Of a DNA stretch of 64,000 nt, positions 1-64,000 are shown piece by piece; the first letter of the stretch is position 1, and the number at the start of each line of letters is the position of its first letter. Under the pieces are notes generated by a model that had not been told where the DNA came from, ran no database searches, and worked only from the letters and a program-made list of their open reading frames with translations. Location: assembly GCA_018658715.1 (NCBI GenBank), contig JABHUQ010000028.1, positions 5,663 to 69,662 of the forward strand. The letters run 5' to 3'. The translations under genes and the position numbers were made by a program. The DNA is from Fidelibacterota bacterium (GTDB taxonomy: Bacteria > Fidelibacterota > Marinisomatia > Marinisomatales > UBA1611).

Positions 1-8837: not shown

Positions 8838-9758
8838 ATGTCTAAAAAAATTACAATACTTATTATATTATTTAATATGATTGCATTCTCGCAGAATGAA
8901 GACCCTGCTGCTGAAGCAACTATAGAAGAAGCAGTTCTTGAAGAATCACCTTCTGAAGAAATGGAAGATGACGAAAATGAAATGTTCAATGATATCTCAT
9001 TTTCATTTGATCTGGAAGAAGGAAATACAGACCATTTGGCTCTTTCAGGAGGATGGAGTTTTTCACTTACCGGGAATATGGGCCCGTTTAAGGATACTGA
9101 ATTCATGACATCAATTAATGTAAATAAAGCAACATTAAGTGGTGAAGAATATGCGAATGATTATAGCGCTCATATTCAATTTGATTGGATGGCTAATGGA
9201 TCTTTTTCACCGTTTCTCTTTGGTGATAAATCGGCAGATGTTTCTATTGGTTTAAAGAATAGAACCAATTTTGGTATCGGAGCAAAACAACGATTTGGCC
9301 GAATATTTTCTGTGAGCGCAGCAGCTTTATACGAAAATGAAACGACAGGTATTTGGGATGATGAAATTGAAGAAGAAATCGACTCCCTAATGACTTTTTC
9401 ACGTCTGTCTGTTCGCCCGAAAGTAAAAATCAAATTAAATGATGGAGCCACTGTAATCGATTATCGTACCTATTGGAAACCGAAATTGTCCAATTTTGAT
9501 GATTATTTATGGGAAAATGAATTAACGGTTTCCATCGAAACATTTTATGAGTCATTTATGATTGATTTTTCCTTTACTCATAAATTTATTAGTCGATATA
9601 AATATGGAGCTGTTTTGCGGTCCGAAGATAGTTGGATAATATTAGATTACGAATATGACGAAGATTTAGATGATTATTTGCCTATATATGATGAAGATTC
9701 AAAGTTCTATAAAGATACAGATACAGCTTTATCAATTGGTCTCTCATTTAGTCTATAA
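8838..9758 (+). CDS. Putative outer-membrane beta-barrel protein with acidic N-terminal extension
   Basis: 306 aa with a signal peptide (ILIILFNMIAFSQ). An approximately 45-residue Glu/Asp-rich segment is followed by alternating beta-strand-like sequence ending in an aromatic-rich C-terminus. The RBS is GGGGG, 6 nt upstream. Confidence 0.45.
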   Translation: MSKKITILIILFNMIAFSQNEDPAAEATIEEAVLEESPSEEMEDDENEMFNDISFSFDLEEGNTDHLALSGGWSFSLTGNMGPFKDTEFMTSINVNKATLSGEEYANDYSAHIQFDWMANGSFSPFLFGDKSADVSIGLKNRTNFGIGAKQRFGRIFSVSAAALYENETTGIWDDEIEEEIDSLMTFSRLSVRPKVKIKLNDGATVIDYRTYWKPKLSNFDDYLWENELTVSIETFYESFMIDFSFTHKFISRYKYGAVLRSEDSWIILDYEYDEDLDDYLPIYDEDSKFYKDTDTALSIGLSFSL

Positions 9759-9785
9759 AAAGCAAAAACATTTATTTAAATATCC

Positions 9786-9818
9786 GGGGCGCGGAATTAA
9801 TTTCTCGCCCCATTTTTT
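9786..9818 (+). terminator. GC-rich hairpin plus T-run that directly abuts the leuS start codon
   Basis: GGGGCG (9786..9791) pairs with CGCCCC (9806..9811), and the stem extends inward. It is followed by ATTTTTT and then the ATG at 9819. Confidence 0.6.
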
Positions 9819-12227
9819 ATGCAATACAAACATTTAAAAATAGAAAAAAAGTGGCAGGTTTATTGGGAGACTAAAAAAACCTTTAAAGCTGAAATAGACC
9901 ACGATAAAGAAAAACTATACATATTGGATATGTTCCCATATCCATCTGGTGCTGGATTACATGTAGGTCACCCGCTGGGATATACTGCAACAGATATATA
10001 TTCAAGGTTTAAACGCCTTCAAGGTTATAATGTATTACACCCTATTGGATGGGACGCTTTCGGTCTTCCAGCAGAACAATATGCAATTAAAACTGGAACC
10101 CATCCTGCTAAAACAACCGCGAAGAATATTAATAGATACCGCACTCAATTAAAAATGTTGGGTCTTTCCTATGATTGGGATAGAGAGGTAGATACAACAG
10201 ACCCTGAATATTATAAATGGACACAATGGATTTTTCTTAAGTTATTTGAGAAAGGTTTAGCTTATGAAGCAAGAGTGCCAGTCAATTGGTGCCCAGAATT
10301 AAAAGCTGTTCTTGCGAATGAAGAAGTAATTGATGGAAAATCTGAAATTGGGGGTCATCCAGTCTTCCGAGTACCCATGAGACAATGGATGTTGAAAATT
10401 ACAGATTATGCAGAATCACTTCTAGCGGGTTTAGATGATTTAGATTGGCCGGAAAGTGTAAAAGAATTACAACGTAATTGGATTGGTCGTTCTGAAGGCG
10501 CAAAGGTTCTATTTAACTTACCATCTATAAGTGCAGATATTAAAGTATATACTACGCGCCCAGATACACTTTTTGGTGTTACCTATATGGTGTTAGCACC
10601 TGAGCATCCTTTTGTGGAATCATTAACTGTTTCGTCAAAGCAAGATGAAGTAAACACATATATTGAAGAAGCGAGTAAAAAATCTGAATTAGATCGGGGA
10701 GAGCTTGCAAAAGATAAAACGGGCGTATTTTTAGGTTCTTATGCTATTAATCCAGTCAATAATGTGGAAATTCCAATTTGGATTTCTGATTATGTATTAA
10801 TGTCCTACGGAACGGGTGCCATTATGGCTGTTCCTGGTCACGATCAACGTGATTATGAATTTGCAAAAGAATTTTCTCTTGATATTGTTGAAGTTGTGTC
10901 AGGGGGTGATATTTCTACTGAGGCATTCACAGACAATTCAGATGGATTGTTAATCAATTCTTCTAATGATTTTGGACTTGATTTAAATGGAAAAAAAGTG
11001 CCTGAAGCTATTTCTGAAACGATTCAATGGTTAGTGCAGGGTGAAATAGGAGAATCATCCATTCAATATAAGTTGAGGGATTGGTTATTCTCCAGGCAGA
11101 GATATTGGGGTGAGCCAATGCCAATTATCCATGGAAATGATGGCCCTAAAGCATTATCGAAAAATGAATTACCTTTATTGTTACCGAAAACTGAAAAATA
11201 TGAACCGTCAGGGATAGGAGAATCGCCTTTAGCTAATATTGAAGATTGGGTAAATACTCCTGAAGGTCGGCGAGAAACGAATACAATGCCACAGTGGGCT
11301 GGGTCGTGTTGGTATTATTTACGGTATCTAGACCCTAGGAATTTGAACCAATCATGGAGTCCTGAAGCAGAAAATTATTGGATGCCTGTGGACTTATATG
11401 TTGGTGGGGTAGAGCATGCTGTATTACACTTATTGTATTCTCGTTTTTGGCATCATGTATTGCACGATATTGGTGTAGTCTCTACTCGTGAGCCATTTCA
11501 AAAACTCTTCAATCAAGGTATGATTCAAGGGGAAGATGGTCAAAAAATGAGTAAATCTAAAGGTAATGTTGTTAACCCTGATGATGTTGTGGAAGAATTT
11601 GGTGCAGACTCATTCCGTTTATATGAAATGTTCATGGGTCCTTTAGATAAAGCAAAACCATGGAGTACTACTGGCTTACAGGGATGCCATCGGTTCTTGC
11701 AGAAGATTTGGAAGTTATACATAAAGCATGGCGAAAGTGATTCTATTTCTAGCGATAATTCAAAAACAGAAACTTTATTTCATCAAACAATAAAAAAGGT
11801 TACAGAAGATTTACAAGTTTTACATTTTAATACTGCCATTTCTCAATTAATGATATTAACCAATCATTTAGTCAATCAAGAAACGGTGAGCGATTCATTA
11901 TTAAACAAACTATTAGTTATATTAAATCCATTTGCACCACACATTACTGAAGAAATTAATGAAATGCGTGGGAATCAAACTGTTATTACAGAATTAGTTT
12001 GGCCCAAATGGGATAAAAATAAAATTCAAAATAATGAAACAAATATTCCTGTACAGATAAATGGTAAGGTACGGGTAAATATATCTGTAAATCCTCAATT
12101 AGATTCAAAAGAAGATATATTAGAAAAAGCAAAATTAGCAGATAGAATTGTTGAATTAACTCAGGGTAAAACAATTGTAAAAGAGATATATGTGCCAGGA
12201 CGTATTGTTAATCTCGTGATTAAATAA
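9819..12227 (+). CDS. leuS: Leucyl-tRNA synthetase
   Basis: 802 aa. Motifs are [16 protein letters not shown] (HIGH region), [10 protein letters not shown], and KMSKSKGN. Confidence 0.97.
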
Positions 12228-12307
12228 TTCAAATCTTCTCCTAATTGATTATTTCTTTTAAATTATAGTTCCAAATGTAAGTTAATAAATTTTTAAGGAG
12301 AGATTAC

Positions 12308-15300
12308 ATGAACATTAATCATTTTCATATTGTTCTTGGAGGAAACAGGACATTTATAAGAATTGCTTTATTCTTCAGCTTGGTATGCTCATTGCTAGTT
12401 GGACAAATAATCCCTGTCAGTAACATAAATAATGTCACCATTAATAAGTGGGTTGTCGTTAAAGATGAAAATTTTAATAAAGACAAATTAAACCTACTTA
12501 TTAAAGACCCCGCCAAATTTATTACAGCATCAGAGCAAACAGTAACAGTTGACCTAGGAACTGTAAAAGACTCCCCTATCCAAGTCTATCAATTATTTAA
12601 AAACTTCACACATACTTCATCAATTGCTGCTATAACAAGAGTTGATTTACCTTCTGAACAAGACGTTGCTATAGGCTTTGGTAATTTTGATTTAGATGCT
12701 TCTATCTATATAAATGGTAATTTAGTCATGTCTGAAAATAATAGAGACGATTCTAATTTTAAAGTTCAATTCAAAAAAGGAGAAAATGACATAATTATCA
12801 CAGGGAATGTTATTGGCGGAAATAGGATGCCTAGTTTTTTCGCACGGTTTTATGGAGAACAAAGAGGCGAGATTGAAGGAACTATCCTAGATGCGAAAAA
12901 TAAACCGGTACCATTTGCGACAATAGATTTTAAAAGCGAATATATTAATATGACTTCACAATCTGATAAAAATGGTAAATATAACCTATGGGTATATCCT
13001 AATTATGGAAATTATACGATTGAAGCATCCAAAAATAATTATTATGGTCACTCTGAAGATGTGTATGTAAAAGAGTTTGGTAGATATAATATAGATATTA
13101 AGCTTATCAATACATCATCTATCTCCGGGACTGTATTTACAATGGATAAAAAAACACCGCATCCTGGTGTTGTGGTCCAACTAGAAAATATTGTCGATCA
13201 AAAAATAATTCAGACAAATATTACAGATCAAACAGGTAAATATACATTTACACCACCAATAGGGAAGTATAAAATTCGACTTTTTGCGAATAATACATAT
13301 ATCTATAAAAAGAATAATAAGAATGAAAATGATATTATTAACCTTACGAGCAAGGGACATAAATACGAACGAGATTTTTTCATTCAAAATCAAAATAGAG
13401 GATCTTGGAATAGTATTGGCATGTTTGATGGTATGCTGAGTATGGCAGTTCATATTACATTACTTTCTAGTGAAGACATTCTATACACAGGAACTTATAA
13501 TGGATTATCTGTTTATGATGGATTATCGGTCAAGACATACAATTATGATCATGACCTTCCAAATAGTCCTATATTCGATGTTTTTGAAGATAATGAAGGA
13601 TTCATATGGCTGGCCTTTGCATCTAAAGGAATTGTAAAATGGAAATCAGGAAGAGTGATCCAACATTATACTATTGATGATGGCCTTGTATCAAATCATG
13701 TAAACACAATTGATCAAGATAAAGACGGAAATTTACTCATTGGTACTCAAGAAGGGTTATCCATTTTTGATGGTGAAAAGTTTACAAACTATAATTTTAC
13801 TCATGGAATAGGAAATGGATTTATTACTGATATTGAAGTCGTGGGTAAAAATATATGGATTGGAACGGGTGCTTTAGGGAAAGCAGGAACTTTTCGTACA
13901 TATGGAGGAGGCTTAACACTATATAATGGCAAAACATTTAAATCGTTCGATTTAACTCCATTCACAGGAATTGATTTAAATATAGCAGTTATTAATTGTA
14001 TAAAAGAGTATGATGGAACTATTTGGATAGGCACTTTGGGCGGTTTATTAAAATATGATGGTTCAAAATTTCATATGTACACAAAATCAGATGGTCTTCC
14101 TTCGAATAATATTAATGATATTCTTATTGATAATAATGGTATTTGGATATGTACTAATAGTGGTTTAGCCAATTTTAATAATGGGGGATTTAAAGTCATT
14201 ACAACGCTTGATGTGAAATCGGATGGATTAACTGGGCTTTATGGGACAACTGCGATCTCAAAATCACGGGATGGTATTTATTTTATTGGCGGACAGGGTG
14301 TTAGCTTGTACGATCCTAATTCACTAAAAACTATTTCTGCTTATGATGGAATGCCGGTGCCCAACAATTGGACAAATGGAATATCAGATATAGAACTAGG
14401 CAAAGATGGGTACCTTTGGGTTACTTCAGGTTGGAATGGTATATATAAATTGAGTGGCGAAGTAATAATAGAAAATTATAATATCAATAATAGTAAAATT
14501 CCTGCTAATAGGACGATTGCTATATCATTTGCTAATGATGGTTCAATGTGGGGTGCACATGGTAATGCTGGGGTTTCAAGATTTATAAATGGCGAATTTG
14601 AGAATATGACTGACAAGCTTAATATTCCTGCTAATACTATAATTACTGATATCGCTTTTGATGAACAAGGCACACTATGGTTAGCTACAAACCGTGGTTT
14701 AGCAAAATATAAAAATGATACATTAACTATTTTTGATGAAAAAGATGGACTTATAATGCCAAAAAGGAATTGTGATATTAATATTGGACTGAATGGAGAA
14801 ATTATATACAGTACTTACGGCTCGGGTATATCGATTTATGATGGAGAAACATTTAAAAATTATGACGAATCAAATGGCCTGGTTGATAATAGAATATGGG
14901 ACTTAACAGTTGATTCAAAAAATAATATTTGGATGGCTACGGACGGATCTGGCGTTCAGATGTTTGATGGCGCCACTTTTGTTCATCACTCTGTAAATGA
15001 TGGAGTAACGGCTGGTGAAACATTTTCTATTTATGCGGATGATTTTGATAATATTTGGGTGGGTACTTTTGGAGGTGGTGTTTGCTTTTATGATGGGAAT
15101 GTTTGGAGTAGTGTTGATACTAGAGATGGATTGCTACAGGATTTAATTGGGTCCATAGAAGGAATTGATGGGAATAAATTTTGGTTTGGAAGTGAAAATG
15201 GGATTACTGTTTATGAGCCAAAAAGACAAACACCTTATGCATATATAGAACAAATAAAAACGCCAAACGGAAATTATAATACATTGGAAATAAACTTACT

Positions 15301-17257
15301 TAGAGTTGATGATTTACTTGAAAAATCTCGTATCTCTTTTACATTTAATTCAAATAGCTATAATACTCGAAAAGAAAAACAAAAATATATTATTCATATC
15401 AAAGGAAATGGGCAAAAAGAGACACATCTAATAAAAACAAATGAATTTGAATATTTTCCTAATAAATCTGGAGAGTATACTATAGAATTTCAATCCATTG
15501 ATCGTGATTTAAACTATTCACCTCTGAATAGGGTCCAATTGGGAGTTATTGGACCGTGGTATAAAAATCCAGCAACAGCAATCCCATTTTGGGGATTTAT
15601 TATAATTATATTATTATTTTCAGGCTTTACGAGTAATAAATATTTAAAGCAAAAACAATATTCAATGGCCTTAAAAGATGCTTCTCAGAAAAAAGACAGA
15701 AAAACTCGAAAACATTTAGAAGAAAAAAATACTGAGTTAGTCGAGTCTCAAAAAGCAGCAGAAGCTGCTAATGAAGCAAAGAGTACTTTTCTTGCAAATA
15801 TGAGTCATGAGCTCCGTACGCCTTTAAATGCAATTATTGGCTATAGTGAAATGTTAATGGAAGATGCTGAAGACGAGAATGAAGAATTTATTCCTGACCT
15901 TGATAAAATTAATAATTCAGGTAAACATTTATTGGGTCTCATAAATGATATTCTTGATTTATCGAAAGTAGAATCAGGAAAAATGGAACTCTTTTTAGAA
16001 GAATTCAACTTATCTAAGATTATGGACGAAATTGAATCTACTATTTTGCCTATGGTGGAGAAAAATAATAACTCACTCAAGATTAATATAAAATCAGATA
16101 CAAAAACCATTGTGGCGGATATAACAAAAATTCGTCAAATCATACTTAATTTATTGAGTAATTCATCAAAGTTCACAAAAGATGGTACCATATCAATTAA
16201 TGTAGTTGAATCAAATAGCCAAGATGATTCCATTGATTTTATTATTGCAGATACAGGTATCGGAATGTCTCAAGACCAAGTTGAAAAAGTATTCATGCCT
16301 TTTACGCAAGCTGATGAAAAAACAACTAGAAAGTTTGGCGGAACGGGTTTGGGACTCACTATTACAAAAATGTTTGCAGAAATGATGGGCGGTGATATAG
16401 CTCTTTCATCTGTAGAAGGTGAGGGGACTACTTTTATTGTAACTATTCCAAGATGTGTTGTTGATCCAAAAAAAGAATCATCTGAAATATTGCCTGTAGA
16501 TTTGAGTGAGTCTGATTTTACCATATTGGTAATTGATGATGATGATAATGCTCAAGGCTTGATGAAGAAATTTTTGAATAAACAGGGTTATTCCATTATT
16601 CAGGCTCTTTCGGGAAAAGACGGAATAAAGTTAGCAAATGAACAACACCCCGACCTTATTACATTAGATGTGATGATGCCTGAAATGGATGGGTGGGAAG
16701 TTTTAGCTGAATTACAAGCTAATGATTTAACTAAAAATATTCCTGTTATAATGTTATCTATGGCAGATGAACCCGATATTGGATTCTCTTTAGGGGCCAC
16801 AGATTATTTAACAAAACCAATTAATTGGAGCAGATTATCTGATGTTTTGGGCAAATATCATATTGATGCTACAACAGATGCTATATTAATTGTTGAAGAT
16901 GATAAAATTACACGAGATATGCTACGGAAAAGCCTTGAGAGTAATGAATACAAGGTTAGAACGGCTATTAATGGAAAAAAAGGACTTGAAGCAATTGAAG
17001 TGTCTAAACCAAGTCTCATAATTTTAGATTTAATGATGCCTGAAATGGATGGTTTTGAGTTTGCTGAAAAATTACGTGAAAATAAAGAATGGCTTGATAT
17101 CCCTGTTGTAGTAGTCACTGCAAAAGATCTTACTAAGGATGATCATAAGAGGTTAAAAGGCAATGTGGAGGCTATTATGCAGAAAGGGTCTTATAGTAAA
17201 AATGATTTATTGTCCGAAGTCGGTGAAAAAATTAACAAATTAAAAACAGGGAGTTAG
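12308..17257 (+). CDS. Hybrid sensor histidine kinase with a large extracytoplasmic sensor (CarboxypepD_reg-like, regulator-propeller and Y_Y_Y-like domains), HisKA/HATPase and two receiver domains
   Basis: 1649 aa. It has repeated propeller motifs (GL..F/YDG..F..Y) and a TM segment (IPFWGFIIIILLFSGF). The H-box is MSHELRTPLNAIIGYSEML and the G-boxes are DTGIGM and GGTGLGL. Both REC domains carry DVMMPEMDG/DLMMPEMDG. Confidence 0.9.
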   Translation: MNINHFHIVLGGNRTFIRIALFFSLVCSLLVGQIIPVSNINNVTINKWVVVKDENFNKDKLNLLIKDPAKFITASEQTVTVDLGTVKDSPIQVYQLFKNFTHTSSIAAITRVDLPSEQDVAIGFGNFDLDASIYINGNLVMSENNRDDSNFKVQFKKGENDIIITGNVIGGNRMPSFFARFYGEQRGEIEGTILDAKNKPVPFATIDFKSEYINMTSQSDKNGKYNLWVYPNYGNYTIEASKNNYYGHSEDVYVKEFGRYNIDIKLINTSSISGTVFTMDKKTPHPGVVVQLENIVDQKIIQTNITDQTGKYTFTPPIGKYKIRLFANNTYIYKKNNKNENDIINLTSKGHKYERDFFIQNQNRGSWNSIGMFDGMLSMAVHITLLSSEDILYTGTYNGLSVYDGLSVKTYNYDHDLPNSPIFDVFEDNEGFIWLAFASKGIVKWKSGRVIQHYTIDDGLVSNHVNTIDQDKDGNLLIGTQEGLSIFDGEKFTNYNFTHGIGNGFITDIEVVGKNIWIGTGALGKAGTFRTYGGGLTLYNGKTFKSFDLTPFTGIDLNIAVINCIKEYDGTIWIGTLGGLLKYDGSKFHMYTKSDGLPSNNINDILIDNNGIWICTNSGLANFNNGGFKVITTLDVKSDGLTGLYGTTAISKSRDGIYFIGGQGVSLYDPNSLKTISAYDGMPVPNNWTNGISDIELGKDGYLWVTSGWNGIYKLSGEVIIENYNINNSKIPANRTIAISFANDGSMWGAHGNAGVSRFINGEFENMTDKLNIPANTIITDIAFDEQGTLWLATNRGLAKYKNDTLTIFDEKDGLIMPKRNCDINIGLNGEIIYSTYGSGISIYDGETFKNYDESNGLVDNRIWDLTVDSKNNIWMATDGSGVQMFDGATFVHHSVNDGVTAGETFSIYADDFDNIWVGTFGGGVCFYDGNVWSSVDTRDGLLQDLIGSIEGIDGNKFWFGSENGITVYEPKRQTPYAYIEQIKTPNGNYNTLEINLLRVDDLLEKSRISFTFNSNSYNTRKEKQKYIIHIKGNGQKETHLIKTNEFEYFPNKSGEYTIEFQSIDRDLNYSPLNRVQLGVIGPWYKNPATAIPFWGFIIIILLFSGFTSNKYLKQKQYSMALKDASQKKDRKTRKHLEEKNTELVESQKAAEAANEAKSTFLANMSHELRTPLNAIIGYSEMLMEDAEDENEEFIPDLDKINNSGKHLLGLINDILDLSKVESGKMELFLEEFNLSKIMDEIESTILPMVEKNNNSLKINIKSDTKTIVADITKIRQIILNLLSNSSKFTKDGTISINVVESNSQDDSIDFIIADTGIGMSQDQVEKVFMPFTQADEKTTRKFGGTGLGLTITKMFAEMMGGDIALSSVEGEGTTFIVTIPRCVVDPKKESSEILPVDLSESDFTILVIDDDDNAQGLMKKFLNKQGYSIIQALSGKDGIKLANEQHPDLITLDVMMPEMDGWEVLAELQANDLTKNIPVIMLSMADEPDIGFSLGATDYLTKPINWSRLSDVLGKYHIDATTDAILIVEDDKITRDMLRKSLESNEYKVRTAINGKKGLEAIEVSKPSLIILDLMMPEMDGFEFAEKLRENKEWLDIPVVVVTAKDLTKDDHKRLKGNVEAIMQKGSYSKNDLLSEVGEKINKLKTGS

Positions 17258-17261
17258 GAAA

Positions 17262-17624
17262 ATGGCCAAAATACTAATTGTAGAAGATAATGAATTGAAT
17301 CGAGATATGCTCTCAAGAAGATTAATTCGGAAAGGATTTGATATCGTTATGGCTGAAGATGGACAAAAAGGTGTCGATATGTCTAAGAGTGAAAGTCCTG
17401 ATCTTATTTTGATGGACCTCAGTCTTCCGGTGATGGATGGGTGGGAAGCAACGTCGACCATTAAAGATGAGACTGCCACGGCTGAAATCCCTATAATTGT
17501 ACTTACAGCACACGCTATGGCAGGAGATAGAGAAAAGGCGTTAGAAGCTGGTGCAGATGAGTATGATACTAAGCCTATTGAATTCAAACGCTTACTCGGT
17601 AAAATCAAGAGCTTTCTAGCTTAA
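17262..17624 (+). CDS. Single-domain response regulator (CheY-like receiver)
   Basis: 120 aa with ILIVEDN, DLSLPVMDGWE and TKP motifs. It starts 5 nt after the kinase stop. Confidence 0.9.
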   Translation: MAKILIVEDNELNRDMLSRRLIRKGFDIVMAEDGQKGVDMSKSESPDLILMDLSLPVMDGWEATSTIKDETATAEIPIIVLTAHAMAGDREKALEAGADEYDTKPIEFKRLLGKIKSFLA

Positions 17625-17637
17625 CACCTATATAAAA

Positions 17638-19221
17638 TTGGTTAATGAACGCATAAAAAAAGCCTTTTTAGGGAAGGCAAGACATAACTTAAAAAATCCA
17701 GTAAATGCCATTATTGGCTATAGTGAAATGCTCCTAGAAGATTGCGAAGAATCAGGAAATGAGAATTTATTAATTGATTTAAATAGTTTATTATTAGCAG
17801 GAAATGAAATTTTAAACCACATTGAAAATCAATTAAGTGACAACAGAATTAATAAAATTGAACATTCTGTTGTACAAATGGGCAAAGATGCTGAAATTGC
17901 TATACGTACTCCATTAAATACAATTATTGGTGTTTCAGAACTATTGTTAGAAGATGAGTTTGACCATATTGTTAGTACTTTTTCTAGTGATATGAAAAAC
18001 ATCAATGATTCGGGTCAAATGCTTATCCAGGAATTAAAATCCATTATTGATTTCAAAATATCTGATTTAGAAGAAATCAGAAACCAAAATTTGAATGTAG
18101 GCAATTTATCGATGGTAAAGGATGTATTAGACAGTATACAGCCATTGGAATCAGCCGATTATAAAAAAATGGTAATTGGTCAAATTTTAGTTGTTGACGA
18201 TAATATAAATAACACAGAATTGCTTAAAAAAAGGCTTGAAAAACAAGGACATGAAATAATAATTGCAAATAACGGGAGGGAAGCACTTATTCATTTGATG
18301 ACAAAAGACAAATCACTGGATTTAATGCTTTTAGATATTGTTATGCCGGAAATGAATGGATATGAAGTATTAAAATTTATTCGTAATGATAAGCGATTTC
18401 ATGAATTACCAGTCATAATGATCTCATCTATGGATGATACAGACAGTATATATCGTTGTATAGAAATTGGAGCTGATGACTATATTCAAAAGCCGTTTAA
18501 TCAAGCTGTACTAAATGCGCGAATCAGCAGTTGTATAGAGAGAAAACAATTAAGAGACAAAGAAATTACTTTAATTTCGAAACTAAACATAGAAAGAGAA
18601 AAATCTGAAAATTTACTTTTAAATATGTTACCAAATAGTGTCGCTTCAAGATTAAAAGCAGGTGAAACAGATATTGCAACTAAACATGATGAAGTAACTG
18701 TAGTATTTGCTGATATTGTAGAATTTACACCCCAAACCCAAGAAATGAATCCAAGTATGGTCGTTCATATACTTAATAATATATTTACTTCCTTTGATAA
18801 ATTAGCTCAACAATTTAATGTTGAAAAAATTAAGACAATTGGAGATAGTTATTTCGCAGTTGGTGGTTTGAATTCGAATAACCAAAAACAATCAGCTATT
18901 AATGTTATTGAAATGGCCAAAGAAATGCTTAATGTATTAGTAATTTTAAACAAAGAAACAAAAGAAATGAAATTAGTACTAAGAATTGGCGTTCATACAG
19001 GACCAGCTGTGTCCGGAGTCATTGGCAGAAATAAGTTTGCTTATGACGTTTGGGGTGCTACAATTAATATGGCCAATCGATTAGAAACGACATGCGTAAA
19101 TGGGAAAATACATATTTCCAAAAAAACAAAAGAATTATTAGGTAGCCGATATAGCTATATAAAATGTAAAGACACAGAAATAAAGGGAATTGGACTAAAA
19201 ACAACCTATATTATTAAATAA
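17638..19221 (+). CDS. Receiver-domain class III adenylate cyclase with two N-terminal DHp (HisKA-like) helices and no ATPase domain
   Basis: 527 aa. The N-terminus has ARHNLKNPVNAIIGYSEML (His retained) and a second copy, IRTPLNTIIGVSELL, with the His lost. The REC domain has LLDIVMPEMNG. The cyclase motifs are VVFADIVEFT, KTIGDSYFAVGG, YDVWG and NMANRLE. The start is a TTG. Confidence 0.85.
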   Translation: MVNERIKKAFLGKARHNLKNPVNAIIGYSEMLLEDCEESGNENLLIDLNSLLLAGNEILNHIENQLSDNRINKIEHSVVQMGKDAEIAIRTPLNTIIGVSELLLEDEFDHIVSTFSSDMKNINDSGQMLIQELKSIIDFKISDLEEIRNQNLNVGNLSMVKDVLDSIQPLESADYKKMVIGQILVVDDNINNTELLKKRLEKQGHEIIIANNGREALIHLMTKDKSLDLMLLDIVMPEMNGYEVLKFIRNDKRFHELPVIMISSMDDTDSIYRCIEIGADDYIQKPFNQAVLNARISSCIERKQLRDKEITLISKLNIEREKSENLLLNMLPNSVASRLKAGETDIATKHDEVTVVFADIVEFTPQTQEMNPSMVVHILNNIFTSFDKLAQQFNVEKIKTIGDSYFAVGGLNSNNQKQSAINVIEMAKEMLNVLVILNKETKEMKLVLRIGVHTGPAVSGVIGRNKFAYDVWGATINMANRLETTCVNGKIHISKKTKELLGSRYSYIKCKDTEIKGIGLKTTYIIK

Positions 19222-19258
19222 ATTGCAATTATACATAATATATATTATGTGCAATTTA
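19219..19258. terminator. Bidirectional hairpin covering the stop codons of two convergent genes
   Basis: TAAATTGCA (19219..19227) pairs with TGCAATTTA (19250..19258). An inner helix CATAAT/ATTATG is also present. The stem is A/T-rich. Confidence 0.4.
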
Positions 19259-20251
19259 TAGATTAATATATTTACCTTTAAATCGATTCATATTCTCTTT
19301 ATTTCCCATTAGAAGGATGCTTGAATTCGCATTTAGGATGGTATCAGGTGCGGGGTTTATTGTTGATTCACCCTTATTATCTATAATGCCTACTATTATT
19401 AAATTAAATTTTTCTCTTAATTTGCTATTCTTTATAGAAACGTCATGAAATTGATTTAATGGTTTTAAAGATATTTCATCTAAACTTAAATCAATATTTT
19501 GATGAGATTGAGAAACGACCGAAACAGAATCTTCAACTAAAGGTGAAAGCAGCATCTCGGCAATTCTGTGTCCACCAGCTGTATAAGGATTTACCACCTT
19601 GTTCGCCCCTGCTCTTTTTATTTTGGCATGATTTGCTTCTTTACTACAACGGCTCAATAAAAATACATCTGGATTAATGGTTCTAATAGACATTGTAACA
19701 AAAAGATTATCTTGATCCGTATCCAGAACAACAGCAATACCAGATGCGCGTTCTAGATTCGCTAATTTGAGCGTCTCATCCATGGTTGCATCACCCTGAA
19801 GGCATAAAATATTATTATGATGCATTATTTCGATCTTTTTTTCATTCAATTCCACCACAACGAAGGGAAGTTTTTTTTCAGTAAGTTCCTTCGCAATGAC
19901 AGCGCCCATCCTACCATAACCGCAAATAATAAAATGATTTTTAAGATTTTTAATATTTTTTTCCATCTTTTTGCTCCTGTAATCTCCAAATTGAGATAAT
20001 ATATCTCCAAGATTTGATAATAAAATTCCTACTCCAGTTACACCAAATAATATTAATATAATGGTCCATACTCTTCCAGCATCAGTTAATGGATGTACTT
20101 CGGAAAAACCTACTGTGGACAAAGTTAAAAAAGTCATATAAAAGCTATCAATTATAGACCATTGATCTCCACCGATAAAAAAGAATCCACCAGTGCCAAT
20201 GACCAGCAGGCTTATGAAATAACTAATAAATACAATTTTGCCTTTAAACAT
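19256..20251 (-). CDS. 2-TM ion channel with RCK (TrkA-N/TrkA-C) gating domains, MthK-like
   Basis: 331 aa. A pore helix is followed by the filter TVGFSE. It has a Rossmann motif ICGYGRMG and a C-terminal TrkA-C-like domain. Confidence 0.8.
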   Translation of the reverse strand: MFKGKIVFISYFISLLVIGTGGFFFIGGDQWSIIDSFYMTFLTLSTVGFSEVHPLTDAGRVWTIILILFGVTGVGILLSNLGDILSQFGDYRSKKMEKNIKNLKNHFIICGYGRMGAVIAKELTEKKLPFVVVELNEKKIEIMHHNNILCLQGDATMDETLKLANLERASGIAVVLDTDQDNLFVTMSIRTINPDVFLLSRCSKEANHAKIKRAGANKVVNPYTAGGHRIAEMLLSPLVEDSVSVVSQSHQNIDLSLDEISLKPLNQFHDVSIKNSKLREKFNLIIVGIIDNKGESTINPAPDTILNANSSILLMGNKENMNRFKGKYINL

Positions 20252-20317
20252 ACGAGAAGGTGATCAATAATTGAGTTTGTGTCCAAAATGATTTATTGAA
20301 ATTTAGGACAATTGAAT

Positions 20318-20348
20318 AAAAAAAAAGGCTGAATATTTCTTCAGCCTT
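20318..20348 (-). terminator. Rho-independent terminator (potentially bidirectional)
   Basis: AAGGCTGAA / TTCAGCCTT stem with a 6-nt loop. It is flanked by a 9-A run on one side and a T-run on the other, and lies 3' of the gene at 20373..20894. Confidence 0.65.
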
Positions 20349-20372
20349 TTTAAATGATTAGTCAAGGTGAAG

Positions 20373-20894
20373 TTATTTGCTTTTTTCTTCAGCCTGTTTT
20401 GCTTTATCTTTTTGAATAACAGGTAAAACTTCCATTTCTTTTACGCGATTATCTATGGATGTCACCTCTTGTTCTATGTCTGAAAATTGACGTTTTACTC
20501 TGGGTTTATGTTTTCTCAGGTCTTCAGCAACATCAGCAATATCATTTTCAACATTTCTGAATCTTTTTTGAACGTCACGATCTAGTACATTTAATTGATA
20601 CTCAACATCATCAATTAGACTAGCTAAAGAATCAGTCATTGCTTGAATGAGTTCAGAATTGGATATAATATCTTTCTGTGCTTGGCGTACATGCTTTCCG
20701 CGACCAATAAATTGGAGATTCAATTTTCGTAAATCTTCGCGAAATTCTTGGTGGACAACATCAACATGAGCTTTATCTTGCTCATTCAATACATCCATTC
20801 TTTTGTTTAATTCAGTGGACAGGTATTGGAAATAGCCAGCACCTGCAATTAAAATAATTAATAATCCGAATACAATTTTATCTTTGACGTTCAT
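20373..20894 (-). CDS. Hypothetical membrane-anchored coiled-coil protein
   Basis: 173 aa with one N-terminal TM segment, then a charged heptad-like sequence. Confidence 0.5.
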   Translation of the reverse strand: MNVKDKIVFGLLIILIAGAGYFQYLSTELNKRMDVLNEQDKAHVDVVHQEFREDLRKLNLQFIGRGKHVRQAQKDIISNSELIQAMTDSLASLIDDVEYQLNVLDRDVQKRFRNVENDIADVAEDLRKHKPRVKRQFSDIEQEVTSIDNRVKEMEVLPVIQKDKAKQAEEKSK

Positions 20895-20909
20895 TTTTTC
20901 CTCAAATAT

Positions 20910-21257
20910 CTATTTATCTAATGCTTCTAGCCTTTTTTCCCAATCATTTAATTCCGCAGTATCTTCGGAAGATGGCTCGGGTGATTCTTCTTCAGTACTT
21001 GGTTTTTCGGCACCTGGATTTTTTTCAGAATTAATGATTGAATGAAGTAATTGAGAACGTTTATCACTATTCCCTTTTAATTCTTCCATCATTTGTTCTA
21101 CTTCATCATTGAAGTCAATGACAGTTTGATCTAAACGATTCATAAGTTCATCAATGAGTGCTTGCCCATATGAACCATTTATACCATCCAGTAAGTCGGT
21201 AAAATTCCCTGTTAAATAATCAACACGGGACTCTTTGTTGTCGAAATTATTACTCAT
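20910..21257 (-). CDS. Hypothetical acidic soluble protein
   Basis: 115-aa ORF tightly spaced with the downstream gene. No motif was recognised. Confidence 0.4.
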   Translation of the reverse strand: MSNNFDNKESRVDYLTGNFTDLLDGINGSYGQALIDELMNRLDQTVIDFNDEVEQMMEELKGNSDKRSQLLHSIINSEKNPGAEKPSTEEESPEPSSEDTAELNDWEKRLEALDK

Positions 21258-21354
21258 AACAATTTTTAGTTAAATTACTGTTTAGTCCTACTAATTAGGG
21301 TTTGGAATTTGAATAAAAGCAGACCTAATCGGCAATCAATATCTTAAGAGAATT

Positions 21355-21795
21355 TCAAGATTTAATTAGGTGGAACCCAGCACTGTCTAATGATGTCGCA
21401 AATTGCGAAAAAATAGCTTTTTGGACACGGTAAGGCAGTTTATCCATTTTTTGCTTTTTATCAAATGAACCGCCTCCAATCGAAACTTCTGAGCCACGGG
21501 TAAGGATTTCCCTAGATGAAATCATATAAATTTTAACTTTATCTTCAATTTGAATGGATAATTGATATTTATATCGGCTTAGATTTATTTCAGTTTCCAG
21601 AGGTGTTGTAAGAATATAACCAGATTCAGGAGCATAATGTTCTATGATAAATCCATTTTGCTCTAAGAATTGTCTCATTTGTGATGTGGCTTCATTTTGT
21701 GAAACAGTATAGGAGAAATGCCTGACCATTCTTGGCGGTTCAGGGCAAAATGAGAATTGGAAGGAAAGAATCAGTAGAAATGATGTTAGCTTCAT
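21355..21795 (-). CDS. Hypothetical lipoprotein/exported protein
   Basis: 146 aa with a signal peptide ending FQFSFC. Confidence 0.45.
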   Translation of the reverse strand: MKLTSFLLILSFQFSFCPEPPRMVRHFSYTVSQNEATSQMRQFLEQNGFIIEHYAPESGYILTTPLETEINLSRYKYQLSIQIEDKVKIYMISSREILTRGSEVSIGGGSFDKKQKMDKLPYRVQKAIFSQFATSLDSAGFHLIKS

Positions 21796-21802
21796 TTCTC
21801 TG

Positions 21803-22783
21803 TTATTGAATTACAGTGCCTACTCTATCAAATCTAGGGAGCCACGTGTTGAAGATATCTAAGGAAAAATAGATAAATAATGCTTCACCTAATATATAAT
21901 TTTCACCGATAAAGCCCCAATATCTTGAATCAAGACTATCATCTCGATTATCTCCCATTGCCCAATAATAGTTTTGGGTTAATTCATACGATGTCCATTC
22001 TGAAATAGGTTTTCCATCTATATATAAATATTTAAAATGGGCGTCTTTTACGGATTTAGACCAAGGTGTTAATAGACTTCCAGTGGGGAAGTAATCATTG
22101 AAAACAGTCTTATTTTCTTTCCTTCTATATAATTCATTCGGATCTTGTAGTGTAAGAGTATATGTTTTTTCATCACTCACTAGAGTTACATTATGACCTT
22201 CCATCATTATGAGTGGTAATAAATGTCGCCAGTTCGTTTCAGAATTAATTAAATATTTATCTCCTTTTTTCGGGATAATAATTGGGCCAATGAAATCTTT
22301 ATTTCTATTTATTGCTGAAGTAAGAAAAATTTCTTGCTGTCGAAAATTATCCGGTAATGTAGGATAAAGAAATTTGCCATTTTCTGATAGGGGTACTTCT
22401 TTCCCATTAATATATACTTTTTTCGAATCAACCAATAGTGTATCACCTGGGCCTCCAACACATCTTTTTACATATTTAACAAAATGGTCGCGAGGATATT
22501 TAAAAATAAGGACATCGTCTTTTTCAGGGATTTTAAAAGCTGGGAATTTGACATAAGGAATGAAAAACCCTTTATCCGTGTATGGTATTCCAATCCAGTC
22601 AGGGGTTCTCATTCCATAGACAAATCGTGAACCAATCAGGAAATCACCAGTCATAATGGTATTCTCCATACTTCCTGTTGGTACAATATAGGCTTCGAGG
22701 ACTGTAACTTTAATGAGTAAAGCAACTGTAACAATTATTCCAATTGCTTTGATTTCATTTATAATCTTTTGTTTTTGTAACAT
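21803..22783 (-). CDS. lepB: Signal peptidase I
   Basis: N-terminal TM segment, catalytic Ser box GSMENTI, and box E GDNRDDSLDSRYWGF. Confidence 0.9.
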   Translation of the reverse strand: MLQKQKIINEIKAIGIIVTVALLIKVTVLEAYIVPTGSMENTIMTGDFLIGSRFVYGMRTPDWIGIPYTDKGFFIPYVKFPAFKIPEKDDVLIFKYPRDHFVKYVKRCVGGPGDTLLVDSKKVYINGKEVPLSENGKFLYPTLPDNFRQQEIFLTSAINRNKDFIGPIIIPKKGDKYLINSETNWRHLLPLIMMEGHNVTLVSDEKTYTLTLQDPNELYRRKENKTVFNDYFPTGSLLTPWSKSVKDAHFKYLYIDGKPISEWTSYELTQNYYWAMGDNRDDSLDSRYWGFIGENYILGEALFIYFSLDIFNTWLPRFDRVGTVIQ

Positions 22784-22806
22784 AATAAGGTGGCGAATTT
22801 AGGGAA

Positions 22807-23739
22807 TCAGTTTAAAGAGATGCTGGGAAAATATTTTATTTTTGGTCCACCCTTTTGAAATTTCACTGTTATTGCGTCCAATTGTATGTCACATTCTATA
22901 TTTTGTTCCTTTTGGTAGAATTGAATCGCATCATATAAATGGTTCAATTTTGTTCGTGTAAATTTTTCTAATAGATGATTTTCAGAATCTTTTAGCCCAG
23001 ATTTAACTTCGATAAAATGAATACAATTATTTAATTTTGCTATAATATCAATTTCGCCGTGTGGATGACAATTCTTATTTAATTCTATAATAGTAAATCC
23101 TTTATCTCTTAAATATAGTGCAGACATTTTTTCTCCAAGCCATCCTACTTTTTTATTTTCATGTATCCATGATAGCGTTGGTAACCATTTTTTAACTGGT
23201 GAAAAAGATTTTCGATGAATAGGTGTTGATTTATAAGTTGCTAAAGCATCCATATGTTGTTTTGTACCATATCCTTTATGTTTCTCAAAACCATATTCAG
23301 GAAAAATAATAGCATATTCTTTCATCAAATTATCTCTTGTTACTTTTGCTATAATACTGGCTGCTTTGATTTCATCTACTAAATCATCTCCTCCTACAAT
23401 TCCTTCATTAGGAATTACTTGATTTGGTAATGGTGTTCCATCAATTAAAGCTTTAGTAGGTTTCTGCGATAAATGCCCAAGTGCAATCTGCATTGCTTTG
23501 AATGTTGCTTGCAGAATGTTGATTTTATCAATTTCTTTACAACCAATTATACCAACTCCAATTGAAATTGCTTCTTTTTGAATAATGTCATATAAAAGCG
23601 ATCTTTTTTTTGGTGTTAATTTCTTGGAATCACGCAATCCTTCAATTGTGTGGTCCTTGGGTAAAATAACAGCTGAAGCTACTACGGGACCAGCTAATGG
23701 TCCGCGACCTGCTTCATCTACTCCAGCAATTATTTCCAT
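22807..23739 (-). CDS. rnhB: RNase HII fused to a YraN/UPF0102-type (PD-(D/E)xK) endonuclease domain
   Basis: Residues 1 to about 192 match RNase HII (GVDEAGRGPLAGPVV, DSKKL, HRKSF). Residues from about 198 to 310 match YraN (GEKMSALYLRDKGF..GEIDIIAK..IHFIEVKS). Confidence 0.85.
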   Translation of the reverse strand: MEIIAGVDEAGRGPLAGPVVASAVILPKDHTIEGLRDSKKLTPKKRSLLYDIIQKEAISIGVGIIGCKEIDKINILQATFKAMQIALGHLSQKPTKALIDGTPLPNQVIPNEGIVGGDDLVDEIKAASIIAKVTRDNLMKEYAIIFPEYGFEKHKGYGTKQHMDALATYKSTPIHRKSFSPVKKWLPTLSWIHENKKVGWLGEKMSALYLRDKGFTIIELNKNCHPHGEIDIIAKLNNCIHFIEVKSGLKDSENHLLEKFTRTKLNHLYDAIQFYQKEQNIECDIQLDAITVKFQKGGPKIKYFPSISLN

Positions 23740-26105
23740 TTATGCTCCCACATATCTTTTCCATTTGTTTTAAACCATATTGCACCTAATAAATCTGTCC
23801 GTTTAATTTGAATATTTAAATCTCTTAAACGATCCATTACTATATCAGATGGGTGGCGAAATTTATTTCCTTCTCCTACAGAAACGATAGCATATTTCGG
23901 TTGAACTTCCTTTAAAAACTGCGGAGTTGAACTAGTAATACTTCCATGATGCGCTATTTTTAATATATCAGACTTTAAGTATGAACCAAATCGGGATAAT
24001 ACATGATCACCTTCTTCTTCTAAATCGCCCGTAAATAAGAATGATTTTTCACCAATAGTTAGATTAAAAACAATACTGGCATTATTCACATTAGATTGAG
24101 AGTTTGCATACACCGAATCAGGTGAAAAAAAGATTGCATTAATGCCCGGATTCAAAGATTTTATTTCTCCAGGTGATGGCTTAATTCGAGTAATATTTTT
24201 CTCATCAAATAGGGTGAGTAATCGATTGTACGTCCAAGAATGATAGTCAATATACGTATCGAGGACAGTATCAACTTTTACAGCTTGAAGAATGGATTCA
24301 ATTCCGCCAATATGATCTGAATGAGGATGGCTCATAACAAGCCAATCGATTTTATCTATTCCAAAATGATTCAATACAGGAATAACAACTCTTTCACCCA
24401 TATCTTCTCGTCTTGATCGAAATCCAGCATCTATTAACATTGATTTTCCATCTGGTAACAGAATTAATGCACCATCACCCTGACCAACGTCTAAATATAT
24501 AATATCTGTAATATTCCTTTTTTCAAGAGCATATGGCCAAGCAAGAAGATTTAAAGATATTAAGAATGACCAAATTGCATATCTTTTATGTGTGGAATGA
24601 ATGATGAGTATAATCGTTGCTATTATAAATGTATAAAGCAATATTTCTATTAATCCAATAGAACTCAGCTGAATAGTTGCATATGGAAAAGATGCGAAAT
24701 TTTGGGCAATCTTTTTTATAAGCCACTGCAAAGCCCATGCAGATTCGCCTAGCCAATCCGGGAACAAAGGCATCCATGCGAATCCAATAAGAGCAAAGCC
24801 TAATGCAACTAATAGACCAATCAATGGAACGATAAATACGTTTGCAATAGACGAAATAACGGGTGCTTGCCCAAAAGTGAATGCTGTGATAGGTAATGTG
24901 CCTATCTGTGCTGCAATTGAGACGAGAAATAAACCTAATGAGAATTTTATAACTTTATTATCAATTTTAGTTGGATTAACTATATTGGGTAAATGCATTT
25001 CAAAATATTTATAGAAATAAATAATTGAAATCACTGCTGAGAAACTTAATAAAAAGCCTAAATCAAGTAATGAATGTGGATTGTAAATCAATAATATTAT
25101 GGCTGATGTTCCAATAATATTCCAATTATTGGAGCTTCGATTTACTACTGGAGCAATCATAAATAATCCGGCCATGAGTGATGCTCTAATGACACTTGGT
25201 TTCATTCCAGTTAATAAACAAAAAAAGATTAATCCTATAATAATGATAAATCGATCCCAACCCCATGGAATGCGGAATACGGATGTTAATAATGATAAAA
25301 CTAATAATACATAGCCCACATGTAAACCAGATACTGCAAGAACATGGATTACGCCCGTTTTTGCAAATGATTCTCGTAAACCTTCATCCACGTAAGATTT
25401 TTCACCTAGAATAAGAGCGGTTAGCATCCCTCCTGTTTCAATATCAGTATATCTATTGAAAATCGATTTAATAGAATGACGAATATCCTCTAGAAACACT
25501 GAAAGATTTTTATCATTATTGTGGATAATATTTGGCGGAATCTTTTTATCAGAAAAAACTTTACCAAAAATATGTTTTCTCATAAAGAAAGATCGAAAAT
25601 CAAAATCTCCGGGATTACGTTTTCCTTGAAATTGTTTAAATGTCCCCTGTCCTGTAATTGAATCAGCAAGACTAATGATTGTTGATTTTTTTCCGTAAAC
25701 AAATAAAAATACATCGTCTCTATTTAGTTTTGAAGAATCCGTTTCTAAATGTGTAATTAATACTTTAGCTCTCCACCCTTTCTCAGTTTCTTTTATTCCT
25801 TTAATAAAACCCGAATATTCGATTTTTTGTAAATGAATCGAATTGGCATATTCTTGCAATTGATCTAGGCGAACTTGTTTTATTGATGATAGATACCACC
25901 CAGTGGAAAAAGTCATTAATATAAAAATATATACATCTATATTTTTACTAGAGATCAAAATCATGCCCAGACTAAATAAGCAAAGAAAAATAATTGCAAA
26001 CCAAGGATATGAATAAAATATCCCTATAAGTGTTCCAAACATTAAACTAAGTGCAATGACTCCTAATGGAGCTTTCTGATATAATTGATTAAACATATAA
26101 TGCAT
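23730..26105 (-). CDS. comEC: DNA internalisation competence protein ComEC/Rec2 with metallo-beta-lactamase domain
   Basis: 791 aa with a polytopic competence domain (HVLAVSGLHVG) and a C-terminal MBL motif SHPHSDHIGG. Confidence 0.9.
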   Translation of the reverse strand: MHYMFNQLYQKAPLGVIALSLMFGTLIGIFYSYPWFAIIFLCLFSLGMILISSKNIDVYIFILMTFSTGWYLSSIKQVRLDQLQEYANSIHLQKIEYSGFIKGIKETEKGWRAKVLITHLETDSSKLNRDDVFLFVYGKKSTIISLADSITGQGTFKQFQGKRNPGDFDFRSFFMRKHIFGKVFSDKKIPPNIIHNNDKNLSVFLEDIRHSIKSIFNRYTDIETGGMLTALILGEKSYVDEGLRESFAKTGVIHVLAVSGLHVGYVLLVLSLLTSVFRIPWGWDRFIIIIGLIFFCLLTGMKPSVIRASLMAGLFMIAPVVNRSSNNWNIIGTSAIILLIYNPHSLLDLGFLLSFSAVISIIYFYKYFEMHLPNIVNPTKIDNKVIKFSLGLFLVSIAAQIGTLPITAFTFGQAPVISSIANVFIVPLIGLLVALGFALIGFAWMPLFPDWLGESAWALQWLIKKIAQNFASFPYATIQLSSIGLIEILLYTFIIATIILIIHSTHKRYAIWSFLISLNLLAWPYALEKRNITDIIYLDVGQGDGALILLPDGKSMLIDAGFRSRREDMGERVVIPVLNHFGIDKIDWLVMSHPHSDHIGGIESILQAVKVDTVLDTYIDYHSWTYNRLLTLFDEKNITRIKPSPGEIKSLNPGINAIFFSPDSVYANSQSNVNNASIVFNLTIGEKSFLFTGDLEEEGDHVLSRFGSYLKSDILKIAHHGSITSSTPQFLKEVQPKYAIVSVGEGNKFRHPSDIVMDRLRDLNIQIKRTDLLGAIWFKTNGKDMWEHKWK

Positions 26106-26200
26106 AATGTAGTGTAAATGTCTTGTAAAACAAAATTGCCAATCTCATTACCTTCTGTTAATATCACCTATCTTTTTAACAATACTACAAAGGATTACTG

Positions 26201-27778
26201 ATGAATCGTAACAAAGCAGGGATGATTGCTTTTGCCCTTATTACCTTTTTTATTTATGCATTTGGTTTGCACTTTTTTGAAGCTGTTTGGTCCTTTCCTG
26301 CTCATCGTGCCATACCTTTCATGGTTGTTGCACTTGTTGGTACAGGTATTTTCGCAACCATTAAACTCAGTTTTCCGCAAATTCGGTATTTTAAACATGG
26401 TTTTAATGTAACGCGTGGTTTATATGATGACCCTGAAGATGAAGGCGATTTAAATCATTTCCGTGCTTTAACCACTGCCCTTTCCGCTACAGTTGGAATT
26501 GGTAATATTGCTGGAGTTGCAACTGCAATTTATTATGGTGGTCCAGGAGCATTATTTTGGATGTGGATTACAGCATTTTTTGGAACAACATTAAAATATG
26601 CTGAAAGTGCTCTTGCATTAAAATATCGGGAAATTCAACCTGATGGCTCTACAGCTGGTGGCCCAATGTATACCATTGAAAATGGTTTAGGAAAACAATG
26701 GCGTTGGCTTGCAGTAGCATTTGCAACATTTGCGATTATATGTTCTTTTGCAACAGGAAATGCTATTCAATCTTTTACTGTTTCGGATCAAATATATTCG
26801 GAATTTTCCGCTGTCATTGGGAATGGACACTTTTTAACTATGAAACATACAGTATGGACTGGGTTTGAAGTTTCATATTTACAGGTCATAAATGGACTAT
26901 TAATGGCAGGAATTGTAGCAACTGTCATCATAGGTGGAATTAAGCGTATTGGGCACGTAACAGGCTTTTTAGCCCCTTTTATGGCTATAATATACGTTTT
27001 GGCAGCTTCTCTCATTATTTTGTCAAATTTTGATAAAATAGCTGAAAGTGTTTCCTTGGTTTTTACAATGGCATTTAATCCTCCTGCTGCTGTGGCTGGC
27101 ACAGGTGGCGGAATATTATTAACCATGTTATGGGGAATAAAACGAGGCTTATATTCTAATGAAGCTGGACAAGGAAGTGCGGCAATTGCACATTCTACAG
27201 CAAAAACAAAATATCCAATTCGAGAAGGATCAGTTGCAATGTTAGGGCCATTTATTGATACATTAGTCATATGTACATTAACAGGGCTTGTGATTATAAC
27301 TACCGGGGCATGGATGCATACTGAATTTTTCGTTAATATTACTGCTACATCTGTTGATGAAGTAAATGTAGCACTTGCTTCGGGCTTTTTCCACGGAAAG
27401 CAATTATTAAATAGTAGTCTCTTGACATCTTTTGCTTTTAAGGAAGGATTGTCATGGATTTTTTCTTACGGTGATAAAATTGTAACAATTTCCGTATTGC
27501 TATTTGCTATTTCAACTGCGATTAGTTGGTCCTTTTATGGAAACCGTTCCGTTGTATACTTATTTGGTGAAAAAGCTATTCCCACTTATCGATGGGTTTT
27601 TGTTGCATTTATATTTATTGGCGGAATTGCGGAATTAGAAGCAATATGGGCTTTTGGCGATGCTGCACTCGGATTTATGACATTCCCGAATTTGCTTTCT
27701 ATTATTTTATTATCTACAGCATTAAGAAAAATGACGAAAGAATATTTTTCTAAGAATCATGTTCCGTATGTAAAATAA
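26201..27778 (+). CDS. Sodium:alanine (amino acid) symporter family transporter
   Basis: 525-aa polytopic protein. AGCS motifs are ALSATVGIGNIAGVATAI..GGPGALFWMW and SNEAGQGSAAIAHS. Confidence 0.85.
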   Translation: MNRNKAGMIAFALITFFIYAFGLHFFEAVWSFPAHRAIPFMVVALVGTGIFATIKLSFPQIRYFKHGFNVTRGLYDDPEDEGDLNHFRALTTALSATVGIGNIAGVATAIYYGGPGALFWMWITAFFGTTLKYAESALALKYREIQPDGSTAGGPMYTIENGLGKQWRWLAVAFATFAIICSFATGNAIQSFTVSDQIYSEFSAVIGNGHFLTMKHTVWTGFEVSYLQVINGLLMAGIVATVIIGGIKRIGHVTGFLAPFMAIIYVLAASLIILSNFDKIAESVSLVFTMAFNPPAAVAGTGGGILLTMLWGIKRGLYSNEAGQGSAAIAHSTAKTKYPIREGSVAMLGPFIDTLVICTLTGLVIITTGAWMHTEFFVNITATSVDEVNVALASGFFHGKQLLNSSLLTSFAFKEGLSWIFSYGDKIVTISVLLFAISTAISWSFYGNRSVVYLFGEKAIPTYRWVFVAFIFIGGIAELEAIWAFGDAALGFMTFPNLLSIILLSTALRKMTKEYFSKNHVPYVK

Positions 27779-28582
27779 ATGACTGACACTTTTACATCTG
27801 ATGCTACAGATGATATTTTATGTGTTGCCGTGGATGCTGCGCTCTTGGCTGTAAATGTAATTATGTCTGCAAAGGACAGACAGATTTCAAGTGAGCATAA
27901 AGGTAAAACGGATCTTGTTACGGAAATTGATCGCGCGGCTGAATCAATCATTATTTCTTCCATTAAAGACCATTTCCCTTTCCATAGTATATTAGCAGAA
28001 GAATCAGGAAAACAGGATGAAAAGTCTGATATCCTATGGGTAATTGATCCATTGGACGGTACAACTAATTTTGTTCATGGTTATCCTGCCTTTGCCGTAT
28101 CAATTGGTGTTCTTATTAATGGTGTCCCAACTATTGGTGTTGTTGTTGAAATGCCAAATATTAATTTATATACTGCCATTAAAGGAAAAGGTGCATTTGT
28201 TGAAGGAAAACCTATTTCTGTAAGTACTACGTCCGATTTGATTCAATCTTTATTAGTTACAGGCTTTGGGTATGAACATGGAGATAATTGGAATACGAAC
28301 ATGGATTTATTCAAATCCTTTACCCACAAAACTCAAGGCGTTCGTCGATTAGGGGCTGCTGCTGTAGATATTTGTCACGTGGCTTGTGGTAAAGTGGATG
28401 GTTATTGGGAATTTGATTTAAGCCCATGGGATTCAGCTGCAGGAATTATTATAGCTGCAGAAGCTGGGGCAATGATTACACGAATGGATGGTGGTGAATA
28501 TTCCATTTATGATGATCAAATATTAATATCAAATGGCCAGCTTCATGACCGAATGCTTCAGGAAATTAAGGTGTACCTTTAA
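27779..28582 (+). CDS. Inositol monophosphatase family protein
   Basis: Motifs AEESG, WVIDPLDGTTNF and GAAAVDICHVACGKVDGYWE. Confidence 0.88.
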   Translation: MTDTFTSDATDDILCVAVDAALLAVNVIMSAKDRQISSEHKGKTDLVTEIDRAAESIIISSIKDHFPFHSILAEESGKQDEKSDILWVIDPLDGTTNFVHGYPAFAVSIGVLINGVPTIGVVVEMPNINLYTAIKGKGAFVEGKPISVSTTSDLIQSLLVTGFGYEHGDNWNTNMDLFKSFTHKTQGVRRLGAAAVDICHVACGKVDGYWEFDLSPWDSAAGIIIAAEAGAMITRMDGGEYSIYDDQILISNGQLHDRMLQEIKVYL

Positions 28583-29273
28583 TTTGATCTAATAGTTGTC
28601 TTTCTGACCATTGACTTTGAATCGATTTTACCGTTATGTTTATAGGATTTATTTCATAAATCTCAATGGTAGAAAATGTATACTGAACAGATTCACCTTC
28701 TTTATTTCCAATCCAATTATATGATATAACAATATTATTTCTTTTTGAAAAGTAGGAAACATTTTGCAATTCAGATGATTCCCATAAGGATGAAAATGAT
28801 TGTATATGGTCTAAAAATTGTCCTAAACCCTGCTTTTTCTGAATAAGATCTAATGCCCCCTGATACTCAATAAAATTGGACGAATCAGATGATTGAACAA
28901 TCAATTGGATAGATTTTCCAATGGGCCCTATAAAAGGGTTTTCTTTTCCAATAACTTTTTGTGAAACGAGTGAATGATTAATTTCAAGAATATGGTCATC
29001 CTGATGTAATCGATTATAGGCAGGGCTTTCTTCAGATATATTTTTAATGAATAAAGAATCATGTTTCCATTCCGTGGTAATGCCTAACCCAACATAAGGT
29101 GTATTAAAGTAAATAAAGTCTGGCGAAGAAAGTGATTTTAGCATTACTACATTCCCTGAATATCGAGCATCTAAGAAATCAAGGACAATACGCTCCTTCC
29201 TATTTTGCCCCATTGCTAGACTGATTTGAATAATAATTATTAAGAAGAATATATTTTTCATAGGTTTAACCAT
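28566..29273 (-). CDS. Hypothetical exported protein (possible PDZ-like insert)
   Basis: 235 aa with a signal-like N-terminus. Its 3' end overlaps the convergent IMPase gene by 17 nt. Confidence 0.4.
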   Translation of the reverse strand: MVKPMKNIFFLIIIIQISLAMGQNRKERIVLDFLDARYSGNVVMLKSLSSPDFIYFNTPYVGLGITTEWKHDSLFIKNISEESPAYNRLHQDDHILEINHSLVSQKVIGKENPFIGPIGKSIQLIVQSSDSSNFIEYQGALDLIQKKQGLGQFLDHIQSFSSLWESSELQNVSYFSKRNNIVISYNWIGNKEGESVQYTFSTIEIYEINPINITVKSIQSQWSERQLLDQIKGTP

Positions 29274-29314
29274 TTAGAAATTAATTATAAAAAAGATGCC
29301 CAAAAGGCTCATTT

Positions 29315-30391
29315 TTATTCAGAATCTAAATTTGTCAAATAGTCAACCACCCCACTTGTTTCAGATCGATAAATACAACGACCCATTTTGGATGATATTT
29401 GATAGTCATATAATCGATCGTAATAAAGGGTCAGTAAATCATGTATCCAATCATAATGTGAGTGAGATTTAGGATCTAAAAATGCATTATCAATCTTTGT
29501 GCGAATACTCATAAATAATTCATGCCCTAGTCTTTTCTGAATTTTAAATAATGATGAACGAAGGGATAAAAGTAAATCTGTCTTTGGTACGCCTACATTT
29601 AAAGGTTTATCAATATATTCTATTTGTATATTCTGAATACGTTCTTCTAGGGGAATATCAATTAAAACCCATTTTGATAATCGCATACGTCCATACCAAC
29701 TATTAGGAATAGCAACACGTCCAATGGTACGAGATTCATCTTCCAAAAATAATGTATTGCCACTATGGTTTAGATAATGAATAGCTAAAGAATGTTCGAA
29801 ATTAATTTGTGATGGTTGTGCTGAATCTGTTTTCCCGAATGCAGACCCACGATGATTTGCTAATTCTTCCAAGTCGATGGTAGAAATCAATCGATTCAAA
29901 ATATTGGTTTTCCCTGTCCCTGTTTTTCCGCCCAAAATAATCCATTTTTTATTATCATTTTCTGCTGAATCCAATATGTTAATAGCGGTATTTCTTAAAA
30001 GTTTATAACCACCCGAAATCCTTTTAACATTTAATCCCCTGTCTCGAAGCCAAGTTTGAGCAATCTTTGATCGTAATCCACCTCGTGCGCAATAGATCCT
30101 TGTCGTTGGGTGATCTTGGATAAAATCTATCCACGTATGAATTCGAATTTCTTTAATCTCGTTGGAAACTAATTTATGACCCATCTTTATTGCAGCATCT
30201 TTTCCTTGATGCTTATATGTTTTGCCTACTCGTGCACGCTCATCATCCTTCAATATGGGGAAGTTAACACTTTGTGGAAATGCCCCTTTTTTGAATTCCC
30301 CAGGAGATCGTAAATCAATTAATGGAATCTTTTCTTTAAGAATTTGATAATATGGGGATATTCTATCCATGAGAGGATTGAAATTATTCAA
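29315..30391 (-). CDS. selU: tRNA 2-selenouridine synthase
   Basis: Rhodanese active site YCARGGLRS, Walker A GGKTGTGKT, and HRGSAFG and EDESR motifs. The protein is collinear with E. coli YbbB/MnmH. Confidence 0.9.
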   Translation of the reverse strand: MNNFNPLMDRISPYYQILKEKIPLIDLRSPGEFKKGAFPQSVNFPILKDDERARVGKTYKHQGKDAAIKMGHKLVSNEIKEIRIHTWIDFIQDHPTTRIYCARGGLRSKIAQTWLRDRGLNVKRISGGYKLLRNTAINILDSAENDNKKWIILGGKTGTGKTNILNRLISTIDLEELANHRGSAFGKTDSAQPSQINFEHSLAIHYLNHSGNTLFLEDESRTIGRVAIPNSWYGRMRLSKWVLIDIPLEERIQNIQIEYIDKPLNVGVPKTDLLLSLRSSLFKIQKRLGHELFMSIRTKIDNAFLDPKSHSHYDWIHDLLTLYYDRLYDYQISSKMGRCIYRSETSGVVDYLTNLDSE

Positions 30392-30444
30392 TTTATTGTA
30401 TATGGTAGTCGTTTTTAAATAAAAGGGTCAATGCATAAGACAGG

Positions 30445-30521
30445 TGGTACGCCCGGGAGGATTCGAACCCCCAACCTTCTGGTCCGTAGCCAGACACTCT
30501 ATCCAGTTGAGCTACGGGCGC
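30445..30521 (-). tRNA. tRNA-Arg (anticodon ACG), CCA encoded
   Basis: Manual cloverleaf. The acceptor is GCGCCCG/CGGGCGT, the anticodon loop is CTACGGA, the T-arm is GGTTCGAATCC, and the 3' end is ACCA. Confidence 0.9.
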
Positions 30522-30606
30522 ATATCTTAATTTGTATCAAAACAATAAAATAAGTTGCCAAAAAAAGCCCGAGAATTTATTAGAAGAATTTCCCGAGTTC
30601 AACCGT

Positions 30607-32397
30607 CTATTTTAATAATAGTGCTTTTTTTGTATCAAATCCATTCGGTGTTTGAATTTGGATAAAATACATACCTGATGCATGCGATGATGCATCCCAT
30701 TGAAATGAATGATCACCAGCTTGTATGAGTGATTTATCTGCTAATACTTCTACTTCTTCGCCTAAAGTATTATAGACAGCAACTTTTCCTTTAGTATCAA
30801 ATGGTATTGAGAAGGAAATAGATAATACAGGATTGAATGGATTTGGGGTCAAATTCCATATTTCTGGACGAGATGCTAAAGCAATAGATATAGCTTCTGT
30901 CTTATCTAGGCGTTTCATATTTATTTCTTGTCCAAATTCATTACTTACGACTAAATCTTTTAAATCTATCGCATGAATAGAAGAAGCCACATCGAAAGAT
31001 ATAGATTCTATAGCATTTGTCCCTGTTTCATCAAATGCTAAATAAGTAATTCGTCCATGTTTTATCATTGAATGCAAAGACCAACCTTCAGGAAGTATTA
31101 ATCGATTATTTAAATTGTAAGATTCGGGAATTGAAAATTGAAAACCAGAAATCATTTCCACACTAGATATTGTAGCAACTTTCTCTAATCCATTTTGCTG
31201 TACGCTTAAAATGCCATCAAGTGGTTGCCCCCCAGGTGAAATACCACTCCATGTATTATTCATAATTCCTTGTACAAGAGTAACAATATCAATTACGTTT
31301 ATTATTTCATCACCATTCATATTTGCAACATCAACGTGGCATCCCATTGATTCTTCAGTTAGAATAAAATCAACTAAAAACAAAACATCAAAAACATTAA
31401 TGACAGGATTTCCATTTACATCTGTATCACCATTAAGATTACCTGTTACATAAACATTATTATTGCACGGGTCACATTCGTTGCCAATAAGATCATTATC
31501 TTCATCATCCTGAGATGGATTATAATCTTGGGGACAGTTGTCTACCCAATTCATGACACCGTCATCATCAACATCAGGATTCATATCATCTATATATACA
31601 TCAGAAACTTGTAATATTTGTTTTGTTGTATTGTTCTGTACAATAGCAATTATTTTAACATTATCTTGAACCCAGCTATCGGATAATGTAAAAGAGCCAT
31701 TGAACGTTTCAGTCTCTCCTGAAGATGAAATATTGACTGAATTAGGGTCTTCCCAGATTCGAGCAACATTTCTAGCATTATGCCATTGACTAGCGGAAGA
31801 CCAATAAGAATATATTTCATCTTCTACAATAAATACATGAACAATATCATTTGAAGATGGATGGTCTGAATCCAAGGAAATAGTTATGTCGTAAGTCACA
31901 TCATTATCAAGTATCATACCATTAATTTGAATTTCATAAGGTGTTTCATCACCCAACATCGAATTAAATATTGGTAGAAAAGTATTATACATTGGCTCCC
32001 AATTACCACTGGGATATCCACCAACAGTATTTTGAACTCCATTCCATTGAGTATGAGGTATTCCCCCTACTCCATAATAACCTGATCTTTGACTATATTC
32101 AGATGGGAGATCAAAATCTGAGCTCCCAGGGGTATAACTAGGGCTATGCCATTCAACGCTAAAAAGTGTTTCTGGGAATTCGTTTAATAAAGTATCTATC
32201 GCAAAACTTGCGCTTGGACAATATGGTCATTGAAGACCAGTAAAATCTTCTACAAAAACACGTTGAGATGATCTTGCAGCATTTTCTACAATTTCTCTTA
32301 AGTTATTGATGGGAACTTCTTGATTATTAACAAGAATTGTTTGCTCAGCCAACATAAATGATATGGCTGCAATCATAAATAGAATTATTTTTTTCAT
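30607..32397 (-). CDS. Secreted thioredoxin-fold protein with an in-frame TGA (candidate Sec, UxxC), TSP3/dockerin-like Ca-binding repeats and a T9SS C-terminal sorting domain
   Basis: The frame is open from the ATG at 32397 to the stop at 30607 except for the TGA at 32227..32229. The ATG has an AAGGGGGA SD and encodes the signal peptide MKKIILFMIAAISFMLA. The TGA context is FTGLQ-TGA-PYCP. The C-terminus (NPFNPVLSISF...SGMYFIQIQ...KKALLLK) is a typical Por secretion tail. The ORF track only called 30607..31992. Confidence 0.65.
32200..32212 (-). promoter_or_regulatory. Small hairpin 14 nt 3' of the in-frame UGA (candidate bacterial SECIS apical stem-loop)
   Basis: The mRNA reads CGCAA-GUU-UUGCG, a 5-bp stem with a G/U-containing loop, with imperfect flanking pairing. 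It is weak on its own. Confidence 0.3.
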
Positions 32398-32459
32398 AAT
32401 AGGAATCCCCCTTGTTTACTTAACTAAAATTGTGAAAGAAATTAGATGGTATATGCATT

Positions 32460-34259
32460 TTAAAACAAGGATGTTAATTCCAGTTTAAAACCATCTGTAA
32501 ATGGTTCTATCTTACGGCATACTCCATTACTGCAAAGGAGTCCACCCTTTTGGCTGCCGTACATCAATGAAAGTCTATGACTTGAATTAATGTTATACAC
32601 AAACTCAATGGCTGCCCAAGTATTTTCTAAACTCATAAAATTTCCAAGAAATGTTTCAAAGAATGTTTCAGTATCAATGGCATATGGATCAAATGTATCA
32701 TCATAAGATACGCGATCAAATAATAGAGCAACGGACCAAGTTGGAGCATTCCCTAAACCAATCGAAAAGAAATGATTATACTGTTTTGGCCGTTCAGTAT
32801 GAACATCTGTTTCATAATCGTAAGAGTCAAAATCTGATTTTAGACTATCATATTTTACAATACTTGATGAGTCAGAATAACTCCACGTTCCACGTAATAA
32901 TTCCTGATATTCCCATTTAATATTAATATTGATTCCATTAGAAAGATAATATGAGAAAGAAGTGGGAATCGTAAGTGCTTCTTGATATTTATACTCCAAT
33001 AAATGATTATGCTCGTCATACTTGTTTGTAAAAATATCTGTTACGTCTTTGGTATTTGCGCCAGAAATAACATAGTGTAACCTGTCGCTAAAAGCATAAC
33101 CATTTAGCTCTAAATATAATTCTTGATAAGGTAAACCCTCAGCCGATTTAATAGGTAGCCAAGAATCATTATTCGTTTTAAACCATGTATAGTCTGGTCT
33201 GGACTCCCAAATATGGGTTCGACTGGAAGTAGCATAATGAAGAAATAATGTAGTCCCGAATATACCCGGACCTGTTAAATCTAATTGGTACCCTAAATTA
33301 TTATTGAAATCAAATTGGTGTGATATTCGTCCAAGCAATGATGTAGAATGGAGCAAATTCGAAATAGCTGGTTGTTGATAATCTAAAGCTAACCCATAAT
33401 TATTAATAAAATCCCAACGAGTAAATGCGTCAGGTGCAAGATGCGCAAAACTATAACGAATATAATCTGCAGATAAAGTCCAATCTTGGAGAAAAGAAGT
33501 TATATTTGCATAAAACCCGCTTCCGCTTCTAGCGAAATCTAAATCATTATATCCAGCAGATTGTTTATCAGCATATTCAAGGAAGAGCTCAAAATTGGGA
33601 CCTGTGTAAGTAACCCGCCCTCCTAATATTCGATGTACTACATGGACTGTATCTGGGAAATTCCAAGATGGTAACGTATGTTTTTCTCTCGATTGTAAAT
33701 AGGAAAGACCCATTTCGAAGGAATCACGATACCAATCAATATTTGTTCCCATGACTGAATGATTCGTTTCATAATTATGTGAATAATTGTTAAAGCCAGA
33801 ATAAGTAGGTGATGATTTCCATAGTGTGGAATAGCCAGTTAATAAATTCCATTGAATATTATTCTTATCTAATGAAAAGTATAAGCCACGAATGCCATTA
33901 TCAAAATCAACTGATTGATCTTCATTCTGATTTAATACAAGACCCCTTCCCCATATTTCATAAATATCACCAAGTTTTAATGATATTGGACCATCCGAAT
34001 AATCAAAGCGTATTTTTCGTAAACCATCTTGATAAAATCCTAACTCGGGTGGTTTACTAAATTCGAATTGTGACCAAATAGTAAACTTATCGAGACGAAT
34101 ATTTGTATTAATCAAAGATTCTGAATAATTAAACCCAGTTTTACTTTCGCCATATCTTAACTGACTACTACCTGAGAATTTAATTTGTGCAGAAAGGATA
34201 GATGATATAATAATAAATAAAAAGGAATAAAGAATAATTGTACTATTAATTATTTTCAT
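32460..34259 (-). CDS. Putative outer-membrane beta-barrel protein
   Basis: 599 aa with a signal peptide and aromatic-rich alternating strands. The C-terminal residue is Phe (ELTSLF). The start abuts the TlpA stop. Confidence 0.5.
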   Translation of the reverse strand: MKIINSTIILYSFLFIIISSILSAQIKFSGSSQLRYGESKTGFNYSESLINTNIRLDKFTIWSQFEFSKPPELGFYQDGLRKIRFDYSDGPISLKLGDIYEIWGRGLVLNQNEDQSVDFDNGIRGLYFSLDKNNIQWNLLTGYSTLWKSSPTYSGFNNYSHNYETNHSVMGTNIDWYRDSFEMGLSYLQSREKHTLPSWNFPDTVHVVHRILGGRVTYTGPNFELFLEYADKQSAGYNDLDFARSGSGFYANITSFLQDWTLSADYIRYSFAHLAPDAFTRWDFINNYGLALDYQQPAISNLLHSTSLLGRISHQFDFNNNLGYQLDLTGPGIFGTTLFLHYATSSRTHIWESRPDYTWFKTNNDSWLPIKSAEGLPYQELYLELNGYAFSDRLHYVISGANTKDVTDIFTNKYDEHNHLLEYKYQEALTIPTSFSYYLSNGININIKWEYQELLRGTWSYSDSSSIVKYDSLKSDFDSYDYETDVHTERPKQYNHFFSIGLGNAPTWSVALLFDRVSYDDTFDPYAIDTETFFETFLGNFMSLENTWAAIEFVYNINSSHRLSLMYGSQKGGLLCSNGVCRKIEPFTDGFKLELTSLF

Positions 34260-34756
34260 TATTGCATTAATAAAGATTTAATTCGTTCTTCAACTACGAT
34301 TTCATCACCTGGAATATATCCTTGATGACGCCAAGCAATTGTCCCATCTTTATTAATAAGAATCATGGTTGGTAGTAAAACAGCATTAAATATTTTCGAT
34401 ATTTGTTTATTAGGATCAACTCCAACTTTAAACGAATAATTTTTTGATCGAATATATCCTTTAACCTTGGATAAACTTTTAGGAGAATCTTGATTAATAG
34501 TTAATACATTAAACCCTGAGTCTTGATAAGCTTTATGAAAATTATCTTGATGTAACATCGCCTTTTTACATGGACCGCACCATGTTGCCCAAAAATCAAG
34601 TAAAACAGGTCCTTCTTCAAGTAACTCGTACAATGATATCCGCTCCCCTGAAAGAAGCTTAACTTTAAAGTCTGGTACTTTCTCAACATTCACAGTGGTT
34701 GCGAATGTGAATGAAATCGCTAAAATGTATGCGATTCCAGCAAAATATTTTTTCAC
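34259..34756 (-). CDS. TlpA/ResA-family periplasmic thiol:disulfide oxidoreductase
   Basis: 165 aa with a signal peptide and a thioredoxin motif, LLDFWATWCGPCKK. Confidence 0.88.
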   Translation of the reverse strand: MKKYFAGIAYILAISFTFATTVNVEKVPDFKVKLLSGERISLYELLEEGPVLLDFWATWCGPCKKAMLHQDNFHKAYQDSGFNVLTINQDSPKSLSKVKGYIRSKNYSFKVGVDPNKQISKIFNAVLLPTMILINKDGTIAWRHQGYIPGDEIVVEERIKSLLMQ

Positions 34757-34772
34757 ATTGAACTCGTATTAT

Positions 34773-36074
34773 TTATAAAATTGGATCTAAAAACCTTCTT
34801 AGATCTAACTCATTAACGAACTTAATTGTGACATTACTCAAATTTTCTACCGCATTAACGGGTAATGTAAATTCATAGGTAATGGGAATTGTAACAGTTT
34901 CCATTGCTATTTGCATAGACCAACCGCCCATTGTGAAATTAATCAACGGAGAAAATTGGTGGCTAGGAATATAAAGGACTTTTGAACTAGAACGAGAATG
35001 CCAATATGAATCAGGTGTATCTGTGAGAACAACAGATGGGTTTCTGGATTTATCAAAAAATTGAATGACAGGTATTTTTCGATAGGTTTCAGAAATAATA
35101 TCATCGATTAAATATTGCGGAAAGTTGAATTTATCCCTACTATAATAAAATACAGTTAAGCTACCGTCTTCTTGCAACCCTGTATAAGGAAGAGTAGTTA
35201 GCATTTCATGAATAATATTTTCCTTCAAGGAGTATTCCACCTTAAACTGAACCGTAATAAGTTGTTCGTCATCTTCATGATAAATAAAATTAGGTCGTTC
35301 CAGTTTAACTTGATAGGGATTAGAAATTAATTGGTCTAATACAGTTTCCAATAGAGCTGAGTTTTGATCATTCTCAGGATTAACATCAACCTTTTGCTCA
35401 GCCGTAAAGTCCATTGACCATTCTCCAACAGATTGTTGTACAGTTTTTTTCTTTTTTGCGTCTTCTTCCCTTTTCTTAGCACCTAAAACAAAATCCATGC
35501 TTGCTTCCAATTCAAGGATTGCAGCATCTAATGAACTGGCGACTCTTTCAGATTCAATAGAAACTTTTGGTGGAAGTATTTTTTGTGGTCTAACGGAAAT
35601 ATCCGGGAAAGGAGATTTAGCTTTATCTACTTGTTTTGGTAAGTAATCAGCCAACATTCCTTGGACAGTTGCTCCTACTTGATCTTTTAATGTCGGAAGA
35701 GCAGAATAAAAGCCAGAAGCAGATTTGTTCCCAACTTCTTCCCATGTAGCAATATCAATTAATTGCATAGTTACAGATATGTCATCAAGCTTCCTATTGA
35801 ATTTCCCAAGTAATAATAAATTATTTGATCCACGAGGTTGCTTCAATAATTCAGAACGATTATTCATAATATATTCTAAATCATCATTATTTTGAATTCG
35901 TAATGTTGACTCATTCTTTAATTTATCTTTGACAATTTCGGATAAACCGGGTCCAATCCATTCAACAGAAGCATCATTTTGCACATTGTCAAATGGAAGT
36001 AGGTAGAAATACACAAGAGGGTCCCGTGCAAATAGTGTTGACAATAAAAGAAGATGTATTAAGATTTTGTTCAT
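34773..36074 (-). CDS. Hypothetical exported protein
   Basis: 433 aa with a signal peptide. The N-terminal LLPFDNV...WIGPGLSE resembles TolB-N/CsgG-like lipoprotein modules. The assignment is weak. Confidence 0.4.
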   Translation of the reverse strand: MNKILIHLLLLSTLFARDPLVYFYLLPFDNVQNDASVEWIGPGLSEIVKDKLKNESTLRIQNNDDLEYIMNNRSELLKQPRGSNNLLLLGKFNRKLDDISVTMQLIDIATWEEVGNKSASGFYSALPTLKDQVGATVQGMLADYLPKQVDKAKSPFPDISVRPQKILPPKVSIESERVASSLDAAILELEASMDFVLGAKKREEDAKKKKTVQQSVGEWSMDFTAEQKVDVNPENDQNSALLETVLDQLISNPYQVKLERPNFIYHEDDEQLITVQFKVEYSLKENIIHEMLTTLPYTGLQEDGSLTVFYYSRDKFNFPQYLIDDIISETYRKIPVIQFFDKSRNPSVVLTDTPDSYWHSRSSSKVLYIPSHQFSPLINFTMGGWSMQIAMETVTIPITYEFTLPVNAVENLSNVTIKFVNELDLRRFLDPIL

Positions 36075-36120
36075 GGAGTTGTAGGTTTCATGGAGAATAA
36101 ATTAATAGAAAAACAGGAGT

Positions 36121-37827
36121 TTAACCACATCCAATTTTAGAGGTTTGAAATCCCTTTTCAATTTTTTTCCATGAATCTCTCAATGCTACGGACCGATTAA
36201 ATACAAAATGTTCAGGTGAACTGTCAATATTATCCAAACTAAAATAACCCAATCGTTCAAATTGATAAAATTCACCTACGGATGCTTTCTTCATTTCTGT
36301 TTCAATAAAGCATGTCTTTTTAAGAACAAGTGAATCAATATTTAATGTATCATTAATATTATCTGACTTGCTAGGGTTTGGCTCTAAAAAGAGTCTGTCG
36401 TATAGCCGAACTTCCGCTTCAATATTTTCTGTGGATGAAACCCAATGTATGGTTCCTTTGACTTTCCGTCCATCGGGAGATGATCCTCCCCGTGTTTCGG
36501 GATCATAAGTACAATGCAATTCAATAATTTGTCCTTTGCTATTTTTTATTACATCAACACATGTAATGTAAAAAGCATATCTTAATCTTACTTCTCTGCC
36601 AGGAGCTAAACGAAAATATTTGCGAAATGGCTCTTCCATAAAATCACTTCGTTCAATATATATTTCTTTAGTAAAAGCTATTCGCCTTTTACCAGCAGAT
36701 TCATCTTCGGGGTTATTTATTGCTTCTAAATAATCAATCTCATTTTCCGGGAAATTAGTAATTACAATTTTCAATGGTTCAATCACACCCATAACTCGAT
36801 TAGCTTTTTTATTGAGATCTTCTCTTAAACTATGCTCTAAAAGATTCATTTCAACGACATTATCTCGTTTTGCTACCCCTACTTTTTCTGCGAAATTACG
36901 AATAGATTCCGGGGTATATCCTCTACGTCTTAAACCTGAAATTGTGGGCATTCTTGGATCATCCCAACCTGAAACATACCCATCGTCAACGAGTTTTTTT
37001 AACCATCTTTTAGACATAATTGTAAAATTTAAGTTTAATCGAGCAAATTCTATTTGCTGCGGATGATATGTATCAAGTTGATTTAAATACCAGTCGTATA
37101 AAAGTCTATGGTCTTCAAATTCTAATGTACATATGGAATGGGTAATACCTTCTAGGGAATCCTCTAATCCATGAGCCCAATCATACATTGGGTAAATGCA
37201 CCATTTATCCCCAGTCCGATGATGATTAGCTTTCAAAATACGATACATAACTGGGTCTCTCATATTCAAATTAGGATGACTCATATCAATTTTCGCCCGT
37301 AATGTGCGGCTTCCATCTTCAAAATCACCATTTTTCATTTGAGTAAATAGGAGAAGACTTTCATCCACGGTTCTCTCTCTGAAAGGACTATCAGTGCCAG
37401 CTTCTTTTAGATTACCACGAGTTGCTCTAACTTCATCAGCTGATAGGTCACAGACATAAGCTTTCTTTGATTGAATGAGAAATACAGCGAATTCATACAT
37501 TTGATCAAAATAATCTGATGCATAAAATAACCTATCTCCCCAGTCAAAACCCAACCAGGAAACATCTTCTATAATTGCTTTGACATATTCATCTTCTTCT
37601 TTAATTGGATTTGTATCGTCGAATCGTAAATTACATAATCCATTATATTGGTGTGCTAGGCCAAAATTCAAACAAATTGATTTTGCGTGACCAATGTGCA
37701 GATATCCGTTAGGTTCTGGTGGAAATCTTGTATGAACGTTTTTATTGAATTTTCCAGATAAATTATCTTCATCAATAATTTTTTGAATAAAATTCTTATA
37801 TGGTTTTTCAGCTTCCATTATTATCAC
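36121..37827 (-). CDS. glnS: Glutaminyl-tRNA synthetase
   Basis: Motifs [17 protein letters not shown] and IMSKR, with a C-terminal anticodon-binding beta-barrel region. The protein is 568 aa. Confidence 0.93.
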
Positions 37828-39247
37828 TTTCTATGATTGGGAAATGGTTGATAGCATAGTTTAATCGAGAAATACATACTTTCATCCCTAACAATTCCAT
37901 GATTGAAAAAAGTGAAGGACCCCCAGAAACACCGCTAATAGCCAACCGTGTGGGTTGAATGATTTTTCCTATTAATATTTTATTTTCCTCAGCATATTTT
38001 TTTATAATGCCTTCAATTGATGTCGAATTCCATTCTGACAATCTATTCAATTCAATTAATAAGGATTCAATTATCTGTGTTGTAGTGTCTGGTTTCCAAC
38101 ATTTTCTCATAGTTTTTTTATCAAATTGATTAGGATTATTAAAGAAATAATGAGAAGAATCTATGAAGTCAACAATAGTTTTTGATCTTTGTTTTAATAA
38201 ATTAATAACATTCAACACATAAGGTGTATCAAAATTGGAGCCCCAGGATGGATTAAGCTGTTTAATATGATTGTAAATAGAATTTGATGGTAATATCATA
38301 ATATGTTGAGCACTTATCCAATTCAGTTTTTGAATATTGAATACAGCTGATTTTTTCTGAACTCGTTTTATATCAAATTGAGCAATTATATCATCAACGG
38401 AAAATATATCTTGCTCCGTTCCAGGATTCCAGCCTAATAATGCTAAATGATTTAATAAAACATCTGATGTATACCCAAGATCTTGATATGTTTGTACACC
38501 CGTAGCGCCATGCCGTTTACTAAGACGCTTTTTATCTGCGCCAAGAATCATTGGTAAATGAGCAAAAATAGGTATAGAATAATTTAATGCTTCATAAATA
38601 TAAATTTGTTTCAATGTGTTGGCGACATGATCTTCCCCTCTAATTATGTGAGATATTTCCATATCATGATCGTCAACTACAACGACGAGATTATATACTG
38701 GCCTTCCATCAGATCGGGCAATAATAAAATCATCAATTTCAGAATTATCTACTTTAATAGAACCATAAATTTCATCAGAAAAAGATACAATTCCTTCTTT
38801 TGGTGTTTTTAGTCGAATAGTAAATGGAGATTTATTATCTAGTTTAGCTTGAATTTCATTTTCTGAACGATTCCTCCATATTTCTGGATAGAAAAATGAA
38901 CCATCTTTAGATCGGTAGGAATCTAATTCATCTTTAGATGCAAAGCAGCGATACGCCTGCCCTGATTCTAATAATGTTTGAATAGCGGCTAAATAAAGGT
39001 CAGTACGTTTTGACTGAAAAATAAGTTCATCATCCCAATCGAGCCCCAGCCATTTCATTGATTGGCAAATTTGTTCTGTGAATTTATCTTTTGAACGAAG
39101 TGTATCTGTATCTTCAATACGAACTAAAAAAGAGCCATTATGATGTTTGGCGAAGAGCCAGTTGAATAATGCGGTTCGAGCACCCCCGAGATGAAGTTGG
39201 CCGGTTGGGCTTGGTGCAAATCGAACTCGTAGTTTAGAATTGGCCAT
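37808..39247 (-). CDS. gltX: Glutamyl-tRNA synthetase
   Basis: Motifs [22 protein letters not shown] and KLSKRHG. The protein is 479 aa. Confidence 0.93.
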
Positions 39248-39258
39248 TTATAAATTTG

Positions 39259-39347
39259 CGGAGGCGGTAGGATTCGAACCTACGAGGGGCGCGAACCCCT
39301 GCTGGTTTTCAAGACCAGTGCATTCAGCCAGACTCTGCCACACCTCC
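39259..39347 (-). tRNA. tRNA-Ser (anticodon UGA), long variable arm, no encoded CCA
   Basis: Manual fold. The acceptor is GGAGGTG/CGCCTCC, the anticodon loop is CTTGAAA, the variable arm is GGGGTTCGCGCCCC, and the T-arm is GGTTCGAATCC. Confidence 0.88.
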
Positions 39348-39361
39348 ATTTTGTTTATTTG

Positions 39362-39451
39362 CGGAGAGGGAGGGATTCGAACCCTCGAAGAGGCTATAAA
39401 CCCCTTACTCACTTAGCAGGCGAGCGCCTTCAGCCACTCGGCCACCTCTCC
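39362..39451 (-). tRNA. tRNA-Ser (anticodon GCU), long variable arm, no encoded CCA
   Basis: Manual fold. The acceptor is GGAGAGG/CCTCTCC, the anticodon loop is CTGCTAA, and the T-arm is GGTTCGAATCC. Confidence 0.88.
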
Positions 39452-39512
39452 ATATTCTTTAAAGATTAAACCTCTGAAATTACTCCGCGAATCCCTTAAT
39501 CCCAAAAAAGAA

Positions 39513-40604
39513 TTAAGAAATAACGAACTGTTTTCCACTTAATTGGGTAACAGCGTTTTTCATCTCTAAATTTAAAAGAATTTGAAGCAATTGAGCGATA
39601 TCTAAATCTACCTTTTTCCGTAAATCATCAATTTGGATAGGATCATGTCCCAAGAATTTGAAAATATTTTGTTCGTCGTTAGATAATTCTAATGGAATCT
39701 TTTTTTGAACACCACTTATTGGTCGAAATAGACGATCATTAATAATGTCTAATATTTCATTACCATCATGTACAGGAAACGCTCCATTTCTGATGAGACG
39801 GTTGGAACCAACAGACATTGCATCTGTCACTCGCCCAGGAACAGCAAAAACATCTCTATTATGATCAATAGCGTTAAAGGCTGTGAGGATAGACCCACTT
39901 CTATCACCTGCTTCAACAACAATAGTGCCATGGGAAAGACCAGATATTATTCTATTTCTTTGTGGGAAATTTTTCCTATTCGGTTTCTCTCCTAGGGGAA
40001 ATTCAGAAATGATTGTACCATTCTTTAAAATATCTCGATACAACTGTTTGTTTTCGGATGGATAAACCACATCAATCCCACACCCCAATACACCAATTGT
40101 TTTACCGCCTAAATTGACTGTTTCTCTATGAGTCATTGTATCAATTCCTCGGGCGAGACCACTTACGGTTGTAATACCTACTTCTGTTAATTTTTTAACA
40201 ATTAGCTTTGTCATTGTACGCCCATACTGTGTCATTGTACGAGTCCCGACAATAGATATCATATCTTCCGTTTTAGTGAGTTCTTTACCATGAGTATATA
40301 ATAAAACCGGTGGATCATAAATTTTCTTTAACAATACAGGATAATTATCGTCCCAATAAGAAACAATATTAATATTTTTCTCTGCGAGTTGTTTTAGTTG
40401 AGTTTCACCGTATTTCAGGTGCCGATATTTCTTAATTGCAGAAGTAGTTTTAATATCAATTCCATCTATTTTGCATAGTATTTTTGAATCCATTTCAAAT
40501 GGATCATCATGAACGCCAATAGATGACAATAGAATACGTACACGATTTCTGCCTACAGATGGTGTATTCAATAAATTGATTATTGTTTCGTGTTTAAATT
40601 TCAT
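39513..40604 (-). CDS. dprA: DNA-processing protein DprA (Smf)
   Basis: Motifs SGLARGIDTMTHRE and GVLGCGIDVVYPSEN, with a Rossmann-like core and a C-terminal winged-helix-like tail. Confidence 0.9.
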   Translation of the reverse strand: MKFKHETIINLLNTPSVGRNRVRILLSSIGVHDDPFEMDSKILCKIDGIDIKTTSAIKKYRHLKYGETQLKQLAEKNINIVSYWDDNYPVLLKKIYDPPVLLYTHGKELTKTEDMISIVGTRTMTQYGRTMTKLIVKKLTEVGITTVSGLARGIDTMTHRETVNLGGKTIGVLGCGIDVVYPSENKQLYRDILKNGTIISEFPLGEKPNRKNFPQRNRIISGLSHGTIVVEAGDRSGSILTAFNAIDHNRDVFAVPGRVTDAMSVGSNRLIRNGAFPVHDGNEILDIINDRLFRPISGVQKKIPLELSNDEQNIFKFLGHDPIQIDDLRKKVDLDIAQLLQILLNLEMKNAVTQLSGKQFVIS

Positions 40605-41574
40605 TTTGAATAATTGAAGTTATCTTATGCATCAAACGATTTAAACCAGAACTAGTAACTGATGAAATATCAATATATGGATGTTTAAAGTTTGACCAAT
40701 AATCATCAGAATTATCTTTTTGGATTGTATCAATTTTTGAACGACAAATCAAAAATGGCTTTAGCATTAAGTCTTGATTGAAATTAATTAATTCTTGTTT
40801 TAAAACATCAAACGAATTTGCAGGATTTTCATCCAATGCATCTATTAGATAAAGTAAAACTCTATTTCTTTCAATATGTTTTAAAAATTGATGCCCTAGA
40901 CCTTTGCCCGTACTAGCTCCCTCAATTAACCCGGGAATATCAGCCATAACAAATGATTTATATTCTTCATATTTAATAATACCTAAATATGGTTCTAAAG
41001 TTGTAAATGGATAACCGGCAATTTTTGGCTTCGCAGATGATAATCGAGCTAATAAGGTCGATTTCCCGGCATTGGGAAAACCAACTAAACCAACATCAGC
41101 TAATACTTTTAATTCAATTTCAAAATGACCAGACTCACCTTCAATTCCCGTCTGATGTCTTCGCGGTGTTTGATTAGTAGAAGTTTTAAACCGACTATTC
41201 CCCTTACCGCCTATTCCACCTCTGCAAGCTATACATTCTTCTCTAGGCAATGTGAGATCTGCGATAATTTCACTTCCTACCACTTTTCGAATAATTGTCC
41301 CTAATGGAACCAATATGATTACATCTTCTCCAAATTTTCCACTTCTATTATTTTTCCCACCAGGCTTACCATTCTCAGCTTTATACATTTTGCGATATCG
41401 TATATCTTGAAGAGTACGAAGGTTGTCATCAGTTTTAAAAATAATATGACCACCACGTCCGCCGTCACCACCATCAGGGCCACCCTTTGGAACAAACTTT
41501 TCCCGGCGAAAGGATACAGCACCACGGCCTCCTTTTCCTGCAATTAATTCAACTTTTGTATAATCAATAAACAT
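40594..41574 (-). CDS. obg: GTPase Obg/CgtA
   Basis: The Obg fold is marked by FIDYTKVELIAGKGGRGAVSFRREKF..GGPDGGDGGRGG. The G1 motif is GFPNAGKST and the G3 motif is DIPGLIEGAS. Confidence 0.93.
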   Translation of the reverse strand: MFIDYTKVELIAGKGGRGAVSFRREKFVPKGGPDGGDGGRGGHIIFKTDDNLRTLQDIRYRKMYKAENGKPGGKNNRSGKFGEDVIILVPLGTIIRKVVGSEIIADLTLPREECIACRGGIGGKGNSRFKTSTNQTPRRHQTGIEGESGHFEIELKVLADVGLVGFPNAGKSTLLARLSSAKPKIAGYPFTTLEPYLGIIKYEEYKSFVMADIPGLIEGASTGKGLGHQFLKHIERNRVLLYLIDALDENPANSFDVLKQELINFNQDLMLKPFLICRSKIDTIQKDNSDDYWSNFKHPYIDISSVTSSGLNRLMHKITSIIQNEI

Positions 41575-41622
41575 TGGAATTCAACAACATTGAGATGAAT
41601 GAAACTACACTAGTTTTATTGA

Positions 41623-43839
41623 TTAAATATCATCAATAATTGAATTTAAGGTTGCACTTGGTCTCATTGCAGCTGATACTTTAGATATATCGGGATTATA
41701 ATAACCACCGATTTCTTTTGGTGTTCCTTCTACAAATAGTAGTTCATCCATAATTTTTTGTTCATTATTCTCTAATGCATCTGCAATAGATGAAAATTTA
41801 TGAGCAATTACATTGCTATTTGTTTGATTGGCAAGTGCGCGTGCCCAATATTGTGCTAAAAAGAAATGACCGGATGTATTCCCTGGTTCGCCAGCAACTT
41901 TAGATGGAGATTTCTGGTTATCTAAATATTTTGAATTGGCTATATCAAGACCATTTACTATAATATTCAATTCATTTGATTCATTATTTTGTGCAATATA
42001 GCGTAGAGATTCAGCTAAAGCTAAAAATTCGCCCAATGAATCCCATCTTAAATGACCTTCTTTTAGAAATTGAGCAACATGTTTTGGCGCAGACCCACCT
42101 GCTCCAGTTTCGAATAATCCACCGCCTGCAATTAATGGAACTATGGATAGCATTTTTGCAGAAGTACCAAGTTCTAAAATTGGAAATAAATCTGTCAAAT
42201 AATCACGCAATACATTGCCTGTTGCACTAATAGTGTTAAGACCAGCCCTGACTCTTTTCAATGTGAAAGCCATTGCTGATTGTGGAGATAAAATATGATA
42301 TTCAATGTCTTTATTTTTGTTATAATCTGGAAAATATTTTAACACACTATTAATAATATTAGCATCGTGCTTTCGTTTTTCGTCTAGCCAAAAAACAACA
42401 GGCTGCCCAGTAATTTTAGCTCTATCATAAGCAAGTTTAACCCAATTGTTAATAGGAATGTCTTTTGTAGTTGACATCCTCCAAATATCCCCCTTCTCAA
42501 CTTGATGACTTATTAATATATCACCATTCTGGTCTACAATATTCACAATACCATTAGATGGAATTTCAAAAGTTGTAGGATGAGAGCCATATTCCTCAGC
42601 TTTTTGTGCCATAAGGCCTACGTTAGAAACATTGCCCATAGAAGTAACGTCGAACTGACCATTATTAACGCAATCTTGTAATACTTCTTTATACATTGTC
42701 GCATATGATCTATCTGGAATAATGGCTTTGCATTCTTGAAGTTTCCCATCAGAATTCCACATTTGTCCACCATCACGAACTACAACTGGCATGGATGCAT
42801 CAATAATAATATCATTCGGAGCATGCAAATTTGTAATACCATTATCAGAATCAACCATGGCCAATGGTGGCATTGTATTATATACATTCTGTATAGAATT
42901 TTTAATTTTTGATTTTACTTCTGATGGTAATGAATCTAGTTTTTTATATAGATCACTCAATCCCAAATTTGGATTAATACTCAATTCATCAAATTCTACA
43001 GAATATGTATCAAAAACATCCTTATAATATTCACTTACACAATGACCAAACATGATTGGGTCGGAAACTTTCATCATTGTTGCTTTTAAATGTAAAGAGA
43101 ATAATAATCCCTGTTCTTTTGATGATTTTAGTTCATCTTTATAGAATTCTTTTAAACCTTTTATCGACATGAAGGTTGCATCTACAACTTCCTTATTCTG
43201 AATAAAAAGTTCTTTCAAATGAATTGTGTTGCCATCCTTTGAGTGAAACTCAATATTTACAAGTCCGTCTCCATTTTTAATAATAGATTGTTCATTTCCA
43301 TAAAAATCATTCTCGCTCATATGAGCAACGTAGGATTTAGGATTTTCAGGGAATTGTTTAAGTTTATGCGGATTGTTTTTAGCGAAATTCTTAACAGCAT
43401 CAGCTGCTCGGCGATCAGAATTCCCTTCTCTTAAGACTGGATTAACAGCCGACCCTAAACAGGTAGAATATTTATTTTGGATATTGACTTCGGCATCGTT
43501 GGTTGGATTTTCAGGGTAATTTGGTATATCATATCCATTTTTCTGAAGTTCATTAATGCATTCTTTAAGTTGCGGGATAGAAGCGGAAATATTGGGTAGT
43601 TTTATAATATTGCCATCGGGTTCCTTAACAACTTGTCCTAAATAATTTAGATCATCATTAATAATTTGATCTGAAGTTAAATTATTAGGGAAAGTTGAAA
43701 TAATTCTTCCAGCAAGCGATATATTCCTTGGCTCAATTTCAACATTGGCGATTTTTGTAAATGCATTAACTATTGGTAAAAGGGATTGGGTTGCCAATGC
43801 TGGCGCTTCGTCTGTTATAGTCCAGATAATTTTTGACAT
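41623..43839 (-). CDS. icd: Monomeric NADP-dependent isocitrate dehydrogenase
   Basis: 738 aa with an N-terminus KIIWTITDEAPALATQSLLPIV typical of the ~740-aa monomeric IDH class. Confidence 0.9.
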   Translation of the reverse strand: MSKIIWTITDEAPALATQSLLPIVNAFTKIANVEIEPRNISLAGRIISTFPNNLTSDQIINDDLNYLGQVVKEPDGNIIKLPNISASIPQLKECINELQKNGYDIPNYPENPTNDAEVNIQNKYSTCLGSAVNPVLREGNSDRRAADAVKNFAKNNPHKLKQFPENPKSYVAHMSENDFYGNEQSIIKNGDGLVNIEFHSKDGNTIHLKELFIQNKEVVDATFMSIKGLKEFYKDELKSSKEQGLLFSLHLKATMMKVSDPIMFGHCVSEYYKDVFDTYSVEFDELSINPNLGLSDLYKKLDSLPSEVKSKIKNSIQNVYNTMPPLAMVDSDNGITNLHAPNDIIIDASMPVVVRDGGQMWNSDGKLQECKAIIPDRSYATMYKEVLQDCVNNGQFDVTSMGNVSNVGLMAQKAEEYGSHPTTFEIPSNGIVNIVDQNGDILISHQVEKGDIWRMSTTKDIPINNWVKLAYDRAKITGQPVVFWLDEKRKHDANIINSVLKYFPDYNKNKDIEYHILSPQSAMAFTLKRVRAGLNTISATGNVLRDYLTDLFPILELGTSAKMLSIVPLIAGGGLFETGAGGSAPKHVAQFLKEGHLRWDSLGEFLALAESLRYIAQNNESNELNIIVNGLDIANSKYLDNQKSPSKVAGEPGNTSGHFFLAQYWARALANQTNSNVIAHKFSSIADALENNEQKIMDELLFVEGTPKEIGGYYNPDISKVSAAMRPSATLNSIIDDI

Positions 43840-44100
43840 TTATTGATCCTTCTTCTTAATATTTGTTTGAGAATTATTAGTTGAAGCAGGTTTAGTTTTG
43901 GGCTTTTCTTTATTTTTATAATCAGTAAGGTAAAACCCTGACCCTTTAAAAATGAGACCTGCGCCACCACTTACAATCCGAGTAATTTCACATTTTTGTA
44001 CTTCACAATTTGGCTTTTTTTGAAAAACATCGTCGGAAATTGATTGAAAAATATCAAATCGTTCTCCGCAAGTATTACATAAATATTCGTAGGTTGGCAT
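43840..44100 (-). CDS. FmdB-family zinc-ribbon protein
   Basis: MPTYEYLCNTCGERFD plus a second Cys pair, CEVQKC. The stop abuts the icd start. Confidence 0.75.
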   Translation of the reverse strand: MPTYEYLCNTCGERFDIFQSISDDVFQKKPNCEVQKCEITRIVSGGAGLIFKGSGFYLTDYKNKEKPKTKPASTNNSQTNIKKKDQ

Positions 44101-44148
44101 GAGTTCCAGCTTATTTAGATAAAAATTGAGAGAAAATTTATAAAATAA

Positions 44149-44628
44149 TTATATATTAAATTTTATTTTTAATGCGTCAAATACATCTTTTGTTACATAA
44201 TCTCTTAGATCACCACCCAGTTTTGTTACTTCTTTAATTACAGAAGAATTTAGATGGATATATTTTTCATCTGGCATCATGAATATAGTTGTTATTTCGG
44301 GATTAAGATGGTAATTCATCATAGCCATTTGAAATTCAAATTCAAAATCGCTAACATGTCTTAATCCACGAATAAGTGCACATGCATTTTCTTCACGAGC
44401 TGTTTCAGCGATAAGTTGTTGAGTACTAATTGCTGAAACATTATGAAGATCACTAGTACTAGCTAAAATTAGTTCAACCCTTTCATCCACGGTAAATAAT
44501 GGGTTTTTAGATGAATTATCTGCAACTGCAAAGACCAATGTATCAAATAATTTAGATGCACGTACTGCAATATCTAAATGACCTTTGTGAATTGGATCGA
44601 ATGTACCAGGATATATTATTTTTCTCAT
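44149..44628 (-). CDS. coaD: Phosphopantetheine adenylyltransferase
   Basis: YPGTFDPIHKGHLD motif. The protein is 159 aa. Confidence 0.93.
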   Translation of the reverse strand: MRKIIYPGTFDPIHKGHLDIAVRASKLFDTLVFAVADNSSKNPLFTVDERVELILASTSDLHNVSAISTQQLIAETAREENACALIRGLRHVSDFEFEFQMAMMNYHLNPEITTIFMMPDEKYIHLNSSVIKEVTKLGGDLRDYVTKDVFDALKIKFNI

Positions 44629-45137
44629 TTGTTTTTCCAGAACGCTAATTGAGTTTTACCATAATTACGAATCTTGGGGTCGTGGAGTAATTTACGATTA
44701 GAGCGATTGACTTCTAATATAAAAATTCCTTTTGAATTCAAGAGTTGAATAGAAGATTCGATTAATGGATAAATATCTATACCATTATAGGGTGGATCGG
44801 CAAAAATAATATCAAATGATTGTGATACTGTATTTAAATATTTAAATACATCTTGATGATGAATATGTATTTTATCTGGAAAAAAGCCCGAATTAGTTTT
44901 AAGCATTTGAATATGGTAATGATTTGATTCCACAAAATGGATATGAGATGCTCCCCTACTTAATGCTTCAAAACCAATGATTCCAGAACCAGAAAAAAGA
45001 TCAAGAAATGAGTGACCATTTAAAGGACCTAGAATATCGAATAAACTTTTTCTAACAATAGATTTTGTAGGACGATATTGAGCTTTTAAACTCGTTTCAA
45101 TCTTTTTCCCTTTATAGGGGCCAGATAGAATATGCAT
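44625..45137 (-). CDS. rsmD: 16S rRNA (guanine966-N2)-methyltransferase
   Basis: RPTKSIVRKSLFDIL, the SAM motif DLFSGSGIIGFEALSRGA, and DPPY. Confidence 0.85.
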   Translation of the reverse strand: MHILSGPYKGKKIETSLKAQYRPTKSIVRKSLFDILGPLNGHSFLDLFSGSGIIGFEALSRGASHIHFVESNHYHIQMLKTNSGFFPDKIHIHHQDVFKYLNTVSQSFDIIFADPPYNGIDIYPLIESSIQLLNSKGIFILEVNRSNRKLLHDPKIRNYGKTQLAFWKNK

Positions 45138-45151
45138 AGAATTGATTCGTT

Positions 45152-46870
45152 CTATTTAGGATTTAAAAATGAAATATAATACCCAGCTTTCGGATTTGGG
45201 TCAGATGGATTATTAAATAGAACAAATTTTCTAAAAAGGACACGATTCCCAGCTTCATTTAGGATACGACTAACTGTTGTAATCTCATCAATGGATTTTA
45301 CCCTAATTAAGAGTGGTTCAAAAATATGGGTATCTTTATATATTTGATCAAAATATTTTAATGAATAACCCGTTAAAGATGAATCTAATTGAGCAATGAC
45401 ATCTTCTGGGGTTAATCCAGTTCGCGCATTGAGAATAGCACTCCCTTTCGGCATATCAAAACTATAGTAACGAGTAATATTTGAACTCTCTGTTTCTTTT
45501 TCTTCAGAATAACTTACTAGGTCACCAGGCAAATATTTTCCAAATTCTGGATCGACAATACTTCTGTATTCTAAACTGATAAAATTCTTAGTAATTGTGA
45601 GAGTTGAATATTTATTTATATCAGAATTCAACAAAATATCATTTAATGCTTTAGATATGAGAAATGATTTATTTATTAATTCTTGAGGGAGTGTATTACT
45701 TTTTTTTACTAATTGTTCTACTGTTTTTGGCGAGGACCTATCTACCTTAAATATTATATCTGTATTTATAAAATTAAATGGCCATATTGGGTTGTTAATA
45801 TCAGACCTATATTTTAAATAATTCATTCCAAGAAAAAGAATTCCAATCATAAGTAAATAATATAGAACATTATTTGACTCAGTTTTGACTGGTTTTTTTA
45901 TTTTAGATATAGTTCTTTTGCCTTTAGTAGCATTTTTAACATTATCATCGGAAGGTACGTCATAGTATTTATCAATAAGTGGAAAATCTGTTATACCTGG
46001 TTCATTGAAAAAATTCATTGAATGGACATGTGATTTTGATTTTGCCATTACGGATAATATAATCGACTCAAATGATGGTAAATTGTTTGGAATATCTTCA
46101 TAGTCTATTCCTTCAAAAGGTTTTAACTCCATTAACGAATTATTTTTCCAAACTTTTTTCATTTTTGGTGTCAATGATCCAGTTGAAATAATAGGCCTTT
46201 TGTTAGAATTAGTTGATAAAGATAAAATATTGGATAATTGGTCACTCTTAGCTGTTGAATTTTTAACAACAATATTTCCTTTTGAAAAAGCTAAATATCC
46301 GAAATGGAACTGTTGATGAATCAAACCGAAAAAGTGAAACCCTTTGTCAGACTTATGTACCCAAGTTGATTCAGGTAAATCTCCCCAATCCAGAATAGTT
46401 GAACTTATAGGACCCATCCATAAAGGTTGGCACCCTAATCCAGACAAAGTAAGTTTTAAGTTTATTGCTAAATGTGTTGGGATTGTAACATAATGAAGAT
46501 TAGGCTCATCGGGCAAATATGATTGACAATAAATCGATTTTTTAGGTTGTGATTTATCAGAATTTACCTTCCAGTTTATAAAATCAAGATGATCTTCTCG
46601 GCTTAAATCTATTTCATTATTAATAACACCATGCGTCAATAAATCATCATCTATAGAGATTGTAATTTCATCTCCTGCTAATGAAATTGAATCATTTATA
46701 TCTTTTAGATGATTAGACAGAACTTTATTTAATTCTTTTTCGTCAGAAAGAATTGGAAACAAGGGATTATCTAATTTTACATTAGCAACATTAGATAAAA
46801 CAATTTTGTCTGCAACCCTTGTCCATTGGGCACAAAGTAGGTTCTTATTGGATATTACAAGGCCAATCAA
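45152..46870 (-). CDS. Hypothetical bitopic protein (PilM-like N-terminus, TM segment, periplasmic domain?)
   Basis: 572 aa. The N-terminus MIGLVISNKNLL resembles the start of actin-like PilM/FtsA proteins. There is a single TM segment (VLYYLLMIGILFLGMNYL) near residue 345. The assignment is weak. Confidence 0.3.
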   Translation of the reverse strand: MIGLVISNKNLLCAQWTRVADKIVLSNVANVKLDNPLFPILSDEKELNKVLSNHLKDINDSISLAGDEITISIDDDLLTHGVINNEIDLSREDHLDFINWKVNSDKSQPKKSIYCQSYLPDEPNLHYVTIPTHLAINLKLTLSGLGCQPLWMGPISSTILDWGDLPESTWVHKSDKGFHFFGLIHQQFHFGYLAFSKGNIVVKNSTAKSDQLSNILSLSTNSNKRPIISTGSLTPKMKKVWKNNSLMELKPFEGIDYEDIPNNLPSFESIILSVMAKSKSHVHSMNFFNEPGITDFPLIDKYYDVPSDDNVKNATKGKRTISKIKKPVKTESNNVLYYLLMIGILFLGMNYLKYRSDINNPIWPFNFINTDIIFKVDRSSPKTVEQLVKKSNTLPQELINKSFLISKALNDILLNSDINKYSTLTITKNFISLEYRSIVDPEFGKYLPGDLVSYSEEKETESSNITRYYSFDMPKGSAILNARTGLTPEDVIAQLDSSLTGYSLKYFDQIYKDTHIFEPLLIRVKSIDEITTVSRILNEAGNRVLFRKFVLFNNPSDPNPKAGYYISFLNPK

Positions 46871-46882
46871 AACAGATGAATA

Positions 46883-47632
46883 CTAATCCCAGCTTCGGGT
46901 TCCATCACTGATCATACCATGACTATTTGCTTTGAATGAAAATATAAGATATCGTGGTTCTTTATAAGTTTCAACAATAGGACTTGTAACACGTAAACTT
47001 TTAATTTCTTCAACAATTTTTATATTATACTGATTGTTAGTTAATGGGCAGTAATAGGTAGATGAATCAGGAACAAATGTATCATAATATTCTACTAATT
47101 CAACTCGTTCAACAGGAGTTTTTTCTAGTACTTCCTTAAAATTTGGGTCATCTTGCATAAATGCGAGATTTTTTAATTGAATATAGCTCGTATCATCTCT
47201 TGAAAGTTCTTCTGAATACATAATAATAGTAACACTTGTATCACTTATTGTATCTCTTCGAAATTTTTTAAATCCAAATGTTGTATCAAATTCAACCGCA
47301 AAACTTTCTGGAATATCTATAGAATAATTATTACTCCCGAGTAGAATAGACTGTTCACCAATGAAATTTGAGTCAGCAATGACAGAGTCTCTTGCAGCAT
47401 TAACTAAACCCATAGCTTCATAAAAATCTGTATTGTACAAGCCCGTTAATTGGTTATGAAATTCTTCAATATCATATAAGTTTTGCATTCGGAAGCGGCT
47501 TTCATCTTCAAATACTTTTTCTTCTTCCCAAATGGCAACAGGTACATATATTGTAATTACCAAGAATAATAATGCCAATACAATACCTACTTCAAGTAAG
47601 TCAGATCTTTGTTGTCTCTTTTTTAATTCCAT
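46883..47632 (-). CDS. Hypothetical protein with an N-terminal hydrophobic helix carrying a conserved-looking Glu (non-canonical pilin-like?)
   Basis: 249 aa beginning MELKKRQQRSDLLEVGIVLALLFLVITIY. There is no canonical G|FTLIE prepilin site. Confidence 0.3.
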   Translation of the reverse strand: MELKKRQQRSDLLEVGIVLALLFLVITIYVPVAIWEEEKVFEDESRFRMQNLYDIEEFHNQLTGLYNTDFYEAMGLVNAARDSVIADSNFIGEQSILLGSNNYSIDIPESFAVEFDTTFGFKKFRRDTISDTSVTIIMYSEELSRDDTSYIQLKNLAFMQDDPNFKEVLEKTPVERVELVEYYDTFVPDSSTYYCPLTNNQYNIKIVEEIKSLRVTSPIVETYKEPRYLIFSFKANSHGMISDGTRSWD

Positions 47633-47638
47633 AATGTT

Positions 47639-48082
47639 TTATTCCGCTTTAAGGATAATTCTCTTTTTATTTAGTTCTAAAGTTTTTGGACCGATTCCTT
47701 TAACCTTCGTTAAATCATCGATTGATTTAAATAAACCGTAATCTTGTCTATAATGAATGATTCTTTCTGCTGTTATAGGTCCAATCTTTGTTAATGCAGT
47801 TAATTCATCTTTATTTGCAGTATTAATATTAACAAATTCTAGTTCAACCTTCGAATCCTTTTCTTCAGAATTCGAAATTGTCTTTTTATCCATAATTTCT
47901 AAAGTATTTTCATTAGAATAGATTGAATCAGCCAGTATCTTAAAATCTGATTTTTCAATTTGATATGTTAGAACTGGAGATGAATTAGTTTTTTGTTTTA
48001 CTTGAGAAATTGTAAACCCAAGAACGGCAGATAAGCCGAGAAACCCAATAATTGATTTTTCCTTAGACGTGAATAAAGCCAT
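47639..48082 (-). CDS. comEA: ComEA-family DNA-binding competence protein (helix-hairpin-helix)
   Basis: N-terminal anchor. The C-terminal tandem HhH reads VNINTANKDELTALTKIGPITAERII...DLTKVKGIGPKTLE. Confidence 0.85.
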   Translation of the reverse strand: MALFTSKEKSIIGFLGLSAVLGFTISQVKQKTNSSPVLTYQIEKSDFKILADSIYSNENTLEIMDKKTISNSEEKDSKVELEFVNINTANKDELTALTKIGPITAERIIHYRQDYGLFKSIDDLTKVKGIGPKTLELNKKRIILKAE

Positions 48083-49176
48083 TAAATATCGATTTTAGAA
48101 AATGGAATTTTAATTGTTTGCTGTTCTTTCTCAAGCTGATTTAATGCATTTTTTTCAGACCTTGATATTGACTTAGGAGTCGAGATTTGAACTCTGACCA
48201 TTTGATCTCCACTGCTACTTCCTCTTAATCGCGGAAAACCTTTGTTTTTTAATCGAAGAATTTGACCTGATTGAATTCCTGCTGGAATTTTCAAATCAAC
48301 ATGGCTTAAAATGGTTGGCACTTTAATTGTTCCACCTAAAGCTGCTGTGGTATAAGGAATATTTAATTGTAAATAAACATGTTCGCCGTCTCTAACAAAA
48401 TATTCATGGTTAATTTCATCAAATACAACAATTAAATCACCGGCATTTCCTGCAATATTTTGATTCCCTTGATTTGAAAGCGTTAAATAATTTCCAGATT
48501 CCACACCTGCTGGTATATTAACCTTAATTGTTTCTTCTTTTGTAATTAATCCATCTGGCCCTGCCCCGGCGGGTCGATTGCCAATTACTTTACCACTTCC
48601 ACTACAATAGGGACATTCTGAAGCTGTTCTCATTTGACCTAAAATTGTATTACTAATTCGAGATACTTGGCCTGCGCCATTACAACTCGAACAAGTATTA
48701 AACGTTGCTCCTGGTGCAGGAATTCGTTTTTTAATTTTTATTTTTTTATCAATCCCTTTAGCAATTTCTTCATAAGTTAATTTTAACTTTATCCGAATGT
48801 CGCTACCTCCACGTTTTCTGCCTTGTCCCCCTTGTCTGCTACCGCCAAAAAAACTTTCAAATGGACTGCCACCAAATATATCACCAAACTGACTAAATAT
48901 ATCATCCATGCTCATATGAACACCCCCGCCAAACCCGGCGTGACCACTATCACCCATTCCAACTCCCGCGTGTCCAAATTGGTCATAGCGAGATCTTTTT
49001 GTTTCATCACTTAGAACGGCATAAGCTTCAGCAGCTTCTTTAAATACTTTTTCGGCTTCCGTGTCATCTGGATTCTTATCAGGATGATATTTCATCGCCA
49101 GCTTTCTGTATGATTTTTTAATTTCATCGGCTGATGCAGATTTAGAAACGTTTAATATGTCGTAAAAGTCTCTCAT
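48082..49176 (-). CDS. dnaJ: Molecular chaperone DnaJ
   Basis: J-domain with HPD (KYHPDKNP), a G/F-rich linker, and CxxCxGxG zinc-finger repeats. Confidence 0.95.
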
Positions 49177-49700
49177 TTTTTATTCACTATTACTTTAGCA
49201 TGTCTAATAACACGGTCTTTATAACGATATCCTTTTTCGAATACATCTAATATTTGATCTTCTTTAAAATTATCATCTGTATTGGTCATCATTGCATCAT
49301 GAAGTTCAGGGTCCAAATTTTCTCCTTTTTCACCAAAAGGTTTAACATCTAAATCTCCAAGCCATTTATCAATTTTATTCAGCACTAAAGTTAATCCTTC
49401 GGAGATAGATTCATCTATTTGAGTATTTTCCTTATTAATCGCAACAGATAGACGATTAATATCATCCATTACAGGCAAGAATGATTTAATAACATTTTCA
49501 CCACTATATTGGAGAAAACCGCTGATTTCTTTATCTTTTCTACGACGAAAATTTTCGAATTCAGCTTTAAGACGTAAATGTTTGTCTTGAACTTCACCTA
49601 TTTGTTCTTTGAGTAAAACTAATTTTGAAGGTTTTTTGGGCTTCTTAGTATTTTTTGAAATATCTTTTTCAGAATTTTTATTTTTATTTTTCTTTGCCAT
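49173..49700 (-). CDS. grpE: Nucleotide exchange factor GrpE
   Basis: A lysine-rich N-terminus is followed by [12 protein letters not shown] and a C-terminal beta domain ([14 protein letters not shown]). It overlaps dnaJ by 4 nt. Confidence 0.92.
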
Positions 49701-49783
49701 GTTATGAAATTATTAGTTAATGATAGAAATGAGACGATAAATTTACGTATAGGATGTAAAGATGAAAATAGATCGTAGGAATA

Positions 49784-50656
49784 TTATTTAAGTATACTTG
49801 ATATAGCTCTATAACTGCCCAAGACTGATATAATTCCAGCCAATCCTGCGAGCCATAACCAAATAAAAGGATCAACAGATAAAGACATATTTAAATGAGC
49901 TATCGACTTAATTATAAAATTGCCAGCTTTAATAAATCCTAGCATGCTTGGGTACACGAGCAGTGTTGAAATAGTTCCCATAAGTAATCCTTCAAAAACG
50001 AAAGGCATTTTAATGAATGACTTTGTTGCGCCTATCAATTGCATCGAATAGATGAGGCTTTTTCGAGAATAAACGCTCAATTTAACTGTATTATAGATCA
50101 CTAAAACTGTAATCAAAACTATTAATCCAGATACAAGTGGGAAATTTTTCAAAACTTTTTGATAATAGCGTTCAAGTTTATTTACAAGGATCCCTTGATG
50201 CCTTACAACATCCACTCCATCCATTGACTCTATCTCTTGAATGATAGCATTGAATTTCAATCTTTTTGGACTATTACGATCAAAATTAACGACCGTACTT
50301 GCAGGTAAAGGATTATATCCTAACACACTAAAAATATTTTCACCAAATTGATCTTGAAAAATATTGACTGCATCTTGTTTTCCAATAACAGTTGCAGAAC
50401 GTACGCCTCTAATTTTTTTTATTTTCTCTGCGATAGCTTTTGCTTGAAAGTCGCTTACATCCTGCTCATAGAATACTTCAACTTTGTATTTAGATCTAAC
50501 ATATTGAATTGTTTTATGAATATTTTCACCCCCAACCATAAATAAGCCAACGATGATAAGAGTGACATATAAAGTAAAGATAGCTGTTAAAGATGTGGCT
50601 TTATGTCGCCACACATTTTTGAAACCTTCAGAAACTAAAAAGATAATTTGATCCAT
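49784..50656 (-). CDS. ftsX: Cell-division ABC transporter permease FtsX
   Basis: 290 aa with the 4-TM FtsX topology and a periplasmic loop. It abuts ftsE. Confidence 0.85.
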   Translation of the reverse strand: MDQIIFLVSEGFKNVWRHKATSLTAIFTLYVTLIIVGLFMVGGENIHKTIQYVRSKYKVEVFYEQDVSDFQAKAIAEKIKKIRGVRSATVIGKQDAVNIFQDQFGENIFSVLGYNPLPASTVVNFDRNSPKRLKFNAIIQEIESMDGVDVVRHQGILVNKLERYYQKVLKNFPLVSGLIVLITVLVIYNTVKLSVYSRKSLIYSMQLIGATKSFIKMPFVFEGLLMGTISTLLVYPSMLGFIKAGNFIIKSIAHLNMSLSVDPFIWLWLAGLAGIISVLGSYRAISSILK

Positions 50657-51312
50657 TATCCATTGCCTCTTAAATGGCCATTTTGGAGTTCCAAGATTCG
50701 ATATCCACGACCTTTAATAAGACTATAGTTATGTGATGCCATTAAAATTGTTGTTCCTGTTTCATGAATCTCTTGTAATAATTTTACAAGTTCAAAAGCT
50801 GATACAGGGTCAAGGTTTCCAGTCGGTTCATCAGCTAATAAAACTGATGGATCTTTTACAATTGCTCTTGCTAAAGAAGCTCTTTGCTGTTCGCCTCCAG
50901 ATAATTGGCTTGGCTTTAATTTTTCTTTTCCTTCTAGTTTGACCAAATCTATACATTCTTCTACTCGTTCTGTGATTTCCTTTGTTGGATATCCCAATAC
51001 ATGTAATGGGAGGGCAATATTATTGTATACATTTCGATCTTCAAGAAGTTGATAGTTTTGAAAAACCATCCCAATTTCACGTCTTGCAAATGGAATTTTC
51101 CGTTTTTTCAGTTTATGACTCGAGAAATTCCCGGTTTTCACAAAACCAGATTGTGGAAGTAAATCAAAATATATAAGCCGCATTAAAGTTGTTTTTCCCG
51201 ATCCTGTTGGCCCAATTAAAAATGCAAAATCATTTTCGGGTATTGTAAAGCTAAGATTATTGACACCAACGTCTTTTTGGTGATTGTATGTTACATTCTG
51301 AAATTCAATCAT
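50656..51312 (-). CDS. ftsE: Cell-division ATP-binding protein FtsE
   Basis: Walker A GPTGSGKTT, signature LSGGEQQR and Walker B LLADEPTGNLD. Confidence 0.9.
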   Translation of the reverse strand: MIEFQNVTYNHQKDVGVNNLSFTIPENDFAFLIGPTGSGKTTLMRLIYFDLLPQSGFVKTGNFSSHKLKKRKIPFARREIGMVFQNYQLLEDRNVYNNIALPLHVLGYPTKEITERVEECIDLVKLEGKEKLKPSQLSGGEQQRASLARAIVKDPSVLLADEPTGNLDPVSAFELVKLLQEIHETGTTILMASHNYSLIKGRGYRILELQNGHLRGNG

Positions 51313-51360
51313 AGGCTAAACTTAAACATATTTGTATAACAATTTTACGAAGATTATAGG

Positions 51361-52407
51361 TTAAATATTACTGATTGCCCAAATTAAGTAGGTTAGGTAT
51401 ACGCCAATAAGAAACATACCAGAATATTTACCAATTTTCCATTTTCTAACTAAAAGAATAAACAAAACGACAAGTACAGATGCGAAAAGAAGAATTACTG
51501 AACTGAATAGATTCTCTTTACCTACCACTAATGGTCCGTCCGTTAATAATAAAATAATCATCCACGGAATACCAAGTCCAATCAGAATATCAAAAATATT
51601 TGATCCAAGTGCGTTACTTATAGCCATGCCCCCTCTTCCTTGACGAGCCACTATTATTGAAGATATTAAATCTGGTATAGATGTGCCAATAGCCAATACG
51701 GTTAATGCTATAATAGCTTTTGGAATATGTAAAATATTAGAAATCATTACTGCCGATTCAACGAGAACCCAGCTCAATCCACCAATAAAAATAATTGAAA
51801 TAAAAAAGTTGAATATATAATGTCTTTCAGAAAGGAAAAATTTTGATAATAAAATATCAAATGGTTTAAAAATAAGCATCCAACTTGAACTAAAAGAATC
51901 GCTATTATTTTCTAACTCATCTTGGCTATCATCCTCATATTTAAGAATTTTCCTCCAGTTCATGACAGACACAACATAAATAATATAAACTATAATAAAG
52001 GCTCCTGCTTCAACCATACTTATTTGGCCATCTGAAAATGCCCATAATAAAAATATAATTGAGGTTGAATAAAAAATAGAATCTCTTAATACAGGTTGCC
52101 ATGTTAAAATAGTGCTTCTTACCATAGCAGATGCGCCAATAATTACGAGCAAATTAAATAAAGCTGACCCAACAATTGTACCAATACCAATTTCCGCAAA
52201 ATCTCCTGGTTTTAATACAGATATTATTGATACAAAGAATTCAGGTGCACTTGATCCAATAGCCATCAAAGTTGCTCCTGCTACGTCAGAAGACATTTTT
52301 AAATCTTTTGCTACTCTATCAAGCGAATCCACAAAATAATCATCACAAACGCGAGCTAACAAATAAAAAGATATAATGAGTACAATAATCAGATATACTA
52401 ATAACAT
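51361..52407 (-). CDS. Ca2+/Na+ antiporter (CaCA family, YrbG-like)
   Basis: 348 aa with two alpha-repeats, GATLMAIGSSAPEFF and LTVLAIGTSIPDL. Confidence 0.85.
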   Translation of the reverse strand: MLLVYLIIVLIISFYLLARVCDDYFVDSLDRVAKDLKMSSDVAGATLMAIGSSAPEFFVSIISVLKPGDFAEIGIGTIVGSALFNLLVIIGASAMVRSTILTWQPVLRDSIFYSTSIIFLLWAFSDGQISMVEAGAFIIVYIIYVVSVMNWRKILKYEDDSQDELENNSDSFSSSWMLIFKPFDILLSKFFLSERHYIFNFFISIIFIGGLSWVLVESAVMISNILHIPKAIIALTVLAIGTSIPDLISSIIVARQGRGGMAISNALGSNIFDILIGLGIPWMIILLLTDGPLVVGKENLFSSVILLFASVLVVLFILLVRKWKIGKYSGMFLIGVYLTYLIWAISNI

Positions 52408-52410
52408 GGG

Positions 52411-52998
52411 TTACATATTTGTTTGAAATAATTTATGTTCATTTATATACTGCCATACATCTAATGGGACCATATATCGGATTGTTTTATCTTGAGTCCA
52501 TCTTTCTCTAATAGTTGTTGATGAAATTTCAAATTTAGGAATATTGGCAAATTGGACTTTCTTCAATACCCAAGGTTGAATTCCACTAGGTTTAAATCCT
52601 GGACGAACAGCAACGATTACTTGGCATACATTCAATATTTTTTCTGCATTTTTCCACGTATGGAAATCTCCAAGCGAATCACTTCCCATAAGGTAAAATA
52701 GTTCTGGTCTTTCTAGTGTATATTGTTCTTTGATATGATTAATGGTATCAATCGAATAAGATATGCCTTTTCTTTTAATCTCCACGTCACACAGCTCGAA
52801 GTTCGGATTATTTGCTATAGCAATCTTTAACATGTTTAATCTATGATCAATCGGACTAGTAAAGATTTTGTGTGGTGGTTCATAGGCAGGAATAAACATG
52901 ATTTTATCAAATGATTCCACTTCACAAATAGTTTGCGCAATTAGTAAATGGCCTATATGTGGTGGGTCAAAAGTCCCACCGAATAAACATATTTTCAA
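52411..52998 (-). CDS. nadD: Nicotinate-nucleotide adenylyltransferase
   Basis: GGTFDPPHIGHL and ISSTTIR motifs. Confidence 0.92.
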   Translation of the reverse strand: MKICLFGGTFDPPHIGHLLIAQTICEVESFDKIMFIPAYEPPHKIFTSPIDHRLNMLKIAIANNPNFELCDVEIKRKGISYSIDTINHIKEQYTLERPELFYLMGSDSLGDFHTWKNAEKILNVCQVIVAVRPGFKPSGIQPWVLKKVQFANIPKFEISSTTIRERWTQDKTIRYMVPLDVWQYINEHKLFQTNM

Positions 52999-53756
52999 TT
53001 GGAATCCTTTTCAGATGATTTCTTTGCATTATTTATATGTTTTTGTGCTTTTTCTCTTAAGTCTTTTGATTTTATTTTATGATTGTTATCATTCCAATAA
53101 GATTCTGCAGATTCAACATTTTTTAATAGGTAATGGCTTTTAATTATACCGATGTGGGCTTCTTCAGCATAAGATGTATCATAGAAATTTGCAATAAGTT
53201 GCTCATAGGCAAAAATAGCTGATTCAAATTCTTCCATTTTAATATACAAAACACCCGTTTCTAGAATTTTAAACGCCATTTTATTTCTCAACTCTTGGAT
53301 TGCAGCCAGTGCTTCATTCACCTTCGGAGATGATGGGAAATCTTCTATAAATTCTTGATACCGCTCTAGTGCTTTTTGTGAAAATGTTTGGTCTAAATAA
53401 TATTCTGGAGATTCTATATCATATGCTTCACAAATTCTATAACGGGCTTTTTCAACATATGGGCTAAAAGCCATTTTGCGAGCTAATTTTTCAAATTCAG
53501 ATATAGCTAATAAATATTCCTTATTTAAGAAAAAGGATTCTCCTAAATAAAATTGTGCGTCATCCCCGAGGTCACTTCCTGTACCGCGTATGACAACATA
53601 TTGAAATTCTTCTTGAGCACGTAAATATTTTTCATCTTCAAGAAAAGCTTTCCCTTGATTAAATCGTGATTCTAGGTCGATGGTAACATCTGGTTTATTC
53701 CCCGAACAATTAAGTAATATTAATCCGAAAAGAACAATTGATAATAGTTTTTGCAT
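52995..53756 (-). CDS. bamD: Outer-membrane protein assembly factor BamD (TPR lipoprotein)
   Basis: Lipobox LILLNC and TPR-like repeats with YLRAQEEF, AQFYLGESFF and ARYRICEAY. Confidence 0.8.
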   Translation of the reverse strand: MQKLLSIVLFGLILLNCSGNKPDVTIDLESRFNQGKAFLEDEKYLRAQEEFQYVVIRGTGSDLGDDAQFYLGESFFLNKEYLLAISEFEKLARKMAFSPYVEKARYRICEAYDIESPEYYLDQTFSQKALERYQEFIEDFPSSPKVNEALAAIQELRNKMAFKILETGVLYIKMEEFESAIFAYEQLIANFYDTSYAEEAHIGIIKSHYLLKNVESAESYWNDNNHKIKSKDLREKAQKHINNAKKSSEKDSN

Positions 53757-53762
53757 TGTTAA

Positions 53763-54695
53763 TTAAAATTCCATAGTTAATGAAATGCCGCCAATACCGT
53801 TTCTATTTTTTGGGTTGAACAGTAAGGCAACTTTCGAGTTATTTAATATTTTTGATTTTTTTTGCGCAAATAGTATAGCTTCCAATCCTGAAATAATATG
53901 ATTAAACATTAAGACTGTAATCGAATATTTTGCCACGAGTTTATATTGATTCGAATCAAAACGCATGTTTAAATATGATTCTTTTAAATCAGTCATAACT
54001 AATATTTCTGCAGATGTGTCGCTGACAGCTTTTTCCACCAACTCATAATCTTCCGAGTCAGTCCATCCCCCGGAAAATTGATTGTATTTTCCTACATTTT
54101 CATAGAAATGGTGGTCTCGAACAACAGTCACATAACCATTCGTTATCCAATCATAATGACCTTCAATATCATTAGATGTAATAAATGAACCATGTTCGCC
54201 TTGTAATGTTTCATTATCAATTTTAATGACAAGTGAATGGGAACCACCACTTAGTTGAATTCCATATTGTCCCAAATCTGCATTATGATTTTGAGTAAAA
54301 ATATACCAGTTGTTTAATGTCCAATGATTATCTGCATAGTTTTCATAATCATGTTGGGAAGATAGGCCTAAGTTATGGAAATAATAAGCACTAGCAATAC
54401 TTGCAGTCTCTATAGCAACAAAAGATAATGTTTTCAAAAAAGGAGCTTTATTATGTGCTTGTCCCCAACCGGGTATTACTAAAGATTTAATGAGGGATTT
54501 CCCAGGGTAAATAAAACTAATTGAATCCTGCAACTCCACCTGAGGTGAATCCGGATCAAATGTTAATGTATTATTTGAAAAAGATGCAAAATCCTTTCCT
54601 TTAGCGCTTGTTACGCATAAACTAAAGGTTAGAAGTAAAAATATAACTTTAATAATTGAATAAAAGTGAGAAGTAATATGTCGGTTCATTGCCAT
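53763..54695 (-). CDS. Hypothetical exported/membrane protein (DUF5683-like PGWGQ motif)
   Basis: 310 aa with an SLVIPGWGQAHN motif. It overlaps the 3' end of the upstream gene by about 40 nt. Confidence 0.4.
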   Translation of the reverse strand: MAMNRHITSHFYSIIKVIFLLLTFSLCVTSAKGKDFASFSNNTLTFDPDSPQVELQDSISFIYPGKSLIKSLVIPGWGQAHNKAPFLKTLSFVAIETASIASAYYFHNLGLSSQHDYENYADNHWTLNNWYIFTQNHNADLGQYGIQLSGGSHSLVIKIDNETLQGEHGSFITSNDIEGHYDWITNGYVTVVRDHHFYENVGKYNQFSGGWTDSEDYELVEKAVSDTSAEILVMTDLKESYLNMRFDSNQYKLVAKYSITVLMFNHIISGLEAILFAQKKSKILNNSKVALLFNPKNRNGIGGISLTMEF

Positions 54696-57597
54696 ATAAA
54701 ATTTCTTGCCCTTTGACTGTTTTAATAAAATCGTCCATTCCTTTATGAATTTCTACCCCAATTGCAGTCGGGAAGTTATAAAAAGAAAACCCATTAATTC
54801 GCCATTGAATTCCAATTGATTTTTTTAGGTTGATTTCTTTATTTTGGCTCCATGCATCACCTACTTGGAACATTAGACCTAAATAACTGTTTTGAAACTG
54901 TGTCCATCCGAATAAATAATTTTGCTCAGTAAATAGCGGGAAACGAAAAGTTGTTTCAAGTAACGCAAATCGAGTCCCTTCAACACTATAAAAAGGATAC
55001 CCTTTTAACCCGGTTAAACCTCCATTAAAAAAATGAAAAAATGAATCTATTTCCGTCGATGAATAAGTAAATCCAGCTTTTGCAGATGTATTAAGTGTCC
55101 ATCGCTCAGTGTTGGGTAATTCAAAATGATAATCTCCTCCACCTTGCCACTTTAGATGATTATTTGGCGCATAAACTTCCTTTAATGATCCCGCATCAGA
55201 AAAATCGATACCTTCAATAAAATCATTCTTTTCAATATCAAGTGATGTCCAAACCTTATAGCCTTTAGATGGATTAATATTTTTATCATATCTTCTTTTC
55301 ACTAGGTCAAGATTCCAATTAAATCCAATGGATGTGCTACGATAATAATCATACGATATGCCACCTGTTAGTCCTTCTGTAGGAATGGATTCAGAAATGA
55401 ATGCTCGATATCGTTGCCAAATAGAATAAAATTCAAACTGGCTGCCATAAAATGGAAGGCGCATTCCAGCCCTAAAAAAAGTAAGTCTAAATTTTATTTG
55501 GTCATTAATTGGATAAGTCCCTTTGTATGTATATGAATCAGTAATATTTCTCGTCAAATAAAATGTTTCAAAGAATAGCGTTGGGAAAAATCGTCTGAAC
55601 TCAAAAATAAAGAATAAATCTGTATCTTTTATATTATTTACGGATGCACCACCAAATACATTAAGCCGATCTAGAATTTCATTTGAATAAAAATAAAATC
55701 CCGGCTTAGTTGTTCCATAGTCTACCATTAATTTTGGAAGAATAAACATTTTCGGGAATTGATCAACATAAGGTATTGACACTGATTCATCTTTTTTAAC
55801 AATCGGATCATTCAGGTCGCTGTTTCTTAGATAATACGTAGGCGAATACCCGATAAATTCATCTTCCATGGGAGAAATCGAATCTAAAAGTGCGATTTTA
55901 TAACCCCCATTTTCGTATAAAGAATATAGAATTTGACCATTTTGATTCATATGAGGCATAAAAGCGCCACCCAACAAGTTCGTAATGAACCCTTGAGTGT
56001 TATCGACTTCATTTTTAATGTATAAATTGTAAATACCAGTACGATCATCAGAATATAGTAATTCACCCATTTGTGTAACCTGAATATCCCGTTCATCCCA
56101 TAGACTATTATTCAATAAAATCCCTATAGAATCAGATTCCAAATCGTGATATTGAATATTTCTATAATGATGTTCTGTAACGGAGAAAACGAGTTGGTGA
56201 TTTGTAGCATTATACGAAAGAGACGAAATTATTGGCCTATGATCAAAAAATGTAATTTGTTCTAATGAGTCAGATTTTAAATGGAGTAAAAATATATTTT
56301 GTCCCCCATCATAGGTTGACAAATAAGCAATAGTGCTATCTCTTGGAATAAATACAGGTGAAAAGGATCTAGCATCATGGGTTAATCTGAGTTCTTCTTC
56401 TGTTTCTAGATTGTATTCATAAATGTCATAAAATCTAGATCCATTTTTATTTGGGAATAGCGCCTTTTTGCTATAGTAAATCATTTTTCCATTAGAATGC
56501 CATGTAGGTGCAGAATGAACTCCACCCATTAATTTCTTTTCCTCATTTGTATTAAAATCATGAAAGAAAAGTTCAGTTTGACCAAAATAGTCATTATTTC
56601 TATTTGATAACCATGCAAATCCCGTCCCCTGTGGATTCCATATTGGATGTGCATTAAAAGTCCCTATATCTTTAATAATAATACCAGTTACAGGATTAAT
56701 ATTAATGGGATTAGTTAATAGATGGTATCTAGCATTTAAAGATTCCAAAAAGCGTTCATAAATGAAAAAACCATCTTCCCCTAAAACATTATACAAGGCA
56801 TCAGAAATTGAGAATTGTAATGGAGTACTTAAATCTTCCATAATGATCCGTAATTTATCAGCCCCATATTTAACAGCAATATATTTACAAAATGCGAATC
56901 CAGTATTATAGGTGGATTCATTCCCAATACCACGTTTACCAAAAGTATTAATTTCGTCAAATGATAAGAAATTGTCATTCAAAGACCGATCGCGCAAAAT
57001 CATGTCGCGGTGAGAGTCCCAATGATCCCAATCCGCTCCTTCATACATATATTGTGCAACCCCTTCCGCCAACCAAGGGGGAACGACCGTACCAGGAACT
57101 GGAAAACTTGCTAATACATTAGGGAAACCATAAAGAACATCTTTTCTTTTTTCTTTTTCATACCCCATGAATTGAAAATATGCACCCGGAAAAGATAAAT
57201 CAGCCTTCATGGCCTTTTGCAATGAAACGATATGTGTGAATTCATGTGTAATTACATTTTGTAACCATCGATGGCTTCCCCGAAGTTCAAAATCAAGTGG
57301 AGATGCCCAAATAACCATTTTATTGTCATAATAATAAGCAGCGCCATTGGAATAATCATCTGGATCAATTAGCACTAAATGAGTCTTGGTAGGTGGCTCA
57401 TATTCATAGAGGGATGTCACGTGTGGGTAAATCGTTTCGGCTACAGTTGCAGCTTCTCGAGCTGTCTGTTCTGTTTCATCATGAAAGTGTATTTTAAAAT
57501 GGTCTGTTTCAAAGGTATGCCAATTTAACTCAGGATGATTATATTGTACCTGGGAGAACGAAATTGATAGAAGAAGTGATAATAGAAAATACTTCAT
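54649..57597 (-). CDS. Large envelope protein: HExxH metallopeptidase-like domain, TolB/PD40-like beta-propeller and C-terminal beta-barrel
   Basis: 982 aa with a signal peptide. HEFTH lies at 57232..57246. It has PD40-like repeats (PTWHSNGKMIYYS, FSPVFIPRDSTIAYLS). The aromatic-rich C-terminal region ends LLFNY. Confidence 0.6.
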   Translation of the reverse strand: MKYFLLSLLLSISFSQVQYNHPELNWHTFETDHFKIHFHDETEQTAREAATVAETIYPHVTSLYEYEPPTKTHLVLIDPDDYSNGAAYYYDNKMVIWASPLDFELRGSHRWLQNVITHEFTHIVSLQKAMKADLSFPGAYFQFMGYEKEKRKDVLYGFPNVLASFPVPGTVVPPWLAEGVAQYMYEGADWDHWDSHRDMILRDRSLNDNFLSFDEINTFGKRGIGNESTYNTGFAFCKYIAVKYGADKLRIIMEDLSTPLQFSISDALYNVLGEDGFFIYERFLESLNARYHLLTNPININPVTGIIIKDIGTFNAHPIWNPQGTGFAWLSNRNNDYFGQTELFFHDFNTNEEKKLMGGVHSAPTWHSNGKMIYYSKKALFPNKNGSRFYDIYEYNLETEEELRLTHDARSFSPVFIPRDSTIAYLSTYDGGQNIFLLHLKSDSLEQITFFDHRPIISSLSYNATNHQLVFSVTEHHYRNIQYHDLESDSIGILLNNSLWDERDIQVTQMGELLYSDDRTGIYNLYIKNEVDNTQGFITNLLGGAFMPHMNQNGQILYSLYENGGYKIALLDSISPMEDEFIGYSPTYYLRNSDLNDPIVKKDESVSIPYVDQFPKMFILPKLMVDYGTTKPGFYFYSNEILDRLNVFGGASVNNIKDTDLFFIFEFRRFFPTLFFETFYLTRNITDSYTYKGTYPINDQIKFRLTFFRAGMRLPFYGSQFEFYSIWQRYRAFISESIPTEGLTGGISYDYYRSTSIGFNWNLDLVKRRYDKNINPSKGYKVWTSLDIEKNDFIEGIDFSDAGSLKEVYAPNNHLKWQGGGDYHFELPNTERWTLNTSAKAGFTYSSTEIDSFFHFFNGGLTGLKGYPFYSVEGTRFALLETTFRFPLFTEQNYLFGWTQFQNSYLGLMFQVGDAWSQNKEINLKKSIGIQWRINGFSFYNFPTAIGVEIHKGMDDFIKTVKGQEILYGNEPTYYFSLLFNY

Positions 57598-60338
57598 TAA
57601 TGTAATATTCCAATTTTTACTATCTTTGTTACAGAATTATTAATTGTTACATTAGCGAAATACACGCCTGATTCAATATTGGCAACATCCCATATCCATT
57701 CTGAAGTTTGATTTCCACTGTAAGTTATTTTAATTTGGTTTGATGTAATAAAATAACCTGCAATATCAAAAATATTTATATCAATTGTTGATGCATCTGT
57801 CGTCTCAAATCTAAATGTTCCAACACCTTCTTTAATTGGATTAGGATAACAATAGGCGTGAATAAGTAAATCATTTTCTATGATCTGGCTTTCATAATCT
57901 AATGAAATTGTACGACTTCTTCCCCAATCACCGTTTTTATAAGTCCATTCATTTCCATTGGTATTTCGTAGCCAATCGTTGACATTATCGAATAAATATA
58001 TATTTGATTGTGAGAAAACAGCCATTTTATCTTGAATATAATTTGCTGTAACAAGCTTATCTTTCTCCATAGTTGAATAATTGTATAATAACTTACCATC
58101 ATGACTAAATATTATAAGTCGCGTAGAGTCTTTTGATTTTGCTATGATTTCAGGATACGCGTCCATTGTGATATTTCTAGAAATAATAGGATCTTGCAAT
58201 GGAATATCAATTGGAAATCCATCCATAATAGTTAATGATGAATCCATTGCATATAAATATCCTTCTGAATCCAAAGCTAAAACATCTAAACTAGCATCAA
58301 GATTAAGGTCAATACCTGAAATAGATTGAAAACTCAATTGCTCCCATTTTGTTAAAGTATTATTATCTAATATGAAGGAAACATCAGAATCAATTTGAGA
58401 AATAGATGATATATGTTTATTCCATTGTTCAACATCATTTTCTATGAACCAATCACCTAGCATAAAATTATACCTTGGAAATCGTCGCCCAGTTACAGTC
58501 CATCCTCTCACTTTTGTAAATGTGTTATTACTAATGTCATAATCATATTTAGTTTGAATAGTAGAATCTTGAATAAATTCAAATATCTCTACATTAGTAT
58601 CTAAATCACTACGAAGTTGAATAAAAAGTGAATCTGATAAAACAGGATGAAAATAGGTTCTTTTCGAAATATCATCACTAGGAGCAAACCACAGAGAATC
58701 GATTCCGCCAAATATATCAGGATGACCGTCTCCATTAAAATCATCTACAAGTCTGATATGCGCATTTTCATCTGGGAACCCATGGATAAAATCGTATAAT
58801 GGATAACTAAATGTCATAGTGTCATTTGGTTCAGAAATATCCATTATAGTAACTAAACTATTTGATCCATCATATGAATTTGAATTAGGAAACGTATTTG
58901 GCGAAAATACGGGAGGTTCATTGGCATAAGTTGGATTTGCTCGTTCATACTGTAAATTGCCTTTAAACCACATGTCGCCAAAATATCCACTAGATGGGTC
59001 ATTAAATGGAAAAATGGACATATACCCTATATCTTGAGCTCCATCTGCTTCTTCTAAATCAATCCCACGATGTGTTTTATCTGAATTAACAGAATAATCA
59101 TTTAAACCAGGATTAATAATATTTTCATCAATATGCCAAATCAGAAAACCAGATGCAGGTAAACCAAGATCATAATTTGGAATTCCAGTAATAACACCAT
59201 TACTATCTATTTCAATATTAACGGAGTCCATTAATACTTCTACAAAATTTGGATATCTATCAGTCTGTACCCATATTATATATTGCATGGAATCAATACT
59301 AACTCCATCATTTACCCAATTATTACGATTCTCAATTAGGAATGATTCATTATTGTTGAAGGATATAGATGCAATTTTGTTTTGGGATCTAGAAGGCAAC
59401 TGAACCGTACTTCCAGGATTTATGGATTGAGCATTTTCCCATCCCGCATATATTCTACTCCACGCATTTGGTGGTGCGGGTATTAACCCACGACCATTAT
59501 TTGAACCCTGATCCATAAGCCCAAATATTCCAATACCGCTCTCCCCTGTCTCTAATTCCCATAGTGGTGGTAATTCCATGGCAAATCCAATCATTAATGC
59601 GAATGTCCCTGTCAATCCGTATTGGAAATCGCAAGGTTCTTCAGAATCATTAAATATGGTTTCACCTATTTCATAAAATAAATGATTCTGTGTCTCTGGA
59701 AGAATGATTCCTTTTTCTATTATACTTTCACCAATATACCAATCTGTATTATTCAAATATGTATTTATCATATTTGGATCCACATAAGTAGATGGTATAT
59801 CTTCAGGTGTTGGGTCTAAAAATGGTAATGAAAAATCTTGCCCAATTCCTGCATGGAAAACAACAATTAAGTCATAAGAAGAAAATTCAATTGAATCAAT
59901 TTCATATGCTTTATTGGCTGCATCTTTCAATAGTTCTGTTAATCTTGATTCTTGTAATTCATCTTCATTATATGGATTGTAATAATTCATAGTATTTTCC
60001 AGTGAATAGGAATCATTATTCTCAACTGGATAAACCTGAGATTCATTTAAATCTATTCCAAACAGATTATAGGATACATTTCGATAGTATGAATCAACAG
60101 CTTTTAGCTGCGATGTAAAATAGGATTTATCATGGGGTGGTGGATCAATGGTATAATTATCACATACAAAATATGTAGAGTCTAAAAAGGAGCCGTCTCC
60201 TGATGTACTTTCATGATCATCAATTTGAAAATTAACTCGGAGAGCACATACTTTTATATTGCCCAATACATCAGCAGAAACAATTGACGTTAATAAAACC
60301 AGGCTGGTAAGTAATAACCTGGACAAAGAAATATTCAT
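57597..60338 (-). CDS. M6 (InhA)-like secreted protein with degenerate zinc site, FG-GAP repeat and T9SS C-terminal sorting domain
   Basis: 913 aa with a signal peptide. M6-like blocks are VVFHAGIGQDF, GLMDQGSNNG..PAPPNAWSRIYAGW and GIDLEEADGAQD. LMIGF occupies the position where HExxH is expected. An FG-GAP motif is DDFNGDGHPDIFGG. The CTD reads YPNPIKEG...SGVYFANV...KIVKIGILH. Confidence 0.6.
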   Translation of the reverse strand: MNISLSRLLLTSLVLLTSIVSADVLGNIKVCALRVNFQIDDHESTSGDGSFLDSTYFVCDNYTIDPPPHDKSYFTSQLKAVDSYYRNVSYNLFGIDLNESQVYPVENNDSYSLENTMNYYNPYNEDELQESRLTELLKDAANKAYEIDSIEFSSYDLIVVFHAGIGQDFSLPFLDPTPEDIPSTYVDPNMINTYLNNTDWYIGESIIEKGIILPETQNHLFYEIGETIFNDSEEPCDFQYGLTGTFALMIGFAMELPPLWELETGESGIGIFGLMDQGSNNGRGLIPAPPNAWSRIYAGWENAQSINPGSTVQLPSRSQNKIASISFNNNESFLIENRNNWVNDGVSIDSMQYIIWVQTDRYPNFVEVLMDSVNIEIDSNGVITGIPNYDLGLPASGFLIWHIDENIINPGLNDYSVNSDKTHRGIDLEEADGAQDIGYMSIFPFNDPSSGYFGDMWFKGNLQYERANPTYANEPPVFSPNTFPNSNSYDGSNSLVTIMDISEPNDTMTFSYPLYDFIHGFPDENAHIRLVDDFNGDGHPDIFGGIDSLWFAPSDDISKRTYFHPVLSDSLFIQLRSDLDTNVEIFEFIQDSTIQTKYDYDISNNTFTKVRGWTVTGRRFPRYNFMLGDWFIENDVEQWNKHISSISQIDSDVSFILDNNTLTKWEQLSFQSISGIDLNLDASLDVLALDSEGYLYAMDSSLTIMDGFPIDIPLQDPIISRNITMDAYPEIIAKSKDSTRLIIFSHDGKLLYNYSTMEKDKLVTANYIQDKMAVFSQSNIYLFDNVNDWLRNTNGNEWTYKNGDWGRSRTISLDYESQIIENDLLIHAYCYPNPIKEGVGTFRFETTDASTIDINIFDIAGYFITSNQIKITYSGNQTSEWIWDVANIESGVYFANVTINNSVTKIVKIGILH

Positions 60339-60351
60339 ATTTTGATAAAAA

Positions 60352-64000: not shown

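What the first reader, a model, noticed from the sequence alone, without database searches (positions are those of the whole stretch)
29315..36074. Co-oriented cluster linking selenium use, periplasmic thiol redox and an outer-membrane barrel
The minus strand carries, in order:
- a 433-aa exported hypothetical protein
- a TlpA-type thioredoxin (CxxC)
- a 599-aa putative outer-membrane barrel, whose start abuts the TlpA stop
- the UxxC candidate selenoprotein with a T9SS tail
- tRNA-Arg
- selU

A periplasmic reductant (TlpA), a barrel and a surface-exported Sec-thioredoxin sit together, next to the only selenium enzyme in the window. This suggests an envelope or extracellular redox relay. That functional link is my inference. 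Only the gene order and the motifs are observed.
Basis: inference. Interest (0 to 1): 0.55.

Follow-up and report, generated by a model that had tools for sequence, protein, structure and literature searches.

The report
Marinimicrobial envelope selenoprotein redox module
Four neighbouring genes stay together across the marine phylum Marinimicrobia: a TolB-like periplasmic protein, a TlpA reductase, a large outer-membrane barrel and an exported selenocysteine thioredoxin-fold protein. This points to a cell-surface redox system with an unknown substrate; the adjacent selenouridine gene selU is there by coincidence.

Summary
The gene order and motifs are real. The UxxC protein (30607-32397, minus strand) belongs to a known selenoprotein family of unknown function, NCBIfam NF045500 'Omp28-related selenoprotein', which is 'hypothetical protein GOS_C' of 2008. 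The barrel is DUF6029, modelled as a large plug-less beta-barrel with an invariant Cys pair. The 433-aa protein has a TolB-N/PelC/FlgO-like N-domain.

In 79 species-level Marinimicrobia loci:
- TlpA sits just upstream of DUF6029 in 70 of 75 cases.
- The 433-aa gene lies upstream of TlpA in 58 of 67.
- The gene after DUF6029 is an exported thioredoxin-fold protein with an in-frame UGA (UxxC) in 63 of 71, and CxxC in 6 more.

The TlpA-barrel-UxxC trio is also duplicated as a unit in some genomes. It recurs in a Cys version beside a 24%-identical barrel in a different gene context. So the functional link of the trio is well supported.

The link to selU is not. selU was found in none of the 89 related loci, and tRNA-Arg is the conserved boundary.

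A relay of reducing power from periplasmic TlpA to a surface selenoprotein through or at the barrel remains inference. The conserved module was not found in the searchable literature.

The parts
34773..36074 (-). 433-aa exported protein (h433). N-domain (about residues 20-145) has a TolB-N/PelC/FlgO-like fold. Residues 150-235 are a low-confidence linker. The C-domain (236-433) has no known fold.
   Evidence: ORF. No Pfam or NCBIfam hit. AF2 model pLDDT 66, N-domain about 80-88. Foldseek hits to PelC 5t11 (E 8e-6), the TolB N-domain, CsgG and FlgT. Distant relatives carry Pfam FlgO/TolB_N/LpoB. Found upstream of TlpA in 58 of 67 loci.
34259..34756 (-). TlpA/ResA-type periplasmic thiol:disulfide oxidoreductase (WCGPC), with a GTG start 16 nt after the h433 stop
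   Evidence: Pfam AhpC-TSA, Redoxin and Thioredoxin_8. NCBIfam ResA subfamily 87.7 bits, below its cut-off. Junction sequence. Found within 400 bp upstream of DUF6029 in 70 of 75 loci.
32460..34259 (-). DUF6029 outer-membrane beta-barrel (599 aa), plug-less, about 24-26 strands. Its start overlaps the TlpA stop by 1 nt. Invariant C576 and C581 (codons 32532-32534 and 32517-32519) lie in a hairpin before the last strand.
   Evidence: PF19494, 82 bits. AF2 pLDDT 87, pTM 0.82. Foldseek gives only generic large barrels (TonB-dependent transporters, MtrB, FimD; TM about 0.4). Invariant columns.
30607..32397 (-). Omp28-related (GOS_C) thioredoxin-fold selenoprotein, 596 aa. Architecture: signal peptide, UxxC Trx-like/Omp28 domain, TSP3 + dockerin-like Ca-binding modules, T9SS C-terminal sorting domain.
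   Evidence: NF045500, 535 bits against a cut-off of 200, profile positions 5-377 of 377. Pfam Omp28, TSP_3, Dockerin_1, Por_Secre_tail. Translation through the TGA. Cys-containing homologues align C to U.
32227..32229 (-). In-frame TGA read as selenocysteine (U57 of U-P-Y-C)
   Evidence: The same position is TGA in more than 60 related genes and Cys in others. TGA is otherwise a stop in this window.
32200..32212 (-). SECIS-like hairpin (GCGCAAGUUUUGCGA core), 17-29 nt after the first base of the UGA
   Evidence: Fold: (weak in the window itself, z -0.9). In 29 distinct relatives all 145 pair cells are paired, and 2 of 5 pairs change on both sides at synonymous sites; 0 of 500 shuffles reach the score. 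Other subfamilies carry different GC-rich hairpins at the same place (z -2.8 to -4.05).
31273..31581 (-). TSP type-3 repeat and dockerin-like Ca-binding modules of the selenoprotein (aa 273-375)
   Evidence: Pfam TSP_3 (aa 273-296) and Dockerin_1 (aa 325-375), both below their gathering scores. The same modules recur in the related selenoproteins.
30622..30846 (-). T9SS type A C-terminal sorting domain (aa 518-592)
   Evidence: PF18962 and TIGR04183, both above cut-off. A PorV-family gene and a T9SS-dependent M6-like protein lie in the same window.
30445..30521 (-). tRNA-Arg(ACG). It is the conserved downstream boundary of the module, not a functional part of it.
   Evidence: tRNA-Arg(ACG) follows the selenoprotein gene in L005, L011, L012, L018, L058 and L061. 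ARAGORN found 49 tRNA-Arg genes among the related loci.
29315..30391 (-). selU/mnmH (tRNA 2-selenouridine synthase). It is adjacent here only and is not part of the module.
   Evidence: NF008751, 381 bits. No tblastn hit in any of 89 related loci.

Best explanation
h433, TlpA, DUF6029 and the UxxC selenoprotein form one conserved envelope module, and probably one transcription unit.

Shown:
- The four genes are co-oriented and tightly packed.
- They are conserved as a set across Marinimicrobia.
- The last gene encodes a thioredoxin-fold protein. Its first active-site residue is selenocysteine, and it keeps the Trx-fold invariants, including the cis-Pro position.
- All four products carry export signals. 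The selenoprotein also carries Ca-binding dockerin/TSP3 modules and a T9SS sorting tail, so it is predicted to end up on the cell surface.

Inferred:
- TlpA is a periplasmic reductant, presumably fed by a CcdA/DsbD encoded elsewhere. It keeps or returns the U-x-x-C centre to the reduced state.
- The plug-less DUF6029 barrel is the outer-membrane partner, with the TolB-N/PelC-like h433 beneath it. It holds the selenoprotein at the membrane or gives TlpA access to it. Its invariant extracellular or lumenal Cys pair is a possible contact point.
- The displayed selenoprotein reduces or isomerises an external disulfide-, polysulfide- or peroxide-type substrate. Sec gives it reactivity and resistance to over-oxidation outside the cell.

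selU is an unrelated neighbour beyond the tRNA-Arg boundary.
For: Conservation of the neighbourhood
- Packing in the window: gaps are 16 nt, a 1-nt overlap and 62 nt, with no terminator-like site in the intergenic gaps between the four genes.
- In 79 species-level loci, TlpA precedes DUF6029 in 70 of 75 and h433 precedes TlpA in 58 of 67.
- The gene after DUF6029 is a UxxC Trx-fold gene in 63 of 71 and a CxxC version in 6 of 71.

Arguments that this is more than inherited synteny
- A second TlpA-DUF6029-UxxC copy lies elsewhere in the same genomes, without GluRS, GlnRS or h433 (L008, L059, L067, L075, L088, L089).
- A 24%-identical DUF6029 in a different gene context keeps an overlapping TlpA and an Omp28/DUF1223 + T9SS-tail protein with a CxxC motif.
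- The downstream gene switches between two different Trx-fold families (Omp28/GOS_C type and AhpC/redoxin type). It stays UxxC + TSP3/dockerin, often with a T9SS tail.

Evidence for selenocysteine
- NF045500 scores 535 bits. This family is GOS_C.
- Cys homologues align to the U position.
- The hairpin after the UGA covaries.
- TGA is otherwise a stop codon in the window.

Other points
- Trx-fold invariants are E50, T53, U57, C60, R104, Y108 and P114.
- Barrel model: pLDDT 87, no plug.
- The h433 N-domain resembles PelC, TolB-N and CsgG.
- T9SS components are present in the window.
Against: - No experiment or expression data exists. Localisation is predicted only.
- Thiol-disulfide exchange needs protein contact, and no precedent is known to me for such exchange through an outer-membrane barrel.
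- T9SS cargo does not need a DUF6029 barrel for export.
- No CcdA/DsbD gene was seen near any module.
- Synteny within one phylum also keeps GluRS and GlnRS next to the module. This shows that part of the conservation is plain vertical inheritance.
- h433 is absent from the duplicated modules and from the distant locus.
- The barrel's Cys pair may be a purely structural staple.
- The window's own hairpin is thermodynamically weak (z -0.9). Cys-form paralogues also show hairpins at the same position.
- The Sec machinery (selA, selB, selD, tRNA-Sec) was not seen, because only 64 kb of the genome is available.
Confidence: 0.45

Rival explanations
1. Export and maturation model. DUF6029, with h433 as a periplasmic ring or adaptor, is a dedicated outer-membrane translocon or anchor for the neighbouring Trx-fold selenoproteins. 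This would resemble Slam with surface lipoproteins, or PelC-PelB. TlpA acts only once, in the periplasm, keeping the Sec/Cys pair reduced or correctly paired before export. No continuous electron relay exists.
For: - The barrel gene sits next to its putative cargo gene in 69 of 71 loci.
- The h433 N-domain matches PelC, which forms a ring under the PelB barrel, and also CsgG.
- Many cargo paralogues lack a T9SS tail and end in a dockerin-like module, so they would need another route or anchor.
- TlpA/ResA/CcmG-type proteins are known maturation reductants (established knowledge).
Against: - The window's protein, and many orthologues, carry a bona fide T9SS sorting domain, which already provides export.
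- A one-shot maturation role would leave a surface oxidoreductase with no way to recycle.
- h433 is missing from the duplicated modules.
Confidence: 0.25
2. Import model. The barrel is a porin for an oxidised sulfur, selenium or organic disulfide substrate. The substrate is captured or pre-processed by the Trx-fold selenoprotein and then reduced further by TlpA in the periplasm. The proteins share a substrate rather than passing electrons to each other.
For: - The barrel is large, has no plug domain and lacks the N-terminal region where TonB-dependent transporters carry their plug and TonB box.
- The three genes co-occur.
- The downstream partner is interchangeable between two Trx-fold families. 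This fits a shared chemistry rather than a specific docking interface.
Against: - No transporter, reductase or assimilation genes for such a substrate are conserved nearby.
- A barrel of this size without a plug would be a very leaky pore unless something occupies it.
- The invariant Cys hairpin and the N-terminal motifs suggest a protein partner.
Confidence: 0.12
3. Synteny without shared function. The genes are neighbours only because gene order is conserved by descent in Marinimicrobia, as it is for GluRS and GlnRS next door.
For: GluRS-GlnRS-h433-TlpA-DUF6029-selenoprotein-tRNA-Arg is syntenic as a whole in most loci. Some of the conservation is therefore not functional.
Against: - The trio is duplicated as a unit at second sites.
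- The trio recurs beside a 24%-identical barrel in another context.
- TlpA and DUF6029 overlap, stop on start, in both the window and L091.
- Family switching of the downstream gene preserves the UxxC, export and Ca-module features.
Confidence: 0.06
4. Polysaccharide export porin. DUF6029 (Wzi-barrel-like) with a PelC-like h433 exports a surface polymer. TlpA and the selenoprotein are unrelated passengers.
For: - One paper notes HHpred similarity of plug-less Wzi-like barrels to DUF6029 and speculates on polysaccharide secretion (PMC9603273).
- The h433 N-domain matches PelC.
Against: - No OPX, Wzx/Wzy, glycosyltransferase or Pel genes are present in the window's module or in the related loci.
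- This model does not explain the TlpA-barrel translational coupling or the near-universal UxxC neighbour.
Confidence: 0.05
5. selU and the selenoprotein module form a selenium-utilisation island, co-located for shared regulation or selenium supply.
For: Both depend on selenophosphate (established knowledge), and they are adjacent in this window.
Against: - selU gave no hit in any of 89 related loci with up to 10 kb flanks.
- tRNA-Arg separates the two genes.
- 82%-identical relatives carry DUF6577 and AbiEii genes after tRNA-Arg instead of selU.
Confidence: 0.03

Closest known systems
Hypothetical protein GOS_C, which is NCBIfam NF045500 'Omp28-related selenoprotein' (Zhang & Gladyshev 2008, PMC2398784; listed in the 2026 review PMC13188914)
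   Same: Full-length match far above the cut-off, a UxxC motif in a Trx-like fold, and Sec/Cys pairs in homologues.
   Different: As a family member, nothing differs. The papers found give no function or gene context. The conserved TlpA/DUF6029/h433 neighbourhood and the T9SS/dockerin display modules are what this analysis adds.
TlpA / ResA / CcmG (DsbE) periplasmic reductant pathways fed by CcdA/DsbD
   Same: A membrane-anchored or periplasmic Trx-fold WCxPC protein encoded next to its presumed client.
   Different: The known clients are apocytochrome c, Sco and CoxB. Here the conserved neighbours are an outer-membrane barrel and an exported selenoprotein. No cytochrome-maturation genes, cox genes or CcdA are nearby, and the equivalog cut-offs are not reached.
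MtrCAB / PioAB porin-cytochrome conduits
   Same: The logic is the same: a periplasmic redox protein, a large plug-less barrel and a surface redox protein, all encoded together. MtrB is among the fold hits (6r2q_B).
   Different: There are no haem motifs. The chemistry would be thiol/selenol exchange, not haem electron hopping. The fold similarity is generic (TM about 0.44) and there is no sequence relationship.
PelC-PelB (and CsgG, TolB-N, LpoB, FlgO-type modules)
   Same: The h433 N-domain has this fold, and distant relatives are Pfam FlgO/TolB_N/LpoB. PelC forms a ring under a barrel.
   Different: h433 has no lipobox Cys, carries an extra 200-aa C-domain of unknown fold, and has no Pel genes around it. 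Oligomerisation was not tested.
Porphyromonas gingivalis Omp28 family (PF11551, NF033782 lipoprotein)
   Same: Weak Pfam and NCBIfam similarity over the domain that follows the Trx-like part.
   Different: The scores are below both cut-offs. There is no lipoprotein signal, and the protein has Sec, a dockerin-like module and a T9SS tail.
Slam (DUF560) with neighbouring surface lipoproteins; LptD-LptE
   Same: An outer-membrane barrel encoded beside the surface protein it handles or houses.
   Different: No sequence or fold relationship was shown. These are offered as analogies only.

Membership tests
NF045500 Omp28-related selenoprotein (GOS_C) | Whole-domain HMM score above the curated cut-off | tested here: met
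   535.2 bits against 200, profile positions 5-377 of 377.
NF045500 Omp28-related selenoprotein (GOS_C) | In-frame UGA at the first position of a UxxC redox motif, with Cys in homologues | tested here: met
   FTGLQ-U-PYC at 32229-32227. Cys forms read FTGLD-C-PYC. More than 60 related genes have UGA at this site.
NF045500 Omp28-related selenoprotein (GOS_C) | Bacterial SECIS-type hairpin shortly after the UGA | tested here: met
   The hairpin lies 17-29 nt after the first base of the UGA. Pairing is 100% in 29 distinct sequences, with 2 of 5 pairs compensatory. It is weak in the window itself (z -0.9).
NF045500 Omp28-related selenoprotein (GOS_C) | Genome encodes the Sec-insertion machinery (selA, selB, selD, tRNA-Sec) | not testable with these tools
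   None was found in the 64-kb window or in the related loci. The rest of the genome is not available. selU implies that selD is present.
Omp28 outer-membrane lipoprotein (NF033782 / PF11551) | Score above the cut-off and a lipoprotein signal peptide | tested here: not met
   53 bits against 150 and 30.3 against 34.9. The N-terminus MKKIILFMIAAISFMLA-EQT has no lipobox Cys.
TlpA/ResA-type thiol:disulfide oxidoreductase | Trx fold with a WCxPC motif and an N-terminal export or anchor segment | tested here: met
   Pfam AhpC-TSA, Redoxin and Thioredoxin_8. WCGPC motif and a hydrophobic N-terminus. The specific equivalogs are not reached: ResA 87.7 against 170 and TlpA 44.8 against 230.
DUF6029 (PF19494) | HMM score above the gathering score; beta-barrel architecture | tested here: met
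   82.2 bits against 27, profile positions 56-538 of 538. The AF2 model is all-beta: pLDDT 87, pTM 0.82.
T9SS type A cargo | C-terminal sorting domain, and T9SS components in the genome | tested here: met
   PF18962 36.2 against 27 and TIGR04183 35.9 against 23. A PorV-family protein and a T9SS-dependent M6-like protein are in the window.
TonB-dependent transporter | N-terminal plug domain and TonB box | tested here: not met
   The barrel strands start at residue 26 with no globular N-domain. No TBDT Pfam or NCBIfam hit was found. Foldseek TM is only about 0.4.
MtrB/PioB porin of porin-cytochrome conduits | Sequence family membership and a neighbouring multihaem cytochrome | tested here: not met
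   No family hit. There are no cytochrome genes in the module. Only a generic fold hit was found.
PelC | Lipoprotein, about 150 aa, encoded in a pel operon | tested here: not met
   The similarity is at fold level and covers the N-domain only (E 8e-6, TMt about 0.5). h433 has no lipobox, is 433 aa long, and has no pel genes nearby.
SelU / MnmH | Equivalog HMM score above the cut-off; rhodanese domain | tested here: met
   NF008751 381.3 against 361 and TIGR03167 309.8 against 219.75. Rhodanese domain.

The most novel reading that the evidence does not exclude
This would be a thiol/selenol counterpart of the Mtr porin-cytochrome conduit. Periplasmic TlpA passes reducing equivalents through the lumen of the 24-26-stranded DUF6029 barrel, or via its invariant Cys pair. 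The recipients are T9SS- or dockerin-displayed UxxC selenoproteins. Marinimicrobia would thereby gain an extracellular reductase for disulfides, polysulfides or peroxides. It would be the first case I know of (from my own knowledge and the papers searched) of a bacterial cell-surface selenoenzyme system and of trans-outer-membrane disulfide exchange.
Probability: 0.2. Interest if true: 0.85.

Novelty: new variant of a known kind. Interest (0 to 1): 0.6.

Why it matters
GOS_C is a recurrent marine selenoprotein family: 74 Sec sequences in the GOS data alone (PMC2398784). It has had no function since 2008.

Marinimicrobia (SAR406) are, from general knowledge, abundant in the dark ocean and in oxygen-minimum zones. 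Here the family turns out to be the variable end of a core module conserved across that phylum. The module combines a periplasmic reductant, a dedicated large outer-membrane barrel and a TolB-like protein. The selenoproteins carry surface-display signals.

This gives the first testable functional frame: the redox partner is TlpA, the location is the cell surface, and the platform is DUF6029. It also gives DUF6029 a concrete context.

If the relay reading is right, it would be a new way to move reducing power across an outer membrane, and a sizeable extracellular use of selenium in the ocean.

There is also a practical point. GenBank MAG records annotate these genes only as truncated 'T9SS type A sorting domain-containing' proteins, so the catalytic domain is missing from their annotation.

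Tried and rejected
- **selU as part of the system.** Rejected: no selU in any of 89 related loci.
- **UGA as a true stop or a genome-wide sense codon.** Rejected: the reading frame is conserved across the UGA in more than 60 genes, Cys homologues exist, and TGA is used as a normal stop elsewhere.
- **Rfam at gathering thresholds.** It found only the three tRNAs and no curated SECIS or other RNA.
- **Hairpin stability as a Sec/Cys discriminator.** It failed. Mean z was about -1.5 for 60 Sec forms and about -1.4 for 5 Cys forms. I relied on covariation instead.
- **Sequence searches of PDB.** The barrel, h433 and the Omp28-like domain gave nothing useful.
- **Foldseek for the barrel.** It gave only generic large-barrel hits with TM about 0.4, so no specific family can be named.
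- **The h433 C-domain.** No match was found.
- **Promoter and terminator consensus scans.** They were no better than shuffled sequence. The region after the selenoprotein gene folds only weakly.
- **Literature searches.** Omp28 + selenoprotein returned nothing. Marinimicrobia or SAR406 + selenocysteine/selenoprotein and T9SS + selenoprotein + thioredoxin-like turned up no paper describing such a module. DUF6029 found only a speculative polysaccharide-porin remark.
- **tRNA-Sec.** It was looked for in the window and in all loci held; none was found.
- **My first tblastn with the selenoprotein.** It used a wrong frame (the OmpSel_N rows) and should be ignored. It was redone with a read-through HMM search.

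Full report
**Observation**

The minus strand between 29.3 and 36.1 kb carries six features in this order:
- a 433-aa ORF (34773-36074, called h433 here);
- a 165-aa redoxin (34259-34756);
- a 599-aa ORF (32460-34259);
- a split reading frame that becomes one 596-aa protein if the TGA at 32229-32227 is read through (30607-32397);
- tRNA-Arg(ACG) (30445-30521);
- a 358-aa ORF (29315-30391).

The family assignments are clear.
- The last ORF is SelU/MnmH (NF008751, 381 bits against a cut-off of 361).
- The redoxin is TlpA/ResA-like with WCGPC.
- The 599-aa protein is Pfam DUF6029 (82 bits against 27).
- The read-through protein matches NCBIfam NF045500 'Omp28-related selenoprotein' over the whole model (535 bits against 200). 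It ends in a T9SS type A sorting domain.

The TlpA stop and the DUF6029 start overlap by one base (TAATG). The other gaps are 16 nt and 62 nt. No terminator-like site falls in these gaps.

None of the other long ORFs in the window is a SelA, SelB or SelD. TGA ends five ordinary genes in the window, so the in-frame TGA is a local event.

**Organism**

Named homologues and all 79 loci recovered from the species-representative genome collection are Marinimicrobia, also called Neomarinimicrobiota, Fidelibacterota or SAR406. The window has 33% G+C.

**Is the UGA selenocysteine?**

Four lines of evidence agree.
1. The family is curated as a selenoprotein (NF045500). The 2026 review of prokaryotic selenoproteomes equates that model with 'hypothetical protein GOS_C', a Trx-like-fold UxxC family found in the Global Ocean Sampling data in 2008.
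2. Homologues with Cys at the same position exist (FTGLD-C-PYC).
3. A read-through six-frame HMM search shows the N-terminal part in frame with the rest, across the TGA, in more than 60 related genes.
4. A hairpin follows the UGA at a fixed distance.
   - In 29 distinct sequences of the UPYC subfamily all 145 pair cells are paired.
   - Two of five pairs change on both sides, and the changes are at synonymous third positions (Ser UCC/UCU with Ala GCG/GCA; Ala GCG/GCA with Phe UUC/UUU).
   - No shuffle of 500 reaches the covariation score.
   - Other subfamilies have different, stronger GC-rich hairpins at the same place (z -2.8 to -4.05).

Three caveats apply. The window's own hairpin is weak (z -0.9). 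Five Cys-form paralogues also fold there. The Sec machinery could not be looked for beyond the window.

The invariant residues of the domain are E50, T53, U57, C60, R104, Y108 and P114. This is the pattern of an active thioredoxin-fold oxidoreductase with its cis-Pro (the reading as cis-Pro is my inference from Trx-fold knowledge).

Contigs carrying relatives of the selenoprotein at 83%, 44% and 41% identity all show GluRS-GlnRS-h433-TlpA-DUF6029-selenoprotein.

A scan of one genome per species with a DUF6029 alignment gave 213 relatives, and 79 loci were kept. Among these:
- TlpA lies within 400 bp upstream of DUF6029 in 70 of 75 cases with sequence available.
- h433 lies upstream of TlpA in 58 of 67 cases. 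It is directly adjacent in 52. In at least some of the rest (for example L059, L067, L075, L078, L079, L086) an extra selenoprotein gene sits in between.
- Of 71 DUF6029 genes with at least 1 kb downstream, 63 are followed at once by an exported Trx-fold gene with an in-frame TGA in a UxxC motif, 6 by a CxxC version, and 2 by neither (I corrected the regex tally by hand for L039 and L081).

The downstream gene is of two unrelated Trx-fold types.
- One is Omp28/GOS_C-like, with motifs UPYC, UGPC or UPGC.
- The other is AhpC/redoxin-like, with LFTSW-U-PSC.

Both types carry TSP3 and dockerin-like modules, and many carry T9SS tails.

Some clades hold four to six such genes plus a second TlpA-DUF6029-UxxC module.

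**Is this more than inherited synteny?**

GluRS and GlnRS are just as syntenic, so conservation within one phylum is not enough by itself. Three observations go further.
1. The trio is duplicated as a unit at second sites that lack GluRS, GlnRS and h433 (L008, L059, L067, L075, L088, L089).
2. The only distant DUF6029 found (24% identity, unknown lineage, L091) sits in a different gene context. It is still preceded by an overlapping TlpA and followed by an Omp28/DUF1223 Trx-fold protein with FTNSH-C-PLC and a T9SS tail.
3. The downstream partner can be swapped between families while keeping the redox motif and the display modules.

I therefore take the functional coupling of TlpA, DUF6029 and the exported U/CxxC protein as well supported (about 0.85). 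The coupling of h433 is likely but weaker.

**selU**

selU gave no tblastn hit in any of the 89 related loci. tRNA-Arg(ACG) follows the selenoprotein gene in all six relatives checked individually, and ARAGORN found 49 tRNA-Arg genes in the loci overall. In the 82%-identical relatives, DUF6577, AbiEii and Amidoligase_2 genes follow it instead of selU. The selenium link is a coincidence of this lineage.

**The parts**

*DUF6029.* It models with high confidence (pLDDT 87, pTM 0.82) as an all-beta protein of about 24-26 strands that starts straight after the signal peptide. It has no plug. Foldseek finds only generic large barrels: TonB-dependent transporters, MtrB and the FimD usher, with TM about 0.4. 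There is no sequence relative in PDB.

Two cysteines (C576 and C581, in GGLLCSNGVCR) are invariant in 42 of 42 sequences, including the 24% relative. They sit in a short hairpin in the loop before the last strand. By the usual outer-membrane-protein topology rules that loop is extracellular or lumenal (inference).

*h433.* It models moderately (pLDDT 66). Its N-domain (residues 20-145) resembles PelC, the TolB N-domain, CsgG, FlgT and GNA1162. A profile search finds the same module repeated in giant TPR proteins and in kinases, where Pfam calls it FlgO, TolB_N or LpoB. Its C-domain has no match. It has no lipobox.

*T9SS.* The window also encodes a PorV-family protein and a T9SS-dependent M6-like protein, so the T9SS tail is meaningful.

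**Mechanism**

Shown: co-oriented, tightly packed, conserved genes; a Sec-containing Trx-fold active site; export and display signals.

Inferred: TlpA is the periplasmic reductant of the U-x-x-C centre. The plug-less barrel, with h433 beneath it, is the outer-membrane partner that houses, anchors or gives access to the selenoprotein. The displayed domain acts on an external oxidised substrate.

I put 0.45 on this overall picture. I put about 0.2 on the strongest form, a true trans-outer-membrane thiol/selenol relay analogous to MtrCAB.

The rivals are:
- a dedicated export or anchoring device, with TlpA as a one-shot maturation factor (0.25);
- a substrate-import porin that shares a substrate with both redox proteins (0.12);
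- synteny only (0.06);
- a polysaccharide porin, following the one published remark on DUF6029 (PMC9603273; 0.05);
- the selU-linked selenium island (0.03).

The points against the relay are these. No electron donor gene is nearby. There is no known precedent for disulfide exchange through a barrel. T9SS export does not depend on such a barrel. The Cys pair may be purely structural.

**Comparison with what is known, and novelty**

The selenoprotein is a member of a known but uncharacterised family. TlpA and DUF6029 are members of known families. What I could not find in the searchable literature is the conserved module itself, or any surface-displayed bacterial selenoprotein system.

I rate it a new variant of a known kind: a TlpA-type envelope thiol-redox pathway with an outer-membrane barrel and T9SS- or dockerin-displayed Sec clients.

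Interest is 0.6. The conservation result is strong and makes the function of GOS_C and DUF6029 directly testable, but the mechanism is still inference.

Noticed in passing
L001 11389-15497; L011 13814-17708 (relatives of window 29315-30521): In relatives 82% identical to the window (by DUF6029), the conserved tRNA-Arg(ACG) is followed by DUF6577, AbiEii and Amidoligase_2 genes instead of selU. This looks like a variable or island insertion site at the tRNA.
   Followed up: partly
L008 6110-20984 (also L059, L067, L075, L078, L086, L088): The TMED46-like clade has a 'selenoprotein island'. It holds four to six UxxC Trx-fold genes of two families, a Reg_prop/Y_Y_Y/SpoIIE regulator and a second TlpA-DUF6029-UxxC module.
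   Followed up: partly
window 32517-32534: Two cysteines of the DUF6029 barrel (C576, C581) are invariant in all 42 aligned relatives. They sit in a short hairpin before the last strand. Whether they are structural or redox-active is unknown.
   Followed up: partly
window 57597-61779: A PorV-family outer-membrane protein (60352-61779) lies next to a T9SS-dependent M6-like inactivated metalloprotease homologue (57597-60338). This shows the organism has a type IX secretion system.
   Followed up: no
window 22807-23739: RNase HII (residues 2-186) and a YraN-family domain (193-303) are fused in one 310-aa ORF.
   Followed up: no
window 4653-7811: A three-gene ABC transporter resembles GldA, GldF and GldG of gliding-motility systems. 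All three score below the equivalog cut-offs.
   Followed up: no
window 12308-17257: A very large (1649-aa) hybrid histidine kinase/response regulator. The next long ORF downstream (17638-19221) contains a response-regulator domain.
   Followed up: no
window 30607-31992, compared with GenBank MAG records: Public MAG annotations give only the 461-aa part after the UGA, named 'T9SS type A sorting domain-containing protein'. One metagenome gene call shows W at the position of the Sec codon, which looks like the UGA read as Trp. The catalytic Sec domain is therefore missing or wrong in the databases.
   Followed up: partly
L062 8086, L080 3171, L044 1655, L090 2668: Cys-form paralogues of the selenoprotein also have a hairpin at the SECIS position after the Cys codon. 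These may be fossil SECIS elements left by Sec-to-Cys conversions.
   Followed up: partly
window 39258-39451: Two tandem tRNA-Ser genes (TGA and GCT anticodons) lie upstream of GluRS. The pair is conserved in close relatives (L011, L012) and marks the other end of the syntenic block.
   Followed up: no
P0413, P0429, P0466, P0493 (relatives of the h433 N-domain): The TolB-N/FlgO-like module of h433 recurs up to seven times in giant TPR proteins and is fused to Ser/Thr kinases in other metagenomic proteins.
   Followed up: partly

Follow-up and report, generated by a model that had tools for sequence, protein, structure and literature searches.

The window analyzed here, a stretch of 64,000 nucleotides of contig JABHUQ010000028.1 from a Fidelibacterota bacterium, carries on its minus strand a frame of 597 codons that follows genes for an exported 433-aa protein, a TlpA/ResA-like oxidoreductase and a DUF6029 protein, and precedes a tRNA-Arg gene and the gene of the tRNA 2-selenouridine synthase MnmH (Table 1). 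Translation of 30607-32397 bears out the proposal of the initial annotation that this frame is open up to the ATG at 32397, and that its lone internal stop is codon 57, the TGA at 32227..32229, in the context ...RVFVEDFTGLQ-TGA-PYCPSASFA.... A mechanical list of open reading frames begins the gene at 31992 (Met136) and gives a product of 461 aa only. The longer frame starts as had been claimed, with a Shine-Dalgarno-like element (AAGGGGGA) 8 nt upstream of the ATG and with an N-terminus (MKKIILFMIAAISFMLA) that on inspection has the appearance of a Sec-type signal peptide.

Table 1. Features of the locus and of related genes in the window
Feature	Position	Strand	Remarks
433-aa exported protein	34773..36074	minus	First cluster gene; without family match
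TlpA/ResA-like periplasmic thiol-disulfide oxidoreductase	34259..34756	minus	WCGPC; conserved neighbor
DUF6029 protein	32460..34259	minus	Signal peptide; C-terminal ...LTSLF; Pfam DUF6029 82 bits
Shine-Dalgarno-like AAGGGGGA	32413..32406	minus	8 nt 5′ of ATG; putative function
Start ATG	32397..32395	minus	Read from sequence
Candidate selenoprotein CDS	30607..32397	minus	596 residues + TAG stop; Sec = residue 57
Signal peptide MKKIILFMIAAISFMLA	32347..32397	minus	Sec-type by inspection of translation; without lipobox Cys
Thioredoxin-like domain	31957..32265	minus	~Residues 45-147; AF2 model of P0001, Foldseek; boundaries approximate
Peptide across Sec site			VFVEDFTGLQ-U-PYCPSASFAIDTLLNEFPETLFSVEWHSPSYTPGSSDFDLPSEYSQR (translation)
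TGA codon 57, read as Sec	32229..32227	minus	First position of U-P-Y-C redox motif
U-P-Y-C motif	32229..32218	minus	TGA-CCA-TAT-TGT
SECIS-type hairpin CGCAA-GUU-UUGCG (candidate)	32200..32212	minus	5 bp; folding + covariation
Apical loop GUU of hairpin	32207..32205	minus	19 nt from UGA to loop
Omp28-like beta-sandwich	31594..31941	minus	~Residues 153-268; Pfam Omp28 + Foldseek 2r2c
Thrombospondin type-3 (Ca-binding) repeat	31465..31581	minus	Residues ~273-311; Pfam TSP_3
Dockerin-like module	31258..31437	minus	Residues ~321-380; Pfam Dockerin_1 E 0.0039, below cut-off
Module without Pfam match	30847..31257	minus	Residues 381-517; also at the C-terminus of ResA-like selenoproteins from related loci
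T9SS type A sorting domain	30610..30846	minus	Residues 518-596; PF18962 + TIGR04183
tRNA-Arg	30445..30521		Between selenoprotein gene and MnmH
MnmH (SelU), tRNA 2-selenouridine synthase	29315..30391	minus	NF008751 381 bits, cut-off 361
T9SS-dependent M6-like cargo with sorting domain	57597..60338		Second cargo in window
PorV/PorQ-family T9SS outer-membrane component	60352..61779	minus	NF033709 242 bits, cut-off 90

The TGA had been placed at the first redox Cys of a thioredoxin motif, and this placing agrees with the Cys homologues described below and with a phmmer alignment of RVFVEDFTGLQ(U)PYCPSA to KVKIELFTSPMCPHCPAA of the thioredoxin MJ0307 (PDB 1fo5), in which the Sec residue is paired with the first Cys of CPHC. 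The fold was examined in an AF2 model of the homologue P0001, which is 59% identical to the window protein and has Trp written at the Sec site (pLDDT 83, only ~68 near the redox motif). In this model, a strand (42-46) is followed by the motif (52-55) and by a helix that begins at 56; an invariant G-I-P (Pro114) of the family resembles the Trx cis-Pro loop. The domain is divergent, its matches to TIGR00411 and TIGR02187 being weak (E ~0.002-0.003). As in the known UxxC selenoproteins of the thioredoxin, thiol:disulfide interchange and redoxin types, Sec takes the place of the N-terminal Cys of CxxC, and pairs of Sec and Cys homologues occur; unlike them, the window protein also carries modules of the Omp28-like, TSP3, dockerin-like and T9SS types in the same chain.

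The beta-sandwich recalls Omp28 (PF11551, NF033782; PDB 2r2c), with a Pfam similarity over residues 107-270 and a Foldseek E-value of 1.7e-4. The scores, however, remain below the cut-offs (30.3 versus 34.9 for Pfam, 53.2 versus 150 for NCBIfam), and the signal peptide does not have the lipobox Cys of Omp28 lipoproteins: the protein is related to this family and is not a member of it. Further along the chain, the TSP3 region matches thrombospondin-2 in profile searches (E 3.5e-24), while PDB dockerins match the dockerin-like module weakly (E 0.015-0.05). In a tblastn search, residues 285-596 match the gene that closes the cluster in related loci (L003, L009, L011, L012, L013 and others). The C-terminus is the T9SS sorting domain recognized in the initial annotation and scores above both curated cut-offs over residues 517-592 (PF18962 36.2 bits, gathering 27; TIGR04183 35.9 bits, cut-off 23).

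Among known structures, the best Foldseek match of the homologue model is Porphyromonas gingivalis HBP35 (hemin-binding protein 35, PDB 5y1a; E 4e-11, 253 columns), followed by 2axo and Omp28 2r2c. HBP35 is secreted by the T9SS and anchored at the surface, has thioredoxin activity in vitro and binds hemin (PMC2907840, PMC3120885). The two proteins have a common architecture, in which an N-terminal thioredoxin-like domain with an xxC redox motif (CxxC in HBP35) is followed by a beta-sandwich and, at the C-terminus, by a T9SS domain, but HBP35 uses Cys where the window protein would use Sec, lacks the TSP3 and dockerin-like modules and is only 15% identical. Neither phmmer nor profile searches of PDB sequences recovered 5y1a. 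The likeness, as seen with the homologue model, is structural and architectural only; the Cys protein HBP35 is the closest characterized analogue of the window protein. The initial annotation had held that an exported surface selenoprotein would be rarely reported. The export signals are indeed present, but T9SS-exported thioredoxin-like proteins are known, as HBP35 illustrates.

A genuine selenoprotein could also remain and work in the periplasm beside its TlpA-like neighbor, like the many paralogues without a C-terminal sorting domain, its own sorting domain being a non-functional remnant of a fusion. Most members of the family (~310-385 aa) end past the dockerin-like module without any sorting domain, the conserved neighbor is a reductase of the periplasmic TlpA/ResA type, and the last 215 aa seem to derive from a neighboring ResA-like selenoprotein gene. 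Against such a location, the sorting domain not only exceeds the curated cut-offs but is also conserved in the P0097 and P0013 clusters and in L001, the window encodes T9SS components and other cargo, and HBP35, the structural analogue, has been proven to be exported by the T9SS (PMC3120885). Retention in the periplasm is rather unlikely.

With U changed to C, the window protein matches the NCBIfam model NF045500, ‘Omp28-related selenoprotein’, with 535.2 bits (cut-off 200, E 1e-160); the alignment relates residues 8-380 to profile positions 5-377 of 377 and spans the TGA. In Table 1 of a 2026 review, this model corresponds to ‘hypothetical protein GOS_C’ (UxxC, 1 Sec), predicted without experimental verification. 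The GOS_C family was predicted from ocean metagenomes, numbered 74 sequences with Sec and 312 with Cys, and was described as having a Trx-like fold, a UxxC motif and a SECIS-like element predicted 3′ of the TGA (Zhang and Gladyshev 2008, PLoS Genet, PMC2398784). The window protein resembles GOS_C/NF045500 in its in-frame TGA within UxxC, its predicted thioredoxin-like fold and its marine origin, as well as in its Cys homologues and the candidate SECIS-like element downstream. It differs by a C-terminal extension of 215 aa with the T9SS sorting domain, without which most members are found. The family itself is not new, having been known as GOS_C since 2008 and being curated as NF045500. The window gene is a genuine selenoprotein gene that adds one more member to a family already described, so that the find is correct but not new. 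In the open-access literature searched, no paper was found that describes the Marinimicrobia home of the family, the tandem arrays of its paralogues or the gene cluster conserved around it, or that ties Omp28, T9SS or Marinimicrobia to selenoproteins. The probability that the gene 32397..30607 encodes one exported 596-residue selenoprotein belonging to GOS_C/NF045500 is estimated at about 0.88, and there is hardly any doubt that its in-frame TGA codes for selenocysteine in a thioredoxin-like protein exported by a marine Marinimicrobia bacterium. Those checks suggested in the initial annotation that could be run favored its reading of the TGA.

Sec-type gene copies (35-84% protein identity) from 32 other Marinimicrobia (SAR406) loci have TGA at the same column in 47 of 47 cases. 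Homologues with a standard residue at this column always carry Cys within a CxxC site, never Trp or Gly (..DFTGLxCPYCG.. in P0096, P0098, P0099, L032, L034, L037 and L038), and the two forms occur together in one MAG, UBA7303, with Sec in L011 and Cys in L034. This is the pattern, Cys in homologues and TGA in close relatives, that the initial annotation had asked of a selenoprotein. It had also named scattered stops or frameshifts in relatives as contrary evidence; none were seen, the frames of relatives staying open for 40+ codons upstream and 190+ codons downstream of the TGA, and there is therefore no frame disruption of the pseudogene type. Over the 56 codons 5′ of the TGA, 12 synonymous and 5 non-synonymous codon differences separate the window gene from an 84%-identical relative (L001), so this segment is coding and under purifying selection.

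In public annotation, near-identical proteins occur on more than 60 contigs of independent assemblies, each called as a truncated form of 450-461 aa, which is consistent with the presence of the TGA in each. GenBank names the 461-aa proteins (MBT3589195.1 and others) ‘T9SS type A sorting domain-containing protein’; further near-identical records are MBT3937081.1, MBT3962051.1 and MBT4382419.1. Such annotation, by gene callers and GenBank alike, gives exactly the product expected if the TGA were a true stop, in a decaying pseudogene or through a sequencing or assembly error, with a 461-aa protein starting at Met136 (31992) or no protein at all. TGA is moreover a normal stop in the window, as had been claimed for 8323..8325, where it ends an ORF of 78 aa: it terminates 6 of the 48 other long ORFs, with another stop 2-15 codons beyond each, and on this usage a global reassignment of TGA was rejected. 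The Sec machinery is likewise absent from the window and the 34 local genome fragments searched. A true stop is nevertheless highly improbable in view of the invariant TGA in the 47 copies with frames conserved on both sides, the purifying selection upstream and the curated NF045500 model that spans the codon; a start at Met136 would also cost the protein its signal peptide, which a T9SS cargo requires, and all of its thioredoxin-like domain.

Downstream of the UGA, a short hairpin of the SECIS type begins after 14 nt. Its five core pairs are intact in 224 of 225 cells of an alignment of 45 Sec-form sequences, and compensatory changes are found at two of them, each joining synonymous third-codon positions. 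Pair 24:36 occurs as CG (28), UA (13), UG (2), AU (1) and AG (1), and pair 27:33 as GC (38) or AU (7) without any broken case. Whichever codon precedes AGT (GCG/GTG or GCA), its third base is always paired with that of the Phe codon (TTC or TTT). For the Ser of the hairpin, all 45 sequences use AGT, compared with a background usage of 21% (GCG 13%, TTC 24%). The closing pair 24:36 is formed in 44 of 45 Sec forms versus 0 of 4 Cys forms; a partial hairpin remains in the latter, three of the five pairs being dictated by the Ala-Ser-Phe-Ala codons. A longer lower stem was considered and discarded, as its register differs between copies and pairs 22:38 and 23:37 exist in only 6-10 of the 45 sequences.

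The energy of the window copy is less convincing. It amounts to -6.0 kcal/mol over 55 nt, short of the published -7.5 threshold, while for most relatives the energy is between -7 and -13 kcal/mol, and the 86-nt fold of the window copy (32150..32235) is unremarkable against shuffled sequences (z = 0.36). The case for a SECIS rests for this reason on comparative data only. Of the four features of the bSECIS consensus as quoted in PMC13188914, the loop size with G first, the stem length and the 16-37 nt spacing are present, and the energy falls short. Rfam at gathering threshold recovers three tRNAs only in the whole window, and at permissive settings chance-level matches over 32050..32330, with no SECIS family among them. 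Like the E. coli fdhF-type bSECIS, the hairpin lies directly 3′ of the UGA within the CDS and has a small apical loop with G then U; its distance of 19 nt from UGA to loop and its stem fit the fdhF-type range (16-37 nt, at least 4 bp), but with 5 bp, or 7 in a few copies, this stem is very short and does not contain the bulged U. Folding near the TGA, suggested as a check in the initial annotation, thus yields a conserved and covarying hairpin on the one hand and a weak window copy on the other. From these sequence comparisons, the hairpin is a candidate bacterial SECIS.

The selenium metabolism of the organism is visible in the window through MnmH, the next protein-coding gene downstream of the selenoprotein gene past the tRNA-Arg, which implies SelD and therefore that selenophosphate is made. 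The presence of selU on the same strand had been put forward as support for selenium use; the MnmH match upholds the selenophosphate part, but the adjacency provides weak support, as MnmH has no match beside the gene in any related locus, and a functional linkage based on it was rejected as coincidental. Searches by tblastn with E. coli SelA, SelB and SelD and by ARAGORN for tRNA-Sec gave no selA, selB, selD or tRNA-Sec in the window and 34 related loci, which are local fragments of genomes totaling 494 kb. ORFs of SelA, SelB or SelD length at 51361-63718 proved to encode a TRAP permease, PorV and a Ca/Na antiporter. A 2016 survey classified three SAR406 single-cell genomes as ‘orphan SelD’, i.e. 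with SelD but without detected Sec or selenouridine genes. The related loci contain at least one further TGA/UxxC family, that of ResA-like SW-U-xxC proteins, of which many end in a T9SS domain, and one redoxin-like APG-U-PVC protein. Read-through of the UGA as Trp, Cys or Gly without Sec, by reassignment or by near-cognate or suppressor decoding with possible help from the hairpin, would account for the Trp at this column in the public gene call P0001 (presumably a code-4-style prediction) and for the absence of Sec machinery from these local fragments, and small hairpins can stimulate such events, but it is very improbable in the face of the TGA-terminated ORFs with more stops directly after, the Cys found in homologues instead of Trp or Gly, the agreement of hairpin position and loop with the bacterial SECIS model, the production of selenophosphate shown by MnmH and the curation of the family as a selenoprotein (NF045500).

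The selenoprotein gene belongs to a gene cluster conserved in Marinimicrobia, made of the 433-aa protein, the TlpA-like reductase, the DUF6029 protein and one or more Omp28-type selenoproteins. The 433-aa protein gave no match in Pfam and NCBIfam, also at permissive settings, and is 50-94% identical in ~25 loci, always beside the cluster. The TlpA gene with WATWCGPC reported upstream in the initial annotation was found at the expected place, and the synteny of the DUF6029 gene, which probably encodes an outer-membrane beta-barrel, is kept in ~25 loci. This conserved content suggests an envelope redox module. A broader proposal, which is tentative, is that Marinimicrobia possess an envelope ‘selenoprotein island’ comprising the 433-aa protein, the TlpA-like reductase, the putative DUF6029 barrel, up to four Omp28-type selenoproteins in tandem and a selenoprotein of the ResA-like type that bears a T9SS sorting domain, in which the window gene would be a natural fusion of an Omp28-type Sec domain with a T9SS-sorted module.

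A route from gene to function can be proposed for the exported selenoprotein. On the comparative evidence, UGA57 would be decoded as Sec with the downstream hairpin acting as SECIS and recruiting SelB with Sec-tRNASec. The signal peptide would carry the protein through the Sec translocon to the periplasm, where the type A sorting domain, by homology with P. gingivalis cargo, would make it a substrate of the type IX secretion system for display at the surface or release. U57-P-Y-C60 may form a selenol/thiol redox pair cycling via a selenenylsulfide, by which the thioredoxin-fold domain would reduce or isomerize disulfides or a small oxidized substrate, while the Omp28-like beta-sandwich, the Ca-binding TSP3 and the dockerin-like modules may bind a ligand or a partner.

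These results add nothing new on how selenocysteine is encoded; their value lies in the protein and its family. The GenBank copies of 461 aa are devoid of the signal peptide and the catalytic domain; once the Sec codon is recognized, the true protein is regained. The annotation of dozens of relatives shows the same truncation. If the selenoprotein island exists, an abundant deep-ocean lineage would present selenoenzymes on its cell surface, Sec analogues of HBP35, serving extracellular redox chemistry or the acquisition of heme or metals; no report of such a use of selenium was found in the open-access literature searched. GOS_C, a ‘hypothetical protein’ since 2008, is now assigned to Marinimicrobia and to a conserved cluster that also contains a TlpA-like reductase and DUF6029, and the link to HBP35 by fold and architecture, together with this cluster context, provides a concrete and testable functional hypothesis for the family.

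Reading of UGA57 of the focal gene as selenocysteine is a supported interpretation, to which a probability of about 0.88 can be given. Translation of the reverse complement of window 30607..32397 yields a frame of 597 codons whose only internal stop is this TGA, as the initial annotation had proposed. The gene starts at Met136 (31992) in the mechanical ORF list, which leaves 461 residues; the ATG read from the sequence is preceded by AAGGGGGA (32413..32406; spacer 8 nt) and opens a protein beginning with MKKIILFMIAAISFMLA, by inspection a typical signal peptide. The window has a G+C content of 33%, and its 48 long ORFs end in TAA (35), TAG (7) or TGA (6). TGA is an ordinary stop in the source organism, because all 6 TGA-ended ORFs have a second stop 2-15 codons further on; the TGA at 8323..8325, earlier put forward as a genuine stop, does end a small ORF. 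Elsewhere in the window, two paralogous 78-aa ORFs combine a signal peptide with an extreme poly-lysine tail (..DSKKKKKKKIKKKKWKWGKKKKKGSSD).

Searched with C in place of U, the protein hits NF045500, the NCBIfam equivalog_domain model for Omp28-related selenoproteins, at 535 bits (cut-off 200; E 1e-160), in an alignment covering residues 8-380 and thus spanning the TGA. Among seven new selenoprotein families described from Global Ocean Sampling data, the corresponding GOS_C family was the most abundant; it had no assigned function (Zhang & Gladyshev 2008, PMC2398784). It is listed also in a 2022 review. The selenoprotein was therefore recognized correctly from raw sequence alone, but it is not new: its family was published in 2008 and is covered by a curated model, and the focal gene is a further member. 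The protein scores under the cut-offs of the Omp28 family and lacks a lipobox; it is Omp28-related and no member of Omp28 itself.

Comparison with PDB sequences by phmmer aligns RVFVEDFTGLQ(U)PYCPSA with KVKIELFTSPMCPHCPAA of the MJ0307 thioredoxin (1fo5; E 0.016), and selenocysteine therefore takes the position of the first active-site cysteine. A structure was modelled from a 50-sequence alignment for P0001, a public homologue 59% identical to the focal protein (pLDDT 83, pTM 0.65). Its top Foldseek match in the PDB is HBP35 of Porphyromonas gingivalis (5y1a; E 4e-11, 253 columns), and others are the thioredoxin-like 2axo and the Omp28 domain 2r2c (E 1.7e-4). HBP35 is a surface-anchored, hemin-binding protein with thioredoxin activity in vitro (PMC2907840; PMC3120885). 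This model-based likeness in fold and architecture points to HBP35 as a probable functional analogue of the family. The Omp28-like sandwich is followed by a thrombospondin type-3 (TSP3) Ca-binding repeat (profile E 3.5e-24 to thrombospondin-2) and a weak dockerin-like module, and toward the C-terminus by a 137-residue module of unknown fold and the expected T9SS sorting domain, which is of type A and above curated cut-offs. Genes for a PorV/PorQ-family protein and an adjoining T9SS cargo lie elsewhere in the window (see table).

The protein would be exported by the Sec translocon via its signal peptide and moved to the cell surface by the T9SS via its sorting domain. In its thioredoxin-like domain, the U57-xx-C60 pair may perform selenol/thiol-disulfide exchange, by analogy with HBP35; the redox activity, like the substrate, is putative. 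The TlpA-like neighbour, in which the WATWCGPC motif reported earlier is present, may serve the family as its reductant in the periplasm. Function in the periplasm instead of on the surface is a plausible, though less probable, alternative for the focal protein; it likens the protein to paralogues without a sorting domain, which are taken as periplasmic.

A protein search returned 192 homologues, most of which align only beyond the TGA, over 60-74% of the query, and have therefore been shortened by gene callers like the focal gene. P0001 is full length with Trp at the TGA column, apparently from a gene call that read TGA as Trp, while P0096, P0098 and P0099 are full length with CPYC there. Scanning a single genome for each species gave 34 loci; the taxon-named records are all Marinimicrobia/Neomarinimicrobiota (SAR406) MAGs or single-cell genomes, and the remainder are unclassified 'uncultured bacterium' MAGs. 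TGA occupies the exact column in 47 gene copies from 32 of these loci, in the pattern ..(E/D)(E/D)FTG(L/I)x-TGA-PYCP(S/A).., and the other two loci hold Cys forms; both the Cys and the TGA anticipated in relatives are thus present. Tandem paralogues number up to four per locus. Sec and Cys forms occur together in MAGs UBA7303 (L011 and L034, respectively) and SRP077602_co4_634 (L015, L028); in Cys forms, GY replaces PS after CPYC and a Cys-containing loop (DDC...C) is inserted. Over the 56 codons upstream of the TGA, comparison with the related locus L001 (84% identical) gives 39 identical, 12 synonymous and 5 non-synonymous codons, a substitution pattern that marks the segment as coding. Given the homologues, the conserved TGA column and this coding segment, sequencing error and a decaying pseudogene can be excluded at the level of sequence comparison. 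Usefully, the comparison shows that public databases carry this very protein in truncated form: in GenBank and elsewhere it is present only as a 450-461-aa "T9SS type A sorting domain-containing protein" (cluster P0013/P0183; MBT3589195.1, MBT3937081.1, MBT3962051.1, MBT4382419.1, MBT7899781.1).

Downstream of the TGA, a hairpin is common to all 45 distinct Sec-form sequences, columns 24-28 pairing with 32-36, and RNAalifold predicts exactly the same 5-bp stem. Pair 24:36 is CG in 28, UA in 13, UG in 2, AU in 1 and AG in 1; 25:35 is GC in 45; 26:34 is CG in 41 and UG in 4; 27:33 is GC in 38 and AU in 7; 28:32 is AU in 45. The covariation score (0.231 vs 0.124 ± 0.012 in shuffles) is reached by 0 of 500 shuffles and exceeds that of every slid register. 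The two covarying pairs join synonymous third-codon positions; the codon before AGT is GCG or GTG always with TTC and GCA always with TTT, and the loop Ser codon is AGT in 45/45, against 13% (GCG), 24% (TTC) and 21% (AGT) as the background in these genomes. The Ala-Ser-Phe-Ala codons dictate three of the five pairs, and a partial hairpin is kept in Cys forms, whose closing pair 24:36 is unpaired in four of four (a small sample); of the 45 Sec forms, 44 have this pair formed. The published bacterial SECIS model specifies a loop of 3-9 nt, G in the first two loop positions, a stem of 4-16 bp, a UGA-to-loop distance of 16-37 nt and an MFE ≤ -7.5 kcal/mol. The proposed SECIS stands as a conserved, covarying hairpin within the first four limits (loop GUU, stem 5 bp, spacing 19 nt), but the window copy, an A-U variant, reaches only -6.0 kcal/mol, most relatives lying at -7 to -13. 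Single-sequence folding of the window region is unremarkable (z = 0.36), and an Rfam search of the hairpin region gave no match. SelB together with this hairpin would direct Sec insertion at UGA57.

Genes for selA, selB, selD and tRNA-Sec were not found in the 494 kb of the window and 34 related loci. The selU gene announced downstream is present as MnmH/SelU (381 bits, cut-off 361), the next protein gene after the focal one; this adjacency is not conserved in related loci. MnmH implies that selenophosphate is synthesized. A 2016 survey listed SAR406 single-cell genomes with "orphan" SelD, which shows SelD in the lineage, Sec genes being undetected in those incomplete genomes. Other conserved-TGA UxxC families of the lineage are indirect evidence that Marinimicrobia may decode UGA as Sec.

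Features of the window and of related loci (L numbers)
Feature	Position	Strand	Remarks
Focal gene start ATG	32397..32395	-	read from sequence
In-frame TGA	32229..32227	-	...SQRVFVEDFTGLQ-TGA-PYCPSASFAIDTLL...
Hairpin CGCAA-GUU-UUGCG	32212..32200	-	loop GUU 32207..32205
MnmH/SelU	29315..30391
tRNA-Arg	30445..30521		between focal gene and MnmH/SelU
TlpA-like gene	34259..34756		WATWCGPC
433-aa exported protein	34773..36074	-	50-94% identical across ~25 Marinimicrobia loci
GlnRS; GluRS	36121..37827; 37808..39247	-	adjacent, 20-nt overlap
Two tRNA-Ser genes	39258..39451		just upstream of GlnRS/GluRS
T9SS-dependent M6-like inactivated metalloprotease	57597..60338	-	sorting-domain cargo; adjoins PorV/PorQ gene
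PorV/PorQ-family T9SS outer-membrane protein	60352..61779	-	242 bits
78-aa poly-lysine ORFs	8089..8325; 8499..8735	+	1-kb gap otherwise gene-free
Shared C-terminal module	window 30607..31257; L003 14376..15314 and equivalents
ResA-like selenoprotein	L003 13821..15317		TGA at 14025
ResA-like TGA, other loci	L009 14081; L013 11331; L006 11342; L008 13904; L018 15009; L019 16586; L024 13829; L025 11446; L028 2007/9921/10789; L011 3974; L012 6711; L016 10024; L022 13398; L002 7649
Tandem Omp28-type selenoprotein clusters	L006 3441..11028; L008 6032..13582; L013 3504..10961
Candidate T9SS-sorted selenoprotein, 684 aa	L021 18271..20421		TGA at 19765

About 25 loci share one gene order: GluRS and GlnRS come first, then the 433-aa exported protein, one Omp28-type selenoprotein, a TlpA-like gene and DUF6029; 1-3 more Omp28-type selenoproteins and a final gene close the series. 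The GlnRS/GluRS pair (36121..39247) and the tRNA-Ser genes beside it keep synteny with the selenoprotein cluster in most loci. Even with relaxed thresholds, neither Pfam nor NCBIfam gives a match for the 433-aa protein, which always stands first in the cluster in these loci. The final gene matches residues 285-596 of the focal protein and encodes a selenoprotein of another family, with a signal peptide, a ResA/TlpA-like domain (..F(T/A)SW-TGA-(P/S/G)xC..), and TSP3 and dockerin-like modules; the C-terminal module and T9SS sorting domain of the focal protein are often present as well. For this family, an NCBIfam search gave weak ResA matches alone and no dedicated selenoprotein model. In L006, L008 and L013, up to four Omp28-type paralogues and one ResA-type gene lie within ~9 kb, giving a single cluster five Sec codons. 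The 684-aa candidate of L021 combines a redoxin-like domain (..VVVAFFAPG-TGA-PVCIPE..) with a T9SS sorting domain and an extended N-terminal region.

The window and L001 show a different order, namely the 433-aa protein, TlpA, DUF6029 and one Omp28-type selenoprotein carrying the sorting-domain module at its C-terminus; a ResA-like selenoprotein gene was not found in the window. The focal gene appears to be an Omp28-type Sec domain fused onto this module, because its C-terminal 215-310 residues (TSP3, dockerin-like, unknown module, sorting domain) share homology with the ResA-type C-terminus of other loci. We infer that it may have arisen by fusion or deletion between neighbouring paralogues sharing the TSP3/dockerin region; the fused arrangement is also seen in L001. 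For the GOS_C/NF045500 family, these data now give a taxonomic home, Marinimicrobia, and a setting in a conserved cluster of envelope genes.
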